The translations under genes and the position numbers were made by a program. The notes under the pieces were generated by a model. It saw only the letters and a program-made list of their open reading frames with translations. It was not told the DNA's origin and did no database searches. From an uncultured virus (IMG/VR IMGVR_UViG_3300021138_000020) (lineage: Duplodnaviria > Heunggongvirae > Uroviricota > Caudoviricetes), in the IMG/VR virus record IMGVR_UViG_3300021138_000020: a stretch of 64,000 nt of DNA; one strand, given 5' to 3'. The first letter of the stretch is position 1; every line of letters begins with the position of its first letter. Below are positions 1 to 64,000 of the stretch, in pieces.

Positions 1-1
1 G

Positions 2-919
2 ATCAACGAAGTCATCACAGGCGAATACAACCACATCGGCAAAAGCATCATTTATGGAGACACTGACTCCGCTTACTTCAGCGCCTATACATCCTTGAAG
101 AACGAGATCACCAAGGGACAAATTCCTTGGGACAAAGATACTGTTATTCAATTGTATGATACCATTGCCGCCGAAGTGAATAGCACATTCCCGCAGTTTA
201 TGCTAGATGCTCATCATTGTCCAAAGAGTCGTGGTGATGTTATCAAAGCAGGTCGCGAAATTGTTGCTATCAAAGGCTTGTTCATTACCAAGAAGCGTTA
301 TGCTGTTCTGTATTATGACAAGGAAGGCAAACGATCAGATGTAGACGGCAAGCCAGGTAAGATTAAGGCCATGGGCTTAGATTTGAAACGATCAGACACT
401 CCTGAATTTATGCAGAAGTTCTTGGAAGAAATTCTAACCAAGGTGCTGAATGGTTCAGGTGAAAAAGAAATTCTAGATCGTATTAGTGAATTTAGAACAG
501 AGTTTAAAGCCCGACCAGGTTGGGAGAAAGGATCACCAAAACGTGCAAACAACATTACTGAATACCAAGAAAAAGAGAAGAAGTTTGGCAAGGCTAATAT
601 GCCTGGTCACGTTAGAGCAAGTATTAATTGGAATACGCTCCGCAGAATGAATGGTGACAAGTATTCTATGCAGATTACAGACGGTGCTAAAGTCATTGTC
701 TGTAAGGTCAAGGCAAATCCACTGGGGTATACTAGTATTGCTTATCCTGTAGATGAGTTGAGATTGCCTAAATGGTTCCAAGAACTTCCATTCGATCATC
801 ACGAAATGGAAGCAACTATTATTAACAATAAGATTGAAAATTTAATCGGTGTACTAGAATGGGATTTGAGTAGCAATACTGAAACTAATACTTTTGCATC
901 ATTGTTCTCATTTGAATAA
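2..919 (+). CDS. Family B DNA polymerase, C-terminal part (5'-truncated by window edge)
   Basis: The frame is open from position 2 (INEVITGEYNHIGKSIIYGDTDSAY), giving PolB motif C YGDTDS, then KKRY and KAMGLDLKRSD. T4 gp43-like. Confidence 0.95.
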   Translation: MNEVITGEYNHIGKSIIYGDTDSAYFSAYTSLKNEITKGQIPWDKDTVIQLYDTIAAEVNSTFPQFMLDAHHCPKSRGDVIKAGREIVAIKGLFITKKRYAVLYYDKEGKRSDVDGKPGKIKAMGLDLKRSDTPEFMQKFLEEILTKVLNGSGEKEILDRISEFRTEFKARPGWEKGSPKRANNITEYQEKEKKFGKANMPGHVRASINWNTLRRMNGDKYSMQITDGAKVIVCKVKANPLGYTSIAYPVDELRLPKWFQELPFDHHEMEATIINNKIENLIGVLEWDLSSNTETNTFASLFSFE

Positions 920-927
920 GGAAATAT

Positions 928-1515
928 ATGAACAAAATGACTCGTAGCGAATCGCCATTAATTGTACTAGTAGATAACTTTTTAACCCAAGATCAATTAA
1001 ATGACATAGGGTTTGAAAACGTTCCTTTTAAAAATAGCGAAGGATTTATGTTTGATTCAGGCAAAAGCGATCTAACTGAATCTAGAACTAGTAGTACCTA
1101 TTTTGACTATAGACCAGAAACTGAATTTGTATATCCTATAGCAATAGAATTTTTAAAAGAATACTTTCCGGATGTAGAGGAAGATCAATTAGAAAAAATG
1201 CAAATTACAAGGTACACAGAAGACCAAATGTATGTACCGCACTGGGATTATTTTAATGTTCCCGGATTTGAAAATACAACAGAAAACGATCGCCGTGGTA
1301 CACTAATCATTTACCTCAACGATGACTTCGGGGGCGGCACTACACATTTTCCTAAACTAGGGATACATATACATCCTAGAGCAGGATCTGCTGTGTTTTT
1401 TAGATACGATTATAGCCCAGCCGAAAATCAAGAAACACTGCACAGCGGAGAACCAGTGAGTAAAGGTACAAAATATATCATTACTATTTGGATTAGAAAT
1501 AAAAAATATGTTTGA
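928..1515 (+). CDS. 2OG-Fe(II) oxygenase, prolyl 4-hydroxylase-like
   Basis: RTSS, HxD (HWD), TLIIYLND-GGGTTHFP, distal His (LHSGEPV) and KY..WIR. SD AAGGA. Confidence 0.88.
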   Translation: MNKMTRSESPLIVLVDNFLTQDQLNDIGFENVPFKNSEGFMFDSGKSDLTESRTSSTYFDYRPETEFVYPIAIEFLKEYFPDVEEDQLEKMQITRYTEDQMYVPHWDYFNVPGFENTTENDRRGTLIIYLNDDFGGGTTHFPKLGIHIHPRAGSAVFFRYDYSPAENQETLHSGEPVSKGTKYIITIWIRNKKYV

Positions 1516-1527
1516 ACAAAATATTTG

Positions 1528-1556
1528 TTGACATTACCCACAAACCTAAATAAACT
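1528..1556 (+). promoter_or_regulatory. Sigma70-type promoter overlapping a TAAATA late-type motif (1547-1552)
   Basis: TTGACA-17 nt-TAAACT upstream of the 1575 gene. Confidence 0.7.
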
Positions 1557-1574
1557 TAAACAAAGGAAATTATC

Positions 1575-2309
1575 ATGAAAGACATTTTACAAGACATCGT
1601 TGCACATACAAACAAATTAGGATTCTTAAACATCGTTAAGGTCACTGGCACAGAAGATAAGACTCTTATCGATTCTATGGCAGACGACAAGTCTGTTATC
1701 ATGTATGCTGAAACTGCTAACCCATACCCACAAATGATCGGTACCTTCGGTATGCCACAATTAGAAAAACTACGCTATCTTGTAGATGGTAAAGAATATC
1801 AAGAAGATGCCAAGATCGAAGTAGTCACAGGTGATCGCAATGGCGATATTATTCCTGTAGGATTGCACTTTGAAAACAAAGACGGCGACTTCAAGAACGA
1901 CTATCGTTTTATGAATCAAGCAATCATCGAAGAAAAACTTAAAACCGTTAAGTTCCGCGGAGTTAACTGGCACGTCGAAGTTAATCCAACTGTTGCTTCT
2001 ATCCAACGTTTTAATTTCCAAGCAGGTGCTAACACAGAACACACAACATTCTTGGCCAAGACTGATGGCGATAAGTTAGTATTTGTTTTCGGCGATCAAA
2101 GCAGCCACGGTGGTGAGTTTGTGTTTGCCACAGGTATCACTGGCAAGATTACCAAAGCATGGACATGGCCTGTTAATGCAGTATTGAGCATCTTGAAGAT
2201 TGCCGATGCTAACAATACCACAATGAGTTTCAGCAACGACGGCGCTATGCAGATCACATTAGACAGCGGTCTAGCAACCTATAAGTATATCATTCCAGCA
2301 CAGGCTTAA
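1575..2309 (+). CDS. Probable sliding clamp (gp45-like)
   Basis: 244 aa, near the polymerase, clamp-like C-terminus (VLSILKI...MQITLDSGLATYKYIIPA). No diagnostic motif. Confidence 0.5.
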   Translation: MKDILQDIVAHTNKLGFLNIVKVTGTEDKTLIDSMADDKSVIMYAETANPYPQMIGTFGMPQLEKLRYLVDGKEYQEDAKIEVVTGDRNGDIIPVGLHFENKDGDFKNDYRFMNQAIIEEKLKTVKFRGVNWHVEVNPTVASIQRFNFQAGANTEHTTFLAKTDGDKLVFVFGDQSSHGGEFVFATGITGKITKAWTWPVNAVLSILKIADANNTTMSFSNDGAMQITLDSGLATYKYIIPAQA

Positions 2310-2310
2310 T

Positions 2311-2685
2311 ATGAACAACGGCATAGCCTCTTATGGAAAATATATACATATAAATCCAGGATATGTGTCTAATCCCTATATTAATATGAGCAATATGTCT
2401 GCGGGGATGGTACGATATAATGGAAATAGTTCAAAATTTGAAGTATATGACGGTAGTGCCTGGTTATCAATAATTGATTCTATTCCACAAATAGGCCTAA
2501 ATAATCTCGCCGAAGAAGCAATAGATTGGGCCCGTAAACGCATAGAAGAAGAACGTGAATGGGAGAATAGCGATCATCCTGCTATTCAAGCCGCTGTAGA
2601 AAATCTACGCAAGGCTAGACAACAGGTAAAGATTACTGCTATACTAGCAGAACAAGAAGAAAACAATGACAAGACCACCAGTTAA
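2311..2685 (+). CDS. Hypothetical protein
   Basis: Tightly packed ORF with a GMVRYN..FEVYDGSAW motif. Confidence 0.7.
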   Translation: MNNGIASYGKYIHINPGYVSNPYINMSNMSAGMVRYNGNSSKFEVYDGSAWLSIIDSIPQIGLNNLAEEAIDWARKRIEEEREWENSDHPAIQAAVENLRKARQQVKITAILAEQEENNDKTTS

Positions 2686-4216
2686 TTTAACACCACTACA
2701 GAAAGATTATGCAGTTTATTTGCCTGCTATCAGTTCGTTCTACAGCACCTATATTGCTAAACAACGATTAGAAAAGTTTATCCCCGACGATCGAGTTCCT
2801 GCAGGATTTGATCGCGGTATTGAAGGTATGAACTTTTTAAATCCCGAACAAGGATACTTTACCTACAAGTATGGATTGTATTCAGCAGGTCATGCACAAT
2901 TAGATCTTAAGAAATCAATGGTTCAAGAATCAATGATTCAACAACGCGATCGTTCTAATACAATGATCTTAGGTGACTCAGGCGGATACCAGATTGGTAA
3001 AGGTGTTCTACAATTTGACTGGAAAGACTTTGAAGGACCAAAGGCAGACGCAGTACGCAGAAGTATTCTAGAGTGGTTGGAACAAACTGCTGACTGGTCA
3101 ATGATGCTAGACGTTCCTACTTGGGCTTGCGATCACATCCATAGTCCAAAGACAGGATTGAAAACTTTTGAAGATTGTCTAGACAAGACTCGTTATAACA
3201 ACGACTTTTTCTTGATGAATCGGTCAGGTCAAACCAAGTGGCTGAATGTGCTACAAGGTGGTAACTGGGATACTGCAGAGAAATGGTATCAGGGTGTAAA
3301 AGAATTTAGTGATCCAAATGGCAAATACGCTGGCAGAGAAGCAGAAGGTTGGGCCTTTGGTGGTGCTAATATGTGTAAAATGGATATTACTCTTAAGCGT
3401 CTAATGACTCTTAGAGAAGATGGTTTGCTGAAGGGCAAAAACTGGATCCACTTCTTGGGTACAGCGCAACTTGACTGGAGTTGTTACTTAACTTTAATTC
3501 AAAGACAAATCAGGAAACACATCAATGAAGAAATTACCATATCTTTTGACTGCGCCTCACCGTTTATCGCAACAGCACACGGACTTGTCTACACCAACTC
3601 CCAACACACACCGAAACGTTGGAGTGTTATTATGGACAAGGCCCCAGACAACAAAGCACTTGCCAAATCAGATATTCCCTTCCCATGGGAAAGCGAAATC
3701 GGCCGCAGGTTAACACTAGGTGACATTTGTCATTATGCTCCAGGCATGTTGAACAAGATTGGCAAAGAAGGTCGCACATCGTGGGATAGTTTTGCCTATG
3801 CTCTAATGATGGGTCATAATGTATATCAACACATTGTTGCTGTACAACGTGCTCAACAATTGATGGACATTGAAATTGCCAAGACCAAAGACAAGATCAA
3901 CTGGCGTGCTTGGAAGAAGGTCAAGGCTCAGGATATGAGCGATGAATATTCAGACTGGGTTCCTCGCAATATTCTATACTTTGCTGATTTTATCGAGGAC
4001 CTGTTCAACACCAAGACCAAGGACGAAGCATTTGCAATGATCGAAGAAAAGAAATATTTCTTAAAAGCATTAGAAGGTTCTAGGCTTCAAGGCGGACCTG
4101 CTGATAATGTGTTTCATAACTTGTTTGATGTTGTAGAGAAAGAACAAAACGAAATCGACTTTAGTAATCCAGATGATGATGAATTACGCAAACTTGCAGA
4201 TGAATTAGGAGAATAA
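2666..4216 (+). CDS. dpdA: TGT-fold 7-deazaguanine transglycosylase-like protein (DpdA family)
   Basis: TGT motifs GDSGGYQ, MMLDVP, NVLQG, GWAFGG, IHFLG and SFD(C)ASP; clustered with QueD-like and QueE genes. Confidence 0.8.
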   Translation: MTRPPVNLTPLQKDYAVYLPAISSFYSTYIAKQRLEKFIPDDRVPAGFDRGIEGMNFLNPEQGYFTYKYGLYSAGHAQLDLKKSMVQESMIQQRDRSNTMILGDSGGYQIGKGVLQFDWKDFEGPKADAVRRSILEWLEQTADWSMMLDVPTWACDHIHSPKTGLKTFEDCLDKTRYNNDFFLMNRSGQTKWLNVLQGGNWDTAEKWYQGVKEFSDPNGKYAGREAEGWAFGGANMCKMDITLKRLMTLREDGLLKGKNWIHFLGTAQLDWSCYLTLIQRQIRKHINEEITISFDCASPFIATAHGLVYTNSQHTPKRWSVIMDKAPDNKALAKSDIPFPWESEIGRRLTLGDICHYAPGMLNKIGKEGRTSWDSFAYALMMGHNVYQHIVAVQRAQQLMDIEIAKTKDKINWRAWKKVKAQDMSDEYSDWVPRNILYFADFIEDLFNTKTKDEAFAMIEEKKYFLKALEGSRLQGGPADNVFHNLFDVVEKEQNEIDFSNPDDDELRKLADELGE

Positions 4217-4220
4217 TTAT

Positions 4221-4514
4221 ATGGCACGAAAAAAGAAAACAGACATTATTGAATCTGCCGAAGTAGCAGAATCAATTAAACCAAAAACTACAAGGGCTAA
4301 AAAGATTGCCGAACAGGTTATCGAAAAGGCCATGGCAAAACCTACTGTAGTTGTCGGTAGTCATTTGACTGTTACTACACATCCCAATGGCCGCACTGAA
4401 TTGAAGTGGGACGATGAAGCTTTGCTCAGAGATGTAAAAGCCGCTCTGCTAAAAGCAGAAAGTGTTCTCCCTGTTGCAGAAGCTAAACCAAAACGTACTC
4501 GTAAAAAAGCCTAA
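4221..4514 (+). CDS. Hypothetical basic protein
   Basis: SD AGGAG; Lys-rich ORF. Confidence 0.7.
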   Translation: MARKKKTDIIESAEVAESIKPKTTRAKKIAEQVIEKAMAKPTVVVGSHLTVTTHPNGRTELKWDDEALLRDVKAALLKAESVLPVAEAKPKRTRKKA

Positions 4515-4531
4515 TTTGGTAATAATCAGTG

Positions 4532-4560
4532 TTGCTCAACTTTAATTTTTATTGTATACT
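4532..4560 (+). promoter_or_regulatory. Sigma70-type promoter; predicted +1 falls near the ATG at 4567 (leaderless)
   Basis: TTGCTC-17 nt-TATACT, with ATG 7 nt downstream and no SD. Confidence 0.55.
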
Positions 4561-4566
4561 TATAGC

Positions 4567-5109
4567 ATGAAACGAGATTACGATACAGGCAAAAGCAGTA
4601 CGGTAGAATTCTTCGTCGGCAACGAAGTCGAACATACGCCTGCATTTGGCAAGTTCACACTATTTGTTGTAGGTGTACAACCAATTGAAGAAATTAAACG
4701 CAGATTAGATGATGCCGCAGAATACTTAGACGAGTCTAGACATATCAATCACATTTTCTTCGGTGCCAATCATAGTTTTAATCCACAGAATAATCTAGAT
4801 TGGCAACGTTGGGAAAGTATGATTCAATATTTTCTAGACCTAGGGTATTTGTGTAGTCTAGATATTCCAATAAGTGCTGTAGAGCAGTTTAATGAAACTG
4901 GCTTAAACGAGCGTGATAACTTTATTCCGCAAATTCGTGTGCCAATTCCTTACATTCGACAATGGAATTACAACACAATGATTAAAATCGACGACAAAGA
5001 TTTTAAAGCAACTAACCCCGGTGTTTGGTCACACTATCTACATGATCTTCAAAATCATGATAGATTCACTGATTGGGCACAATATAAAAACGATAAGATT
5101 AGCAAATGA
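4567..5109 (+). CDS. Hypothetical protein within the deazaguanine cluster
   Basis: FFVGNEVEHTP, HIFFGANHSF and TNPGVW segments; ATGA overlap with the next gene. Confidence 0.75.
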   Translation: MKRDYDTGKSSTVEFFVGNEVEHTPAFGKFTLFVVGVQPIEEIKRRLDDAAEYLDESRHINHIFFGANHSFNPQNNLDWQRWESMIQYFLDLGYLCSLDIPISAVEQFNETGLNERDNFIPQIRVPIPYIRQWNYNTMIKIDDKDFKATNPGVWSHYLHDLQNHDRFTDWAQYKNDKISK

Positions 5110-5474
5110 CCACTAATACATATATCAAAGTTAGAACAGAATTTGAAGGATTCCACTTTTATCCTAATGCAGGTAAGATTGATCCTCGCATCGAATTCTT
5201 AGAACATGAACATCGCCATATGTTCAAGGTTGAAGTTAAAATCTCTGTCACGCATTTGGATCGTGAACTAGAGTTCTTCCTTGTCAAATGGGCACTACAA
5301 GATTTCATCCGAGCAGGCAATCAGAATCATAAAAGTTGTGAAATGATTGGAACAGATATTTTGCAAAACCATCTTATTCCTACATACGGAGAACGATATT
5401 ACGAGATCGTTGTTTCCGAAGATGGCGAGTCAGACGGTATTGTAGAATATAACCCAAAACCAACTTTTCATTAA
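5106..5474 (+). CDS. QueD-like T-fold protein with DpdL-type motif (putative CDG decarboxylase)
   Basis: FEGFH, LEHEHRHMF (LxxxHRHxF instead of QueD CxxxHGH), SCEMI, VSED. Confidence 0.75.
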   Translation: MTTNTYIKVRTEFEGFHFYPNAGKIDPRIEFLEHEHRHMFKVEVKISVTHLDRELEFFLVKWALQDFIRAGNQNHKSCEMIGTDILQNHLIPTYGERYYEIVVSEDGESDGIVEYNPKPTFH

Positions 5475-5497
5475 CTCCTAACTAAAGGAAAAACACC

Positions 5498-5722
5498 ATG
5501 GCAAATATCCCTGCCTACATTCAAAAAACTCTTAAGATGAAACCAGAAGTCGAACGAGTGTTCGACGACTTGGATCGGTGGCTCGACCACTGCCGTTTCA
5601 ACCTTATCAAGTACGATGAAAAGGACATGTACCGCAGTCCCGAGTATCGTCGGTTCCAACAGGAACAAGAGTACTTGGAACGTAAAGCCCGTCGTGAAGC
5701 ACGAGCACGCCAGGAAGCATAA
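5498..5722 (+). CDS. Small hypothetical protein
   Basis: SD AAGGA; fills the gap and abuts the next gene. Confidence 0.7.
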   Translation: MANIPAYIQKTLKMKPEVERVFDDLDRWLDHCRFNLIKYDEKDMYRSPEYRRFQQEQEYLERKARREARARQEA

Positions 5723-6823
5723 ATGGCTAATGTATTCATCGTCGATATAGAGGCGGTGGAGAGTAGGTACACGGGACAATGGCAGTCCCATGTACCTTAT
5801 CTACTTGCAAAGGAAGATCACAATGTTCAAATTATCTCTGGCCCTAAAGACATTCCTAGTGCCACTACTCCTGGCGCCTTTCTTAATTTTGGCGGCACTA
5901 ATATCTACAAGTCTGCTCAAGTTGAACAGATGGGTCGTTTATTTTGCTCCGGAGCAGTTAAGCCTGGCGATCATTTTCTGTTTACTGACGCTTGGCATCC
6001 TGGCATCATAAACTTAAAGTATATGAGTGAGCTGTTGCAGATTCCTGTAACAACACACGGCTTGTGGCATGCTGGTAGTTATGATCCTCAAGACTTTCTC
6101 GGCCGCTTAGTCGGCAATAAGCCTTGGGTAAGACACGCTGAAAAGAGTTTCTTCCATGCGTTTGATCATAACTACTTTGCCACTGACTTTCATATTAAGA
6201 TGTTTGTCACTAATCTGTTTAACGATTATCCATCAGAAAATCCGTGGTTGGAAGAAGACTTAAAAGATATCATTGCCGGGGAAGATCCTAGATTTGTTCG
6301 CACTGGCTGGCCTATGGAGTATATGGACGAACTGCTTGGCGGTGGCGGTCCGTATGCCAAGGATGACCTAATCTTATTCCCACATCGTATTGCTCCAGAA
6401 AAGCAAGTAGAGATTTTCCGTGATCTAGCCAAGCATTTGCCACAATATGAATTTGTTGTTTGTCAAGATCAACCTCTGACCAAACACGAATACCATACAT
6501 TGTTGAAACGAGCAAAGATTGTGTTCAGTGCTAATCTACAGGAAACACTGGGTATTAGTTGCTACGAAGGTGCTATGGTAGATGCTATCCCTATGGTGCC
6601 AGATCGGTTGTCGTATACAGAAATGTATTACAGCGGATTCAAGTATCCTAGTGAGTGGACAGAAAGTTTCGAAGCCTACGAAGCTCACAGGCAAGAATTG
6701 TGTACATTAATTATTCAAACTATGAATTTTTATAATCAACAAGTGCCGCAGGTTAAGAAACAAGCTAAAGATTTAACTGAACAGTTTTTTAGTGCAACTA
6801 ACTTATTGAAAAATTTAAAATGA
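5723..6823 (+). CDS. GT-B fold glycosyltransferase
   Basis: FPHRIAPEKQ and ETLGISCYEG (E-x7-E type) motifs, followed by PDRLSYTEM. Confidence 0.8.
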   Translation: MANVFIVDIEAVESRYTGQWQSHVPYLLAKEDHNVQIISGPKDIPSATTPGAFLNFGGTNIYKSAQVEQMGRLFCSGAVKPGDHFLFTDAWHPGIINLKYMSELLQIPVTTHGLWHAGSYDPQDFLGRLVGNKPWVRHAEKSFFHAFDHNYFATDFHIKMFVTNLFNDYPSENPWLEEDLKDIIAGEDPRFVRTGWPMEYMDELLGGGGPYAKDDLILFPHRIAPEKQVEIFRDLAKHLPQYEFVVCQDQPLTKHEYHTLLKRAKIVFSANLQETLGISCYEGAMVDAIPMVPDRLSYTEMYYSGFKYPSEWTESFEAYEAHRQELCTLIIQTMNFYNQQVPQVKKQAKDLTEQFFSATNLLKNLK

Positions 6824-7281
6824 AATTCCTTTTAAACTTCTTGGATAAAATTGGTCGTCGGCGTATTATTATGGATCGAGAAGAAAATGAACCATATCTA
6901 GAACGCTATTATGTTTTCCTTAAAGATCGCAAAGCATTTCCGTTTAATATCTTTATCCATAAGTTTTTAAAGAGTGACCCCGATGATGTTCATGATCATC
7001 CGTGGCCCTATGCCACACTTATTTTACGGGGTGGCTATTATGAATGGGTTCCAAAATTTAATAGCCTAGGAGAAAAAATTGGAGAAATTCGTCATTGGCG
7101 TGGGCCTGGTCATTTTCGTATTTGCCGACCTACTTCATACCATCGCATTGAATTGGATCCCAATGTAACAGCATGGACCTGCTTTATGCCCGGGCCGCAA
7201 CGGCGTGAATGGGGATTTTTAGTCAACAACAAGTGGATTCATAATGAACAATACCTTACAGATCGAGCAAACAATGGATAA
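6820..7281 (+). CDS. Cupin-fold protein
   Basis: HDHPW...ILRGGYYE and YHRIEL metal-binding cupin motifs. Confidence 0.7.
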   Translation: MKFLLNFLDKIGRRRIIMDREENEPYLERYYVFLKDRKAFPFNIFIHKFLKSDPDDVHDHPWPYATLILRGGYYEWVPKFNSLGEKIGEIRHWRGPGHFRICRPTSYHRIELDPNVTAWTCFMPGPQRREWGFLVNNKWIHNEQYLTDRANNG

Positions 7282-7552
7282 GAGAACCAAAGAAGTAATG
7301 GACATTCTACAAGAAGAATGTGCAGAAGTAATCCAAGCTATTAGTAAAATTAGTCGCTTCGGCCTAAATAATTTCAAGCCTGGCAAACCAAAAACAAACA
7401 AAGAACACCTAGAAGAAGAGTTAGGCGATGTACTCGCAATGATTGACATTCTACATGAGTTGGATGTAATATCATATCATAACTTAAAAGCCGCTACTGC
7501 TGCTAAAAAAGAAAAACTAAAGAAATGGTCTAATATATATGAGCAAGATTAA
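7274..7552 (+). CDS. MazG-like nucleotide pyrophosphohydrolase
   Basis: LQEECAEVIQA...LEEELGDVL all-alpha NTP-PPase motif. Confidence 0.85.
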   Translation: MDKRTKEVMDILQEECAEVIQAISKISRFGLNNFKPGKPKTNKEHLEEELGDVLAMIDILHELDVISYHNLKAATAAKKEKLKKWSNIYEQD

Positions 7553-8387
7553 AATCGCAGAATTATTTTACAGCATTCAGGGAGAAGGCCGGTATATGGG
7601 AGTTCCCAGTGTATTCCTTCGTACATTCGGCTGTAATTTCCGCTGTGCAGGATTTGGTATGCCTCGTGGAGAGATGAGCACAGAAGCAGAAGAACTTGCT
7701 CAAGTGTCTCATATGTTTACAAAATATGAAGATTTGCCGCTAGTGTCAACTGGTTGTGATAGTTACGCTAGTTGGCATCCTGACTTCAAGGACTTGAGTC
7801 CTATGCTTACATCAGATGCCATTGCCAATCGCATTATGGAAATTATTCCACACGGTGAATGGAAAGATGAACATCTTGTTATTACAGGTGGAGAACCTTT
7901 GCTAGGTTGGCAACGAGCTTATCCAGACTTGCTAGATCATCCTAAGATGGCGGGTCTTAAAGAAATTACATTTGAAACAAATGGCACTCAGCAGTTAACT
8001 CCTGAGTTTAGAGAATACTTACACAATTGGGTAGGTAATGGGTTTGATAACGAAATTACATTTTCAGTAAGTGCTAAATTGCCAGCAAGTGGTGAAAAGT
8101 GGGAAGATGCCATTAAGCCCGAGATTGTTTGTACATACGAAGAAGTCGGAACAACATATTTGAAATTAGTAGTAGCAACAGAAGAGGATATTAAAGATGC
8201 AGAACGAGCAGTTAACGAATTTAGAAAAGCGGGCTTTACAGGTCACGTATACCTTATGCCTGTTGGCGGTGTTGAGTCTGTGTACACTCTCAATGCTAGA
8301 TCTGTTTCCCTTGCCGCAATGAAGCGAGGCTGGCGTTACAGTGATCGACTACAAGTGCCATTGTTCAAGAACGAGTGGGGCACTTAA
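7539..8387 (+). CDS. queE: 7-carboxy-7-deazaguanine synthase (radical SAM)
   Basis: ELFYSIQGEG, FLRTFGCN, GCDS, VITGGEP, FETNGT, SVSAKL, RYSDRLQ. Confidence 0.9.
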   Translation: MSKIKIAELFYSIQGEGRYMGVPSVFLRTFGCNFRCAGFGMPRGEMSTEAEELAQVSHMFTKYEDLPLVSTGCDSYASWHPDFKDLSPMLTSDAIANRIMEIIPHGEWKDEHLVITGGEPLLGWQRAYPDLLDHPKMAGLKEITFETNGTQQLTPEFREYLHNWVGNGFDNEITFSVSAKLPASGEKWEDAIKPEIVCTYEEVGTTYLKLVVATEEDIKDAERAVNEFRKAGFTGHVYLMPVGGVESVYTLNARSVSLAAMKRGWRYSDRLQVPLFKNEWGT

Positions 8388-8635
8388 TGTCCGAACCGTT
8401 GCTGGCTCCAAAGTTTCTAAAGGTGTATATGTTGTTAAAACAATCACCTAACTTCTATCTGTATCCTACAGGTACGGCTAGTCCTGGCGGCGGAGCGACT
8501 GGGTTTTATTTTACTCGAGAGGAAGCAGAAAAATATAGAACAATGGAACTACTGGTTGCTAGTGCTACCGATAGTAAAGACAAGTTCCATATATTTGAGT
8601 TAGATATTCCAAATCCGGCATACGAAGGCAAATGA
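8387..8635 (+). CDS. Hypothetical protein
   Basis: TAATG coupling with queE. Confidence 0.6.
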   Translation: MSEPLLAPKFLKVYMLLKQSPNFYLYPTGTASPGGGATGFYFTREEAEKYRTMELLVASATDSKDKFHIFELDIPNPAYEGK

Positions 8636-8868
8636 TGTTTGGTAAGAATTATAATGATACAACATCAGATGACCTATGGTTTTACAAAACCGCAAGTGTT
8701 GAATACAAATTTGCAGTTTTTCCTAAACGCTGTGCTTTAACAGGAAAAAGAATTTGGTTAGAAAAGGGCTATAAATTTACTAAAATGATTACTGGCCCGG
8801 GTGATCCTATATACCTATATAGGTGGCACAACAAACACGAACATTTAATTTGGCAATTAAAAAGGTAA
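8632..8868 (+). CDS. Hypothetical protein
   Basis: ATGA overlap; FAVFPKRC...GKRIWL. Confidence 0.65.
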   Translation: MMFGKNYNDTTSDDLWFYKTASVEYKFAVFPKRCALTGKRIWLEKGYKFTKMITGPGDPIYLYRWHNKHEHLIWQLKR

Positions 8869-8871
8869 ACT

Positions 8872-9297
8872 ATGAAAAATTTTATTAAGAAGGCGCTAGG
8901 CCTAGACAAACTCGAACAAGAAGCTCATGCTGCTAAAAAAGCCGCAGAAGAAATGGCTGGTAAAATTAAAGAGGCCGAAGCCAAATTAATCGAAAAAGCT
9001 AAAACTCCAAAAGAGATTGCCACCGAAGCCAAAGAGCCTTGGGTAGCTGTAATGGATACTCATGTTAATAAAGATAATCTACGCAATGGATTCTTTGAGC
9101 TTGACTGGAACGAGTATTTTGTAGTACAATTACGTAGTGCTGGTTATACCGGTGATACTGACGAAGAAGTTGTTGATCAATGGTTCACCGAACTATGTCG
9201 CAATGTCGGCGGTGAAGAAGGTGTTGATATGAGCCGCCGCGGTGCGGGTTATGTCAATCGTGCATTACGTGATGATGGAAAAACTGAGGTTTATTAA
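8872..9297 (+). CDS. Hypothetical protein
   Basis: EPWVAV...GFFELDWN segment; coupled to the next gene. Confidence 0.75.
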   Translation: MKNFIKKALGLDKLEQEAHAAKKAAEEMAGKIKEAEAKLIEKAKTPKEIATEAKEPWVAVMDTHVNKDNLRNGFFELDWNEYFVVQLRSAGYTGDTDEEVVDQWFTELCRNVGGEEGVDMSRRGAGYVNRALRDDGKTEVY

Positions 9298-10289
9298 TGT
9301 CAAAGACATACATTCTAGTAGATACTGCTAATGTTTTTTTTAGAGCCAGGCATGTGGTTCGTGGTTCTACAGAAGATAAAGTAGGTATGAGTATTCATAC
9401 TGTATTAAGCAGTGTGCGTAAAGCATGGCGTGATTTTAAAGGCGACCATATCATATTCGCACTCGAAGGTCGCTCGTGGCGTAAGGATTTCTATGCGCCA
9501 TACAAAGCACAACGAGCAGAGGGTCGTGCTGCTCAAAGTCCTCGTGAACAAGAAGAAGATCGTGTCTTTTGGGAAACGTTTGATCAGTTCAAAGAATTCA
9601 TTCGAGACAAGACTAACACCACAGTATTGCAACATCCACAACTCGAAGCAGATGATTTAATCGCCGGCTTCATTCAAAGTCACCCTAACGACAATCACGT
9701 GATTATTTCGACAGACGGAGACTTCGCACAGCTGATTGCTCCAAATGTTCGACAATATAATGGTGTTATGGAAATTACTACAACACACGAAGGATATTTT
9801 GATGCCAAAGGTAAGCCTGTCATTGATAACAAAACTAAACAAGTCAAAGGCGCACCGGATCCGAGCTGGTTACTATTCGAAAAGTGTATGCGTGGCGACA
9901 CCTCCGACAACGTCTTTTCTGCTTATCCGGGAGTTCGTGAGAAAGGGACAAAGAATAAAGTTGGTCTCCGTGACGCCTTTGCCGATCGAGACAGCCGCGG
10001 ATATAACTGGAACAATATGATGCTTCAGCGTTGGACTGATCACGAAGGTGTTGAGCATCGTGTTCTAGATGACTATAATCGTAATGTTACTCTATGTGAC
10101 CTGTCAGCACAGCCCGATAACATTAAACAATTGATTAAAGAAACAATCGATACTGCTACACAGGCGGAAAAAAGTATTCCGCAAGTCGGTATCAGATTGT
10201 TAAAGTTCTGTTCGGAATATAGTCTGGTTAAGATCAGCGAGCAAGTACAAAGTTACGCAGAACCATTAAACGCAAGGTATACACTATGA
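9297..10289 (+). CDS. rnh: T4 RNase H-like 5'-3' exonuclease (FEN family)
   Basis: LVDTAN, SWRKDFY.PYKAQR, LEADD, STDGDF and GDTSDNV motifs. Confidence 0.92.
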   Translation: MSKTYILVDTANVFFRARHVVRGSTEDKVGMSIHTVLSSVRKAWRDFKGDHIIFALEGRSWRKDFYAPYKAQRAEGRAAQSPREQEEDRVFWETFDQFKEFIRDKTNTTVLQHPQLEADDLIAGFIQSHPNDNHVIISTDGDFAQLIAPNVRQYNGVMEITTTHEGYFDAKGKPVIDNKTKQVKGAPDPSWLLFEKCMRGDTSDNVFSAYPGVREKGTKNKVGLRDAFADRDSRGYNWNNMMLQRWTDHEGVEHRVLDDYNRNVTLCDLSAQPDNIKQLIKETIDTATQAEKSIPQVGIRLLKFCSEYSLVKISEQVQSYAEPLNARYTL

Positions 10290-10768
10290 ATTCAACAGCC
10301 AAAGTATTGATTCCAAATAAGGAATGGTTGGTCCGAGACGGGGCTAGTAAAATTGGTTCTATCAGCAAGGCTAAGAAAGGTTATACATTTTTAAAAAATG
10401 GAAAGCAGATCAGTTTCCAAGATCTTGCAGAAGTCAAAGCACAATTTGGTATCGAAGTCTTTGAAGAAAGCATTAAGAAGATTAAGAAGGACGCTGCCGA
10501 ACCAAAGAATTACAGCATATACGATTTTCCCTGTAGCAGTAAACCATTTGAGCCTGTGTATAGTGTCAAGCAGAAACTTCCGCTATATGCTAAAAGTGCC
10601 AAGAGTAAGAGCCAATATTGTGCAGGATACTATGTAATTAAATTCCGCAAGGGCTGGGTTAAATCATTCTGTCCCAAATTGATCACACTAGAGCGTTATC
10701 CATTTCATGGACCTTTTAAATCCGAAGCGGAAATGAAGGCTATGTTAAATACAATTAATAAATCATGA
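10286..10768 (+). CDS. Hypothetical protein
   Basis: ATGA overlaps on both sides. Confidence 0.75.
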   Translation: MNSTAKVLIPNKEWLVRDGASKIGSISKAKKGYTFLKNGKQISFQDLAEVKAQFGIEVFEESIKKIKKDAAEPKNYSIYDFPCSSKPFEPVYSVKQKLPLYAKSAKSKSQYCAGYYVIKFRKGWVKSFCPKLITLERYPFHGPFKSEAEMKAMLNTINKS

Positions 10769-10986
10769 AACAATTAAACACATTACCAATTGAAGATTTT
10801 TTAGAAAAGGCTCGCATTGCTATCAAGTCTAATCAAAAAAATCTCACATTGAATATCAAAGAAGTTGCTGATTTGCAGAATAGTCTCAGTGTAGTAATGA
10901 CTAGATTGGCAGGTGAACTGGATGAAATTGCCAGTGCTAAATCAGAAGAAACTATTGTTATTAATATGGACGGCGGGACTTTCTAA
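10765..10986 (+). CDS. Hypothetical protein
   Basis: Coupled ORF ending MDGGTF. Confidence 0.7.
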   Translation: MKQLNTLPIEDFLEKARIAIKSNQKNLTLNIKEVADLQNSLSVVMTRLAGELDEIASAKSEETIVINMDGGTF

Positions 10987-11029
10987 TAATTCTGGTAAAT
11001 ACTTATGCACTACTAATGGAGCATGAGTT

Positions 11030-11329
11030 TTGAGCCGTCCTAAACCAAAGGTACTTTTAGAAATTACAAATAAAAAGACTTATAAAACAGAACAAGTTTT
11101 AGAAGCCGAAGCCATTTGGGCTGTTTTCTATCAGGATAAACCAATTAATTTAAAAACTAGTAGTATTCTAGTTCAGCAAGTAGGACCAAAATATAAAAAA
11201 GTATCTTTTTCAAATGCTGGTCATGCTTACAATCTTGCTGAAAAACTCAACAAAACATTCAATACCCAAGACTTCTCAGTTTATAAATTAACCACCGGCG
11301 AGAAGTTAAATGACGAATCAAAAGATTGA
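11030..11329 (+). CDS. Hypothetical protein
   Basis: TTG start with GGAG upstream and TAAATA at 10996-11001. Confidence 0.7.
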   Translation: MSRPKPKVLLEITNKKTYKTEQVLEAEAIWAVFYQDKPINLKTSSILVQQVGPKYKKVSFSNAGHAYNLAEKLNKTFNTQDFSVYKLTTGEKLNDESKD

Positions 11330-11702
11330 AGTAACCAAATATGTAGCAACCCAATTCGGATTGCCTACAGATGATAAATCTTTGAGAAAACTCATAGCCC
11401 AATGGTGGGCAAATCCAAGACACAAAGACAAGGGCGGGCTCAAACTTACCGACGAAGGGTTTGCCAGACTAACTGCTCACATTACGTCATACCCTGTGCT
11501 ATTTGTAGAGCCAATGGAATATACCAATCAATTGGTATTATATCTGGATAACTTTATAAACTGTCCTTGGTATATTAGTAAAAAACATCTCTACGTCTTT
11601 GACGATAAAATGGCTGTCCAACTGGTGTTGTTCGAAGGCAACATTGCCCGTTTTAGTCGTGCTAAGGCAGAAAGCGTAAAAAACTCCTTGACAAAGTCAT
11701 AG
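11310..11702 (+). CDS. Hypothetical protein
   Basis: Overlapping in-operon ORF. Confidence 0.7.
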   Translation: MTNQKIEVTKYVATQFGLPTDDKSLRKLIAQWWANPRHKDKGGLKLTDEGFARLTAHITSYPVLFVEPMEYTNQLVLYLDNFINCPWYISKKHLYVFDDKMAVQLVLFEGNIARFSRAKAESVKNSLTKS

Positions 11703-11716
11703 AACCCTTGTATAAT
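11688..11716 (+). promoter_or_regulatory. Consensus sigma70 promoter
   Basis: TTGACA-17 nt-TATAAT. Confidence 0.85.
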
Positions 11717-11778
11717 TAATACATACTGAAGCAGAGTGCAACAGTAAATTAATTTTTAACTTAACAAGAAAGTTGACT

Positions 11779-12858
11779 ATGGCAGAAAAGATTAGCACAA
11801 ACCGCACCGTTACTCCCAACGAAGCCAAGCGTAGTATCGAAAAGTGCGTTAAGATTCAACGTCCCGTGTTTATGTGGGGCCCTCCAGGTATTGGTAAATC
11901 CGATATTGTTAAACAAATTGGCGACAAACAAGGTCGTGAAGTTATCGACGTTCGTTTGAGCTTGTGGGAACCTACTGACATTAAAGGTATTCCATACTTT
12001 GATGCCAATGCTAATACAATGAGCTGGGCTCCACCTGCTGAATTGCCCACTGATCCCAACTCTACTGCTATCCTGTTCTTGGACGAGTTGAACTCTGCGG
12101 CTCCTGCTACACAGGCAGCGGCTTTCCAATTGGTTTTGAATCGTCGTGTTGGCACTTATGTATTGCCAAAAGGCGTTTCAATTGTTGCCGCAGGTAACCG
12201 TGAAACTGACAAGGGTGTTACTTATCGTATGCCTGCTCCGTTGGCTAATCGTTTCGTTCACTTGGAATTGAAGAGTGACTTTGAAGATTGGCAAGAATGG
12301 GCTGTTAACAATAAGGTTCACGAACAGGTTGTCGGCTATGTTGGCTTTGCCAAACAAGACTTGTATGACTTTGATCCAAAATCATCAAGCCGTGCGTTCG
12401 CTACTCCTCGTTCTTGGTCGTTTGTTAGTGACTTGCTCAAAGATGATGACTTGCCAGAAGGCACACTGACCGATTTGGTTGCAGGTGCTATTGGCGAAGG
12501 TCTTGCTGTTAAGTTTATGGCTCATCGCCGTGTTGCCAAACAAATGCCAAAACCAGAAGATATCCTGAATGGTAAGATCACTAAATGCGACATCAAAGAA
12601 ATCTCTGCGATGTATTCATTGACTGTGTCAATGTGCTACGAACTCCAAACTGCTAGCCAAAAGAAGGTTAAAGATTGGGATAAAATGGCTGACTACTTCT
12701 TTGGATTTATGATGGACAATTTCCCAACAGAATTGGTTGTTATGGGTGCAAAGGTGGCATTGACCAACTATCAATTGCCGTTTGATGCTTCCAAGTTGAA
12801 GAACTTTGATCGCTTCCACGACAAATACGGTAAGTTCATTATCCAAGCAATGGAATAA
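11779..12858 (+). CDS. MoxR-like AAA+ ATPase
   Basis: Walker A GPPGIGKS, Walker B LFLDE, AAGN sensor, PLANRF arginine finger, TPRSW. Confidence 0.9.
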   Translation: MAEKISTNRTVTPNEAKRSIEKCVKIQRPVFMWGPPGIGKSDIVKQIGDKQGREVIDVRLSLWEPTDIKGIPYFDANANTMSWAPPAELPTDPNSTAILFLDELNSAAPATQAAAFQLVLNRRVGTYVLPKGVSIVAAGNRETDKGVTYRMPAPLANRFVHLELKSDFEDWQEWAVNNKVHEQVVGYVGFAKQDLYDFDPKSSSRAFATPRSWSFVSDLLKDDDLPEGTLTDLVAGAIGEGLAVKFMAHRRVAKQMPKPEDILNGKITKCDIKEISAMYSLTVSMCYELQTASQKKVKDWDKMADYFFGFMMDNFPTELVVMGAKVALTNYQLPFDASKLKNFDRFHDKYGKFIIQAME

Positions 12859-12862
12859 AATT

Positions 12863-12882
12863 GGCCCGCAAGGGCCTTTTTT
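12863..12882 (+). terminator. Intrinsic terminator
   Basis: GGCCC-GCAA-GGGCC followed by T6. Confidence 0.8.
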
Positions 12883-12883
12883 A

Positions 12884-12912
12884 TTGACAAAATGTATAAA
12901 TTCATATATAAT
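12884..12912 (+). promoter_or_regulatory. Consensus sigma70 promoter
   Basis: TTGACA-17 nt-TATAAT. Confidence 0.85.
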
Positions 12913-12934
12913 AGTATTTTAACAGGAGCAGTAA

Positions 12935-14209
12935 ATGTCCACTAAAACTTCTACAGCAAATAAAAAACTAGCAAAAACAGAACGCAAAGAATTTTCTCAA
13001 ACAGAAAAGAACAAGATTGTTGAAAAACTTGTCACTGCTCGAATTGGTTTGTTGTTGCGTCATCCCTTCTTTGGCAATATGGCTACTCGTATGAAACTAG
13101 TCGATGCTTCAGAGTGGTGCAGTACTTTGGCCACAGATGGTCGTAACTTTTATTACAGCAATGACTTTGTTGACACACTGACTCCAAAAGAATGTGAGTT
13201 TGGTTTTGCACACGAAGTTCTGCACAATGTATTTGATCACCTAGGTCGCCGTGAAAACCGCGATGGTCAGTTATCAAACATTGCCGCAGACTACGCCGTT
13301 AACCAAATTCTTAAAGATGAAAAGATCGGCGAAGTTCCCAAAGATATCAAAATTTTCCAAGACCACAAATACCGTGGTTGGTCATATGAACAGATCTATG
13401 ATCACCTGTACGAAAACTCCGAGAAAATTTCTTGGGAAGAACTCGGCGAACTGTTAGACGAACACCTCGACGGTGAAGGCGACGAAGGCGAGGGCGGTGG
13501 TGGCGGCGATGGTGAAGAAGTCGATGGTAGCGGCAAAGGTCGTCCACGTTTAACTGAAGAAGAAAAGAAGGCCATCAAGGACGAAATCAAAGAAGCCATG
13601 GTAGCGGCTGCACAGGCAGCAGGTGCCGGGCGTGTTCCTGCAGGTGTTCAACGCTTTATCCAAGACTTTACCGAACCCAAAATGGATTGGCGTCAAATGT
13701 TGCGTATGAATATCCAAAGTATTCTTAAGAGCAACTTCAGCTTTTCTCGTCCAAATCGTAAATCACAACATAGCGGTGCCGTGTTGCCAGGTATGATGAA
13801 CGAGGAAACCATTGATGTCAGCGTGGCAATTGATATGAGCGGCTCTATTAGTAATGCTATGGCACAAGACTTTTTAAGTGAAGTTAAGGGCATTATGGAC
13901 GAATACAAAGATTTCAAATTAGACTTGTTTTGCTTTGATACAGAAGTTTATAACTATGCTAAATTTACAGGCGATAACGCCGATGAAATCATGGAATATG
14001 AACCCAAAGGCGGTGGTGGTACCGACTTTGACGCTTGCTATAACTTTATGAAGGAAGAAGGCATTGAGCCCAAACGCTTCATTATGTTTACAGACGGTTA
14101 TCCTTGCGGTAGCTGGGGCGATGAGAACTACTGCGAAAGCCTGTTCATTATCCACGGCAACGATAGCATTGTTGCACCGTTTGGACAGACTGCCTACTAC
14201 AAAGAATAA
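12935..14209 (+). CDS. HExxH metallopeptidase-like/VWA protein (DUF2201-type), probable MoxR partner
   Basis: ATDG, AHEVLH, acidic Gly linker, MIDAS DMSGS, GGGGTDF, FTDG. Confidence 0.88.
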   Translation: MSTKTSTANKKLAKTERKEFSQTEKNKIVEKLVTARIGLLLRHPFFGNMATRMKLVDASEWCSTLATDGRNFYYSNDFVDTLTPKECEFGFAHEVLHNVFDHLGRRENRDGQLSNIAADYAVNQILKDEKIGEVPKDIKIFQDHKYRGWSYEQIYDHLYENSEKISWEELGELLDEHLDGEGDEGEGGGGGDGEEVDGSGKGRPRLTEEEKKAIKDEIKEAMVAAAQAAGAGRVPAGVQRFIQDFTEPKMDWRQMLRMNIQSILKSNFSFSRPNRKSQHSGAVLPGMMNEETIDVSVAIDMSGSISNAMAQDFLSEVKGIMDEYKDFKLDLFCFDTEVYNYAKFTGDNADEIMEYEPKGGGGTDFDACYNFMKEEGIEPKRFIMFTDGYPCGSWGDENYCESLFIIHGNDSIVAPFGQTAYYKE

Positions 14210-14210
14210 T

Positions 14211-14492
14211 ATGTCTTTGAGCAGAGGTACTGTTAATCCGTTAGGTGTGCTAGGGTTAAGGAAATTAACCTTTATTCCTGCACACTTTTCTAAAATTTCT
14301 ATTAACAAATATGTTGATACCAAATTATTAGACCAGTGGATTACCTATAACTTAAATAGTAGGTATGCAATTAAAAAGGGACTTTCGTTAGACTCAAACA
14401 ATAAAATGGTTGATTCAATCGAAATAGGATTAGAGGACTCCAAAGAACTGCTTATGCTATCTTTAGGATGCCCATTATTACATGACAATTAA
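14211..14492 (+). CDS. Hypothetical protein
   Basis: ATG directly after the previous stop. Confidence 0.65.
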   Translation: MSLSRGTVNPLGVLGLRKLTFIPAHFSKISINKYVDTKLLDQWITYNLNSRYAIKKGLSLDSNNKMVDSIEIGLEDSKELLMLSLGCPLLHDN

Positions 14493-14503
14493 AGGAAATT
14501 AAA

Positions 14504-14755
14504 ATGAGTGATCAAGATCAAACCACACAAGATACAACCGCAGAAACAGCAGCCTCGGCAGCTCCAGAATTGACCATTGTCGATTTGCAAAACATTCGTT
14601 CTATCATCGACACAGCATCACGCCGTGGCGCTTTTAACGGTGCAGAATTATCTTCTGTAGGTACTGTATTCGATCGTTTGAATACATTCTTAAACGCTGT
14701 TGCACCAGCACAACAACCAGCTGACGAATCTACACCAGAAGCTCCAGCAGCCTAA
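14504..14755 (+). CDS. Hypothetical protein
   Basis: SD AAGGA; LTIVDL..IIDTASRRGAF core. Confidence 0.75.
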   Translation: MSDQDQTTQDTTAETAASAAPELTIVDLQNIRSIIDTASRRGAFNGAELSSVGTVFDRLNTFLNAVAPAQQPADESTPEAPAA

Positions 14756-14768
14756 TTAGGAGAAGCAC

Positions 14769-15437
14769 ATGAGCTTTTTAAGACATGTAGGTAAAATGAA
14801 AAACAATAACGCCAAGATCGTTATTGTTTATAGAACATTACCTGGAGATTCCGGTAGTGCACTAGTATGCGGTACAAATGGTCTTCCAGACGTATGGCAT
14901 AACTCTTTAATGAGCCTAGTGCAGGATGCCAGTGCCCAACAGGCCAACGAACTAGCAGACATTCTTGCTGTTCGTAGATTCCCAGATGGTAATCCAATTT
15001 TAGAAGCCTTGCACAAACAAGGTCATCTTAAAAAGGTTCCTACCAATGGTGTGTTGATGACTCCTACTACCAAAGATACCATTTTGTTAAGTGAATTAAA
15101 TGCGTTAATTGCACAGCAAAAAGGTGTTAGTATTGACGAACTAGCAATTACGGACGGGTTCAATCCTACACCTAATTCTAGAAATCAAGCCAAGCGTGAT
15201 GATCCAACTCGTACTACCAGTGCCAGTGTAAGCGGAGAAGATTTCTCTAACGAACCAGAACCAGCAGTTAATGCTCCTGCTCCGGTAGTAGAAGAAGATA
15301 CCAGCAACATGTCTCCTGCTCAATTACGCTCACGTGCTGACAAGTTGTTTAAAGAAGCACAGGTCTTGCGTAAACAGGCCGATGCAATCGATCCTCCAAA
15401 AAGCAAGAAAAACAAAGTTGTAGTAGACGCTGAATGA
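14769..15437 (+). CDS. Hypothetical protein
   Basis: SD AGGAG; 222-aa ORF. Confidence 0.75.
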   Translation: MSFLRHVGKMKNNNAKIVIVYRTLPGDSGSALVCGTNGLPDVWHNSLMSLVQDASAQQANELADILAVRRFPDGNPILEALHKQGHLKKVPTNGVLMTPTTKDTILLSELNALIAQQKGVSIDELAITDGFNPTPNSRNQAKRDDPTRTTSASVSGEDFSNEPEPAVNAPAPVVEEDTSNMSPAQLRSRADKLFKEAQVLRKQADAIDPPKSKKNKVVVDAE

Positions 15438-16318
15438 CACATCCAGAACGTGCATATCTAGACGCATTAAAGAACATTTTAGAGAACGGTGAAGACCGGC
15501 CTGATCGTACAGGAGTAGGTACTCGCAGTATCTTTGGTCTTCAAATGCGTTTTGATTTAACAGAAGGGTTTCCAGCAGTTACTACAAAGAAACTGGCTTG
15601 GAGAGCTGTTGTTAGTGAACTACTTTGGTTTTTAGAAGGCAGTGGTGATGAACTTCGTTTAAGAGAAATCTTACACGGTGATCGTAATAGCACAAAGACT
15701 ACTATTTGGTCAGACAACGCCGAAGCACCTTATTGGGTTAACCGAAAGCTAAAACGTAGTGCAGGTGACCTAGGTCGTATCTATGGCGTACAATGGCGCA
15801 GATGGCGTAAGCCTGTTATCCGAATTAACAAGGTCGTTCTTCAAAATCACGATCAGTTAATTGAGTTGATTGCAGGAATTAAAGACGATCCCTATGGGCG
15901 TAGGCATATCATTTCTGCGTGGAATCCGGGAGAACTTGATTTAATGGCCTTACCGCCTTGTCATATTCTTGCCCAATTCTATGTAGCCAATGGTAAGTTA
16001 AGTTGCCAAATGTATCAAAGAAGTGCTGATTTTGGATTAGGTGTTCCATTTAACATTGCTTCATATGCACTGTTTACACATATGGTGGCACAGGTTTGTA
16101 ATTTGGAAGTAGGAGATTTGATTATTACCGTCGGTGATGCTCACATCTATAATAACCATATTGATCAAGTCAAAGAACAGTTAAAACGAGAACCGCTGCC
16201 ATTGCCCCAATTAAAGTTGAATCCAGATATTAGGGTTATTATGGATTTTGAAATGGAGGATATTGAATTAGTTGGATACGAAAGTTATCCGGCTATTACA
16301 ATGCCAATGGCAGTTTAA
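15434..16318 (+). CDS. thyA: Thymidylate synthase
   Basis: DRTGVGT, ELLWFL, YGVQWR, ALPPCH, YQRSAD, PFNIASY, GDAHIY. Confidence 0.97.
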   Translation: MTHPERAYLDALKNILENGEDRPDRTGVGTRSIFGLQMRFDLTEGFPAVTTKKLAWRAVVSELLWFLEGSGDELRLREILHGDRNSTKTTIWSDNAEAPYWVNRKLKRSAGDLGRIYGVQWRRWRKPVIRINKVVLQNHDQLIELIAGIKDDPYGRRHIISAWNPGELDLMALPPCHILAQFYVANGKLSCQMYQRSADFGLGVPFNIASYALFTHMVAQVCNLEVGDLIITVGDAHIYNNHIDQVKEQLKREPLPLPQLKLNPDIRVIMDFEMEDIELVGYESYPAITMPMAV

Positions 16319-17505
16319 ACTACTAAAACTTCGATAACTCCAAAGCCCTGTGAATTACTTTGCAGGGCTTTTCCTATTACTGAACCTTCAGATACAGATT
16401 TAGCTGCTGTGGCATATCCCGCATAGTCACTGGTAACCAGTAGATCACCTCTTTCAATATAGCCGTGAACTTTGCAAGGAACACGGCCTTTTAAGGCAAT
16501 TGCAGGGTGAGTTTCGTCATTTCCGGCGTCGGAATTCATTAAATAGGCAGGCTTTTTACTCACTATACCCACTACCCTTGTATCAGCAAATTTAATAGTA
16601 GTTGTAACTTCTTTCAATCCGCCGATTACCAAAACAGTACCAACTTCATATACAGCATCGGCTTCATAGCGTTCAGCAAGGTCGGCGTATTGTGCAGAAG
16701 TTGCTTGAGCATTTAAAACACCAGAGTTTGGATTATAATAGAAAGAAGCTGCTGTTTCTATTGTAGTGGAAATCCCATTGCTGTTAGCAACCAATGGGAC
16801 ATAAAAATTAGAGTTTGCAGTCGATACTACAGTGTTTAATCCTCTAGCTGAAATTGCATCAGCAGCGGTTCCCCAGAGCAAATAACCAGATCTAGAATTA
16901 GAAGCACTAACACCTGTAGTAGGATCAGCGCCATTTAGACTAATGCCCTTTTTAATTGATACAAATGAAGTACTTACAGGCTCTGTATTTGCAGGAGTAA
17001 AAGAATAGCTACTGATAACCAAAGGTACAATAGTGCCGCAATAGCCTGTTATAGCATCTCTCGATGCACCTGTATTATCTACAATTTTATTATAGGCCCA
17101 AGAACTGGCGGATGCAGATCCCGATGCAGAAGGAACTACCCAAGCAGTTCCGCTCCATACACTGAGTTGATTAGATGCTGTATTCCACCATAGGTCTCCA
17201 ATTGACGGACTAGCAGGAGATGTCGATGTATAAGGAACATTAACAATGTCTCTAAAACTTGTACCGTTTGTAGAAACTTTTAGCCTATTAGTTGTTTGAT
17301 CAAACCAAATTTGTCCTTGTACAGGTTTTTTTGGAGCTGTAAGATTAGCAAAGTTCTGTAATAAGTAAACAAAATTTTGATCAATAAAAGATCCATAACC
17401 TGCATAATTTCTACCAACAAATGTTAGGCTGGTAGTTTGATTTAAAGATGCATCATTAACTGTGGTTAATGTTGATCCGTCTGTATTAAGTAAAACATAT
17501 GGCAT
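16315..17505 (-). CDS. Tail fibre/baseplate-associated virion protein with C-terminal chaperone-like domain
   Basis: N-terminal TSLTFVGRNY..YG...QNF module; C-terminal AQYADLAERY...IALKGRVPCKV...GKAL. Confidence 0.75.
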   Translation of the reverse strand: MPYVLLNTDGSTLTTVNDASLNQTTSLTFVGRNYAGYGSFIDQNFVYLLQNFANLTAPKKPVQGQIWFDQTTNRLKVSTNGTSFRDIVNVPYTSTSPASPSIGDLWWNTASNQLSVWSGTAWVVPSASGSASASSWAYNKIVDNTGASRDAITGYCGTIVPLVISSYSFTPANTEPVSTSFVSIKKGISLNGADPTTGVSASNSRSGYLLWGTAADAISARGLNTVVSTANSNFYVPLVANSNGISTTIETAASFYYNPNSGVLNAQATSAQYADLAERYEADAVYEVGTVLVIGGLKEVTTTIKFADTRVVGIVSKKPAYLMNSDAGNDETHPAIALKGRVPCKVHGYIERGDLLVTSDYAGYATAAKSVSEGSVIGKALQSNSQGFGVIEVLVV

Positions 17506-17509
17506 AGTA

Positions 17510-18895
17510 TTAATTACCTCGTATCCAGCATACATTAAATGTACTAGGAACTAAATTTGTTTGTGTATCGACTATATTGTTAGGTGCATTTGTTGTATAT
17601 ATTAATGCACAATTTAATTGATCCCCATTGGCCATATATACTATTGTACTAACAGAAGATTGACTAATGACAATAGTTGATATTTTTCCACTAATTAATT
17701 CTGCTTCTTGAACAAAAGATCCTGCTGTAATAGGTGAATTGTTAAGAAGAAGCACTATGGCTCCGCCAAATTGATATGTAAAGTCACTTAGTGTTGCAGG
17801 GTTAATTCCTATGGAAGCATTAACTTGATAATAGCCTGCCTGTGTTGCTGTAAATATTCCTGTACCAGAACCATAAGTGGCTTTGTTACTATGAGAAACT
17901 GAATCATATATTAACGGCAATGTAGTAAAACTGTTAGGCGATGTTAATAAATGTTGGAATGTGGTTTGACTCGCAACAAATACTGGGCCATTAGTTGTAG
18001 AGCTGGCTGGACCCTGAGGACCGCTAACGCCACTAGGACCACTAGGTCCTGTTATGCTTGAACCGCTCGGACCGCTCGGACCTGCTGGACCAGTAGCACC
18101 TCGTGAACCTGTAGGACCCATAGGACCGCAACCGCCCGCTGGGCCACTAGGACCAGATACACCAGTAGGACCACTTGGACCGATCGGTCCGCAACCTCCA
18201 AGGAGACCGCTTGGACCTGTTGCACCAGTTGGACCGCTTACAGTACTAGCTGCACCACTAGGACCGCTCGGACCAGTGACCCCTGTTGCTCCCGTAGGAC
18301 CAGTGACTCCTGTTGCTCCTGTAGGACCAGTAACACCAGATGCGCCGGATACCCCAGTTGGGCCGGTAATGCCGCTAGGGCCGCCGGCTGGGCCACTCGG
18401 ACCTATCGGACCACATCCGCCAGTAGGACCACTCGGACCTACAGGGCCACATCCGCCAGTAGGACCACTCGGGCCGGCCGGCCCTGTAGGTCCAGAGACA
18501 CCACCACCACAGGCACTGATTGCACGATATTCTACTCCGTCATAGAGATTTAAAACACCAGTACCTGGATTGAACCAAAGGTCTCCTGCAGATAATCCAC
18601 CAGGTTCTGAAGTTGCCAATGTTGCAGCCCCCACAGAAGTGAATTTACCATCATACACTTTCATCTTTTTGTATGTAGTATCATACCATAATTGCCCTTG
18701 TATAGGAGCATTTGGTGGTCTAACAGTTATATTTGCAGAGTTAGATAATAAAGTAATTAAATTTTGATTATAGTAAGTACCGTAATTGTATACATCTTTT
18801 CCTACTAGTGTCAGGCTCGAGCTAACAGTATCAACTTTTCCAGAAGGAATAATTGTTAAAATTGTACCTGTATTATTGTAAATGGTATACGACAT
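17510..18895 (-). CDS. Collagen-like tail fibre with C1q-like C-terminal domain
   Basis: Paralogous N-terminal module ([14 protein letters not shown]), long Gly-X-Y tract, and [14 protein letters not shown]1q-like motif. Confidence 0.8.
18000..18500 (-). repeat. Gly-X-Y collagen repeat tract with 27- and 36-nt near-exact tandem duplications
   Basis: e.g. GGACCAGTGAC(C/T)CCTGTTGCTCC(C/T)GTA x2 and CCACATCCGCCAGTAGGACCACTCGG x2 on the + strand. Confidence 0.85.
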
Positions 18896-18898
18896 AGA

Positions 18899-19540
18899 TT
18901 ACATTCCAGGTGTTAAGCTCTGCACTCGAATTGTGTAATCAATTTGAATTACGCGATTCAAAGACTTTTGTACAGGGTGAAAAATTACATGAGTTAAAAG
19001 AGGGCCTGTTCCCTGACCGTTAGGACTAAATGCTCGTAATCCCAATTCGTCAAATACATAAGTACCATCAGAGTTAACAGAATTATCAAAGGCTAATTGC
19101 CCATTTGGCTCGCCAAAGTCTAGCAAGCAATTAACTAAAATATCGCTATAGTATGCACCAGCAACATGTCGCACCTGCATGAAGTTTCTAGCAGGATCTA
19201 GATCATAACTTTGTTGAGCATCTACAGTTTTGTAATATGTTTGGTTATATAAACTAGCAGCAGATCCTAAATTGTTAGGTGTAAGATATGTAATAATACC
19301 AGTATCATCTACACGACTACCACCATTGCCGAATGCCATTCCTTCAATAGTGCCAAAACCTTGATTGCTAAGACTATTAGCCATTGCAATACTAAAATTT
19401 TCATAATGAATAGCATTGGCTTTATCTACTAGAACAACAACATTGTCCTTTTCTGTAACGTCAGAAATTTTAATATGTCCGCGAACATGGACTCCGCTTA
19501 ATTCATTTGGTTTAGATGTCATAGTGTTTATATTTTCCAT
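18899..19540 (-). CDS. Virion structural protein (baseplate/fibre attachment-like)
   Basis: MAFGNGG, FDELGL, HVIFHPVQKSLNR..IDYT; lies in the tail block with a late promoter upstream. Confidence 0.65.
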   Translation of the reverse strand: MENINTMTSKPNELSGVHVRGHIKISDVTEKDNVVVLVDKANAIHYENFSIAMANSLSNQGFGTIEGMAFGNGGSRVDDTGIITYLTPNNLGSAASLYNQTYYKTVDAQQSYDLDPARNFMQVRHVAGAYYSDILVNCLLDFGEPNGQLAFDNSVNSDGTYVFDELGLRAFSPNGQGTGPLLTHVIFHPVQKSLNRVIQIDYTIRVQSLTPGM

Positions 19541-19577
19541 AGCAGTATTTATGATTAGTATTATGTAGTATTTTTAT

Positions 19578-22500
19578 CTACGATATTTGCCCGTAATATC
19601 TATTATTTGGAAGCATTGCTCTACCATCTTTTAAGAATGACGGTATAGTCGAAGTACTGCTAGTAATTGACACAGGCTGACCGCCATCACCGTCATTCCA
19701 AGCATTAGTAGCACTGGTCATAGTTTTGACAAAGGTTAATCTAATGTTATCTTGTAGAGTCACTGTAGCAGTGTTTAATACAACGGACGAAGTGACCGTA
19801 TTAATTGTGAAATCCGGTGGCAAGTATTTCATGCCTGCATAGATATAACCCGGAGCAAGAGCACTTTCAAAACCGTTACCTGTAAAGACCCAAACTTGAT
19901 TAGTAGATGTTACAAGATATGCATTGCCGATTTCAGACGATGTTTGACCTAATGTAGTTAAATTATCAACAGATCCAACAATACTAGACATCGGCAAGCT
20001 GTCATAAGTAGAAGTTGTATCAGTTACATAACTTCCTGACTTTCTTAACAAATAGCCTGCATAATAAACTTGTAGAGTATCTTCAGGTCGTTGACCTGTT
20101 GAGTAAGTAGTAGGTAATGTAATTCCATCAAACCTAATTGTAGCAGTTGAATTAGGATATGTCTTATTCGATAAAGAATTTGAGAAAATACTGTATTGGT
20201 ATGTTAGTGTGTTGGTAAATGTATTTTGAATTAATGTCACATCAGAATATGATAGGGATTGATATGACCCTTGATCAAATACTGTAGTGCCAGCAGGCAA
20301 TGACATATTGATACCAGTTCCGTATGTTGCTCTACGCAGTTGACTTAAAACGTGCACACCATTGGTCGCCGATGACGAGAAGTATTCAATACGTTCATCG
20401 TTGATTAATACAACTCCCGGAGTATTGGTTACAATATCCGGTGGTGTAAAACCAGTCACTGATTCTATAAAAATTTCAGTATTGGTAAAAGACAATGGGT
20501 TTGCCAATCGAGTAGAAGCATCTCGATTTATTCTTGTAAATGATGTATTACCTAAAATATCATAGAATATACGATATCCTAAAACTGTTGAAGTTGATCT
20601 GGTATAAACATTAATACCAAGTGTATCAGTTATATGCCCCGGCATTAACTCTTCAGGAGCATAACTAGAGTTAGGAGTTACGAATCCGTATTCACCATCT
20701 AGTGTAATATCAGCAGGATTTACTCCAAGAGCATCCATAATAGTGCCATCAGTCCAGGTGCCGCCTTGAATATAGCTATCGGGTTTGTAGCCGCCATAGG
20801 GATTTTTAAATCCAATGCCTTCATATTGCCCGCCAACTACAACTCCTGGGAAGCTAACACCTACCATTAATTGATCAGGGTCAACCCCCGGCATACCCTC
20901 TGTAGGAGCATATAGGTTATAAATGCGATCGGCAGCATTATATAGATCATAGCTCTTATCATAATGCACTATTAACTTTGTACCTTGTGCAGGAATAATT
21001 GTCAAGAATACAAGATCAGTATAATGTTTGTTATACCCGTTAACTAGTTTAATATAATTCTTTAAGGTATAATCAGCAGACTGAACCAATATTCCGCCTA
21101 GAAGAATTTTTATTTTAGATCTATCAGGTTTAGCAGCCCAAGATAATGTATAGGCCTTACTAAATCCATCACATACAAAAGTATCAACTGTAGAAGTGTT
21201 ACCAATTTGATTTACTACCGAAACTCGATCGAACTTCATTTCGATATTCATTTCTCTTACTGGATTAAATTCAACTGTTGAAGTAGATACTGTTTGGGCA
21301 ACAAATTTAGCACTATCTGAATTATAGTACGACGGGAAGTCAAAATCAGTAAATTTACTATTAGAATTATCTACTAAAGGATAGTTGGTTACAAATGTTC
21401 TTATCTGAGTGTGGTATGGTTTTACTTCTTCAACATACTGTTGGAAATATGCATCATCTAATAATTTGTATACAGGCGGTTGGCCTAGATTTACAGCATT
21501 ATTAGTAACATTAATAAACGAAGTCTTAAATGCCCAGTCCAGCATCTTTTGCTCAGACAGAGCATATTTTACTGCTGCAAAGAACAACAAATTCCAATTG
21601 ACTCTTAATTCGTTGATGAATATATCATCTCTTAATGCTGTTAGAATATATTTTATTTCAATATCAGGAGTTTGATCGTATAAGGTTTGATCATAGGTGT
21701 CATTATTATTAAACCCGTATGATGCACTCCATATAGAATCTAATAACTTTATAGTTCCATTTTGACTATAGAGCAAATTAAAATTGTCGCTGAATGTTCC
21801 CTGTGTTGTTGCAGGATCAATATATTCAAGTATTATATAATTTCCATTGCCGCCATTTAATACCTTGACATAATCGCCAATGTTTAAATTTAGAGTTACG
21901 AGATCATAGACATTGCCCACGGTATATGCATAGTCTCTATAAGGTTTATAATCAGCACTTACCCAATCTACATAATTCCAATATAAGGTCGTGTTGTATT
22001 GCTGAGTATGATAACGTAGCCAAGCACCATCAGTGAAGATAAATTCAGACCATTTACCGTTATAAGTAGAATCATTTAATACAATGACAGTATGTACTCT
22101 CGGCGATGCTGTAAAATTACTTGCATATCCCGATCCTTGGTTAATAATACTTACAGAAATTATCTGCCCTTGTGCATTTACAACCGAGGATACTTTTAAT
22201 CCCGACCCACGAGGGTTATTTAGTGGGTTATCTAAATCAGTAAATGCAGGTCCTTGATAACCAATCTGAGATCCTGTATTATCATATGCAGGATTTAATG
22301 CTCCATATCCATTTCCTGCATTTAAAATGCTAACACCGGTAACATTGCCATTTTGATTTACAGTAAATTCTATTTCTGCTTTAACAAAGATACTGGTATC
22401 AATTCGATCAAAGGCATAATTATCTTCTACTAGTTGATCATAAAGATTTAAACTAACGTCTGGATAATTTTCTTGTGCTTCTAAATTGGCAAGACTATAA

Positions 22501-25500
22501 TTGCTGGTTATTATGGTAGCGGTCAGTACCGAATTTGCAAATTCAATAACATTACGCAAAGCCTTTATTCTATCGACAAACATTGTTTGGCGAGGTCGAA
22601 TCTCTATTCCGTAACGAGTGCGAGAAGATAGGGCAGGATCGGGTACAATATTACCCAAACTATCGTGTCCTAGTAGACTATCAAATAATTTTTGCTCTAG
22701 CGACGAGCTCGGCATACTGGCTGCAGAATCTTCTTGTAACAACAACCACGATGTATGCAGTGGAATAGAATTATTAATAGTATCTTGAGACACATTAAGA
22801 TTGATTCTATCTCCAATTAACAAATTGCCGACATTGCTCAATGCAATGGCATTTCTAGATATAAATGCAGCATAATGCAATCCGTAGGCAGTAGGATCCG
22901 CAATAACACTGGCCGCTTGATAAGAACTTATTCTACGACCTGCAACATTAGGAACAGTGATTTTATTTTTAACCCAGTAAAAATATACATTACTGAATGT
23001 GCTAGTTATCGGATCATATACCTGTTTAACACTAATTGAACTATTGTCGGCAAATTTAGGTTGGCCGCTGATTCCTTGTGTTAGGCCTGCAGGAGTATCT
23101 GCTTGGGAACTCCACTCGCTAGGTAGTAATGTAGATCCTACCCATTCGTAGACATCGATAGTAGCCCCCGGGAACAGATTACCCCAGTTGTTTTTACGAT
23201 ATTCTAATTCGCCTTGTTCATACCATATAAATTTTGCAGTGCTTAGATCCCACCATAGTTCACCTACGTGAGCATCTAACCAGTTTTTATTAGTATCAAC
23301 ATTGACCCCAGCAGTACCTATAGAATATATAGCAGGGTCACTGATCAACTTATAAGTTAACTCTTGTTCAGCAGTTCCAGAAATCTTTCCTTTTATAGGA
23401 TCAATAAACTCTAGATATTCTAAAACATCTTCTTTAAATGTATCAAGTAAAGTTATTTTCTTAACTGTATCAATAACTGTTAAATCTTCTTGAACGCGTA
23501 GCTGTTTTAATCCGTTAACAGCAGCGTCTATAACATCAAACTGAACAATTCCGCTAATAGCCGAATGATTACTAGCCGAAGGAGCACCCACATAGATAGT
23601 ATTGTCGCTGCTCATTGCTAGACTATTACCGTAATTACTTCCTGACAATGTATTAAAGTCGGAAGAAGCAATTTCTTGTGCATATACAAATCTAGAATCT
23701 TGTCTAACATATAGATAAACTGCTCCTGAATCAGTTACACTATCATAAAAAGTTGTAGATCCTTGATCAAAAATATCAGTACCTTGATCAAAGGATGTTG
23801 TGGTTTCAAATGTACCTTTAGACGAAATAATTAAATGATCAACTGAAGAATTTACATCAATAGAAATACCAAAATTTGAATTACCATCTGCACTAGGATT
23901 TGTTATAACCTGTGTTAATGTAAATATTCCATTAACATTAGCATACACAGCGACCTGCCCTTTTGCATCAATTGAATTATATGCATAAGGATCCGAAACA
24001 AACAAATAATTGCCAGCTGTTGATACATGAACTGTTGTTCCAAATGCTTGTCCATTCTCAAATGGCGATGTAATCAATTGTGATTGATAGTAAAAATAAT
24101 TGAATACAGAAACAATTCCCGTCGAATGCCCCGGGGCACTAATTGCAACATAACTGCCGTTGTCTGCACCGCTAATCGAATAACCCCATTGATCGCCGCT
24201 CGATAAACTGATACCCACTGGTGTTAGTGTACTACGAGATGTTGCTGTTAAAGGAACACCTTCAACCTTGTATTGGTGTACAGCACCGGTGGAGTTTGCA
24301 TTAGGTGCTCCCACCAGCATTGTTTTACTGGCAACATTTTTTTGTACAAATAAGCTAGAACCAAAATTACCGTTTGCTTCAGGGCCTGTTATTACTACTA
24401 GAGACTGTTCTTCTAGATACTGATTAATGCCACTGATTTTTACAGCACCCCTATTACTAGAAGATCCTGGAGCGCCCGCAAAGATTAATCCATAAGCTGA
24501 TGTTGAATAAGGTAGACTATCATAGGCTACAGAATAGCCTAATCCTAGACCATTGTCAAAATCTGGATCATATTGAGTCAATAGTGAAAGATTTTTGTTG
24601 TTAACATTGTAGACAAATACACGACCGGCACCGTCATTTGGATCAAAATAAGGCGAGCCGGATACCAATACGGTTCCATCAGATGATAGATCTATGCTAT
24701 ATCCGTGTCCTTGCCCCGTTGGTGTATCAGATGCCAAATAGGCTTCGGAAGTATAGTTGTTTACTTTTTCGTATACTGCCCAAGGAGTAGAGCCGTCTTG
24801 AGCACCGTCTACCCAGTATAGAGATCCTTCATTGTTTAGATAAAGATCTGCATCACTAGGTAGGGCATCAAAAGACGTATATCTAGCACTGACAAATTCA
24901 AATAGTTGTCCTGGCGACAACAACGGCGCATTGGTAATAGAAGCCAGTGTGCTAGCAACAGAGAATTGGGTATACTGAGGTATTTCTTGAACAATATATA
25001 CACCGTCCACTTGTCCATTGAAATTAACAACAGATACAACCGTGCCTGCTGATAAATTATGCGCCCTGTCTGTGGTAAATGTAATACGACTTACTGGGCT
25101 GCTGACATATACTCCTACTACTTGCGCAGGTGATTTTGTATAACGTAAAACATCCCAGTTGCCATCTTGTGTAAATCCTAGCCACACCGTGTCACCGCTG
25201 TTTAGTTTATTGTTATTTGCAATATCCAATAAACTGTTTTCGTTGTAGGCTGTGGCAGTAACATCATCAAGTCTTACATAACCTGCTGACAATAATTTTA
25301 TTATATCAGTCGTTGATGTTGTAATAAATGATTGACTAGCCGTATAATTCTTTGGTAGAATTTCTAAATCACTAGGAGTAACATAGTGTATAGAATCATT
25401 AGGATTTGAAGTCGGGACCGAATCTACTAGACTGATGATTTGCGGATTTTCTATAAATGTTCCTTCAGTTAAAGGAATCTCTATTTCTTGATAGGTAGAA

Positions 25501-28500
25501 TAAGAGCCATAATGGCCTACGCGGAATGCCCATTCTTCGTTATAGGTAATATCACCTTGTAGATTTTGTAGGCTAGCTTTGCCTAATTTGGCAATGGCAT
25601 TCTCTGTACCTTTTTCTTTAATAAATCCTTGATAGAATTTATATTGTGCAATAGGATCAGTAAAGACATTGTTTAGATATACTCGAGGAGTGTATCCTGT
25701 TAAATGCTGTGCCATTTTTTCTTGACCAACATCAAAGTTATCGATGTCTAGGCTATAGAAATCTTGGAACTGATTAGTTTTATAATTAAAGTTTGGTAAT
25801 AATTTAGGCTTTGGTTTACCTGTTAGTGTATTCCACTGTGTTGCATCAAATGCCGGTGTAGCACCTATTGCATTAATTGCACTGTAATAATTTCCGTTGT
25901 AATAAACAACATCCCCAGGACGATACGAAACATACGGAGACCATACGCTGGTTATTGCTTGATCATAGATAAATCCGGGACTATAAATATCACCGTTCCA
26001 ATTAGCAGTTCTAAAACCTACTAATTTCATTCTGTGTTGACGACTGCCAGTTTCAATATTAAAAATAACATCGCCAAAATCATCTTTATTATCAAATATA
26101 ATTCCGTGTTCTTTTTGTATGCAATTTAATCTAGCAAAATATATGCCAGCCGTATTAGGTAGGGTAGCAATTGTGCACAATCCATTTAATCTAGAAATAG
26201 TTAGATCCTTTTGAGGATACGGATTGCCGTCAGCTTTTAATATACTATATTGATAAAAATTGTTAAACAAATTATCAACTACCACTCGGTCAGCTTGGAA
26301 TTTAATTTTATCAGCAAATGGACTTATTGTGAGTACGCTAGTGTCGCCCCAATTTTGTGTCGACCAAAAGAGGAACTCATTGGCAGAAAAATTCCAATCT
26401 AAAACTACATCTAGATCAATATTATGTTCGTCGAATATAAATCCTTGATCAGTTAACCAGCGACCGTAGCCTAGAATGAAATCATATACTTCCTGTATAG
26501 ATGTAAATTCTGTTCCATACAGCACACGAGTCGGAGTAGGATTAAAGTTTAAAGCTATTTGAACCGTAGCACCGCCCTTGGTAGGCAAGCTAGGTAGAAT
26601 TTGATATAACGCAGAATTAAACACTTGTTCTGCTTGATGTGCTACAGTAACTCTATAATAATTACTACCATATTGAACAATTTGACCTACAGGATAGAAG
26701 TTTGTAGAATTGCCTGCCTTGGCAGTGGTAACTTGTTCGGTAGATAAACCAGTAGCTCCTTGAGACCCGCTAGGACTCCAGGTAACATATGGCTCAGTAA
26801 CCCCGCCAATGGTTATTGTACGAGTATTAGAATTTCTTAAAGGAGCATAACAATTAAAATATGGCTCTTGAGTGTCGTACCCTTTGATTACAAAATTTCC
26901 ATTATTTTTTTCTATAATAATTCCAGACACTCCTAGCGATAAAATAGGGTTGCTAGAATTTAGTCTAAGAGTATAATTCTGATTAGGTAACAATGCACCC
27001 GGATCTCTAGTAGTAGGTTCATATGCATCAATAATAACTTGCAAGGTTGATTGATCAACAAATCCGCCTACCTTAAAGAATAGATTATAGTTTGCATAAG
27101 ATAAATCTTGTTGCAATTCATTGAGATAATTAGTAGATCTTTGTTGTCCTACTTCTGAAACTAACACACTATAACCATTAGTCAATGCATTATTTTTTTC
27201 AAAGATAGGAACGGAGTTAATATTTAAAAACTTATATTCAGATCCATATGTCCACTGACCTGCAGAATTTTTAAACATTCGACTAGGGTCATACATATAT
27301 GATGCGTAGACTAATGGTCTAGTCAATGCTAACAATTTTTGTAGTGCAAATGGCCAGTAACTACTTCTACGCCAAGCAGTTTCTTGAGGACCTTGGTCGC
27401 CTGCTTGCCAGTCGCGGCGTATATCAGGCGGTGCTCCGGCAGTGACAAGATTATCAATCGGTGATAACAACTTGCCATAGTCATCCACAGGTATAATTTC
27501 GCTTAGACCAGGACGAGCATAAAAAGCATGAACTCCTTTAGTAGGACCATCGGCAATATATCCTTGTTCTAAATCATTCCATAAAATTCCATTACCGGAA
27601 GTATACGGGGCAGGTCCGTATCTATCTTCCCACCAGTCGGGCATAACACTGAATCCTAGCATTTCCCAAGGACAAATATGAGGGCGATCAGTGTCGTAGA
27701 AATATTTAAACAACGATCTCCAAGATCCTGATACAGGGCTGTCTAATAGTGAGCTGTAGGATTTAGAATAATTCCAAGTCTTTGGGGTAGATGCACTGAA
27801 AAATTTAGTATTGTCTGTATAGTCAATGCTGTATTTTCCAGCCCATCTTGTAAAATCTTCAGTGACTATTGCATTAATTTCGTCAATGGAATAGTCTGTT
27901 GTTCTAAATGCACCAGGTATAATTGTATTAACATCTAATAGGTCGGGATTGTATCCTACCTTTATATTATTATAGACACGCTTTTCAAACTCTAAAATTG
28001 CATCATCTCTATAATCGCCGTAGGCAACAGTAATACTGCCGTCGTGTCCTTGTATGACTCGCTGATGTACCACATAAGTAGTATCGATAAAAATAGATGG
28101 AACATACTTAGGATATAGACCCAGCTTGCTAGGAGTAGGCGGAATAAAAGATCCGCGAGTATCTGCATAGTCCTTTAATAAAATTTTATCACCAAAATTT
28201 AATTTTATTAAAATGTTTACCAACGGATCAACAGTATCAAACGTATAATCTCTGCCGTAGACTAATTGTTTTCCGTTTACATATACCAACACAGATCGTT
28301 GACTCAACGAGTTTAGATCAAATTCTGTGAATAATGGATAGCTTGTAACATTAATATCTGCTACTACCCAAGATCTTAATTTAGCATCATTGCCGTAGGC
28401 CAACATATCTGATTGATAATACGGACTTAGAGGACCCTGACTAACATTCATTGTAGTCAGTGCTTGATCTAGGGCAGCAATAGTATCTGTTTGATTACTA

Positions 28501-30728
28501 GATTTAGTTAATTGATTTATTAAACCAAATTTAAATTGATTATATTGATCACTAGCCTTGGTAATTGCATCTATAATGCTATGTTCTTTTTTACCAATAA
28601 ACATGTGTGCAAAAGAAATAGGATTTGCATTAGATATCAATTGAGTACCGAGGTGGCTATAATTGCCCATGTCTCTAAGATTAGTACCGCCTAACATTGT
28701 AGTTTGATAATTAGGCAATTTATTAATCATAGTATTAACATGTTCTGTTAATTCACTGAGTGTAAAAGACGATATAGAACCATTTAACGGATTGTTAGTT
28801 AAACTTAGAGACTCTAAATAGTATCCAGAATTTGTAGGAGTCTGAGAAGTGTAAGCTTCAATTAATACAACATCAGAATTAGTTAATGTATTGTTAAAAT
28901 TTATGAAATATCCGCCGACAGAACTTGTTGTTATCGAGTATTTGTCGTTGGTTAATTTTATTTGAGAATTATTTAGGTATACATCTGTGATTAAATCTTT
29001 ATCCAATAACGGGCTATTAACTGATGTCAGTTGTATTGTTGATGTAGAAAACTTAGGTGTTGTGACCTGTAAAATAGGTAAATGATAATTAGGAACACTA
29101 TCCCAGATATTATAAAAATTATTTCCTACTTTAAAGTATGTAATAGAGGTTGGAATAGAATACGATTCTAATGAATTAATTACAACATTAATTTTATCAT
29201 TACTAAAGTAATTAGCAAACAAGAAACTACCTATGGCATTGATATTTCTATATGAAAGAGGGAATCCTAGATAAGGATCTGCTTCGCCTGTACCCACTTG
29301 ATAACCAAAAATTTGATTACCAGTAAAATTGTCTAAGTAATAATCAGTATCGCTATAGCTGTTGCCAGACTCGTCGAATAAATCAAATAAGGGAGCCTGA
29401 TTTAATTTAGTTTTTTGTTGTGCAAAAATCCAAGTGCTGCCATTATACCACCAACTAGATCCTGCATAAGTTGATCCATTAGTAATTGTTACTACATCAG
29501 AAACGCTAGGAACATTGTCATAGGTAGGTTGTAAAGTAACGGTTAATTTTCCGTTAATAGAAACAAATACCACTTCATATATTTTTCCAACGATGCGAGG
29601 ATCTTCGGCGGCATTAAAAATAATACGATGACCGGGTTCTAGCATCACTCCATCAACATACACCAATGAAAGACCTGTTCTAGGATTAACAAGGACACCG
29701 TCTATATCATTAAAAGGAAAAACACTGGTGGTGTCAATAAAGTCAACTGGCTCTATACCAATTGATCCAAAATTATAAAGCTGAATTCCTGCATTAAATT
29801 CTACAATAGGTCGCTGTGCTCGTTTATCAGCAGGAAGAACTGGCGGTATTCCATTAGCTGCTGCACTTGCAATAATAACATCTCGATGCACCCAGCGATT
29901 ATATCTAGACCAAGGATTTAAATCGGGGCTGGCACGATTGATTGTAATATATTCAGGATTAACCGGCAAGCGTCTGTTAGAATCAAAACCAAAGTTTGCA
30001 AAAGAATCACCGTCAAATTGGTCTCTGTAAACTGACGAATAGCTAACATATTCTGTATAGGTATTGGCAGAGACTACAAGATCGTCAAGTAGTACTAGAG
30101 TAATGCTGGTGCCTACACCCTCTACATAGTATTCATTACGCCAATATTTTTTATTCACTTCAGGATTACTAAATGTCACTATCATACCATTAGACAATGT
30201 AACATTTAATCCAGTGACTGTAGCTGTAAAAGTATAAGAAGGTTGTCCTACAATATCTCTGTCAACATCCAACCCAGGAGTAATAATTTCAATAACTTCT
30301 GTAGTATCTGTACCCATCCAGTAGTAGTGCTGATAGTTAACAAGTTTATCCCAATCGATATGAGGATTGTAAGAATAAATTTCAGATCTAAACAATCTAT
30401 CTAAATTATTAGTATTTGCACCTTTTACACCAAGTTCGTTGATAAGATCGTCGTAACCTTGCACATCTTGTATGTTGCTAAGAGCATCTCTAGTTACTAG
30501 AGCAGGATCTAGCTGATAATCTCGTCTTAATTCCGTATTTTCAGCAATGTAAACATCACTGGTAGAGTTGTAAGTAGGTGTTAACTTAGAACCGATATAG
30601 CCGTCGATGCGTTCCAACTGAGCAGGTTGAATCATTTGATCCAGCGTGCTGGCTAGAAATTTTGCATTTCTATCAGTTTGCAAAGTGATAGGTAAAAAAT
30701 TAACTGATCGAATAGTTGCGGTTGTCAT
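19578..30728 (-). CDS. Giant (3716 aa) baseplate/virion structural protein
   Basis: Uninterrupted 11.1-kb ORF after gp6. FG-GAP-like repeats (FGSSL..MLVGAP, YGNSL..YVGAP), CBM-like motifs, and VKPYHT near the C-terminus. Confidence 0.8.
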   Translation of the reverse strand: MTTATIRSVNFLPITLQTDRNAKFLASTLDQMIQPAQLERIDGYIGSKLTPTYNSTSDVYIAENTELRRDYQLDPALVTRDALSNIQDVQGYDDLINELGVKGANTNNLDRLFRSEIYSYNPHIDWDKLVNYQHYYWMGTDTTEVIEIITPGLDVDRDIVGQPSYTFTATVTGLNVTLSNGMIVTFSNPEVNKKYWRNEYYVEGVGTSITLVLLDDLVVSANTYTEYVSYSSVYRDQFDGDSFANFGFDSNRRLPVNPEYITINRASPDLNPWSRYNRWVHRDVIIASAAANGIPPVLPADKRAQRPIVEFNAGIQLYNFGSIGIEPVDFIDTTSVFPFNDIDGVLVNPRTGLSLVYVDGVMLEPGHRIIFNAAEDPRIVGKIYEVVFVSINGKLTVTLQPTYDNVPSVSDVVTITNGSTYAGSSWWYNGSTWIFAQQKTKLNQAPLFDLFDESGNSYSDTDYYLDNFTGNQIFGYQVGTGEADPYLGFPLSYRNINAIGSFLFANYFSNDKINVVINSLESYSIPTSITYFKVGNNFYNIWDSVPNYHLPILQVTTPKFSTSTIQLTSVNSPLLDKDLITDVYLNNSQIKLTNDKYSITTSSVGGYFINFNNTLTNSDVVLIEAYTSQTPTNSGYYLESLSLTNNPLNGSISSFTLSELTEHVNTMINKLPNYQTTMLGGTNLRDMGNYSHLGTQLISNANPISFAHMFIGKKEHSIIDAITKASDQYNQFKFGLINQLTKSSNQTDTIAALDQALTTMNVSQGPLSPYYQSDMLAYGNDAKLRSWVVADINVTSYPLFTEFDLNSLSQRSVLVYVNGKQLVYGRDYTFDTVDPLVNILIKLNFGDKILLKDYADTRGSFIPPTPSKLGLYPKYVPSIFIDTTYVVHQRVIQGHDGSITVAYGDYRDDAILEFEKRVYNNIKVGYNPDLLDVNTIIPGAFRTTDYSIDEINAIVTEDFTRWAGKYSIDYTDNTKFFSASTPKTWNYSKSYSSLLDSPVSGSWRSLFKYFYDTDRPHICPWEMLGFSVMPDWWEDRYGPAPYTSGNGILWNDLEQGYIADGPTKGVHAFYARPGLSEIIPVDDYGKLLSPIDNLVTAGAPPDIRRDWQAGDQGPQETAWRRSSYWPFALQKLLALTRPLVYASYMYDPSRMFKNSAGQWTYGSEYKFLNINSVPIFEKNNALTNGYSVLVSEVGQQRSTNYLNELQQDLSYANYNLFFKVGGFVDQSTLQVIIDAYEPTTRDPGALLPNQNYTLRLNSSNPILSLGVSGIIIEKNNGNFVIKGYDTQEPYFNCYAPLRNSNTRTITIGGVTEPYVTWSPSGSQGATGLSTEQVTTAKAGNSTNFYPVGQIVQYGSNYYRVTVAHQAEQVFNSALYQILPSLPTKGGATVQIALNFNPTPTRVLYGTEFTSIQEVYDFILGYGRWLTDQGFIFDEHNIDLDVVLDWNFSANEFLFWSTQNWGDTSVLTISPFADKIKFQADRVVVDNLFNNFYQYSILKADGNPYPQKDLTISRLNGLCTIATLPNTAGIYFARLNCIQKEHGIIFDNKDDFGDVIFNIETGSRQHRMKLVGFRTANWNGDIYSPGFIYDQAITSVWSPYVSYRPGDVVYYNGNYYSAINAIGATPAFDATQWNTLTGKPKPKLLPNFNYKTNQFQDFYSLDIDNFDVGQEKMAQHLTGYTPRVYLNNVFTDPIAQYKFYQGFIKEKGTENAIAKLGKASLQNLQGDITYNEEWAFRVGHYGSYSTYQEIEIPLTEGTFIENPQIISLVDSVPTSNPNDSIHYVTPSDLEILPKNYTASQSFITTSTTDIIKLLSAGYVRLDDVTATAYNENSLLDIANNNKLNSGDTVWLGFTQDGNWDVLRYTKSPAQVVGVYVSSPVSRITFTTDRAHNLSAGTVVSVVNFNGQVDGVYIVQEIPQYTQFSVASTLASITNAPLLSPGQLFEFVSARYTSFDALPSDADLYLNNEGSLYWVDGAQDGSTPWAVYEKVNNYTSEAYLASDTPTGQGHGYSIDLSSDGTVLVSGSPYFDPNDGAGRVFVYNVNNKNLSLLTQYDPDFDNGLGLGYSVAYDSLPYSTSAYGLIFAGAPGSSSNRGAVKISGINQYLEEQSLVVITGPEANGNFGSSLFVQKNVASKTMLVGAPNANSTGAVHQYKVEGVPLTATSRSTLTPVGISLSSGDQWGYSISGADNGSYVAISAPGHSTGIVSVFNYFYYQSQLITSPFENGQAFGTTVHVSTAGNYLFVSDPYAYNSIDAKGQVAVYANVNGIFTLTQVITNPSADGNSNFGISIDVNSSVDHLIISSKGTFETTTSFDQGTDIFDQGSTTFYDSVTDSGAVYLYVRQDSRFVYAQEIASSDFNTLSGSNYGNSLAMSSDNTIYVGAPSASNHSAISGIVQFDVIDAAVNGLKQLRVQEDLTVIDTVKKITLLDTFKEDVLEYLEFIDPIKGKISGTAEQELTYKLISDPAIYSIGTAGVNVDTNKNWLDAHVGELWWDLSTAKFIWYEQGELEYRKNNWGNLFPGATIDVYEWVGSTLLPSEWSSQADTPAGLTQGISGQPKFADNSSISVKQVYDPITSTFSNVYFYWVKNKITVPNVAGRRISSYQAASVIADPTAYGLHYAAFISRNAIALSNVGNLLIGDRINLNVSQDTINNSIPLHTSWLLLQEDSAASMPSSSLEQKLFDSLLGHDSLGNIVPDPALSSRTRYGIEIRPRQTMFVDRIKALRNVIEFANSVLTATIITSNYSLANLEAQENYPDVSLNLYDQLVEDNYAFDRIDTSIFVKAEIEFTVNQNGNVTGVSILNAGNGYGALNPAYDNTGSQIGYQGPAFTDLDNPLNNPRGSGLKVSSVVNAQGQIISVSIINQGSGYASNFTASPRVHTVIVLNDSTYNGKWSEFIFTDGAWLRYHTQQYNTTLYWNYVDWVSADYKPYRDYAYTVGNVYDLVTLNLNIGDYVKVLNGGNGNYIILEYIDPATTQGTFSDNFNLLYSQNGTIKLLDSIWSASYGFNNNDTYDQTLYDQTPDIEIKYILTALRDDIFINELRVNWNLLFFAAVKYALSEQKMLDWAFKTSFINVTNNAVNLGQPPVYKLLDDAYFQQYVEEVKPYHTQIRTFVTNYPLVDNSNSKFTDFDFPSYYNSDSAKFVAQTVSTSTVEFNPVREMNIEMKFDRVSVVNQIGNTSTVDTFVCDGFSKAYTLSWAAKPDRSKIKILLGGILVQSADYTLKNYIKLVNGYNKHYTDLVFLTIIPAQGTKLIVHYDKSYDLYNAADRIYNLYAPTEGMPGVDPDQLMVGVSFPGVVVGGQYEGIGFKNPYGGYKPDSYIQGGTWTDGTIMDALGVNPADITLDGEYGFVTPNSSYAPEELMPGHITDTLGINVYTRSTSTVLGYRIFYDILGNTSFTRINRDASTRLANPLSFTNTEIFIESVTGFTPPDIVTNTPGVVLINDERIEYFSSSATNGVHVLSQLRRATYGTGINMSLPAGTTVFDQGSYQSLSYSDVTLIQNTFTNTLTYQYSIFSNSLSNKTYPNSTATIRFDGITLPTTYSTGQRPEDTLQVYYAGYLLRKSGSYVTDTTSTYDSLPMSSIVGSVDNLTTLGQTSSEIGNAYLVTSTNQVWVFTGNGFESALAPGYIYAGMKYLPPDFTINTVTSSVVLNTATVTLQDNIRLTFVKTMTSATNAWNDGDGGQPVSITSSTSTIPSFLKDGRAMLPNNRYYGQIS

Positions 30729-30730
30729 TA

Positions 30731-33700
30731 TTAAGAATTATTAGCGTTGGTTATAATAGAAGTAGTATTCAATTGGCTGGCAGTAATAGCTGATATAACT
30801 TTTATATCAGCAGCAGTTGCTCCACTTATAAAAATTTCGTTACTTTGACAAGCAACTTCATATAAACTTCCAAAGTTATTAACAGTAGGTACAATAACAA
30901 AGTTAGTAATATCAGGTGTTAACAAGTTCATAACATAAGCAGATAATTCACTGAAGTAAAAACTCTGACCAAAGTCCCAATTTTCTAATGCAAAGAATTG
31001 ATTGATTGCAGATAAAATACTAGCAATAATTTCATTCTGACTCTTTGTGCTAGAAGCTGATTGAACAGCTTTAAAAGTACCTTGCAAACTAGCAGGAGCA
31101 GAACTGCCAAATAGAACTTTATATGTTACCGGTTGGTAAATGATCTCGTCGCTGATTGTTTTAATAGGTTCTAAGTCACTGGAGTAGTTTGATGCAAGAC
31201 TTTGACTAGTAGGCGGTAAAGGTTGGGTTCCGTTGCCTGTAGATAACCAGTTTCTAAATGCAGTATCATAGGCTGTAGTCAACATGTAAACATCAATGAT
31301 ATTACTCTTACTAGGATCAATTCTGTAATCTTGACCAGTGTTATGTTGATACTGGAATTTCAATCCACTACGACCGGCATAACATAGATAATTAGGGTTA
31401 TAAACCAATTGCAATCCGTTAGCACTTACATTTTTTACTGCACCGTCATTGACTATATAATATAGATAATCACTATCAAGACCTGCGTTTAATGCATCTT
31501 GTTCTGTGTTATAAACAATATACAACGAACTGTCTAATAAGTTATATGTTAAGCCGTCGGATCCTAGTTCAAACATTACATAAGAATCCGAAGTACCTGT
31601 ATTGATGCTGCCTACAATATTATTAAATGTATCAGGATTGGTCATTTCACTAACAGTGCCTGATCCTTCGTAGGTATAGAAACTAACCAATACTTTGCTA
31701 GGATCAACATAACCGTCAGACTCGACAATCGAGTCATCAATTTGCCATTTATAATCAACACCAAGTGCCGAGCTAGTGTTAGGAGCAGCATTTACTGATA
31801 ATACGTCAATTTGATCTTTAACAACAGAATTATTGGTATAGTCAAAATTTACACTAGCAGAATCTACCATAAATCCAGTTTGTTTTATACTTTCAAATAT
31901 ATAGTTGCAGGTTCTATACAATACTTTATAAGAAATTCCTGTCCAGGTAAATGCCACTAACCAGCTTGAATCTTTATTTGTATTAGTATCATCATTTTGA
32001 TTAGTGAGACTAAACGAATCAGCTAGGTTTAAATTAGTATCTAGAATAACATTCCAGGTTCTATTAACAACATCAAAACTTAAACCAAAGTTAGTTTGAG
32101 TCAAGCATAAATTTACAATATCTGATTCAAACGAATAAGAAAAAGAACTAATAAATGCCGGAATAATTTCTGTTGGAACAGCACCATTACCTATATTATT
32201 GCTGAAAATAACAGGACCAGTTCCGTCATTTAGATTTCCCAGGCCGTTATTAGCACCGTCTCCTATTACCTGCAATACTGTGGTCCACATATAGCTAACA
32301 GTTTTACTCGATTGAATCGATGTTATTTTTCCGTTAGGTAAAAAGTAACTACCAGCCGGTGGAACAAACTTAATCATCGATCCGGCAGTTATATAAGATA
32401 AAGGAGCATAGGCACTCGATCCTACAGGTTGAGGAGTAGTGCCGGCTTTAAAATAACCGCGACTTTGACCTGCAACAGCATTAGTTAGATTCCAAGTATA
32501 TCCGCTGGCAGTAATTGCATAGCTGGATTTTCTGTATTGATCTAAATAGAAAGACAATAAAGATCTACTAGCAATAATAGGTTCTAGGTGTTTTTTTATA
32601 GCAGTAAAAATTTGATTATTGCTGATAAAAGAAAATTCAAAACTATTTTGAGAGATATTTTTATATAATACTCCGTCGTCAGCAAATATATTAGTAGAGC
32701 TGTATTTTCCACTAACATCACTTAATTCAAAGTATTTGCTTACTCCGCTAGAAACTCGAGCAACGCTTTTAACTTTCAATACATTACTGGTAACTGTCAG
32801 TGGAGCAATATTATAATCCTCAGCAGTGACCATACGGTTCTGTAGATAATAGTTTTGAGGGGCATTTTGTTGAATACTAGCATTAGTTTCAGTGGCCGCA
32901 CTATTATTAACGGTATATTGAAGACCTAGTGTTAATGTTAATTTGTTAGGTTGTCCTGCTTTGTTAATATAAGGAATATCAACGCTTATACCGCTCATTT
33001 GTTGGGGAGTGATAGAATATACAAGACCGTTACTTTGTCTATAGTATAAAACAAACTGCCCTTTAGGTAAATTTCCAAAACTACCGTCGGCAAAATTTAA
33101 ATCTATCTGATCCGTATCTCTGTTAGTCACACTATATACATTTCTAACATTTTGTTTAAGACTATTATAGATAACATTATTACCGATGACATTAGGAACC
33201 TGTGTCCAAGGTGCAGACGGATATGTACCGTCTGCATTTAATTGCCATAGCCAAACATCAGTATTATTAATACCACTGACATTGATACCAATAATTTCAT
33301 CAGGTACTGGATTATTAATTGTAAAATTGCTCAAGGCTAAAGCACCTTGTTTGAAAAATGCAAAGAAGCCGGTGTTTGCACTACCAGAACCTTGATTATC
33401 ATTTTGATAAATGAGGCTCACTGCAGTTCTAGGGGCAGGGGCAGATTCATATATAAAATCTTTGCCAGAAAATGTAGCAGGTACAATTTCAAAATTCATA
33501 TAGGTACCATTTATGTTTTGGCTAAAACTATAAGCAGGTACATCAACATTAGAACTATTGATCAGATATTGTTCTGTATAAATTCCGTTTAAATTTTCAT
33601 TACGATCATTAGGTACACCAAATGCTGTAGACCCGGGCATGGCCGCGTTCATAACCGCAATAAATTGTTGGTACCAATTAGTATTTGAAGGATCGTTCCA

Positions 33701-34129
33701 TGCAACACTAACATTGGCGAGATTAACTCCCGTTGCATCAATGACATTTTCTGTAGTAGAAACACTGGTTATCTTTAACAATCCACTAGCAGGAATATTC
33801 CGCTTAGGAACATAACCAACTAGTTGAGCCAAACGTAGTATGCTATCTCGACGTTGGGCAGTTTCTAAGAAATTTTCACGGGCATTTAAGTCAATACGGA
33901 AACTTAAATTTTGCCCCATATAGGCAATAAGATCGACTAGAGCAATATATTCACTGCTATCAATGAAGTCATTAAAATCTTCGGGATAGTTTTCTTGTAG
34001 ATAAGAAATTAAAATACGACGAATAGTGTCAAAATCGTAACTTTGAAAGTCTGCGTTACGAAAGGATTGATATATTTTGGTCCAATCTTCTGTAACTAGT
34101 AGCTGTGAGTTTGTTGCTGGAATGGTCAT
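30731..34129 (-). CDS. Baseplate wedge protein (T4 gp6-like)
   Basis: DFDTIR, ENFLETA..RDSILRLA..VGY.P, FADG.FG..P, QNRMVTAEDY. Confidence 0.9.
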   Translation of the reverse strand: MTIPATNSQLLVTEDWTKIYQSFRNADFQSYDFDTIRRILISYLQENYPEDFNDFIDSSEYIALVDLIAYMGQNLSFRIDLNARENFLETAQRRDSILRLAQLVGYVPKRNIPASGLLKITSVSTTENVIDATGVNLANVSVAWNDPSNTNWYQQFIAVMNAAMPGSTAFGVPNDRNENLNGIYTEQYLINSSNVDVPAYSFSQNINGTYMNFEIVPATFSGKDFIYESAPAPRTAVSLIYQNDNQGSGSANTGFFAFFKQGALALSNFTINNPVPDEIIGINVSGINNTDVWLWQLNADGTYPSAPWTQVPNVIGNNVIYNSLKQNVRNVYSVTNRDTDQIDLNFADGSFGNLPKGQFVLYYRQSNGLVYSITPQQMSGISVDIPYINKAGQPNKLTLTLGLQYTVNNSAATETNASIQQNAPQNYYLQNRMVTAEDYNIAPLTVTSNVLKVKSVARVSSGVSKYFELSDVSGKYSSTNIFADDGVLYKNISQNSFEFSFISNNQIFTAIKKHLEPIIASRSLLSFYLDQYRKSSYAITASGYTWNLTNAVAGQSRGYFKAGTTPQPVGSSAYAPLSYITAGSMIKFVPPAGSYFLPNGKITSIQSSKTVSYMWTTVLQVIGDGANNGLGNLNDGTGPVIFSNNIGNGAVPTEIIPAFISSFSYSFESDIVNLCLTQTNFGLSFDVVNRTWNVILDTNLNLADSFSLTNQNDDTNTNKDSSWLVAFTWTGISYKVLYRTCNYIFESIKQTGFMVDSASVNFDYTNNSVVKDQIDVLSVNAAPNTSSALGVDYKWQIDDSIVESDGYVDPSKVLVSFYTYEGSGTVSEMTNPDTFNNIVGSINTGTSDSYVMFELGSDGLTYNLLDSSLYIVYNTEQDALNAGLDSDYLYYIVNDGAVKNVSANGLQLVYNPNYLCYAGRSGLKFQYQHNTGQDYRIDPSKSNIIDVYMLTTAYDTAFRNWLSTGNGTQPLPPTSQSLASNYSSDLEPIKTISDEIIYQPVTYKVLFGSSAPASLQGTFKAVQSASSTKSQNEIIASILSAINQFFALENWDFGQSFYFSELSAYVMNLLTPDITNFVIVPTVNNFGSLYEVACQSNEIFISGATAADIKVISAITASQLNTTSIITNANNS

Positions 34130-34174
34130 ATTATTGCTCTATACCGTATTTATTGTATGCATAAACTTGGTACA

Positions 34175-34618
34175 TTATTGTTGCTGTACCGTTAAACCAA
34201 TGTTTTGATCAAAGGTTAGTTTTAAATTAGTAGACTGGTCAGTACCATTGAGCACGAGAGTTACTTCTATGATATATCCAGTATTATACTCTGTTAATTT
34301 AATTTGTGTTGGAGTAGCTCTAGGATCGCTAGTGCAGATAGTTTTAATATCTTGATTCAATGCTTCTCGTAATTGAGGAGTCATTGGTTCCATTATAGCA
34401 TCCCAGATAATACTACCAAAGGCAGGCTTCATCACCCTTTCGCCTTTTCGAGTATTGAATTGATTTAAGATATCCTGTGCAATCAAATCAAGGTCAAAGA
34501 GCTTTGATGTAGTATTGGCAGGATTTTGTGTGCTGAAGCCAACATAAAACTGACTGGTTTTAGTTACCTGCTGTTGTACTGCATTAGCATTAGATATTTC
34601 AATTGACTTGTATGGCAT
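34175..34618 (-). CDS. Baseplate wedge subunit (gp25-like)
   Basis: DILNQFNTRKGERVMKPAFGS...DPR. Confidence 0.9.
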   Translation of the reverse strand: MPYKSIEISNANAVQQQVTKTSQFYVGFSTQNPANTTSKLFDLDLIAQDILNQFNTRKGERVMKPAFGSIIWDAIMEPMTPQLREALNQDIKTICTSDPRATPTQIKLTEYNTGYIIEVTLVLNGTDQSTNLKLTFDQNIGLTVQQQ

Positions 34619-34628
34619 GATATAATAT

Positions 34629-36971
34629 TTATTGTCCTGTAGTTACTGGGTGTCCTTGGCTATCGGTTAAGATACCACCAGTACCTGTTTTGACAGCATT
34701 TGAAGGAGTACTACTGCTAGGTTGCAGTTGTCCTAAGAAACATTGATAGAATCCTAATTTTGTAGCGTGTATGTCGGGAGTATTGAACCCCACTGCTTGG
34801 CAAGCTGCTTCAAAATAACCAGCATCAGTTTGTGCAACCTTAACACGATCTAAGAAATATAGCACACTGACCTGAGCAGCAATAGTTGGGTCCGACAACA
34901 TGTCAGGTTTATCGGTCAATGCTGTAGGACTAGACACTAATCCTTTTTTATACATCAACTGACTATACTTGGCATAATTTGCTCGGCCAGTTAGCTGTAT
35001 AAATCCGCGACCGATAAATGCACTGCCATCTCCCGATTGTGTATTGCCCAAGCCTTTGCCTTTGGCAGTATTAGATCCGTATAAAAATTCAGGCAGGCTA
35101 TTGTTAGGATTGCCAACATATTGTTGAGCCAATGATTGGTCGCCTTTAAACACCGTTGGAAATACCTGTAACAATCTGGCTGCTGATGTGTAGTTAAAAC
35201 TTTCCGTAACCACTTTCCAACGGCTTTCTCCACCAGCAATACCCAACAAACTAGCAACAGCATAAGGAGATGTTAATCCTAGTTGTGAGGCGGCGGCCTT
35301 AAGAGCACTAATACCTGCCTGGCTTGCAGGAGCATTGATATCTTTAGCATACTTAGGATCGCAGGTATCCGGTATAACATCAGGAGTATTAGCAGGCGGT
35401 TGAATTCCTGCATCAGGACTCGGCGGTACTCCTGCAGCAGCCCTTGGTGATGTAGGAGTTGTTTGTAGTGTAACATCAGTTGCTGTAGAACTAAATTGAC
35501 TGGGATTAATATTTTCGTGTTGGTCCCACGGCTCGTGTGTAGGTACACGCTGCATTATAGATTTAATATCTGTAGTTTTATATTTGTTACTTTTTAAAGC
35601 CCAGCTGGTTGCAGGATTTCGATTAGGTAAACTAAAGATAGACAACGGTGGTGGTAGTGTAGCAGCATCTGCTGTATTAGGTGCAGGTGCAGCAGGCCCA
35701 TTCATATGAATCTTAGAACCGGTCTGTATTATATTGCCATTAGCATCAATACTAAAATTACCACCCGAACCTATCTTAAAATTTTCTCCAGAAATAACAT
35801 TTACTTCGTGACCGGTGGTAATTTTTAAATCTTTTACTACAGAAAAGTTTAAGTCTTGAGCAACAGTATTTCTAACAGTTCCGCCGACGGTGTGGTCAAG
35901 ATCGTTTCTAATAGCTATTTTGCCGTAGTCGTCTACTAATAGGAAATAATAACCAGTAACATTAGTTTCCATATTTCCCACAGCACGAACATTAATATTT
36001 CTACCCGCTTCTAAGTTGATATCTCTATCTGCTCTAAAGTTAAAATCAGCTTCGCTATGTATGCTAACGCTGTCTTTGGCGTAGATATCTATTTTACCGT
36101 TGCTGGTCATTTCTAACCAAGCAGTACCTTTGCTGTTAGCAATGTAGATTAAGTCGCTAGAATTATGTAAAAGTATTTGATGACCTGTTCTAGTACGAAT
36201 TCTTACCAATTCATTTTGTCCGTTGATATCCCCATCATCCATTACAAATGTACTGCCACCTAGCCTGCTCACAGGAGCATCTATACCTGCATCATAGCCA
36301 ATCTTTCCTGTCTTAGCTCCAGGACTAGTATCTAACGGACCAGGTGTACTGATACCAAATACCTGACTAGGTACTTCTCTGCGAGCACTTGTAGTTGTAA
36401 CACCTCGTATTGTGTCTAACAATAATCCTTGTGCCAACAATCTATCTGCAAAAGGATGTATTGGCTTTTTCATCGTGTTAGGATTCAAGGAATTCTGATC
36501 TGCTACAGTTTTATTATATTCAGCAACAGGCAAATAAGTTGTACCATATCTGTTAAATTGTTCTTGGGTCATTGAAGTATACTGGCTTGCAGCAATACCC
36601 GGGACCATGTGATTTTGGAACATGTCCTGTATACACCCTATCCAGTATCCTTGATTAGGATCACCGTCGACAAATATAACTAAAACACGAGTACCTACAT
36701 CCGGTGGGATCATCCACATACCATAGCTCTTTTGAACATCGTTAAAATTGCTGGCATTATTACCCTCAAATCTAGGACTGGTATTCCCCGAAAAAGGACT
36801 TAGATATCTAACGATGTAGGTATTACCCTGGTCCTGTATAGGATTTTGAATATTTTTAATAAGAGCAACTTCTAGCATACCCATATAGGTAGTATCTAGA
36901 TGATTGGTAATTTCTGCAACAAAGGGCCCCGGTGTCGGAAGAGCTCCTCGTTTTCTTTTATCTATTGCCAT
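34629..36971 (-). CDS. Baseplate hub/spike protein (gp5-like) with C-terminal GH19 lysozyme domain
   Basis: OB-fold PPDVGTRVLVIF, RIRTRTGHQ, beta-helix repeats; C-terminal GES...ESFNY, GN...GDG..FIGRGFIQLTGRANY. Confidence 0.85.
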   Translation of the reverse strand: MAIDKRKRGALPTPGPFVAEITNHLDTTYMGMLEVALIKNIQNPIQDQGNTYIVRYLSPFSGNTSPRFEGNNASNFNDVQKSYGMWMIPPDVGTRVLVIFVDGDPNQGYWIGCIQDMFQNHMVPGIAASQYTSMTQEQFNRYGTTYLPVAEYNKTVADQNSLNPNTMKKPIHPFADRLLAQGLLLDTIRGVTTTSARREVPSQVFGISTPGPLDTSPGAKTGKIGYDAGIDAPVSRLGGSTFVMDDGDINGQNELVRIRTRTGHQILLHNSSDLIYIANSKGTAWLEMTSNGKIDIYAKDSVSIHSEADFNFRADRDINLEAGRNINVRAVGNMETNVTGYYFLLVDDYGKIAIRNDLDHTVGGTVRNTVAQDLNFSVVKDLKITTGHEVNVISGENFKIGSGGNFSIDANGNIIQTGSKIHMNGPAAPAPNTADAATLPPPLSIFSLPNRNPATSWALKSNKYKTTDIKSIMQRVPTHEPWDQHENINPSQFSSTATDVTLQTTPTSPRAAAGVPPSPDAGIQPPANTPDVIPDTCDPKYAKDINAPASQAGISALKAAASQLGLTSPYAVASLLGIAGGESRWKVVTESFNYTSAARLLQVFPTVFKGDQSLAQQYVGNPNNSLPEFLYGSNTAKGKGLGNTQSGDGSAFIGRGFIQLTGRANYAKYSQLMYKKGLVSSPTALTDKPDMLSDPTIAAQVSVLYFLDRVKVAQTDAGYFEAACQAVGFNTPDIHATKLGFYQCFLGQLQPSSSTPSNAVKTGTGGILTDSQGHPVTTGQ

Positions 36972-36983
36972 TTATAATACACC

Positions 36984-39900
36984 TTATCGATTTAACATTA
37001 TTTTATCTAGCGGGTTTGAAGCTGCACCCAGGCTACCAAACTGCGAAGTAACAGATTTAGTTAGATTGCCCCCGTTATTGATCATTGATCCTAGAGAAGA
37101 ATTTACAAGACTCTGTTTAGTTTCTACAGCATCAACATTCCCGGTGAGAGATGATAGTTGAGAAGCCGCAGAAAATAAGCGACCAGCATTGGCAGCAATA
37201 TTAACTCCGGGTAAATTAGTCAAAGACCCTAGAGGATTTTTAATAGCTGCAGGCACTGAAGATAATGCTGCGGTTACTGCACTAGGAGGTAATTCAGACT
37301 GTGGTATAGCCAAAACATCATTTACAGCATAGGATCTAGCTAAGGCCATTTTACCGCCTGTTTGAGCAACATAATTAATATACTGCGTATCAGGTTGGGG
37401 GTCAGGTGCTGTAGTATAGGGAGAAGTCGCCGGCAGCGCTGCTAGACCCGAGGGAGATAAAGAATTTAAGTTTACACCTTGTGCTGCGGTTTGTGACAAA
37501 TTAGTATTAACAGGCACATTATTTGCAATACTAGCAAACTGCGATAAAACTTTGCTCTGTAGATTTGAACTTAAACCTGCAATCTGAGACGGATTAACTC
37601 CAAGTCTTACAGCAATTGCCAAAGGATCCGCTGCAGATGTTAATCCTGCTTTTGTAGGAATACATTGAGCACCACCGGATAAGATAGCACTAGCTGGTCC
37701 TAAATTAGCCACTGCAGATATAGCATTAATACCCAGGCCTTTGGCGGCGCCTGAGATTGCAGTAATATTTGTAGGCATTGTTGAATTCTGTGCAATAACA
37801 TCTTGAGCAGTAATAGTGCCGCCTGCAGCAATTAAGGTACTAACCGGCGTAGCAGGAGTGTATGACACAAATGCTCCTTTACCTATTCCTGAACCAGGTA
37901 CACTGACCTGATTAATAATATTGCTAGCCTGAGACACAATTGAATTTGCTAGTTGTAAGGTAGGTGCGCTAATACCGCCTGCTCTTAAAGTATTTGAAAC
38001 TTGATTTAATAGTGCTGCAGGCCCCAATGCTTTCTGTTGCAGGGATGCAATACCCGATGCCTGCAATGGTATTCCTAGAGCAGACTGATTGATTCCGCCG
38101 GGTATTACACCACCATATATCTGTGTAGCAGATCTTCCTATGCCAGCAAGGTTAGGAGTTGCACCGCTGACCTGTGTTAGCAAAGCATTAGTAGTACCGC
38201 CGAGCCCTCCAGATGCATTGGTAAAATTGCTTAATTGTCCGGGTAAGCCGGGACTAGGTAGTCCACGATCTTGTTGATTTAACAGATTAAAAGTATCAGG
38301 ACGATTGCTAGATTGTTCCGAAGTATCGCTAACAACTTTATCCGGTGGAGAAGTATCTTCTTGCTTTTGATCTAGAGGATTTGGTTCGCTGGTCATTACC
38401 GTAGCAGGGTTTGTTGGAGGTAAACTACTATCTAATAATTGACCGGGTACTCGAAGAATATCTAATTTCTGTTTAAACACACCGTCTTTGAAAGTAGAAA
38501 CTACTTTAAGAATTCGATAGACTCCGCTAAAAGGAACTAGTCTAGGATCAAAATTATATTTTCCAGTGGTAGGATCTATATCAATCGGATTTCTAAACTT
38601 TAGAGTAACCCAAACTTCACCTTGATTGTGATTAGCTTCTCCATTTTCAGTTACCTGAGGATTAGTAGAACTTGCAGGTTTGGGGTTGTAGTTGCCTATA
38701 CCACCTGTTACTAGGAAAAATGGATCTCCTAGTATATCCACTTCTCCTGTTAACATACCGCTGGTAGAATTAACAATAGCATTGTGCATATTTCTAGCTA
38801 GTACAAGATAGGGATCATCTTGTCGTGTTGTTCCAGAATTTTTATTCACCTGTGTATTATCTGGTGTAGTTTGTACAGAACCCGTTCCTATAGGATTATT
38901 CTTTGCAATGGTTACTGAATCGGGATTAGATTTAGGAGCAGTTTGATTTGTCTTTGAAATCGCATCTCGCGATGGAGGGCCCTGGTCTTGACCCATTGCC
39001 GACGGAATAGCTTCAAAGAATAGTGTGTTAAAATTTAATTTAAAACTTAAAAGATCAACATTTTTCCCTGTGTAGATATAATTGTATTCACGAATACTAT
39101 ATTTTTTTAATTTTGATTCATCTTCAATAGGATTTCCGTATCTTGGAATTCGAGAGTAATGAACTTTGTAAGGTGTGACAACAAATGTATAAATTTGATA
39201 AGGTTTTCTTGTGTCGGGATTTATTTTATTTTTATTTGTAATTTCTGCTTTGACTAAAAAATAGTCTATCATTCCATATTCATCTATTAGGCCAGGAACA
39301 GGAGCTACTTTACCATCTTTAGTTTCTGTGCTTAATTTTTTAATAATATCTCTTGATTTTTTACAATCTGTAAGAATTGCATTAATACAATCTAGTAAAC
39401 CAACACCTTCTGCAAATTGTGCCGTAGGTCCAGTTGTTGGCGATATTTTAAAAGATGCCGGTGCTTTGGCATTTTGTTCGGGTGTAGGTTTGGTTTGTCC
39501 CTTGGCCTGTGTTGCATTGGGCTGTGTAGTCTTTGCAGGGTCGGGCATTACATAATTGTTATTGTAACTTAGATCAGTAATCTCTGATTTACCGAAATCA
39601 TTACTAGTACCCGCCGAGTCGCCGCCAACAAATCCGTTGGTAGAATCAAAAGTAGGAAATTTTATTTTATACTCGTCGTGAACACTTTGGTCGCCATTTT
39701 TACTTTTTTTATCATCTTCAGCAACCTGAGTTGTCATCTTATCCATAAGATTGGTTAAAATCTCATAAACTGTTTTACCTGTCATTTTAGTAGATTTTTT
39801 TAATGTTCCTATATTACCAAATGCCTGTTCATTGAATGGAATTGCCGAACATTTATACATTGTACCTTTTTCGTCAATGGATACATCAACACCTGTAAAT

Positions 39901-40643
39901 CTAATTACATAATATCTTGTAGCATGATCTATTTCTGGAACAACTGCCGGCAGTCCATCTCCATCGGGATACCCTGCAAACTGCATCTTTAATAAAAAAC
40001 TAGCTTGGGTGTATGTAGGATATCCAGCAGCAACTGAAGCAACCTGTAGTGCTTCAATAAATCCATTGATACTATATGGCTCAACCACATCAAATTTAAT
40101 ACCGGTCGGTTGACTAGATGGTGCTTTTTCATTACTTGACATTAGACTTTCAATCTCTAGATTATCGATAAACATATCGAACCTTCCAGGACTGTCTTTA
40201 TTAAATCCGTCAACTAATGCACCGCCGCTGGCATCTGACCAAGTTTTATTTGTTGTAGAAGTAGATACCGATTTAACTTTACCTGTCTTAACATCAGATG
40301 TAGTTGTTTCTGATTGTTCTTGATATGTTCTTTCTACAGGAACAATTTTATTACTAATGCCTGCAGTACCTTTCCCACCCGATTTTAAAATAACATATTT
40401 TAATGGCTTAGATCTATATGCATCAGGATCATTAACTTCTTGAGAATCTAATGCTGCCAATGTAAAAATATAGGTCGAAGATCTAAAATTATTCAATACA
40501 TTTTTTTCAGTGCCTTGAACAACATCGGGATTTTTAGAATCAGACGGTGTAGGCGGCGACACTATAGATGTAGCAGTAGATACTTTGGCTGTTTTATTTT
40601 CTACACTCGAACTATTATTAAGCAGGCTGGAAAAAAATCCCAT
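36984..40643 (-). CDS. Large tail/baseplate hub protein
   Basis: Lies between the gp53- and gp5-like genes; YNYIYTGKN, ILGDPF and FSGVY..V.S.F..G.F.Q.L hub-like motifs. Confidence 0.6.
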   Translation of the reverse strand: MGFFSSLLNNSSSVENKTAKVSTATSIVSPPTPSDSKNPDVVQGTEKNVLNNFRSSTYIFTLAALDSQEVNDPDAYRSKPLKYVILKSGGKGTAGISNKIVPVERTYQEQSETTTSDVKTGKVKSVSTSTTNKTWSDASGGALVDGFNKDSPGRFDMFIDNLEIESLMSSNEKAPSSQPTGIKFDVVEPYSINGFIEALQVASVAAGYPTYTQASFLLKMQFAGYPDGDGLPAVVPEIDHATRYYVIRFTGVDVSIDEKGTMYKCSAIPFNEQAFGNIGTLKKSTKMTGKTVYEILTNLMDKMTTQVAEDDKKSKNGDQSVHDEYKIKFPTFDSTNGFVGGDSAGTSNDFGKSEITDLSYNNNYVMPDPAKTTQPNATQAKGQTKPTPEQNAKAPASFKISPTTGPTAQFAEGVGLLDCINAILTDCKKSRDIIKKLSTETKDGKVAPVPGLIDEYGMIDYFLVKAEITNKNKINPDTRKPYQIYTFVVTPYKVHYSRIPRYGNPIEDESKLKKYSIREYNYIYTGKNVDLLSFKLNFNTLFFEAIPSAMGQDQGPPSRDAISKTNQTAPKSNPDSVTIAKNNPIGTGSVQTTPDNTQVNKNSGTTRQDDPYLVLARNMHNAIVNSTSGMLTGEVDILGDPFFLVTGGIGNYNPKPASSTNPQVTENGEANHNQGEVWVTLKFRNPIDIDPTTGKYNFDPRLVPFSGVYRILKVVSTFKDGVFKQKLDILRVPGQLLDSSLPPTNPATVMTSEPNPLDQKQEDTSPPDKVVSDTSEQSSNRPDTFNLLNQQDRGLPSPGLPGQLSNFTNASGGLGGTTNALLTQVSGATPNLAGIGRSATQIYGGVIPGGINQSALGIPLQASGIASLQQKALGPAALLNQVSNTLRAGGISAPTLQLANSIVSQASNIINQVSVPGSGIGKGAFVSYTPATPVSTLIAAGGTITAQDVIAQNSTMPTNITAISGAAKGLGINAISAVANLGPASAILSGGAQCIPTKAGLTSAADPLAIAVRLGVNPSQIAGLSSNLQSKVLSQFASIANNVPVNTNLSQTAAQGVNLNSLSPSGLAALPATSPYTTAPDPQPDTQYINYVAQTGGKMALARSYAVNDVLAIPQSELPPSAVTAALSSVPAAIKNPLGSLTNLPGVNIAANAGRLFSAASQLSSLTGNVDAVETKQSLVNSSLGSMINNGGNLTKSVTSQFGSLGAASNPLDKIMLNR

Positions 40644-40644
40644 A

Positions 40645-40947
40645 TTAAATTCCTAATGCAGATCTAAGTGTAGTTAATTGTGGCAGATATATTTTAGTAC
40701 CTGCCTGCAAATCAAATATAGGATCTTGTATGGTGTTTAAATTTCTCACAGCAAATACCCACCACAATCCTACTTCTCCGTAGAGATCATAGGCCAACAG
40801 ATCGGGTCTATATTCATAACTCTTAGTCACGGTGAATAGGATATCATTGGCCAAGGCCGGAATACCCGGAGCTTTCCATATGTCTAAATAACCACTGGTT
40901 TGATCAGTACTATAATATGGACTATATTTAGAATAAGGTACTGACAT
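40645..40947 (-). CDS. Baseplate wedge protein (gp53/LysM-like)
   Basis: YRPDLLAYDLYG...LWWVFA.RN...IYLP. Confidence 0.85.
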   Translation of the reverse strand: MSVPYSKYSPYYSTDQTSGYLDIWKAPGIPALANDILFTVTKSYEYRPDLLAYDLYGEVGLWWVFAVRNLNTIQDPIFDLQAGTKIYLPQLTTLRSALGI

Positions 40948-40948
40948 A

Positions 40949-41743
40949 TTACACTCCCAAGCCGCCGCCACTTAACCAGTCAGTTACTGATGCATTTAAC
41001 ATTTCCTGTCTACTATACATTATTTTGCAATTAATAGAAATAGTAGATTTTGTAGGAACTAGATGATGTCCGAAAGAATTTCCTTGTCCAGGAAGTAATT
41101 CATAAAAATCAACATCATTAGGCATATCATTTTTAAAGCTAGTTATTGTTACAGGAATATTATTCAACATATAGTTACCGTAGGCATTTAATCTACAGAT
41201 AGGCGGAGGAGCTCCTGCATCAGGATCTGTACTAAATCTCATTTTGGTCAAGGCACGCAGTAAATTCACTGCCGACAAATATACTGCTGCATCTTGTGGA
41301 TTTTGTACAGTGAATAAACCCGAAATACTAATATCGACAACCGAACTAGCTTTAAAGAAATTAATAGAATAGTTGCTATGAGTAGGAGTCTGAGTGGTAT
41401 AATCAGCTTTGTGTTCTAAACTGATTGTAGGTGTATAAGGAAATACAATTCCGCCTAGTGTCGAAAACTCGGAAGCACCTGAACCTTTAGTAAGAGCTGT
41501 TAGATAATCAGTAGGAACTTTTATAGTAACTCTCATATCGCTACCTGGGCGAGAATCAGTAATAGTTACATCATTCATGAACCGCATATTAACATCAGTT
41601 GCAGGTTTAAGAATCTTCGGAATTGCACCGGGTCGAATTCCTGCTAGATCCCTTAAAGGGCCAACTGGTGCCGTTGGGAATGTAGGAGCTGTTGGAGCTG
41701 TAGGAAAGATAGGGCTTTCGGCTCCTAGTATTTGGTCGGGCAT
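40949..41743 (-). CDS. Tail-tube initiator/baseplate protein (gp48/gp54-like)
   Basis: FPYTP.I, GAPPP.C.L.AYG, PV.ITSF tube-fold motifs. Confidence 0.6.
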   Translation of the reverse strand: MPDQILGAESPIFPTAPTAPTFPTAPVGPLRDLAGIRPGAIPKILKPATDVNMRFMNDVTITDSRPGSDMRVTIKVPTDYLTALTKGSGASEFSTLGGIVFPYTPTISLEHKADYTTQTPTHSNYSINFFKASSVVDISISGLFTVQNPQDAAVYLSAVNLLRALTKMRFSTDPDAGAPPPICRLNAYGNYMLNNIPVTITSFKNDMPNDVDFYELLPGQGNSFGHHLVPTKSTISINCKIMYSRQEMLNASVTDWLSGGGLGV

Positions 41744-41766
41744 ATGAGAAATATTCCTTTATCTCT

Positions 41767-41835
41767 TATTTAACCAGATAAATAATGTGCTATTTTAATA
41801 ACAATGGTTGACACTGCCCATTCATATGTTATAAT
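41767..41835. promoter_or_regulatory. Divergent control region: late TAAATA on - (41767-72) and + (41779-84), plus a sigma70 promoter on +
   Basis: TTGACA (41808)-16 nt-TATAAT (41830) with extended -10 TG. Confidence 0.7.
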
Positions 41836-41861
41836 CAATATTAAAGGATAATAATAATAAG

Positions 41862-42776
41862 ATGACTATTGGATTCACAATAAGAAAGCAGAAGTACCTA
41901 AACAACCGAGACCTATTAGCAGAAATACACCGTTCAAAATGTTCTTTTTCAAGTTTTACACAACCTGAATACCAACAGCACGACATTATTTTAACCAGTC
42001 TCGATAAAATTAACATTAGAACTGTTGCTGATGCAAAACGAGCCAGGGCTAAAAGAATAGGCATTGCTGCATTTGCTGCAGCTCGTATGTCAGGTGACAA
42101 GAAAACTAAACTAGCAGACTGTACACCTGATTACAAAACCATTGCCAAAACGGACATCGTAATCCGTATTATGACCTTTGAGCACATTCCATTGGCTCCG
42201 GGTCGTAAGAAAACTGTCAAGAATACTGCAGACAGTCACGAAAAAGTAAACTTTCCACCCTACCAACATTGGAAATTCAACGACGAAGATGAATTAATCT
42301 GTGTAGGGAAATCACATTGGAAAGGCGGTGTGGACAAGGGCCACTTTAGCAAGGACCACGGGCGCATCACAGAAAACCTTGGTAAGATGTTTATCAAGTT
42401 AAGCGAACGCTATGCCCAACGATCAAACTGGCGTGGTTATACCTATATCGACGAAATGAAGGGACAGGCTATCCTACAATTAAGCCAAATTGGTTTGCAG
42501 TTTGACGAAAGCAAATCAGAAAACCCATTTGCCTACTATACCGCAGCGGTAACAAATAGCTTTACTCGTATTCTAAACATCGAAAAGAAGAGTCAAAATA
42601 TCCGAGATGACCTATTAGAAGAAGCAGGTCTAACACCGAGTTTGACTCGTCAAAACAGTCAAGAGTATGCAGAAGAAATTGCTCGTCAGGCAGAACTATA
42701 CAAGAATATGCGTATGCCCAAGAGTGAAGAAGTTTCTGAAGAAGAAGAAATAGAAAACGAAGATATTATTCCTTGA
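41862..42776 (+). CDS. Late-transcription sigma factor (T4 gp55-like)
   Basis: YLNNRDLL, NWRGYTY.DEM, FDESKSENPFAYYT; directly upstream of gp47/46 as in T4. Confidence 0.85.
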   Translation: MTIGFTIRKQKYLNNRDLLAEIHRSKCSFSSFTQPEYQQHDIILTSLDKINIRTVADAKRARAKRIGIAAFAAARMSGDKKTKLADCTPDYKTIAKTDIVIRIMTFEHIPLAPGRKKTVKNTADSHEKVNFPPYQHWKFNDEDELICVGKSHWKGGVDKGHFSKDHGRITENLGKMFIKLSERYAQRSNWRGYTYIDEMKGQAILQLSQIGLQFDESKSENPFAYYTAAVTNSFTRILNIEKKSQNIRDDLLEEAGLTPSLTRQNSQEYAEEIARQAELYKNMRMPKSEEVSEEEEIENEDIIP

Positions 42777-42801
42777 CTTTTATAGTTAGACTCGCTATAC
42801 T
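42773..42801 (+). promoter_or_regulatory. Sigma70-type promoter
   Basis: TTGACT-17 nt-TATACT. Confidence 0.7.
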
Positions 42802-42822
42802 TTTTATAGGAGAACTATAATA

Positions 42823-43836
42823 ATGGGTCTATTTAAAAAAGTTGCTGCGATGACAGATATTCATTTTGGTCTTAAGTCCAACTCAGCAACACATTTGCAG
42901 GACTGTGAGGAATTCGTAGATTGGTTTATTTCAACCGCCAAGGAGCAAGGGTGTGAAACTTGCATATTCCTTGGCGATTGGAGTCACAATCGAAACAGCT
43001 TAAACTTATTCACTTTGAATTCTAGTTTAAGATGTTTAGAAAAATTAGGTGCTGCCTTTGAGCAGTTCTTTTGGTTTCCCGGCAACCACGATTTGTTCTA
43101 CAAAGACAAGCGTGACATTCATTCCAGCGCCTTTGGCCGCCACATTCCAGGAGTCACCGTCATAGAGGGTGTAACAACTCTTGATGATGTCACCCTAGTC
43201 CCGTGGCTTGTTGGGGAAGAGTGGAAAGATATCAGCAAGGTAAAGAGCCGATATATGTTCGGGCACTTTGAATTACCCCTGTTCTATATGAATGCCATGG
43301 TGCAGATGCCCGATCACGGTGAATTACAAGCAGAACATTTTAAACACCAAGATTATGTGTTCAGCGGACATTTCCACAAGCGACAACAACGAGGAAAGAT
43401 TGTCTATATTGGCAATGCCTTTCCCCACAACTTTGCCGACAACTGGGATGACGACCGAGGTATGATGGTTCTAGAGTGGGGCGGAGAACCCGAGTTTATC
43501 AACTGGCCAAATTGTCCCAAGTATCGTGTGGTTAAACTGTCTGACCTTATTGATCAGAAAGACAGCATTATGAAATCTAAGATGCACCTACGGGTAAACT
43601 TAGACATCGATATCAGCTACGAAGAAGCAAATTTTATCAAAGAAGAATTCAATAAGAATTATGATATTCGAGAAATCAGTCTAACTCAGGATAAAAACAA
43701 CTTAGACGGCATCATCGAAGAAAGCCAAGATGCCAAGTTTGAATCAGTAGACCAAATTGTCACTGAACAGTTACTCAGTATCAATTCCGATCAATACAAC
43801 ATCAACACTCTACTAGAAATTTACAATGAACTTTAA
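42823..43836 (+). CDS. Recombination nuclease subunit (gp47/Mre11/SbcD-like)
   Basis: TDIHFG, LGD, GNHD, GHFE and SGHFH phosphoesterase motifs. Confidence 0.93.
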   Translation: MGLFKKVAAMTDIHFGLKSNSATHLQDCEEFVDWFISTAKEQGCETCIFLGDWSHNRNSLNLFTLNSSLRCLEKLGAAFEQFFWFPGNHDLFYKDKRDIHSSAFGRHIPGVTVIEGVTTLDDVTLVPWLVGEEWKDISKVKSRYMFGHFELPLFYMNAMVQMPDHGELQAEHFKHQDYVFSGHFHKRQQRGKIVYIGNAFPHNFADNWDDDRGMMVLEWGGEPEFINWPNCPKYRVVKLSDLIDQKDSIMKSKMHLRVNLDIDISYEEANFIKEEFNKNYDIREISLTQDKNNLDGIIEESQDAKFESVDQIVTEQLLSINSDQYNINTLLEIYNEL

Positions 43837-45610
43837 TATAAAGAATTTAACCGTAAAGAATTTTATGAGCGTGGGTCAAAATACCCAGGCAGTAGATTTT
43901 GATCGCGAATCCTTGACTTTGGTTTTAGGTTCTAATCTAGATCTAGGCGGCGATGATACCGGTTCTAGAAATGGCACTGGCAAGACTACCATTATTAATG
44001 CTCTAAGTTATGCTCTGTACGGTCAAGCACTTACCAACATTAAGAAAGAAAACTTAATCAATAAAACCAACAGCAAGGCCATGTTGGTCACTGTTGAGTT
44101 TGAAAAAGGTGGTAATCTTTATAGAATTGAACGCGGTCGCAAACCCAATGTGCTCAAGCTGTTTGTCAACAATGATCAGATTAAAACTGAAGAATTAGAA
44201 GACGATAGTCAGGGCGATAGCCGAGAAACACAAAAGGCCATTGAGCAGATGCTGGGTATGAGCCATACTATGTTTAAACATCTAGTGGCGTTGAATACCT
44301 ATACTGAGCCGTTCCTGGCTATGCGAGCTGCTGATCAACGAGAAGTCATCGAACAACTGCTAGGTATTACTCAATTAAGTGAAAAAGCAGAAACACTAAA
44401 GGCCTTGGTCAAAGAAACCAAGGATGCCATTGTATTAGAAACTGCTCGGATTGAAACTGTTAAGAAGTCCAATGAGAATATTCAGAAGAGCATTGACAGC
44501 CTAATCACCCGCGGCAATGCTTGGGAAACCAAGAAAGAACAAGATTTAACCAGCCTAGTAAACAACATACAAACACTGGTCACCGTGGATATCAATAACG
44601 AACTTGCTGCTCACGCTCAATTAAAAGTATGGGAAGATAACAACAGCAAGATTATCAGCCTACAGAAACAAAAGTCCACTCTAGAAAGTGCTGTAACGCA
44701 AGCAGACAAAACTCTCACCAAGTATAATAAAGAATTAGAAAAGTTAGAAACCAAACAATGCCCGGCTTGTGAACAGGATCTTCACGATCACAAGCACGAA
44801 GAAATGACTGCCACTGTTACTAAAAATATTACCGATGCTTATACATATCTAGAAAAAGTATCAGCTGATTATCAAAAGATTGTAGACGAAATAACTGCCA
44901 TCGGTGAACAACCTAAACGACCTATTACATTCTACGATACAGAAGCAGAAGCACTGGGTCATAAAAATAACTTGGATAGCCTAGAAGCTCGATTGAATCA
45001 ACGAGCAGAAGAAACTAACCCCTATGCCGAACAGGTTGAAGAACTAAAGAAAAGTGCCCTACAAGAAATTTCGTGGGACACCATTAACGAGTTGACTAGA
45101 ATTAAAGAACATCAAGAGTTCCTGCTAAAACTTCTGACCAATAAAGACAGCTTTATTCGCAAAAAGATCATTGATCAGAATTTAAACTACTTGAACAAAC
45201 GCTTGAGTTATTACATCGACAAGCTAGGATTGCCACATGCTGTGGTATTCCAAAATGACCTAAATGTGGAAATTACTCAACTAGGTCAAGATTTAGACTT
45301 TGATAATTTAAGCCGAGGCGAGCGTAATCGATTGATTCTTTCTATGAGCTTTGCCTTTAGAGATGTATGGGAAGGGCTGTACCAGAGCATTAACCTGTTG
45401 TTCATCGACGAGCTTGTTGATGCCGGTATGGACTCAGCGGGTGTGGAAAGTGCGCTAGCCGTGCTGAAGAAAATGGCTCGAGAACGAAATAAGAACATTT
45501 ACCTTATATCTCACAAGGATGAATTAGTGGGCCGTGTAAATAGTGTCCTCCGGGTGGTAAAAGAGAACGGCTTTACTTCGTATAATAATGATTTAGAATA
45601 TGTGGCTTGA
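43826..45610 (+). CDS. Recombination ATPase subunit (gp46/Rad50/SbcC-like)
   Basis: KNFMS, NGTGKT, CPAC zinc hook, LSRGE, LFIDE, ISH. Confidence 0.95.
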   Translation: MNFNIKNLTVKNFMSVGQNTQAVDFDRESLTLVLGSNLDLGGDDTGSRNGTGKTTIINALSYALYGQALTNIKKENLINKTNSKAMLVTVEFEKGGNLYRIERGRKPNVLKLFVNNDQIKTEELEDDSQGDSRETQKAIEQMLGMSHTMFKHLVALNTYTEPFLAMRAADQREVIEQLLGITQLSEKAETLKALVKETKDAIVLETARIETVKKSNENIQKSIDSLITRGNAWETKKEQDLTSLVNNIQTLVTVDINNELAAHAQLKVWEDNNSKIISLQKQKSTLESAVTQADKTLTKYNKELEKLETKQCPACEQDLHDHKHEEMTATVTKNITDAYTYLEKVSADYQKIVDEITAIGEQPKRPITFYDTEAEALGHKNNLDSLEARLNQRAEETNPYAEQVEELKKSALQEISWDTINELTRIKEHQEFLLKLLTNKDSFIRKKIIDQNLNYLNKRLSYYIDKLGLPHAVVFQNDLNVEITQLGQDLDFDNLSRGERNRLILSMSFAFRDVWEGLYQSINLLFIDELVDAGMDSAGVESALAVLKKMARERNKNIYLISHKDELVGRVNSVLRVVKENGFTSYNNDLEYVA

Positions 45611-46013
45611 ATCTACAAAAGACCATGTAACCTGCGAAAAGTGCGGTAGTCGAGTGTCTAAGCTAACTTACAAACGGTATCACGGTGCCCAATGTATTTT
45701 GCTAGATGACTCGGAAATCGTACGGACACGAGCCGAGTATACGCAAGCATACTCAGATTTTGTGGCTGCACTTGTAGAAGTTAATAACTATCATCGTAGG
45801 TTCCTTAAATCTAGTGCCCTTAGATCAGGTACCGAGTTTAGGCATACTGTGGTTAGACTACAGAAATTGTGTATCGTTCTAAGAAACCGAAGCAAAGATA
45901 TGGCCGAGGCATTTGATAAGAAGAAACGAGAAGTAGAGGCCAAAGAGCCACCAAAGAAGTATAAAAAGAAGAATGTGGACATACCAAAATCAAGCAGTGG
46001 AGACTCTTCCTGA
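45600..46013 (+). CDS. Hypothetical protein with N-terminal CxxC...RYHGxxC zinc module
   Basis: CEKCG...KRYHGAQC, then a basic helical region. Confidence 0.65.
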   Translation: MWLESTKDHVTCEKCGSRVSKLTYKRYHGAQCILLDDSEIVRTRAEYTQAYSDFVAALVEVNNYHRRFLKSSALRSGTEFRHTVVRLQKLCIVLRNRSKDMAEAFDKKKREVEAKEPPKKYKKKNVDIPKSSSGDSS

Positions 46014-46398
46014 AGATTGTGTAGGATTTGTATATCTTATCACGAACTTGACCAATGGTAGAAAATATATAGGCAAAAAACTAGCAAAGTTCTCTAAAAC
46101 AACATATAAAACTGTTACACTAAAGAATGGCACTAAAAAGAAGAAGAAAATTAGAAGCAAAATATCAAGCGACTGGCAAACATATTGGTCTAGCTCAGAC
46201 GAACTTAAAAAAGATATCGAATTGCTTGGCCAGAATAATTTTACAAGAGAAATATTATTCTATTGCAAAAGTAAAAGTGAATGCACTTATGTAGAAGCAA
46301 GAACCCAGTTTGAAAGAAAAGTATTAGAATCAGATGATTATTATAACGGACAGATAAGTTGCAGGATACACCAATCACATATAAAAGGCAAGATTTAA
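45973..46398 (+). CDS. Stand-alone GIY-YIG nuclease
   Basis: GFVYLITN...KYIGKK, YWSSS, FTREIL, E..., YYN. Confidence 0.85.
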   Translation: MWTYQNQAVETLPEDCVGFVYLITNLTNGRKYIGKKLAKFSKTTYKTVTLKNGTKKKKKIRSKISSDWQTYWSSSDELKKDIELLGQNNFTREILFYCKSKSECTYVEARTQFERKVLESDDYYNGQISCRIHQSHIKGKI

Positions 46399-46466
46399 TA
46401 AATATTAGTGCCAGTCGCGATGCGTCAACATCCACTGACTCTAACAGTTATGAAGGAACTATCAGC

Positions 46467-47059
46467 ATGCCTATTTACCTCTATGTAAAAACCCACAACA
46501 AAACTGGGTTAAAATATCTTGGCAAGACTATTTCTATTGATCCGCATTTATATCAAGGTTCGGGCACCGTTTGGAGGCAACATATCAAAAAACACGGATA
46601 TGATGTAACTACTGAAATTTTGCTTGAAACTACTAATCCATCTGAAATTAAAGAAGCCGGAATTTACTATTCAAATTTATGGAATATTGTAGAATCCAAA
46701 GAATTTGCTAATATTGTCCCAGAGATGGGAGACGGTGGCGCTATGCCGTGGACCATTGAAAGCAGACAAAAACTTTCAAGGACAAATAAAGGCAAAAAAC
46801 ATACAGAAGAATCTAAGAAGAAATATAAAGAAGCACAACAAAAACAGGCACAACATCTAAGTAAAAAACAAAAGAATATCTAGCAATTCCAGAAAATTAT
46901 AAAAAAAGATGTAACCAACTAGCAGCTAATTGGAATATTCCAGGATACCGAGAACGGATGTCCGAGAAAATGTCCTCCTTAAAATGGTGTAACGACGGTA
47001 TTAGAAATTATCGTAAGTCTGTTATTCCAGAAGGAATGGTTGCGGGTAAGTTACATTGA
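46467..47059 (+). pseudogene. GIY-YIG (Seg-like) homing endonuclease with a frameshift in the A6 run at 46863-46868
   Basis: IYLYVKTH..GLKYLGKT, YQGSG, NUMOD3-like KGKKHTEE. The frame stops at 46883, but the -1 frame continues ...KWCNDGIRNYR..IPEGMVAGKLH* to 47059. Confidence 0.75.
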
Positions 47060-47084
47060 CATGGCTCCCACATTAGAAATAAAA

Positions 47085-47523
47085 TTTAGGCACCTTAAAC
47101 GGTAACAAAAGCAAGCGCAAGCCAATATCGTGCGCCCTAGACCTGGATCTCGGATCACAGGGACGGAAATCTCTTGCCGTTAAGAGTTCTCAATCAGTAT
47201 CCTTTACAGGACCAAGATCGCAAATAGCCGCGGTTTGATTGTTAGAAGATAGTAGAAAAGGCAAAAAAGAAGGGAGAAAAACCCTGGGTTTACATATGCG
47301 ATAGTGTGTATATGTAAGCTGCCGTTGAGATGAAGACGGAGCTCGTGGTACCGGTCAACCGCCACTGTAATGCTCTAACACTGTGTGACTGAGGTAACTC
47401 GGATAATGTTCTTCGCCCTGTGCGGGCGAAGTGTGACCAAACAATCTGGATAATATTAAAAACGTCTTCGACGAAACAACTGATCTGAGCGTGAGCGATA
47501 GATCAAACGAACGCAGTTCGTTT
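47085..47523 (+). ncRNA. Candidate large structured non-coding RNA (family not recognised)
   Basis: About 13 consecutive stems with many G-U pairs and GNRA loops on the + strand; no credible ORF. Confidence 0.6.
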
Positions 47524-47530
47524 ATAAATA
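47523..47530 (+). promoter_or_regulatory. T4-type late promoter
   Basis: TATAAATA 20 nt upstream of the 47551 gene. Confidence 0.75.
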
Positions 47531-47550
47531 GATGATTAAATCTTAATTCT

Positions 47551-48786
47551 ATGAAGCTCAATCACATTTACAACGACTATCTCTATGAAGGACTAGACAA
47601 ACCATCTATTCGTTCTGTGAGATTATGGGAACACGCAGGTATTTTAATCAAAGAAGCTGCTCTTACTCCTGATCAAATAAATCAACTATTTCAACAAATA
47701 GAAGCAGGTGCTACAGCCTCGGGTTCTAATAGAACTATGATTGGGCAAGGTAAAGATATAGCTTCAACAGTTAATAGGGCGTGGGAAGATCTAAAAACTA
47801 AAATACAAAACTCTGGTCCTATCAAAGGATTGGATGCCAAATACGATCAAGCTGCTGAAAAGTTAAAACAAGCTACAGGTGGTGATCAAGGCGTAATGAA
47901 GTATGTGCAAAAGTACAGAGATTTTGCCAAAGCACATCCAATTGCACAGAGTTTAATTTATTCAGCGTTGATTGCAGCCGCAGGTATCAGTGGTGCTGGA
48001 TTAGGTGGTGCAGCAGCACTGGGCCTATTTAAAATGGTAGACAAACTACTTCAAGGTGAGAAGTTTAGCAGTGCTGCTTATGCAGGCGCTAAAACAGGCG
48101 CCACTGCTTATGCCGCTGGACAAATCGGCAAAGCACTACAAGGGCAACAGGCACAACCTTTGGATCATCAGTACGGTACTCGTCCTGGCGAAAATGAATT
48201 AGTGGGACAAACTGGTCCCGGACAATATGCTAGTAATTATAGCGGAACTGCTATAGGTGGTATGCCGGTTATCCCTGGACAACCATTAAATCCTACACAA
48301 ATGGCCTTAGCCGATATGTCAATACAAAACGGCAATAAACTTAGCCCTGCTGTTCAAGCTGCTTACGATCTAGCAAAACAACAGGCTACACAGGAATCAA
48401 TTAACTTGTCAGAATCGGCAATTGCCTTGATAATTGGCAAAGTTGTTGCCCGTCAGCGTAAACTTGATGAGGGTGTTTGGGATACAATTAAACAAAAGGC
48501 CGCTACTGTAGGCAAGAACTTAACCACCAAAATCACCGCAGACAAACTACAATCTGCTTGGAAGAAAGCAGGAAGTCCTACAGATAGTGATGCAGTGGCC
48601 AACATACTGCGACAAGCCGGTGTAGATGATACTGTTATCAACAAGGTATTTGGAGATATGCAAATACCTGTACCTTCTGCTACTCCTGCTGCTCAAAATA
48701 TAAATATTGATGACATTGTTGCTAGAATTAAAAAATTACCACCAGCCGATCAGCAAAAAGTATTAGCCGCATTAGGAACTGTATAA
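47551..48786 (+). CDS. Hypothetical late protein, possible internal head protein
   Basis: Late promoter; Ala/Gly/Gln-rich; repeated (L/I)xE motifs. Confidence 0.6.
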   Translation: MKLNHIYNDYLYEGLDKPSIRSVRLWEHAGILIKEAALTPDQINQLFQQIEAGATASGSNRTMIGQGKDIASTVNRAWEDLKTKIQNSGPIKGLDAKYDQAAEKLKQATGGDQGVMKYVQKYRDFAKAHPIAQSLIYSALIAAAGISGAGLGGAAALGLFKMVDKLLQGEKFSSAAYAGAKTGATAYAAGQIGKALQGQQAQPLDHQYGTRPGENELVGQTGPGQYASNYSGTAIGGMPVIPGQPLNPTQMALADMSIQNGNKLSPAVQAAYDLAKQQATQESINLSESAIALIIGKVVARQRKLDEGVWDTIKQKAATVGKNLTTKITADKLQSAWKKAGSPTDSDAVANILRQAGVDDTVINKVFGDMQIPVPSATPAAQNINIDDIVARIKKLPPADQQKVLAALGTV

Positions 48787-49532
48787 TGAGAATCAACGAA
48801 ATATTAACTGAAGATCAATTAGACGAATTAAGTCTTAAAGGACTAGGGCAAGGCCTTGGCAGAGTTCCTGGTGCAGTTGCTGGGGGAGTAGTTCAAGGAC
48901 TTAAAAATGTATGGAATGGTGCCAAGCAAGGATACCAAGCAGGACAAACTGCATTAAAACCTGATGCTAATCAAAGTCAAGGTCCTAGTTGGGCAGCGCC
49001 TATTCCTACAGGACAAGGTCGACCTGCTACTGCTGCACCGATAGCAGCAGCGGCTGCTCCTACAGGTGGAGATAATGAAGTTGACCAAATTTTACAACTA
49101 GTATCTAAATTAAATCCTGATGCTAAAAAAGATATTGTAAGTAAAATTCAAGCAGAACCTGCAGCTCAAGCAGAACCTGCTACGCAACCAACACAATCTG
49201 CTGATACTCAACAAGCAAAACCTACAACTCAAGCAGAACCTGCAGCTCAAGCAGAACCTGCTACGCAACCAACACAACCTGCAAAACCAACAAATACAGA
49301 CCAAGCACAATCGGCCCAAACAACACAACCTGCAAAACCAACAGCTACTAATTACGGTGGAGGGCAGACTCAAGGTGCTGTTCCAAAAGTTAATTATTCG
49401 TTTAACGCTAATACTAAACCGGCTACTGCACCAGTCAAGCCTGCACCTGAGCCAGAAGATGACAATCCTAATATAGTTAGAGGATATAACGAGGATGTAG
49501 GTTACAGTCGGTTTCTAGGAATGAATCTTTAA
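48786..49532 (+). CDS. Hypothetical low-complexity late protein, possible internal head protein
   Basis: MRINEILTEDQLDE N-terminus; Pro/Ala/Gln/Thr-rich repeats. Confidence 0.6.
   Translation: MRINEILTEDQLDELSLKGLGQGLGRVPGAVAGGVVQGLKNVWNGAKQGYQAGQTALKPDANQSQGPSWAAPIPTGQGRPATAAPIAAAAAPTGGDNEVDQILQLVSKLNPDAKKDIVSKIQAEPAAQAEPATQPTQSADTQQAKPTTQAEPAAQAEPATQPTQPAKPTNTDQAQSAQTTQPAKPTATNYGGGQTQGAVPKVNYSFNANTKPATAPVKPAPEPEDDNPNIVRGYNEDVGYSRFLGMNL
49148..49277 (+). repeat. Exact 49-nt direct repeat, 81 nt apart
   Basis: TCAAGCAGAACCTGCAGCTCAAGCAGAACCTGCTACGCAACCAACACAA at 49148-49196 and 49229-49277. Confidence 0.9.
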
Positions 49533-49747
49533 AAGAAAGGAAGACCACTTTCTTTCGTGGTTTCCAAATTCTTTTCAATAATGCGACCGATGATTTCTCG
49601 GTCTTCAAAACCTAATAGCATACTTTCAGAATATGAGAGTCCTCCCCTCATATACCAGCATATCCTAAAAAGTTCGTCTTTGATGGCTTTTGAATCTAAC
49701 TCGTAATCTTTGACCAGCTGGTTAATGCCTTCTAGATCAAGATGCAA
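49529..49747 (-). CDS. gp51-like baseplate/tail assembly protein; probably the -1 frameshift extension of the upstream gene
   Basis: ICWYMRGGLSYSE...EDREII motif; TTG start with a poorly spaced SD. Confidence 0.65.
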   Translation of the reverse strand: MHLDLEGINQLVKDYELDSKAIKDELFRICWYMRGGLSYSESMLLGFEDREIIGRIIEKNLETTKESGLPFF

Positions 49748-49752
49748 AAGCC

Positions 49753-50610
49753 TTATACGAAAAAAGTAGACGGATCGAATGTAATAGGAACTTCGACAGT
49801 ATCGCCTGTTACACCTTTTTCTCGCATTTCGTCAGTTACTGCAACTGTCATAGGTTTGATAGAATTGTTATCTCTAAGGATTTCGAGATGTTGTTGAATC
49901 TTGTTAAAGATTTCTTTGTCGATGTTTTCTACAAACTCTTTGATAAATTTAGGATTATCTGTACTGCCTTGACTGCTGTCAATTTTATCAATACTATCTG
50001 TAATGGTACCTAGGGTAGCATCACTTAGGCTCTTGAAACTGGCTTTGAATAACGAAATTTTATCTTCTTCTGTAAGTTTGTCGTTATTTACGATACTCAT
50101 CATCTTTTGAGTTTCGAATGTTTTAATTGCCGCTGAACTAATTTGACGATAGTTTAACGGTTTTACAAATACTGTTAGATCGTCGGTAACCGGTACAATG
50201 GGATTCCAGTGAATTTGTTGCATTAATGTATCCATTACAACTCTTAGATCTAGTTGATATTCTAACTCTAGATCCTCTCCAAATGTTACAGGAGTAGTCA
50301 TCATTTCACCGTAGGTTGCTAGACGAATGGCAATTAGAATAACATCAACATCAATGGATGGGACATCCCAAGCATTTTTAATATTAGGAATACAGTGTTG
50401 AATAACATCAACAACAGCCTGCCCGTTCATAAGAGCGTCGGGCACCTTGAGCATTAGCTCATCTTTAGCAGTCATTGAGTAAACAGGGTACTCTCCGGTT
50501 TCTGTAGGAGTTAGACTACCTTGAGGCCAATATTGCCCACCGCTAGGCAACCTGATATAGATCTTAGGTTGACGCATAAACATTGATAGTGGGTTTGCTG
50601 GCGAATTCAT
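49753..50610 (-). CDS. Baseplate hub assembly protein (T4 gp26-like)
   Basis: NPL..F.RQPKIYIRLPS.G, MTAKDE, D.DVILIAIR.ATYGE. Confidence 0.85.
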   Translation of the reverse strand: MNSPANPLSMFMRQPKIYIRLPSGGQYWPQGSLTPTETGEYPVYSMTAKDELMLKVPDALMNGQAVVDVIQHCIPNIKNAWDVPSIDVDVILIAIRLATYGEMMTTPVTFGEDLELEYQLDLRVVMDTLMQQIHWNPIVPVTDDLTVFVKPLNYRQISSAAIKTFETQKMMSIVNNDKLTEEDKISLFKASFKSLSDATLGTITDSIDKIDSSQGSTDNPKFIKEFVENIDKEIFNKIQQHLEILRDNNSIKPMTVAVTDEMREKGVTGDTVEVPITFDPSTFFV

Positions 50611-50624
50611 AGTTTTTCTCCGAA

Positions 50625-50663
50625 TAAATAACTTATAAAGATATCATCTTTCTAGTATTTATA
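50625..50663. promoter_or_regulatory. Face-to-face late promoters for tape measure (+, TAAATA 50625-30) and gp26 (-, TATAAATA 50656-63)
   Basis: Both motifs lie in the 77-nt divergent intergenic gap. Confidence 0.65.
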
Positions 50664-50687
50664 TACGCATAAAACCACGGAAAAACA

Positions 50688-53336
50688 ATGGCAGGTAATG
50701 TATCAGGCTTTATAGGCAACGAACAAGTAGAACTGAATAATGCAGCTACAGAGACTACATTAGCGGCCCTATTGGCTTCTATGAAATCCATTGCAGGGGG
50801 CTCGGCGGTTTTAAAAGTTGCCGGCCTAGCAGGATCTGCAGGTATTGATCCTGCAACTATTGCTGCTGCTACTGCTGCAACACAAAGCAATACTGCTAGT
50901 GTTAAGCAAGGAACTTCTGCTACAGACGCCATAAATGTTGCTACTAAAAGCAACACAGATACCGTCAGACAAACTACTGCTGCTACAGATGATTTTAGAC
51001 AATCACAGGTAGATGCTGCTCAAGCAACAGTTGATAATTTTACATTATTACATAATGAAATAACCAAACTACTGCAAGGTACTGCTACGGCCAGCGGTAT
51101 GCTCAATACTTTTGGCACAGCACTTACTTTAAAGTATCCTATAATTGGACTTTTGTTTCAGGGGTTTTCTAAACTAGTTGGCATACAGGAAGAAAATTTT
51201 CAAGCATATCAAAAGATATCGGCTTCGGGTGTAAACTTTAGCGGTAGTTTAACATCTATGAGAATGGCTGCTGCAAATTCTTATTTGACTTTAGATGAAT
51301 TTACCGGAATAATTAAAAACAATTCTCAAACCCTAGCTACCCTAGGTGGTTCGGCTAATGAAGGAGCACAGGCATTTTTTAGAATGTCTCGTAGCCTTAT
51401 TCAAAGTTCAGCTGGTCAAGACTTAATGGCTCTAGGTTATTCTGCTCAAGAAGTTAACCAGGGTATGGCTGACTACCTTACTATCACTGGAGGTAGAACC
51501 AAGGCAGAACTACAGGATACTGCTAAAATAACACAAGGTACTAAAGATTACTTAGAACAACTAGATAGACTTGCAGATATCACAGGTAAAAGTAGAGATC
51601 AACTTGCTGCTGAATTTAAACAAAAACAAGATACAGCAGATATGGAATTATATAAAGCATCATTGAGCACAGCAGATCGAGAAAAATTTACAGCAGTGTA
51701 TAATGATGCACTGGCAAAATACGGTCAAGGTGCTGCTGATAATGTTCTTGCAGCAGCACAAGGTAGAGCAGTTACCACTGAAGCTGGCAAAAAATATGCT
51801 GCACTGGCTCCTATGGCCACTAAGTCTCTGCAAGATCAGTATAATGCTACAATGAAATACGGGGCAAAAAGTCAACAAGCACGCGATGCCGAAGATCGAG
51901 CCAGACTGAATAATGGCAGTGAGTTTATGAGATTTTCTGGGGTAATAGGATCAACTACCAATGCCCTTAAAGGAAATGAAAAAGCTGCAAGCCAGGCTGC
52001 AAAAGATCAAATGGCTGGTATGACAACTAAAGCAGCATTAGATGAAGCCGAAATACAACGACAAAAAACAAAAGCAGCACAAGAGCATAGCGAAGCAGCA
52101 CAAATGGCTGCAACTACTAGTGCACTAAAAGAATTAGGTGCAGCACTATTAGATTTCTTTAGTCCATTGATTAAACTAGCTTCGTTCTTAGTAGGAAAAT
52201 TAGCTGAATCTCTCACCGGCGGCTTAAAGTATTTGAATAATTTACTTGCAGGGTTTGGACAAACTGGTGAAGTTATTAAAGGTGTAATTGCTTCTATCGG
52301 GTTGATTATTGCAGGTTTAGTAGTTGTTAAGGCTAAATCGACACTGGCTAACATTGCTGGTAATGTAGCAGGGGGTGGTAAAGGCGGCGTTCTTAGCGGG
52401 ATAACAAATGCCGCTACAGGAGCAGCAGGAGGTAAGGGTGCAGGTGTACCCGGTCTAGGAGCCGCACAAACTGCTGCAGGTAAAGTTGGTGGTATAGGAT
52501 CATCACTAGCCGGGGTAGGTAAAGGTATAGGCGATGCTATCAAAGGTGTGCTAAAAGGCCTTGCATCTGGGTTAAGTGCACTGGGCAATCCTAGAGTATT
52601 ATTAGGTGGAGTTACGCTAGGTCTATTAGCAGGTACTATCTTTATTGCTGCCAAAGGATTCCAAGAATTTGCCAAGGTAAGCTGGGCAGAAATGGGCAAG
52701 GGATTTGTTACACTATTAGGTTTAGGAGCGGTAGCAGCGGTATTAAGTTTTGCTAGTCCCTTGATTTTAACCGGCGCTCTAGCCATAGGTGCACTAGGTC
52801 TAGCAATGGTTCCGTTCGGAGTATCAGTTGCACTAGCTGGCCCGCAAATGCAAAACTTAGCCAAAGGGCTAATAATGCTAAGTGATGTTAGTGCCCTTGA
52901 TTTATTAAAACTAACAGGTCCTATTGCTGGATTAGGAGTTTCGTTATTGTCTTTAGGTACTGGCATTAAAATGTCAGAATCTGGAATTAAGAGCGTATCA
53001 ACACTAGGTCCTGCGCTAAACACCTATGCTCAAGGTATTACAGCATTTGGCAAAGCAGTCAATTCAGTAGATCTCATCAAAGCAGAAAAACTAAAATCTG
53101 TGTTAAAAGGTCCTACTGCAGCAGAAGCACTATCTAATGCTGGGGCACAAATGATTCAAGCAGTTACTAAGATTGCCACCGGCGGAAAGTCAACAGAAGA
53201 AAAAACCGCAGCACAGCTAGAATCATTAAATAGTACAATGAAAGAGTTAGTTAAGTATATGAAGGATACTGCCGAAAATACCGACAAAACTCACAGAGCT
53301 GCCAAGTCCTTAAATGGAAATTTATGGGCAGCTTAA
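50688..53336 (+). CDS. Tape measure protein
   Basis: 882 aa, Ala/Gly-rich helical, hydrophobic C-terminal segments, next to gp26 and portal. Confidence 0.75.
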   Translation: MAGNVSGFIGNEQVELNNAATETTLAALLASMKSIAGGSAVLKVAGLAGSAGIDPATIAAATAATQSNTASVKQGTSATDAINVATKSNTDTVRQTTAATDDFRQSQVDAAQATVDNFTLLHNEITKLLQGTATASGMLNTFGTALTLKYPIIGLLFQGFSKLVGIQEENFQAYQKISASGVNFSGSLTSMRMAAANSYLTLDEFTGIIKNNSQTLATLGGSANEGAQAFFRMSRSLIQSSAGQDLMALGYSAQEVNQGMADYLTITGGRTKAELQDTAKITQGTKDYLEQLDRLADITGKSRDQLAAEFKQKQDTADMELYKASLSTADREKFTAVYNDALAKYGQGAADNVLAAAQGRAVTTEAGKKYAALAPMATKSLQDQYNATMKYGAKSQQARDAEDRARLNNGSEFMRFSGVIGSTTNALKGNEKAASQAAKDQMAGMTTKAALDEAEIQRQKTKAAQEHSEAAQMAATTSALKELGAALLDFFSPLIKLASFLVGKLAESLTGGLKYLNNLLAGFGQTGEVIKGVIASIGLIIAGLVVVKAKSTLANIAGNVAGGGKGGVLSGITNAATGAAGGKGAGVPGLGAAQTAAGKVGGIGSSLAGVGKGIGDAIKGVLKGLASGLSALGNPRVLLGGVTLGLLAGTIFIAAKGFQEFAKVSWAEMGKGFVTLLGLGAVAAVLSFASPLILTGALAIGALGLAMVPFGVSVALAGPQMQNLAKGLIMLSDVSALDLLKLTGPIAGLGVSLLSLGTGIKMSESGIKSVSTLGPALNTYAQGITAFGKAVNSVDLIKAEKLKSVLKGPTAAEALSNAGAQMIQAVTKIATGGKSTEEKTAAQLESLNSTMKELVKYMKDTAENTDKTHRAAKSLNGNLWAA

Positions 53337-53353
53337 ATTAAAGGAATGATCTA

Positions 53354-55102
53354 ATGTCCGGATGGAAAAAGTATTTTACACCCATTAACGTATCGGGTAA
53401 ATTAAGCCCGATTAGCGGTAGTACCAGTATGGGTAGCAATCCTAGCCGCACTAATTATTCCAGCTATTTGCCTGATGTCTATGCTGGCCATCCTAATCGT
53501 TTAGAGCGTTATGGTCAGTATGACACTATGGACAGCGACAGTGAAGTTAATGCTGCCTTTGATATTTTAGCAGAGTTTTGTACGCAATTAAACGAAGAAA
53601 ACGGCACACCTTTTCAAATCAAATTCAAGGAACAAGCTACTACAACTGAAATTAAGATCATTAAAAAGTACCTACAACAATGGTGCAAGATCAATAAATT
53701 CCCAGTTCGTATGTTTAAAATCGTACGAAATGCATTTAAGTTTGGTGATAGTTTCTTTGTTCGCGATCCTGAAAATCAAAAGTGGATGTATGTAGATCCT
53801 GCTAAAGTTGACAAGATTATTGTCAATGAATCAGAAGGTAAGAAGCCTGAACAATATTTCATTCGTGATTTTAATCCCAACTTTGAAACACTAGCTACAA
53901 CTGCTATTCAACCTAGCAATCAAAACGGCGGTGGCAATCAATTTGGCGGAAGCTATGGTTCGGGCGGCGGAGGTGCTGGTGGTTCGAGAGGTATGACTGG
54001 CTCGTTCCCTACAACTGCCAACGGTAGCAGATTCTCCGAAAATCAAAACCAATACGCTATCGATGCTCGTCACGTTATTCACATCTCAATGAGTGAAGGG
54101 TTAGACAACAACTTCCCATTTGGTAATAGTTTAATGGAAAGTATCTTTAAGGTATTCAAACAAAAAGAACTACTTGAAGATGCCATCTTAATCTATCGTA
54201 TACAGCGTGCTCCTGAACGCCGTGTGTTCTATATTGACGTAGGTAATATGCCTAGCCACTTGGCTATGAGCTTTGTTGAGCGTGTTAAGAACGAAGTAAA
54301 TCAACGCCGTATTCCTAGTGTTACAGGTGGTGGACAAAGTGTTATAGATGCAAGTTATAATCCATTGAGCATTAACGAAGATTACTTCTTCCCACAAACC
54401 GCTGAAGGTAGAGGAAGTAAAGTTGAAATTCTACAAGGCGGGCAGAATCTAGGAGAAATTGATGACCTACGCTACTTTACTAATAAACTGTTTAGAGCTC
54501 TGCGTATCCCTAGTTCTTATCTACCTACTGGTTCGGACGACGGAGGAAGCAGCTTCAATGACGGACGAGTTGGGACAGCCTATATACAAGAATTGCGATT
54601 CAACAAATACTGCGAACGATTACAAAGCCTAATTACAGAGCCGTTTGATCTTGAGTTTAAACAATACTTGAGTAGTTCTGGTATCAATGTTGACAGCAAT
54701 ATTTTCGATCTTAAATTTAATCCACCACAAAACTTTGCTAGCTACAGACAAGCTGAAATGGATACTGCTCGTGTTAACACCTTTAACACCATGGTTGCTG
54801 TGCCCTTTATCAGCAAACGCTTTGCACTAGAACGCTTCCTAGGATTGACCAAAGAAGAAATTGCACAGAACGAAACACAGTGGAAAGAAGAAAATGTTGA
54901 CGAAGATCAATTCTTAAGTGCTAGCAGCGAACTTCGTAGTGCCGGTATCACAGCTGGCGGTATGAGCGGCGATATTGGGGATTTAAGTTCTCCTACACCT
55001 GATGCAGGTATGGAAGATGATGCTGCAGGCGCACCTGCAGGTCAAGCTCCAGGCGGAGATGCTGGCACAGGCGCTCCTGCTACAGGTGGTGCTGAAGCAT
55101 AA
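53354..55102 (+). CDS. Portal protein (T4 gp20-like)
   Basis: LLEDAILIYRIQRAPERRVFYIDVGNMP, EDYFFP, GQNLGEIDD..YF..KL.RAL.IP. Confidence 0.96.
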   Translation: MSGWKKYFTPINVSGKLSPISGSTSMGSNPSRTNYSSYLPDVYAGHPNRLERYGQYDTMDSDSEVNAAFDILAEFCTQLNEENGTPFQIKFKEQATTTEIKIIKKYLQQWCKINKFPVRMFKIVRNAFKFGDSFFVRDPENQKWMYVDPAKVDKIIVNESEGKKPEQYFIRDFNPNFETLATTAIQPSNQNGGGNQFGGSYGSGGGGAGGSRGMTGSFPTTANGSRFSENQNQYAIDARHVIHISMSEGLDNNFPFGNSLMESIFKVFKQKELLEDAILIYRIQRAPERRVFYIDVGNMPSHLAMSFVERVKNEVNQRRIPSVTGGGQSVIDASYNPLSINEDYFFPQTAEGRGSKVEILQGGQNLGEIDDLRYFTNKLFRALRIPSSYLPTGSDDGGSSFNDGRVGTAYIQELRFNKYCERLQSLITEPFDLEFKQYLSSSGINVDSNIFDLKFNPPQNFASYRQAEMDTARVNTFNTMVAVPFISKRFALERFLGLTKEEIAQNETQWKEENVDEDQFLSASSELRSAGITAGGMSGDIGDLSSPTPDAGMEDDAAGAPAGQAPGGDAGTGAPATGGAEA

Positions 55103-55110
55103 ATACTACT

Positions 55111-55359
55111 ATGATTTTAAGAGAGTTTATCTATTTTGACCGTGAACATGCTGATCCTCAGGATGACAGCAGGTATCTCAGCCAGAATGATACTACCAAT
55201 GTTCTGAAGCAAAAAGACCTTCGCAAGACTCGTTTAACATTGAGAATGATCAATGATATACGCAAAGCCAGCGAATCTCATGACAAAGAACATCGTAAAG
55301 AACTAGGGTTAGTGAGAAAAATGTACGCTGCTCCTCCGCCAGAAGCGGCAGCACAATAA
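55111..55359 (+). CDS. Small late/prohead-associated hypothetical protein
   Basis: MILREF...RKTRLTL..IN..R; TAAATA-N5-ATG. Confidence 0.7.
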   Translation: MILREFIYFDREHADPQDDSRYLSQNDTTNVLKQKDLRKTRLTLRMINDIRKASESHDKEHRKELGLVRKMYAAPPPEAAAQ

Positions 55360-55542
55360 GTACAAAGATAACTGTGCGGTCTAAAAACTAAATATTTTAG
55401 ACAGAAAAATTCAAAAACCAGAAGTAATTCTGCGTCATCAAGGTCAAAACGGCTCGTTTTAGGCCTATTTCGTATATAAATTTCCGCGGTATAGTAAATA
55501 CCATACAGCCTTGCCGCTACCCTAATAGGAGAAATTTATAAC

Positions 55543-56565
55543 ATGTCTACAAAATTTGAACAATTATTAGACTTACTTGTAAACGAAGACATGGAAGGTG
55601 CTAACGCTCTATTCCACGAAATCGTTGTTGAGAAGTCACGTACAATCTACGAAAACCTTATCGCTGAAGAAGAAGATGAGGAAATGGAAGAGTCTGCAGA
55701 AGACGAAGAAATGGATGAAGCCAAAGACGAAGAAGACGAAGATAAAGTCGACGAGTCCATGGACGAAGAAGAAATGGATGAATCCGAAGAAGAATTAGAA
55801 GATTCTTACATGATGGACGGTGCCGACGGTTTCGAAGGCGGCGAAGAAGGTGATGCTGCTGACGAGTTTGGTGGTGAAATCGGCGCTAACGGTCCAGAAG
55901 ATGACGAACACGGTCATGAAGGTCAAGAAGATTCTGCTATCTATGATATCAAGAACGCTATTGCTGAACTAGAAGCTGCTTTCGCAGAACTAGAACGTGC
56001 TCAAGGCGGCGAAGAAGCCGAAATGGGTATGGACAACGAGTTTGGTGATGAAGAAGGCGAAGACGAAATGATGGGTCAACCAGCATTCGAAGGGCGTCGT
56101 ATGACACGCGAATACGTTGAAAAAGTTGGTCACAACTACGGTGGCAACACACAAAAACAACAAGGCGACTACGCCGGTGCTGCTAGCGGTGAAACACAAA
56201 GCCGTCCAGTAGAAGGTCGTAGCCCAGTAAGTTCTGGTAAAGGCAAACCTAACACAGGTGCTAATGCCAGCAACATCCTAGGCGATATGAGCACTACAGA
56301 AGGCCATACCACAGGTACTACACCTAACAAAGTAAACAAAGGTATTGCTAAAGACAGCGGCGAACAGTTTACTGGTAAAGATTGGGAAACCAACAGCGCC
56401 CCAGGCGGTAAAGCTGGTGTTAAAAACTTGAAGAAACAAGGTTCTGGATATCCAGGAAACAACAAGACCCCAGGTCCAGTTGGTTCCGGTAAAGGTGACA
56501 AAGCGGGTCAAACTAGCGATGCTAATGGATCCAAAGGTCAATTCCTTCCACAACATACAAAATAA
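55543..56565 (+). CDS. Acidic prohead core/scaffold-like protein
   Basis: Very Glu/Asp-rich; ALFHEIVVEKSR..YE; between portal and protease; SD AGGAG. Confidence 0.7.
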   Translation: MSTKFEQLLDLLVNEDMEGANALFHEIVVEKSRTIYENLIAEEEDEEMEESAEDEEMDEAKDEEDEDKVDESMDEEEMDESEEELEDSYMMDGADGFEGGEEGDAADEFGGEIGANGPEDDEHGHEGQEDSAIYDIKNAIAELEAAFAELERAQGGEEAEMGMDNEFGDEEGEDEMMGQPAFEGRRMTREYVEKVGHNYGGNTQKQQGDYAGAASGETQSRPVEGRSPVSSGKGKPNTGANASNILGDMSTTEGHTTGTTPNKVNKGIAKDSGEQFTGKDWETNSAPGGKAGVKNLKKQGSGYPGNNKTPGPVGSGKGDKAGQTSDANGSKGQFLPQHTK

Positions 56566-56578
56566 TTAGAGAACACGG

Positions 56579-57211
56579 ATGAGCAAATTCTCCTACTTAC
56601 GTGAACATCTAAGCTTCGACCAGGCTTCCATTGTTATGGAGTCTGACGACAAGGATGGCAAAAGTCTTTACCTAAAAGGTATTGCCATTCAAGGTGGTAT
56701 CCGTAATGCCAATCAACGAGTCTATCCTGTAGATGAAATTGAACGTGCAGTTAATGCATTAAATGACCAAATTAAAAATGGTTATTCAGTGCTAGGAGAA
56801 GTTGATCATCCTGATGATCTAAAAGTAAATTTAGACCGTGTATCCCATATGATCACTCAAATGTGGATGGAAGGTCCAAATGGTTATGGTAAGATGAAAA
56901 TTTTACCTACACCAATGGGAAACTTAGTACGTACTATGCTTGAAGCAGGTGTAAAACTTGGCGTAAGTTCTCGTGGTAGCGGCAATGTCAACGACATGAA
57001 CGGCCATGTATCCGACTTCGAGATTATCACAGTAGACGTAGTTGCCCAACCAAGTGCTCCTGGAGCGTACCCTACACCAGTTTACGAACATTTAATGAAT
57101 GCTCGTGGTGGTGCAAGAGCATTCCGTGTAGCACAAGAAGTAAAAGAAGATCCAAAGGCCCAGAAATATCTTCAAGAATCGCTCTTGAATATTATTAAAG
57201 GTCTAAAATAA
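56579..57211 (+). CDS. Prohead protease (T4 gp21-like)
   Basis: RNANQRVY, LGEVDHP, VSH, TPMG, LGVSSRG.G, D.VAQPSAP.A. Confidence 0.95.
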   Translation: MSKFSYLREHLSFDQASIVMESDDKDGKSLYLKGIAIQGGIRNANQRVYPVDEIERAVNALNDQIKNGYSVLGEVDHPDDLKVNLDRVSHMITQMWMEGPNGYGKMKILPTPMGNLVRTMLEAGVKLGVSSRGSGNVNDMNGHVSDFEIITVDVVAQPSAPGAYPTPVYEHLMNARGGARAFRVAQEVKEDPKAQKYLQESLLNIIKGLK

Positions 57212-57227
57212 GCCCGAGGAGAAATAA

Positions 57228-58322
57228 ATGTTGGACGCATTCAAACAATTAGTAGAGTCAGGTGTAATGACAGTAGAGACACAACAAGTTGTCGAAACTG
57301 CCCTTGCAACTAAACTACAAGAAACACGCGACCAAGTGACTGCTGAACTTCGTGAAGAGTTTGCACAAAAGTATACACATGACAAACAAGTTATGGTAGA
57401 AGCAATCGACAAGATGTTAAGCGATCGCCTAACCGCTGAGATGTCTGAATTGCATGAAGACAAAAAGGCCCTAGCTGAAGCAAAAGCTGCATACCGTACT
57501 AAGGTTGCAGAAGATGCTAAAAAACTAGAAGGTTTTGTAATCAAGCAACTTGGAAAAGAATTGGTTGAGTTCCAAGGAGACCGTAAAAAAGTTTCTGAGA
57601 ACTTTAACAAGTTAGAGCAATTCGTAGTTCACGCTCTATCTAAAGAAATCAATGAATTTGCCGCTGATAAGAAGGACCTAGCTGAAACTAAAGTCAAGCT
57701 AGTTCGTGAAGCAAAAAGCAAGTTTAGTGAAATTAAGCAAGACTTCATTCAACGCTCTGCCAAGGTCGTTGAAGCCACTGTTACTCGTAAGTTAACATCT
57801 GAAATCAAGCAATTGAAAGAAGACATTGACTCTGCTCGTAACAATGACTTTGGTCGTAAGATCTATGAAGCATTTGCACAAGAGTTTGCTGGTTCCTTCC
57901 TTAACGAAAAATCTGAAACAAGTAAATTGTTAAAGATCATCGAAAAGAAAGAACAAGAACTAGCAGAAGCAAAACAAGCCGTTGAAGAAAAAGCGCATCT
58001 AGTAGAATCCACACAACGCGACCTTCGTGTTACAAAAGATTTGATGGAACGCAAAGCTGCATTAGGCGAGTTGTTGGCTCCGTTAGGTGCCGATAAGAGA
58101 GAGATCATGAAGGAATTGTTGGAATCTGTTCCAACTAAGAAACTAAATGAATCTTTTGACAAATACCTACCAGCAGTGATGGAAGGACAATCACGTAAAG
58201 TAGCTCCTAAGAAAGCTATGTTAAGTGAAAGTGCTGAAGTAACTGGAAATCGTGAAATGAAAGCCGAGGTAGGCTTAGACAATATTTTGGACATCCGCAA
58301 GTTGGCGGGCCTATCCAAATAA
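57228..58322 (+). CDS. Prohead core scaffold protein (T4 gp22-like)
   Basis: Coiled-coil protein between protease and major capsid. Confidence 0.8.
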   Translation: MLDAFKQLVESGVMTVETQQVVETALATKLQETRDQVTAELREEFAQKYTHDKQVMVEAIDKMLSDRLTAEMSELHEDKKALAEAKAAYRTKVAEDAKKLEGFVIKQLGKELVEFQGDRKKVSENFNKLEQFVVHALSKEINEFAADKKDLAETKVKLVREAKSKFSEIKQDFIQRSAKVVEATVTRKLTSEIKQLKEDIDSARNNDFGRKIYEAFAQEFAGSFLNEKSETSKLLKIIEKKEQELAEAKQAVEEKAHLVESTQRDLRVTKDLMERKAALGELLAPLGADKREIMKELLESVPTKKLNESFDKYLPAVMEGQSRKVAPKKAMLSESAEVTGNREMKAEVGLDNILDIRKLAGLSK

Positions 58323-58347
58323 TTTATAATTCAAGGAGACAAATAAA

Positions 58348-59535
58348 ATGTCACAACTATTAAACGAAAGATGGTCAGAGACCAAAGACGCTCTGCTTGA
58401 AGGCCTATCTGGTACACGTCGTTCTTCTATGCAAGTTTGCTTAGAAAACACACGTAAGTATTTGGCTGAAAGCGCAACTGCTGGTGCAACAAGTGCTGGT
58501 AACGTAGCAACACTAAACCGTGTTATTCTACCTGTTATCCGTCGTGTTATGCCTACAGTTATTGCCAACGAAATCATCGGTGTTCAACCAATGACTGGTC
58601 CAGTTGGTCAAATCCACACACTACGTGTTCGTTATGCTGATTCTAGCAACGAAGTAGTAGCTGGTGAAGAAGCATTAAGCCCATTCAAGATCGCTCAAGC
58701 CTATTCTGGTAACAACAACAGCACCACACCAGGCGCTGCTGCTACTAGCACACTTGAAGGTCAACCAGGTAACCGCATGAGCATTCAAATCTTGAAAGCC
58801 AGCGTTGAAGCCAAATCACGCAAACTAAGCGCACGTTGGACCTTCGAAGCTGCTCAAGATGCACAAGCTCAACAAGGTATCGATATCGAAGCTGAAATCA
58901 TGGCTGCTCTAGCTCAAGAAATCACAGCTGAAATCGATCAAGAAATCCTAGCTAGCCTACGTGGCTTGGCTACAGTTGAACAGACTTATGACCAATCGTT
59001 GGTTTCTGGTACAGCTACATTCGTTGGTGATGAACACGCCGCTTTGGCCATCATGATCAACCGTGCTGCTAACTTGATCGCTCAACGTACACGTCGTGGT
59101 GCTGCTAACTGGGCTGTTATTTCTAACCAAGCTCTTACAATTCTACAATCTGCTACTACCAGTGCTTTCGCTCGTACTACAGAAGGTACATTCGAAGCTC
59201 CTACAAACACCAAGTTTGTTGGTACATTGAATGGTTCTATGCGTGTTTATGTTGACGCTTATCTACAAGATAGCGGTTCACAAAGCATTCAAGACAACCA
59301 AGTATTGTTAGGCTACAAAGGCGCTTCAGAAGCTGACGCTGCTGCGTTCTATTGCCCTTACATTCCTCTAATGAGCTCTGGTGTTGTTCTAGATCCAGCT
59401 ACTTTCGAACCAGTAGTTGGCTTCTTGACTCGCTATGGGTACGTAGAATTGAATAACACGGCCTCGAGCCTAGGAAATGCAGCTGACTACCTAGCTAAAG
59501 TTTCTATCAACTCTAGCACAGTTAGCTTCCAATAA
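58348..59535 (+). CDS. Major capsid protein (T4 gp23-like)
   Basis: RRVMP..IA.EIIGVQPMTGP, AKSRKL.A.WT.E..QD, FYCPYIPL, TRYG. Confidence 0.97.
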   Translation: MSQLLNERWSETKDALLEGLSGTRRSSMQVCLENTRKYLAESATAGATSAGNVATLNRVILPVIRRVMPTVIANEIIGVQPMTGPVGQIHTLRVRYADSSNEVVAGEEALSPFKIAQAYSGNNNSTTPGAAATSTLEGQPGNRMSIQILKASVEAKSRKLSARWTFEAAQDAQAQQGIDIEAEIMAALAQEITAEIDQEILASLRGLATVEQTYDQSLVSGTATFVGDEHAALAIMINRAANLIAQRTRRGAANWAVISNQALTILQSATTSAFARTTEGTFEAPTNTKFVGTLNGSMRVYVDAYLQDSGSQSIQDNQVLLGYKGASEADAAAFYCPYIPLMSSGVVLDPATFEPVVGFLTRYGYVELNNTASSLGNAADYLAKVSINSSTVSFQ

Positions 59536-59555
59536 TCCATTTACCTGGATTTCTA

Positions 59556-59582
59556 AAAACCCGCTTCGGCGGGTTTTCTTTT
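59556..59582 (+). terminator. Intrinsic terminator after the capsid gene
   Basis: AAAACCCGC-TTCG-GCGGGTTTT followed by CTTTT. Confidence 0.9.
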
Positions 59583-59609
59583 GACTGTTTGTTTTGTATC
59601 TATTATAAT
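59581..59609 (+). promoter_or_regulatory. Sigma70-type promoter for the endonuclease; late TAAATA also at 59631-36
   Basis: TTGACT-17 nt-TATAAT. Confidence 0.7.
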
Positions 59610-59641
59610 ATGTAATGCAGCAGACTATACTAAATAATAGT

Positions 59642-60436
59642 ATGAAACATTTCATATATAAAACATCCCATCCTAATGGAAAATACTATATTGGTAGACA
59701 TAGTACTGATAATGAAAACGACGGATATATTGGTTCAGGACGCTGGCCGAGTTCTATAAAAGATAAATCCATTCTTACCAGAGAAATATTGGAATATTTT
59801 TCAGATCAACAGTCTTTAATAGAGGCTGAAGATAGGTATCTTGCAGAACATTTCGGAAAACTAAATTGTATGAATATGAGTAATAGAGGTACTGGTGCCC
59901 CCGTTGGCGATTCAAATCCTATGAAACGATCCGAAGTTAAGGAAAAGTTTAAAGGTGATAATCATTGGACTCATACACAACCAGAAAAACGTGAACAGAT
60001 CAGAGATCTACAAATAGAAAAATATAAAAAAGGTATTCATGTATGGTCTAAAGATCATCCAAATAAAGGCGGATCAGTATCGCGAAATACTGTTAAACAA
60101 GGAAGAAATATCTTTCAAACTAATAATCCTAGTATATGGCGCAGCGAACAAGGTATACACCATTGGCAAGATGGAAAAAGTCCAAACGCTGATGGAAAAT
60201 TAAATAAGAAATTAGTTGAAGAAGGTCGACATAACTTTCTAGGTGCTGAACTTAATAATAAACGTATTGCAGAAGGTACACATAATTTTGTAGGTAGTGA
60301 AAGCAATCTTAAAAGATTAGCCGAAGGACGACATCCAAGTCAACAAAAGAAAATATGTGAGCATTGCGGTAAAGAATCTAGTATAGGTATGTACGTAAGA
60401 TGGCATGGTGATAAATGTAAAGGAAAAACAAAATGA
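59642..60436 (+). mobile_element. Free-standing GIY-YIG (Seg-like) homing endonuclease gene
   Basis: FIYKT..GKYYIGRHST..DGYIGSG, REILE, NPM, repeated G.H.F units, C-terminal CEHCG...RWHGDKC. Confidence 0.85.
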
Positions 60437-60618
60437 ACTCAAGGCAATATGAAAAAATGATGAGAGATGTATTAAATGAAGCTTTGGAACAAGCAGGTAT
60501 TAGCATTGCAGATTGTAATGGTATTAGTTTAAGTGCAGATAGAACGGAATATGAACTTAACTTAAAAGACGGTTCGACTACAATAATACCTAGCGGATTG
60601 CCCTATCTTGAGGATTGA
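60433..60618 (+). CDS. Small hypothetical protein
   Basis: ATGA overlap; SD AAGGA. Confidence 0.55.
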   Translation: MNSRQYEKMMRDVLNEALEQAGISIADCNGISLSADRTEYELNLKDGSTTIIPSGLPYLED

Positions 60619-60711
60619 CTAAATAACACTGTTCGCTCTTAACGGAGAGTTTATGCAGAAATCCAACTGCGTAGATCATAGAACGGTCTTAAACATTAAG
60701 GAGAAAACAAA

Positions 60712-61611
60712 ATGGGACGTCCTCTAAAAGCAAGATATTTCGTAAAAAGCGGTGCTAAAGACACTAGCTATGCAGTAAAATATGAAGGTGTTACAATTGC
60801 GGTATCAAACACAGGTTCGCACTATTCACAAGCTGCTACTATTGTAATTTCTGGTCCAGACGCATCTGGTGATAGTGTAAATGCCACAGCTTCTATTACT
60901 ATTGCTTCGCCTACTGCCAACGGCGGCATTACTGGTGCTACAATCACTAATCCAGGTGCTGGTTATTCTAGCAATCCTACAGTTAGTATTATTAAACCTG
61001 CTACTGTAAACTTTGCCGGAGCTACCTCTGGTGTCAATACAAGAAATACATTTACTGTATCAACAACTGCCGGACTTAGTGTAGGTATGTTGATTTCTGG
61101 TGCTGCAACTGGTATCAGCGGTTATATTACTGCTATCAACGGCAACATCATTTCTTCTACACAAAACAACAACGGTTCTTGGTCTAGTGCAACTAACCTA
61201 GTATTCAGCGATGCTGGTACTGGTGCAGTATTCGCAACTGGTCTAACACACTTAGAAACTGATGTTGGAACAATTGCTGCTACAGCTTATTTGTCAACAG
61301 GCAGCAGCGCAACGGCATCTGCTATCCTTAAACAACACGGTGCTCGTAGCTATCTAGTAGAAAGCGATCAAGGTCGCGGTGTTGTTAAATTAACTACTTC
61401 TACAGTCGTAGCTGGCACAATGCAAATTGTTGCCAAAGATGGCAATGGTAATAGCTATACAGTTCAAAAGCTAACAGGCAAAAAAGCCAGCCTATGGCGC
61501 AAAACACAAAACGGTGCTAACGCTTGGTTATTTGCCAATGACTCAGTTGCTGGTTGGGTTCTAGGATGGGCTAATGCTACCTCTACCAAAGTTGGTATTC
61601 AATCTAATTAA
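60712..61611 (+). CDS. Virion structural protein (head/neck decoration-like)
   Basis: Late promoter, SD TAAGGAG, MGRPL start, ITNPGAGY..P.V beta-rich motif. Confidence 0.65.
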   Translation: MGRPLKARYFVKSGAKDTSYAVKYEGVTIAVSNTGSHYSQAATIVISGPDASGDSVNATASITIASPTANGGITGATITNPGAGYSSNPTVSIIKPATVNFAGATSGVNTRNTFTVSTTAGLSVGMLISGAATGISGYITAINGNIISSTQNNNGSWSSATNLVFSDAGTGAVFATGLTHLETDVGTIAATAYLSTGSSATASAILKQHGARSYLVESDQGRGVVKLTTSTVVAGTMQIVAKDGNGNSYTVQKLTGKKASLWRKTQNGANAWLFANDSVAGWVLGWANATSTKVGIQSN

Positions 61612-61632
61612 TTAGATTTTACTGCTAATTAG

Positions 61633-61657
61633 AAAGGACTCTTCGGAGTCCTTTTTT
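61633..61657 (+). terminator. Intrinsic terminator
   Basis: AAAGGACTC-TTCG-GAGTCCTTT followed by TTT. Confidence 0.9.
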
Positions 61658-61694
61658 GTTTTATCTACATATAAAAAATTATGGTAAATATAGG

Positions 61695-62198
61695 ATGACC
61701 ACTCCTACCATTGTATCTCAATATGCAGAAGATTCGTCTCACATTGAGTGGAATAACAATATAACTGATTTAAAATATAGTGCAGGTGTTATAGGAGTTA
61801 GCACCGTTAAGCCTTTATTGCATATTAGTCGCCAACCAAGAAATGACATTACCATGCAGACTTGGTATATAAAGGCCACAGGATTTAATTTTACCAATCT
61901 CCCTCAACAAATTTCCGGCATCACTGTAACCATTGCCATGGAAAGACATGGTAGAGTCACAGATGATACTGTTCAATTGTGTTATCAGGATGAACCCATT
62001 GGCGAGAATCTTGCATTTTTAACTTGGGATCCTACTACAGTTTATGGCGGAGTTACTAATACCTGGAAGGTTAAGAACCTATCTGCAGCAATGGTTCAAG
62101 ATTCTAGCTTTGGTTTACTGTTAAGATATCAAAGCCATCCTCGTTGGCCGCACAGCACTGTTCCTATCATTAGGTCGATTGATATGCAGGTAAGCTGA
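61695..62198 (+). CDS. Hypothetical late protein
   Basis: TAAATA at 61685-90; ATG at 61695. Confidence 0.6.
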   Translation: MTTPTIVSQYAEDSSHIEWNNNITDLKYSAGVIGVSTVKPLLHISRQPRNDITMQTWYIKATGFNFTNLPQQISGITVTIAMERHGRVTDDTVQLCYQDEPIGENLAFLTWDPTTVYGGVTNTWKVKNLSAAMVQDSSFGLLLRYQSHPRWPHSTVPIIRSIDMQVS

Positions 62199-62228
62199 AC
62201 CAATAAATACTCTAAAGGAATGTAATAA

Positions 62229-64000
62229 ATGTCAGGAACACGGGTATCAGGCACAAGAATAATCCCCCCAAGTGCACAGAATGGACAAGGATCTAGCAAT
62301 CAGTCTATTCAGTCGCCTTACGGAAATATTCAACTAGTTACTAGTGCAACTGGTCATTTAGTAGTCAGTAATTCATTCACCACTGTAGGTACCACAGGTA
62401 ATACAAATCCCAATGTTGGTAGTTCTTGCAGTCCACAGGGTCAAGACCCTATGGGTATTGATCAAGGAACTTACTACAGTACCACCGCTCAACGTCAAAT
62501 GGCGCAGGCCTATTTTGGCGGCGGAGTTGGTGTTGAAAAAGATCTAGCTGTAGGTGGATACATCTACGGACGTCTTGCTCGTGCTACCAACGGTGGTATT
62601 AGTACTGCTACTGATTCTATATTTGTTTACTCTACAAGTAGCAATCAAGACTACTATATTTCATTCACTGATAGTTTAAACAGTGATGCTTATCTTTGGG
62701 GTAATGCTGCATTAACTTATAATGCAGCTACAGGCAGATTAACTGCATCGAAAGTTTTAATATCATCAACTACTGCTACGACTAGCACAGACAGTGGTGC
62801 ACTAGTAGTAGATGGCGGTGTTGGCATAGGCGGAGATATTACTCTAGGCGGTGTATTGTATGCAGGGGAAACTTTTGCCGATGATTATCTAACCACAGTC
62901 TATGAAAACTTCTTAAAACTACCTGCTAGCTCGGGCAATGTAGCCATAGGTGCAGGCACAACTGATGTATTCGGTGACCTTCGTGTTCGTGGTAAGAATC
63001 CAATTGGTACTGCACCGGTTGTAACTAATATCTTATACGTTACCATGGACGGTGATGATACCAACGATGGGCGTGCACAAGATCCTAGTCGTGCTTGCCG
63101 CACTATCAGTGGCGCTATTCGCAGTCCGTTCTATCAATCAGGTACACAGATTAAAGTTAGTCCTGGAAAATATCTAGAAAATAATCCTATTCTATTAAAG
63201 CCCTATACCAGTGTAGTAGGTAGCGACTTAAGAACAACCAGCATTGAGCCAATTAATAAGACACAGGATTTATTCCATTTAACATCTGGCTGCTATCTCA
63301 GCAACATGCAGTTCTTAAATGGCCGCAGTGGCCTACTACCGGGTCGCTATGACACTGGTTATAACCGTGGTGCGTATGCAACGGCATTTCCTATCAGCAT
63401 CAGTACTGATACCAGTACATTAATTGACATTTATCACAGTCCCTACATACAAAACTGTACCAACCTAACTGGACCTTGGTTAAAAGATGGTACATTGTTT
63501 GTACCTAATCAAACAGTTCAACTACCACTGGCCGTAGGAACAGGTACATGGATTGCAAATACCAGTAGCATTGTAATTACAACTTCTTCTGGTCAACTCA
63601 CAGTGGGCATGACCATTAACCAAGGACAGCAAAATCCCGGATTCTTTAATGCTCGTACATTGTTATTGGCCAATAAAAAGTTCCTACAAGAACAAATTAT
63701 TGCTTGGATCAGCACTACCTATCCTAGTTTTGTTTATAACACTGCCTACTGCTATAGAGATGTTGGCATTATTGTAGAAAATGTTGCCTATGATGCTGCC
63801 TTCGGTGGCAATGCAAATAGTGTTGCTTCCGGACTGGCCTACTGGCGCGGTACTACCAGTGTAATTCAAGGTGAAACTACACAAACTGTTGCAGCAATAA
63901 ATCAACTGCTAACATGGTGTTTAGACATTATTGCAAATACATCTACAGGATTATCTGCAATAACCGCTGCACAGGTTATTAACACAGCATTAACTGGAGG
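62229..64000 (+). CDS. Large virion structural/fibre protein, 3'-truncated (missing from the ORF track)
   Basis: TAAATA 62204-09, SD AAGGA, ATG 62229 (MSGTRVSG...). Contains GALVVDGGVGIGG, ILYVTMDGDDTNDG...ACRTI and CYRDVG motifs; runs off the window. Confidence 0.75.
   Translation, partial: MSGTRVSGTRIIPPSAQNGQGSSNQSIQSPYGNIQLVTSATGHLVVSNSFTTVGTTGNTNPNVGSSCSPQGQDPMGIDQGTYYSTTAQRQMAQAYFGGGVGVEKDLAVGGYIYGRLARATNGGISTATDSIFVYSTSSNQDYYISFTDSLNSDAYLWGNAALTYNAATGRLTASKVLISSTTATTSTDSGALVVDGGVGIGGDITLGGVLYAGETFADDYLTTVYENFLKLPASSGNVAIGAGTTDVFGDLRVRGKNPIGTAPVVTNILYVTMDGDDTNDGRAQDPSRACRTISGAIRSPFYQSGTQIKVSPGKYLENNPILLKPYTSVVGSDLRTTSIEPINKTQDLFHLTSGCYLSNMQFLNGRSGLLPGRYDTGYNRGAYATAFPISISTDTSTLIDIYHSPYIQNCTNLTGPWLKDGTLFVPNQTVQLPLAVGTGTWIANTSSIVITTSSGQLTVGMTINQGQQNPGFFNARTLLLANKKFLQEQIIAWISTTYPSFVYNTAYCYRDVGIIVENVAYDAAFGGNANSVASGLAYWRGTTSVIQGETTQTVAAINQLLTWCLDIIANTSTGLSAITAAQVINTALTG

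What the first reader, a model, noticed from the sequence alone, without database searches (positions are those of the whole stretch)
47085..47523. ~450-nt densely structured non-coding element behind the GIY-YIG genes: candidate large phage ncRNA or ribozyme
Seen: this is the longest gap in an otherwise tightly packed window, and it is richer in G+C than other gaps. It is tiled with stems: GCGCA/TGCGC (47115-35); CCTG-GATC-tcg-GATC-a-CAGG (47142-61); CTCTTG-ccgt-TAAGAG (47171-86); a multibranch domain closed by CAATCA/TGATTG (47191-241) holding TCCT-ttac-AGGA and GATCGC/GCGGTT; AGGG/CCCT; a 13-bp stem GGTTTACATATGC/GTATATGTAAGCT; CCGTT/GACGG; nested GAGC-GTGG-CGG-tcaa-CCG-CCAC-GCTC; CTGAG-gtaa-CTCGG; CTTCGCCC/GGGCGAAG; CGTC/GACG; TGATCT..gtga..AGATCA; AAACGAAC/GTTCGTTT. 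Frequent G-U pairs and GNRA loops on the + strand favour an RNA over a DNA cruciform. The loop CCGT could pseudoknot with ACGG (47163 or 47336), and GTGCGCCC at 47130 resembles a group II intron 5' end. Inference: an ornate ncRNA comparable in kind to GOLLD/ROOL, possibly partnered with the short GIY-YIG protein at 45973, which has no DNA-binding tail. I cannot assign a family.
Basis: partly seen in the sequence, partly recalled or inferred. Interest (0 to 1): 0.85.

Follow-up and report, generated by a model that had tools for sequence, protein, structure and literature searches.

The report
Full-length Polynucleobacter-1 RNA in phage
The long gap is a real, about 430-base folded RNA gene of a freshwater T4-like phage whose first third is already catalogued as the "Polynucleobacter-1" RNA of unknown function; the uncatalogued remainder is the better conserved part and carries two short matching segments that always change together.

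Summary
The stems are real. Window 47099-47527 (+) is a structured non-coding RNA. On 102 non-redundant relatives, 119 proposed pairs are 90% paired, against 35-42% for slid controls, and three pseudoknots covary.

It is not family-less. Bases 47110-47244 hit Rfam RF01718 (Polynucleobacter-1) at 111.8 bits, cut-off 37. Weinberg 2010's own supplementary alignment already reaches about 47385.

What I found in no paper searched:
- The RNA runs on to a hairpin that abuts a T4-type late promoter at 47523-47530.
- Its 3' part is more conserved than the Rfam part.
- It holds two direct-repeat modules whose variable 5-8-nt "twin" segments stay identical to each other while differing between lineages.

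The RNA occurs in two mobile-element settings. In T4-like phages it sits behind a strongly conserved 141-aa GIY-YIG protein. In integrase-bearing elements it sits between a DUF6641 gene and a 188-aa tyrosine recombinase.

It is not a leader of the downstream gene, and it is not an obligate GIY-YIG partner. Its function is unknown. My best guess is a free-standing adaptor RNA that binds two copies of one partner.

The parts
41808..41835 (+). Perfect sigma-70-type promoter (TTGACA-16-TATAAT with TG) ahead of the gp55-gp47-gp46-GIY-YIG unit. It is the likely source of the transcript that reads into the RNA.
   Evidence: 12 of 12 matches. gp55-like late sigma at 41862-42776. That transcription reaches the RNA is inferred.
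45973..46398 (+). 141-aa GIY-YIG protein consisting of the catalytic domain only. It is the conserved upstream neighbour of the RNA in T4-type phages.
   Evidence: Pfam SegE_GIY-YIG, E 1.8e-33, profile 1-123 of 123. 47 invariant columns in 20 homologues. Fold model pLDDT 83; best PDB match is the I-TevI catalytic domain, weak (E 0.15, prob 0.96).
46359..47059 (+). Second, free-standing GIY-YIG homing-endonuclease gene inserted between the 141-aa gene and the RNA. In this window it is broken by a 1-nt deletion in an A-run near 46862.
   Evidence: phrog_314 homing endonuclease. Intact 243-aa ORF in L034; the differences are listed.
47099..47102 (+). 5' strand (ACGG) of pseudoknot PK1. It pairs with CCGU at 47177-47180 in the P3 loop, and it sets the minimal 5' end of the RNA, 11 nt before the Rfam match.
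   Evidence: helix 1: AU27/GC22/UA3, CG55, GC51/AU8, GC60/AU2; 94% paired. In the other subtype it is 6 bp, CUACUG/CAGUAG, changing to CUACCG/CGGUAG.
47110..47244 (+). 5' domain, which is the Rfam Polynucleobacter-1 model: P1, P2, P3 and a multibranch P4 with two hairpins.
   Evidence: RF01718, 111.8 bits, cut-off 37, model 1-141 of 141. Helices 2-10 covary.
47260..47385 (+). Middle domain. It comprises GGC/GCC, AGGG/CCCU, the 13-bp hairpin, and the GAGC-GUGG-uac-CGG-UCAA-CCG-CCAC-GCUC hairpin with invariant GGUAC.G....ACCGCC. It holds two pseudoknots: PK2 (47325-28 with 47355-58) and PK3 (47301-06 with 47379-84).
   Evidence: helices 11-20; PK2 (helix 17) 96% paired (UA62/CG40, GC73/AU26, UA66/GC15/AU10); PK3 (helix 15) 98% paired, with all 6 pairs showing double changes. 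Both were found by mutual information. This stretch and PK3 are already in Weinberg 2010's supplementary alignment.
47383..47409 (+). Module A: GUGUGAC-N7-ACUC-GGAUAAU-GU. The twin segment is 47401-47407; the co-varying flank is 47395-47396.
47411..47431 (+). Hairpin CUUCGCCC-ugugc-GGGCGAAG between the two modules.
   Evidence: helix 23: 8 pairs, 4 of them with double changes.
47431..47456 (+). Module B: GUGUGAC-N6-AUCU-GGAUAAU-AU. The twin segment is 47448-47454; the co-varying flank is 47442-47443.
   Evidence: Agreement of module A positions with module B positions: 47401/47448 are GG in 57 and AA in 45 sequences, 0 of 102 discordant; 47405/47452 are AA in 83 and GG in 19, 0 discordant; 47396/47443 are AA52 GG25 TT6 CC4 TA15. 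Tree-aware contrasts: 13 of 13, 7 of 7, and about 10 of 12.
47463..47523 (+). Three terminal hairpins: CGUC-uuc-GACG (47463-73); UGAUC...GC-GUGA-GC...GAUCA (47482-47504); AAACGAAC-gca-GUUCGUUU (47505-47523).
   Evidence: helices 26-31 covary, and all 8 pairs of the last hairpin show double changes. The first hairpin is poorly aligned. The tool's terminator rule does not flag the last hairpin, so a role in termination is inferred.
47523..47530 (+). TATAAATA, the T4-type late promoter of the 411-aa gene (47551-48786). It lies after the RNA.
   Evidence: ATAAATA is at the equivalent place in most rows of A1 (by eye) and in 78 of 116 loci of the second set. A late sigma gene is present.

Best explanation
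Window 47099-47527 (+) is a full-length copy of the Polynucleobacter-1 RNA (Rfam RF01718). As found here, that RNA is a non-coding RNA of about 430 nt with three pseudoknots. It has four parts: the 135-nt Rfam 5' domain, a middle domain, a 3' domain built from two direct-repeat modules around a hairpin, and three terminal hairpins.

In this T4-like freshwater phage the RNA lies at the tail of the early gp55-gp47-gp46-GIY-YIG gene string and ends at a hairpin that touches the late promoter of the next gene. I infer three things. First, it is transcribed with, or cut from, the 3' end of that early transcript. Second, it works as a free-standing folded RNA carried by mobile elements, not as a leader of the downstream gene. 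Third, it uses its two always-identical 'twin' segments to hold two copies of one partner nucleic acid or protein site.

Shown: family membership, the fold, the strand, the extent, the synteny and the twin rule. Inferred: the transcript ends, stability, action in trans, and the partner.
For: Family: RF01718 at 111.8 bits against a cut-off of 37, and nothing else at E <= 10. 20 of 20 further loci tested, of both contexts, also hit at 58-96 bits.

Fold: 119 pairs, 90.0% paired against 35-42% for slid partners, 89 pairs with double changes against 46-58, and 0 of 500 shuffles reaching the observed values. An earlier set of 42 sequences gave 94.4% against 35-40%. PK1, PK2 and PK3 all covary.

Strand: G-U 969 against A-C 337 cells.

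Extent: conservation runs up to the late promoter. In reciprocal pattern tests, 34 of 42 sequences found by a 5' 16-mer also hold the exact 3' pattern, but only 6 of 72 found by the 3' pattern hold the 5' 16-mer.

Not a leader of the next gene:
- TATAAATA lies after the fold.
- Homologues of the downstream 411-aa protein appear in only 9 loci.
- Four loci (L004, L031, L033, L068) have no + strand ORF of 80 aa or more within about 1 kb downstream.

Autonomous module: it occurs in two unrelated settings.
- T4-type phages. A GIY-YIG gene is upstream in 54 of 57 loci; the other 3 lack upstream DNA. In the second set it is adjacent in 67 of 70 (63 within 60 nt by my estimate of the RNA's 5' end and 4 more at 61-87 nt), and in the remaining 3 it lies 0.9-1.1 kb upstream on the same strand. 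In a clade whose gp46 is only about 53% identical it is upstream in 28 of 29.
- Integrase-bearing elements. A divergent DUF6641 gene is upstream in 55 of 60, and a same-strand 188-198-aa tyrosine recombinase is downstream in 29 of 33.

No conserved promoter lies between the GIY-YIG stop codon and the RNA. A perfect early-type promoter sits at 41808.

Twin rule: 0 of 102 discordant at two site pairs. 13 of 13 and 7 of 7 independent contrasts go the same way. 42 of 46 type-ii sequences have identical 5-mers of 8 kinds. Further twin sequences occur in other clades.
Against: No transcript has been shown. The one RNA-library run held only low-depth contigs of relatives, so it says nothing either way.

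The single-sequence fold energy is unremarkable.

The last hairpin fails the tool's terminator rule, so the 3' end is a guess.

Every locus was fished with patterns taken from inside the RNA, which biases the conservation figures, and the alignments are MAFFT alignments, not structure-aware ones.

Phage recombination can move both twin sites together, so the tree-based contrasts may overcount independent events.

No partner for the twins was found inside the RNA. The flanks gave nothing consistent: type-ii upstream DNA was inconclusive and T4-type flanks were no better than controls. The adaptor idea therefore rests on the pattern alone.
Confidence: 0.6

Rival explanations
1. RNA subunit of the neighbouring minimal DNA enzymes. 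The RNA supplies sequence recognition, through its twin segments, to enzymes that consist of a catalytic domain only: the 141-aa GIY-YIG nuclease in T4-like phages and the 188-aa tyrosine recombinase in integrative elements.
For: The GIY-YIG gene is upstream on the same strand in nearly all T4-type loci. It is more conserved (67-74% identity) than gp46 (about 53%) across clades. RNA-linked proteins carry a 6-9-residue insert in a lysine-rich loop that four RNA-less homologues lack. In the second context a recombinase that matches only the catalytic domain (Pfam 2-170 of 172) follows on the same strand in 29 of 33 loci. The twins look like specificity elements.
Against: GIY-YIG homologues (39-51% identity) occur in 313 GenBank phage records, and the four loci inspected have no large gap and no RF01718 hit. 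The RNA occurs without GIY-YIG in 61 of 65 metagenome loci. Genes of 0.7-1.8 kb can separate the two. No protein column tracks the twin states: maximum MI 0.18 of 0.99 bits over 93 pairs. From recall, tyrosine recombinases of about 200 aa (FimB/FimE) bind DNA unaided. Synteny within one phage clade is not independent evidence.
Confidence: 0.12
2. Passive 3' end structure. The element is an elaborate terminator, stabiliser or insulator that ends early transcripts and protects them from 3' exonucleases at the border between the early and late modules.
For: It sits exactly between the early gene string and a late promoter. It ends in covarying hairpins. No promoter of its own is conserved in T4-type loci.
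Against: Some 430 nt with three pseudoknots, dozens of near-invariant unpaired bases and the twin rule is far more than termination needs. The same RNA occurs in a different setting behind a divergently transcribed gene, where it cannot be anyone's 3' UTR.
Confidence: 0.13
3. Cis-regulatory leader or riboswitch of the downstream gene. This is the tentative call in Weinberg 2010's table (cis-reg 'y', switch '?').
For: Table entry read. In some loci an ORF starts 30-60 nt after the last hairpin. The junction bases of the 5' domain are highly conserved.
Against: The late promoter lies after the fold. Downstream genes are unrelated between loci, with 411-aa homologues in only 9 loci. Some loci have no + strand ORF of 80 aa or more within about 1 kb downstream, or have an opposite-strand ORF in that stretch. 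No expression platform overlaps a ribosome-binding site.
Confidence: 0.07
4. A DNA-level element, for example iteron-like direct repeats of an origin, or protein-binding sites, with the folds incidental.
For: Two direct repeats that evolve in concert are what iterons look like.
Against: There is strand-specific G-U excess. Covariation extends to long-range helices and pseudoknots that duplex DNA would not form. The motif AYYYRGATRAT has only 3 other matches in the 64-kb window.
Confidence: 0.05

Closest known systems
Polynucleobacter-1 RNA motif (Rfam RF01718; Weinberg et al. 2010, PMC2864571)
   Same: It is the same family. There is a full-length match at 111.8 bits. P1-P4 are the same. The authors' supplementary Stockholm file (17 rows by my count; their supplementary table lists 16 representatives) already carries the AGGG/CCCU hairpin, the long hairpin, the GGUACCG...ACCGCC hairpin and one pseudoknot for the longer rows. 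Its habitat is fresh water and estuary.
   Different: The Rfam model stops after 141 positions. Several things are not in the parts of the paper I could read: the last roughly 140 nt (two modules, the hairpin between them, three terminal hairpins), pseudoknots PK1 and PK2, the twin rule, the T4-like phage and integrative-element settings, and the late promoter behind the RNA. I read the main-text table and supplementary files 5 and 6. The descriptive supplement S1.DOC could not be read and may say more.
Large ornate RNAs of unknown function: GOLLD, ROOL, OLE (Kretsch et al. 2025, PMC12286853; search listing and start of abstract only)
   Same: It is a large, multi-domain, pseudoknotted RNA with many conserved unpaired bases, carried by phages or mobile elements, with no known job. 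From the start of the abstract as listed by the search, those RNAs form homo-oligomers. Duplicated identical segments here would suit a symmetric assembly.
   Different: There is no sequence or structure match to those families. At about 430 nt it is smaller than GOLLD (recalled to be about 800 nt). Oligomerisation was not tested.
T4 SegB among the T4 tRNA and stable-RNA genes (recalled; also named in earlier scan notes, PMC2330249 not read)
   Same: A GIY-YIG protein gene lies next to structured stable-RNA genes in a T4-type phage.
   Different: By recall, SegB has a DNA-binding tail and is a sporadic selfish gene. The 141-aa protein here has no tail, is present in nearly every locus, and is more conserved than gp46.
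Guide or adaptor RNAs of mobile elements: IS110 bridge RNA, and IscB/TnpB omega RNAs (HEARO) (recalled)
   Same: A structured RNA is encoded beside a small DNA-cutting or DNA-joining enzyme of a mobile element. Short variable segments are embedded in a conserved scaffold.
   Different: The enzymes are unrelated (GIY-YIG, tyrosine recombinase). The two variable segments are identical to each other rather than reading two different sites. No target was found. Nothing was tested biochemically.

Membership tests
Rfam RF01718 Polynucleobacter-1 RNA | Covariance-model score at or above the curated gathering score (37 bits) over the whole model | tested here: met
   111.8 bits, E 2e-23, model positions 1-141 of 141, window 47110-47244 +.
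Rfam RF01718 Polynucleobacter-1 RNA | Helices P1-P4 of the consensus kept by compensatory changes in relatives | tested here: met
   Helices 2-10 are 74-100% paired, and most pairs show changes on both sides.
Rfam RF01718 Polynucleobacter-1 RNA | The downstream extension seen in the authors' original alignment (AGGG/CCCU, long hairpin, GGUACCG....ACCGCC hairpin, pseudoknot) | tested here: met
   Window 47260-47385 aligns with those elements.
GOLLD / ROOL / other large Rfam RNAs | A match to the family's covariance model | tested here: not met
   RF01718 is the only family at E <= 10 in 46300-47800.
Group II (or group I) self-splicing intron | A match to intron models, flanking exons of a split gene, and (for group II) an intron-encoded reverse transcriptase | tested here: not met
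   No intron family at E <= 10. The flanking ORFs are complete and unrelated. The GUGCG lies inside stem P1 (alignment).
Cis-regulatory 5' leader / riboswitch | It lies between the promoter and the start codon of a conserved downstream gene, with an expression platform | tested here: not met
   The late promoter follows the fold. Downstream genes vary, and in some loci no + strand ORF of 80 aa or more follows within about 1 kb, or an opposite-strand ORF lies in that stretch.
Intrinsic terminator (last hairpin) | A G+C-rich hairpin followed by a run of U | tested here: not met
   No terminator-like site is reported at 47505-47535. The tail is AUAAAUAG.
T4-type late promoter | TATAAATA ahead of a late (structural) gene in a phage that encodes a gp55-type sigma | tested here: met
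   TATAAATA at 47523-47530, 21 nt before the ATG. gp55-like gene at 41862-42776. Promoter activity was not tested.
GIY-YIG nuclease (141-aa neighbour) | The GIY-YIG domain with its conserved Tyr, Tyr, Arg, Glu and Asn | tested here: met
   Pfam PF19835, E 1.8e-33. GFVY, YIGKK, REI, E108 and N125 are invariant or nearly so. Which residues are catalytic is recalled from I-TevI. Activity was not tested.
RNA-guided enzyme systems (bridge RNA, omega RNA) | A variable guide segment complementary to a target, and a protein that needs the RNA | tested here: inconclusive
   Variable twin segments exist. No complementary target was found in the DNA held, and there is no protein-RNA covariation. Binding is not testable here.

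The most novel reading that the evidence does not exclude
Polynucleobacter-1 RNA is a programmable adaptor. Its two always-identical, lineage-specific 5-8-nt twin segments base-pair with two copies of one short sequence: two DNA sites that share a core, or two identical RNA loops such as anticodon loops. In doing so the RNA aims or regulates the catalytic-domain-only enzymes encoded beside it, a GIY-YIG nuclease in T4-like phages and a 188-aa tyrosine recombinase in integrative elements. That would make it a new class of RNA-directed nuclease or recombinase partner.
Probability: 0.08. Interest if true: 0.9.

Novelty: new member of a known kind. Interest (0 to 1): 0.58.

Why it matters
RNAs longer than about 300 nt with this much conserved tertiary structure are few, and those whose roles are known are mostly ribozymes or cores of ribonucleoproteins.

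This work turns a 141-nt motif of unknown function, catalogued since 2010, into a testable object. It now has defined ends, three pseudoknots, two genomic settings, and more than 100 natural variants.

It also brings out an unusual evolutionary rule: two segments must stay the same as each other but are free to differ between lineages. That rule points to a two-site binding mode and can be tested directly by mutating one twin or both.

Finally, it corrects the database view. The Rfam model covers the less conserved third of the RNA, and the "cis-regulatory" label does not fit.

Tried and rejected
1. blastn (distant mode) of 47060-47550 against 50,697 GenBank phage records found no match.

2. 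A genome-contig scan with the 5' 16-mer returned 120 loci, and 0 of them were real motifs.

3. Expression. One lake metatranscriptome run was found, kept as contigs. A 165-nt contig of a relative lay on 47264-47371 at depth 2.8. This cannot show transcription, ends or level.

4. Helix 47400-04/47444-48 (CGGAU/AUCUG). Its three central pairs never vary, the outer two do not behave like pairs, and by eye the pairing is absent in type-ii RNAs. I rejected it as a real helix.

5. An 'anti-twin' partner.
- Mutual information found no third partner inside the RNA.
- Type-ii loci have 8-11-nt complements 117-337 nt upstream, but these do not track the twin type. For example, loci with twin AGAGA and GGUGA carry the AGCGA-type site.
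- T4-type flanks show own-type hits of 28 against 18 per control state, scattered in position.
- Within-RNA complements fall at inconsistent places.
The result is inconclusive to negative.

6. Covariation between the GIY-YIG protein and the twin states: none.

7. A sequence search of the 141-aa protein against the PDB gave nothing below E 0.07. Foldseek's best hit was only E 0.15.

8. The idea that the twins are codons read by phage tRNAs could not be tested: there are no tRNA genes in the window.

9. Earlier scan notes: none exist on this genome. Word and sequence look-ups gave only loosely related GIY-YIG notes.

10. Literature searches:
- 'Polynucleobacter-1': 1 paper.
- 'GIY-YIG' with 'structured RNA' and 'phage': 8 papers, none relevant by title or abstract.
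- 'tyrosine recombinase' with 'RNA-guided' and 'structured RNA': 5 papers, none relevant.
- 'DUF6641': 0 papers.
Full report
**What is there**

The window is part of a T4-like phage. Gene hits include DNA polymerase, thymidylate synthase, baseplate and head proteins, and a gp55-type late sigma at 41862-42776. gp47/SbcD lies at 42823-43836 and gp46/SbcC at 43826-45610.

After gp46 come these features in order:
- a 137-aa ORF
- a 141-aa GIY-YIG protein (45973-46398; Pfam SegE_GIY-YIG, E 1.8e-33)
- a second GIY-YIG homing-endonuclease gene (46359-47059)
- a 491-nt stretch with no + strand ORF of 30 aa or more (47060-47550)
- a 411-aa gene of unknown function

The gap is marginally the longest in the window. 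Its G+C is 45.8%, against 39.2% for the whole window.

**Is the structure real?**

Folded on its own, the sequence is not convincing: z = -1.7 on the + strand and -1.9 on the - strand. Relatives settle the question.

I fished relatives in two ways.
- A 16-mer from the element found 110 viral contigs, of which 77 carry the same motif.

On a MAFFT alignment of 102 non-redundant sequences (A2), a structure of 119 pairs gives these figures:

| Measure | Observed | Partners slid by 1-3 columns |
|---|---|---|
| Cells paired | 90.0% | 35-42% |
| Pairs with changes on both sides | 89 | 46-58 |
| Compensatory cells | 1442 | 196-330 |

0 of 500 shuffles reach any of the five measures. A first set of 42 sequences gave 94.4% paired against 35-40%. 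G-U cells outnumber A-C cells 969 to 337, so the folded strand is the + strand.

Two are not: CCGTT/GACGG and CTGAG/CTCGG.

Mutual information then revealed three pseudoknots:
- PK1: ACGG 47099-47102 with the P3 loop CCGU 47177-80
- PK2: UUGA 47325-28 with the loop UCAA 47355-58
- PK3: the apical loop 47301-06 with 47379-84

**What family is it?**

Rfam gives one hit in the region: RF01718, Polynucleobacter-1 RNA, at 47110-47244, 111.8 bits (cut-off 37), over the whole model. The element therefore belongs to a family described in 2010 (PMC2864571). That paper's table lists it as a likely RNA, tentatively cis-regulatory, from Burkholderiales and fresh water or estuary, with 16 representatives.

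The authors' supplementary Stockholm file shows that their longer rows, and their consensus structure, already run about 280 nt, to the equivalent of window position 47385, and include PK3. The Rfam model keeps only the first 141 positions.

I could not read the descriptive supplement (S1.DOC), which may bear on what was already said about the extension or the context.

**What I did not find in print**

Literature searches are.

(a) The RNA continues for another 140 nt or so: two modules, a hairpin between them, and three terminal hairpins. It ends at a hairpin whose last base is the first T of TATAAATA at 47523-47530, 21 nt before the next start codon.

(b) The uncatalogued 3' part is the better conserved part. 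34 of 42 sequences found with the 5' 16-mer keep the exact 3' pattern, but only 6 of 72 found with the 3' pattern keep the 5' 16-mer. All 20 of 20 loci tested, including 15 divergent ones found by the 3' pattern, still score 58-96 bits with RF01718. In those 20 loci the two parts therefore go together.

(c) The 3' domain is an internal duplication.
- Module A (47383-47409) is GUGUGAC-N7-ACUC-GGAUAAU.
- Module B (47431-47456) is GUGUGAC-N6-AUCU-GGAUAAU.

Their variable positions agree with each other, not with a fixed consensus:
- 47401/47448: GG in 57 and AA in 45 of 102 sequences, none mixed
- 47405/47452: AA in 83 and GG in 19, none mixed
- 47396/47443: AA52, GG25, TT6, CC4, TA15

I built a tree from the columns outside the modules. 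On it, 13 of 13 independent contrasts change both copies together (p 0.0002). For the other two site pairs the figures are 7 of 7 and about 10 of 12. Recombination that moves both linked sites at once could inflate these counts, but it does not explain why the copies match.

In the other subtype of the RNA, 42 of 46 distinct sequences carry identical 5-mers after ACUC and AUCU: AGCGA, GGUGA, AUCGA, AGAGA, AGCAA, GACAA, GUCAA and AACGA. Three of the remaining four are mis-hits of my pattern, and one is a true mismatch. Further clades show GUGUCAAG, AGACAAG, UGGCAU and GACAU.

The mixed state that would best stabilise the only helix I could draw between the modules never occurs, and by eye that helix is absent in the other subtype. 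The rule is therefore not explained by pairing between the modules. This remains unexplained.

**Context**

T4-type loci:
- A homologue of the 141-aa GIY-YIG protein lies upstream on the same strand in 54 of 57 loci of the first set. The other three lack upstream DNA.
- In the second set it is adjacent in 67 of 70 (63 within 60 nt by my estimate of the RNA's 5' end and 4 more at 61-87 nt). In the remaining three it lies 0.9-1.1 kb upstream, with other genes in between: a methyltransferase-like gene and ORFs of no known family. L031, from the first set, has a radical-SAM/B12-binding gene in about 1.8 kb.
- In a clade whose gp46 is only about 53% identical, it is upstream in 28 of 29 loci. There the GIY-YIG protein is still 67-74% identical.

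The protein is thus a conserved resident gene, not a sporadic selfish one. It has 47 invariant columns in 20 sequences.

In this window and in L034, a second homing-endonuclease gene has been inserted between the protein gene and the RNA. In the window it is broken by a 1-nt deletion.

No promoter is conserved between the stop codon and the RNA. A perfect sigma-70-type promoter lies at 41808, ahead of gp55.

Downstream genes vary. Homologues of the 411-aa protein appear in only 9 loci, and four loci have no + strand ORF of 80 aa or more within about 1 kb downstream.

**A second context**

A metagenome scan with the other subtype's 5' pattern gave 119 loci. Only 4 of 65 with enough upstream DNA have the GIY-YIG gene. 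Instead these loci show:
- a divergently oriented DUF6641 gene 100-300 nt upstream in 55 of 60
- a 188-198-aa tyrosine recombinase on the same strand downstream in 29 of 33, matching only the catalytic domain (Pfam positions 2-170 of 172)

The RNA there is full length and has the same architecture.

The RNA is therefore an autonomous module of at least two kinds of mobile element.

Conversely, GIY-YIG homologues (39-51% identity) occur in 313 GenBank phage records. The four loci I inspected (Melnitz, ACP17, phiM12, ACG-2014f) have no large gap and no RF01718 hit.

**How it most likely works**

Shown:
- a conserved, + strand, pseudoknotted RNA of about 430 nt
- a position behind early genes and in front of a late promoter
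- independence from the downstream gene
- presence in two kinds of mobile element
- the twin rule

Inferred:
- It is made as the tail of the early transcript in T4-type phages, and from its own promoter in the other setting.
- It persists as a free RNA.
- It binds two copies of one partner through the twins.

I put 0.6 on this composite. The rivals are:

| Rival | Confidence | Main point against it |
|---|---|---|
| RNA subunit of the neighbouring minimal enzymes | 0.12 | RNA and GIY-YIG each occur without the other; no protein-RNA covariation |
| Passive terminator or stabiliser | 0.13 | Far too elaborate; the second context rules out a 3' UTR |
| Leader or riboswitch of the next gene | 0.07 | Promoter lies after the fold; downstream genes vary |
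| DNA-level repeats | 0.05 | Strand-specific G-U excess; long-range covariation |

**Verdict**

The interpretation as a large ornate phage RNA is right, but the RNA is a member of a known family, so the novelty claim falls.

The interest lies in the fuller description: its size, the three pseudoknots, the twin rule, the two settings each beside a catalytic-domain-only DNA enzyme, and the mismatch with the "cis-regulatory" label. I score interest at 0.58.

Noticed in passing
window 60634-60714 (+): A second Rfam hit: freshwater-2 RNA (RF02980), 61 bits against a cut-off of 49.9. It ends at the start of the ORF at 60712-61611 (head-closure-like). It follows a homing-endonuclease-like gene (59615-60436) placed right after the major head protein gene.
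   Followed up: no
window 46359-47059 and L034:1704-2435: The inserted homing-endonuclease gene is intact in L034 (243 aa) and ends with HGSHIRNKI*. That is the ancestral C-terminus of the 141-aa GIY-YIG gene seen in other phages, while the 141-aa gene itself has acquired a different tail (…HQSHIKGKI*). The insertion therefore landed inside the 3' end of the resident gene. In the window the inserted gene carries a 1-nt deletion in an A-run near 46862.
   Followed up: partly
window 47056-47085 (+): A near-perfect sigma-70-type promoter (TTGACA-18-TAAAAT) sits just upstream of the RNA, at the junction left by the endonuclease insertion. L034 has TTGCCA there and other loci have nothing comparable, so it is not a conserved feature.
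   Followed up: partly
L356-L359 (viral contigs G002-G005): The junction between the GIY-YIG stop codon and the RNA is an insertion hot spot. A methyltransferase-like (DUF1698) gene, a radical-SAM/B12-binding gene and unknown genes of 0.9-1.8 kb sit there in four contigs, and radical-SAM genes also lie upstream of the GIY-YIG gene.
   Followed up: partly
L391-L509 (metagenome contigs), e.g. L448:2311-2745 (-) and L400:3951-4514 (+): A recurrent small cassette: a DUF6641/phrog_31551 gene, then divergently the RNA, then a 188-198-aa tyrosine recombinase consisting of the catalytic domain only. Larger integrases lie nearby in some loci. The element's ends and its host were not determined.
   Followed up: partly
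alignment A3, window protein residues about 44-53: GIY-YIG proteins that sit next to the RNA carry a 6-9-residue insert (…YKTVTLKNGT…) in a lysine-rich loop. Four homologues from RNA-less cultured phages lack it. In the fold model this region forms a long beta hairpin.
   Followed up: no
window 47197-47213 and 47400/47448: Two places show an A-C opposition alternating with a standard pair between lineages. One is U47200-A47211 with A47199/C47212, against C47200/A47211 with A47199-U47212. The other is C-G with G-U against C/A with A-U. These may be protonated A-C wobbles or alignment effects.
   Followed up: no
window 8388-8871 and 55103-55542: Two other gaps of 484 and 440 nt between ORFs of 90 aa or more, with G+C of 37-39%. 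Neither has an Rfam hit at gathering score. They were not examined further.
   Followed up: no
window 19578-30728 (-): A 3716-aa virion structural protein gene (phrog_10938), unusually long for a T4-like phage.
   Followed up: no
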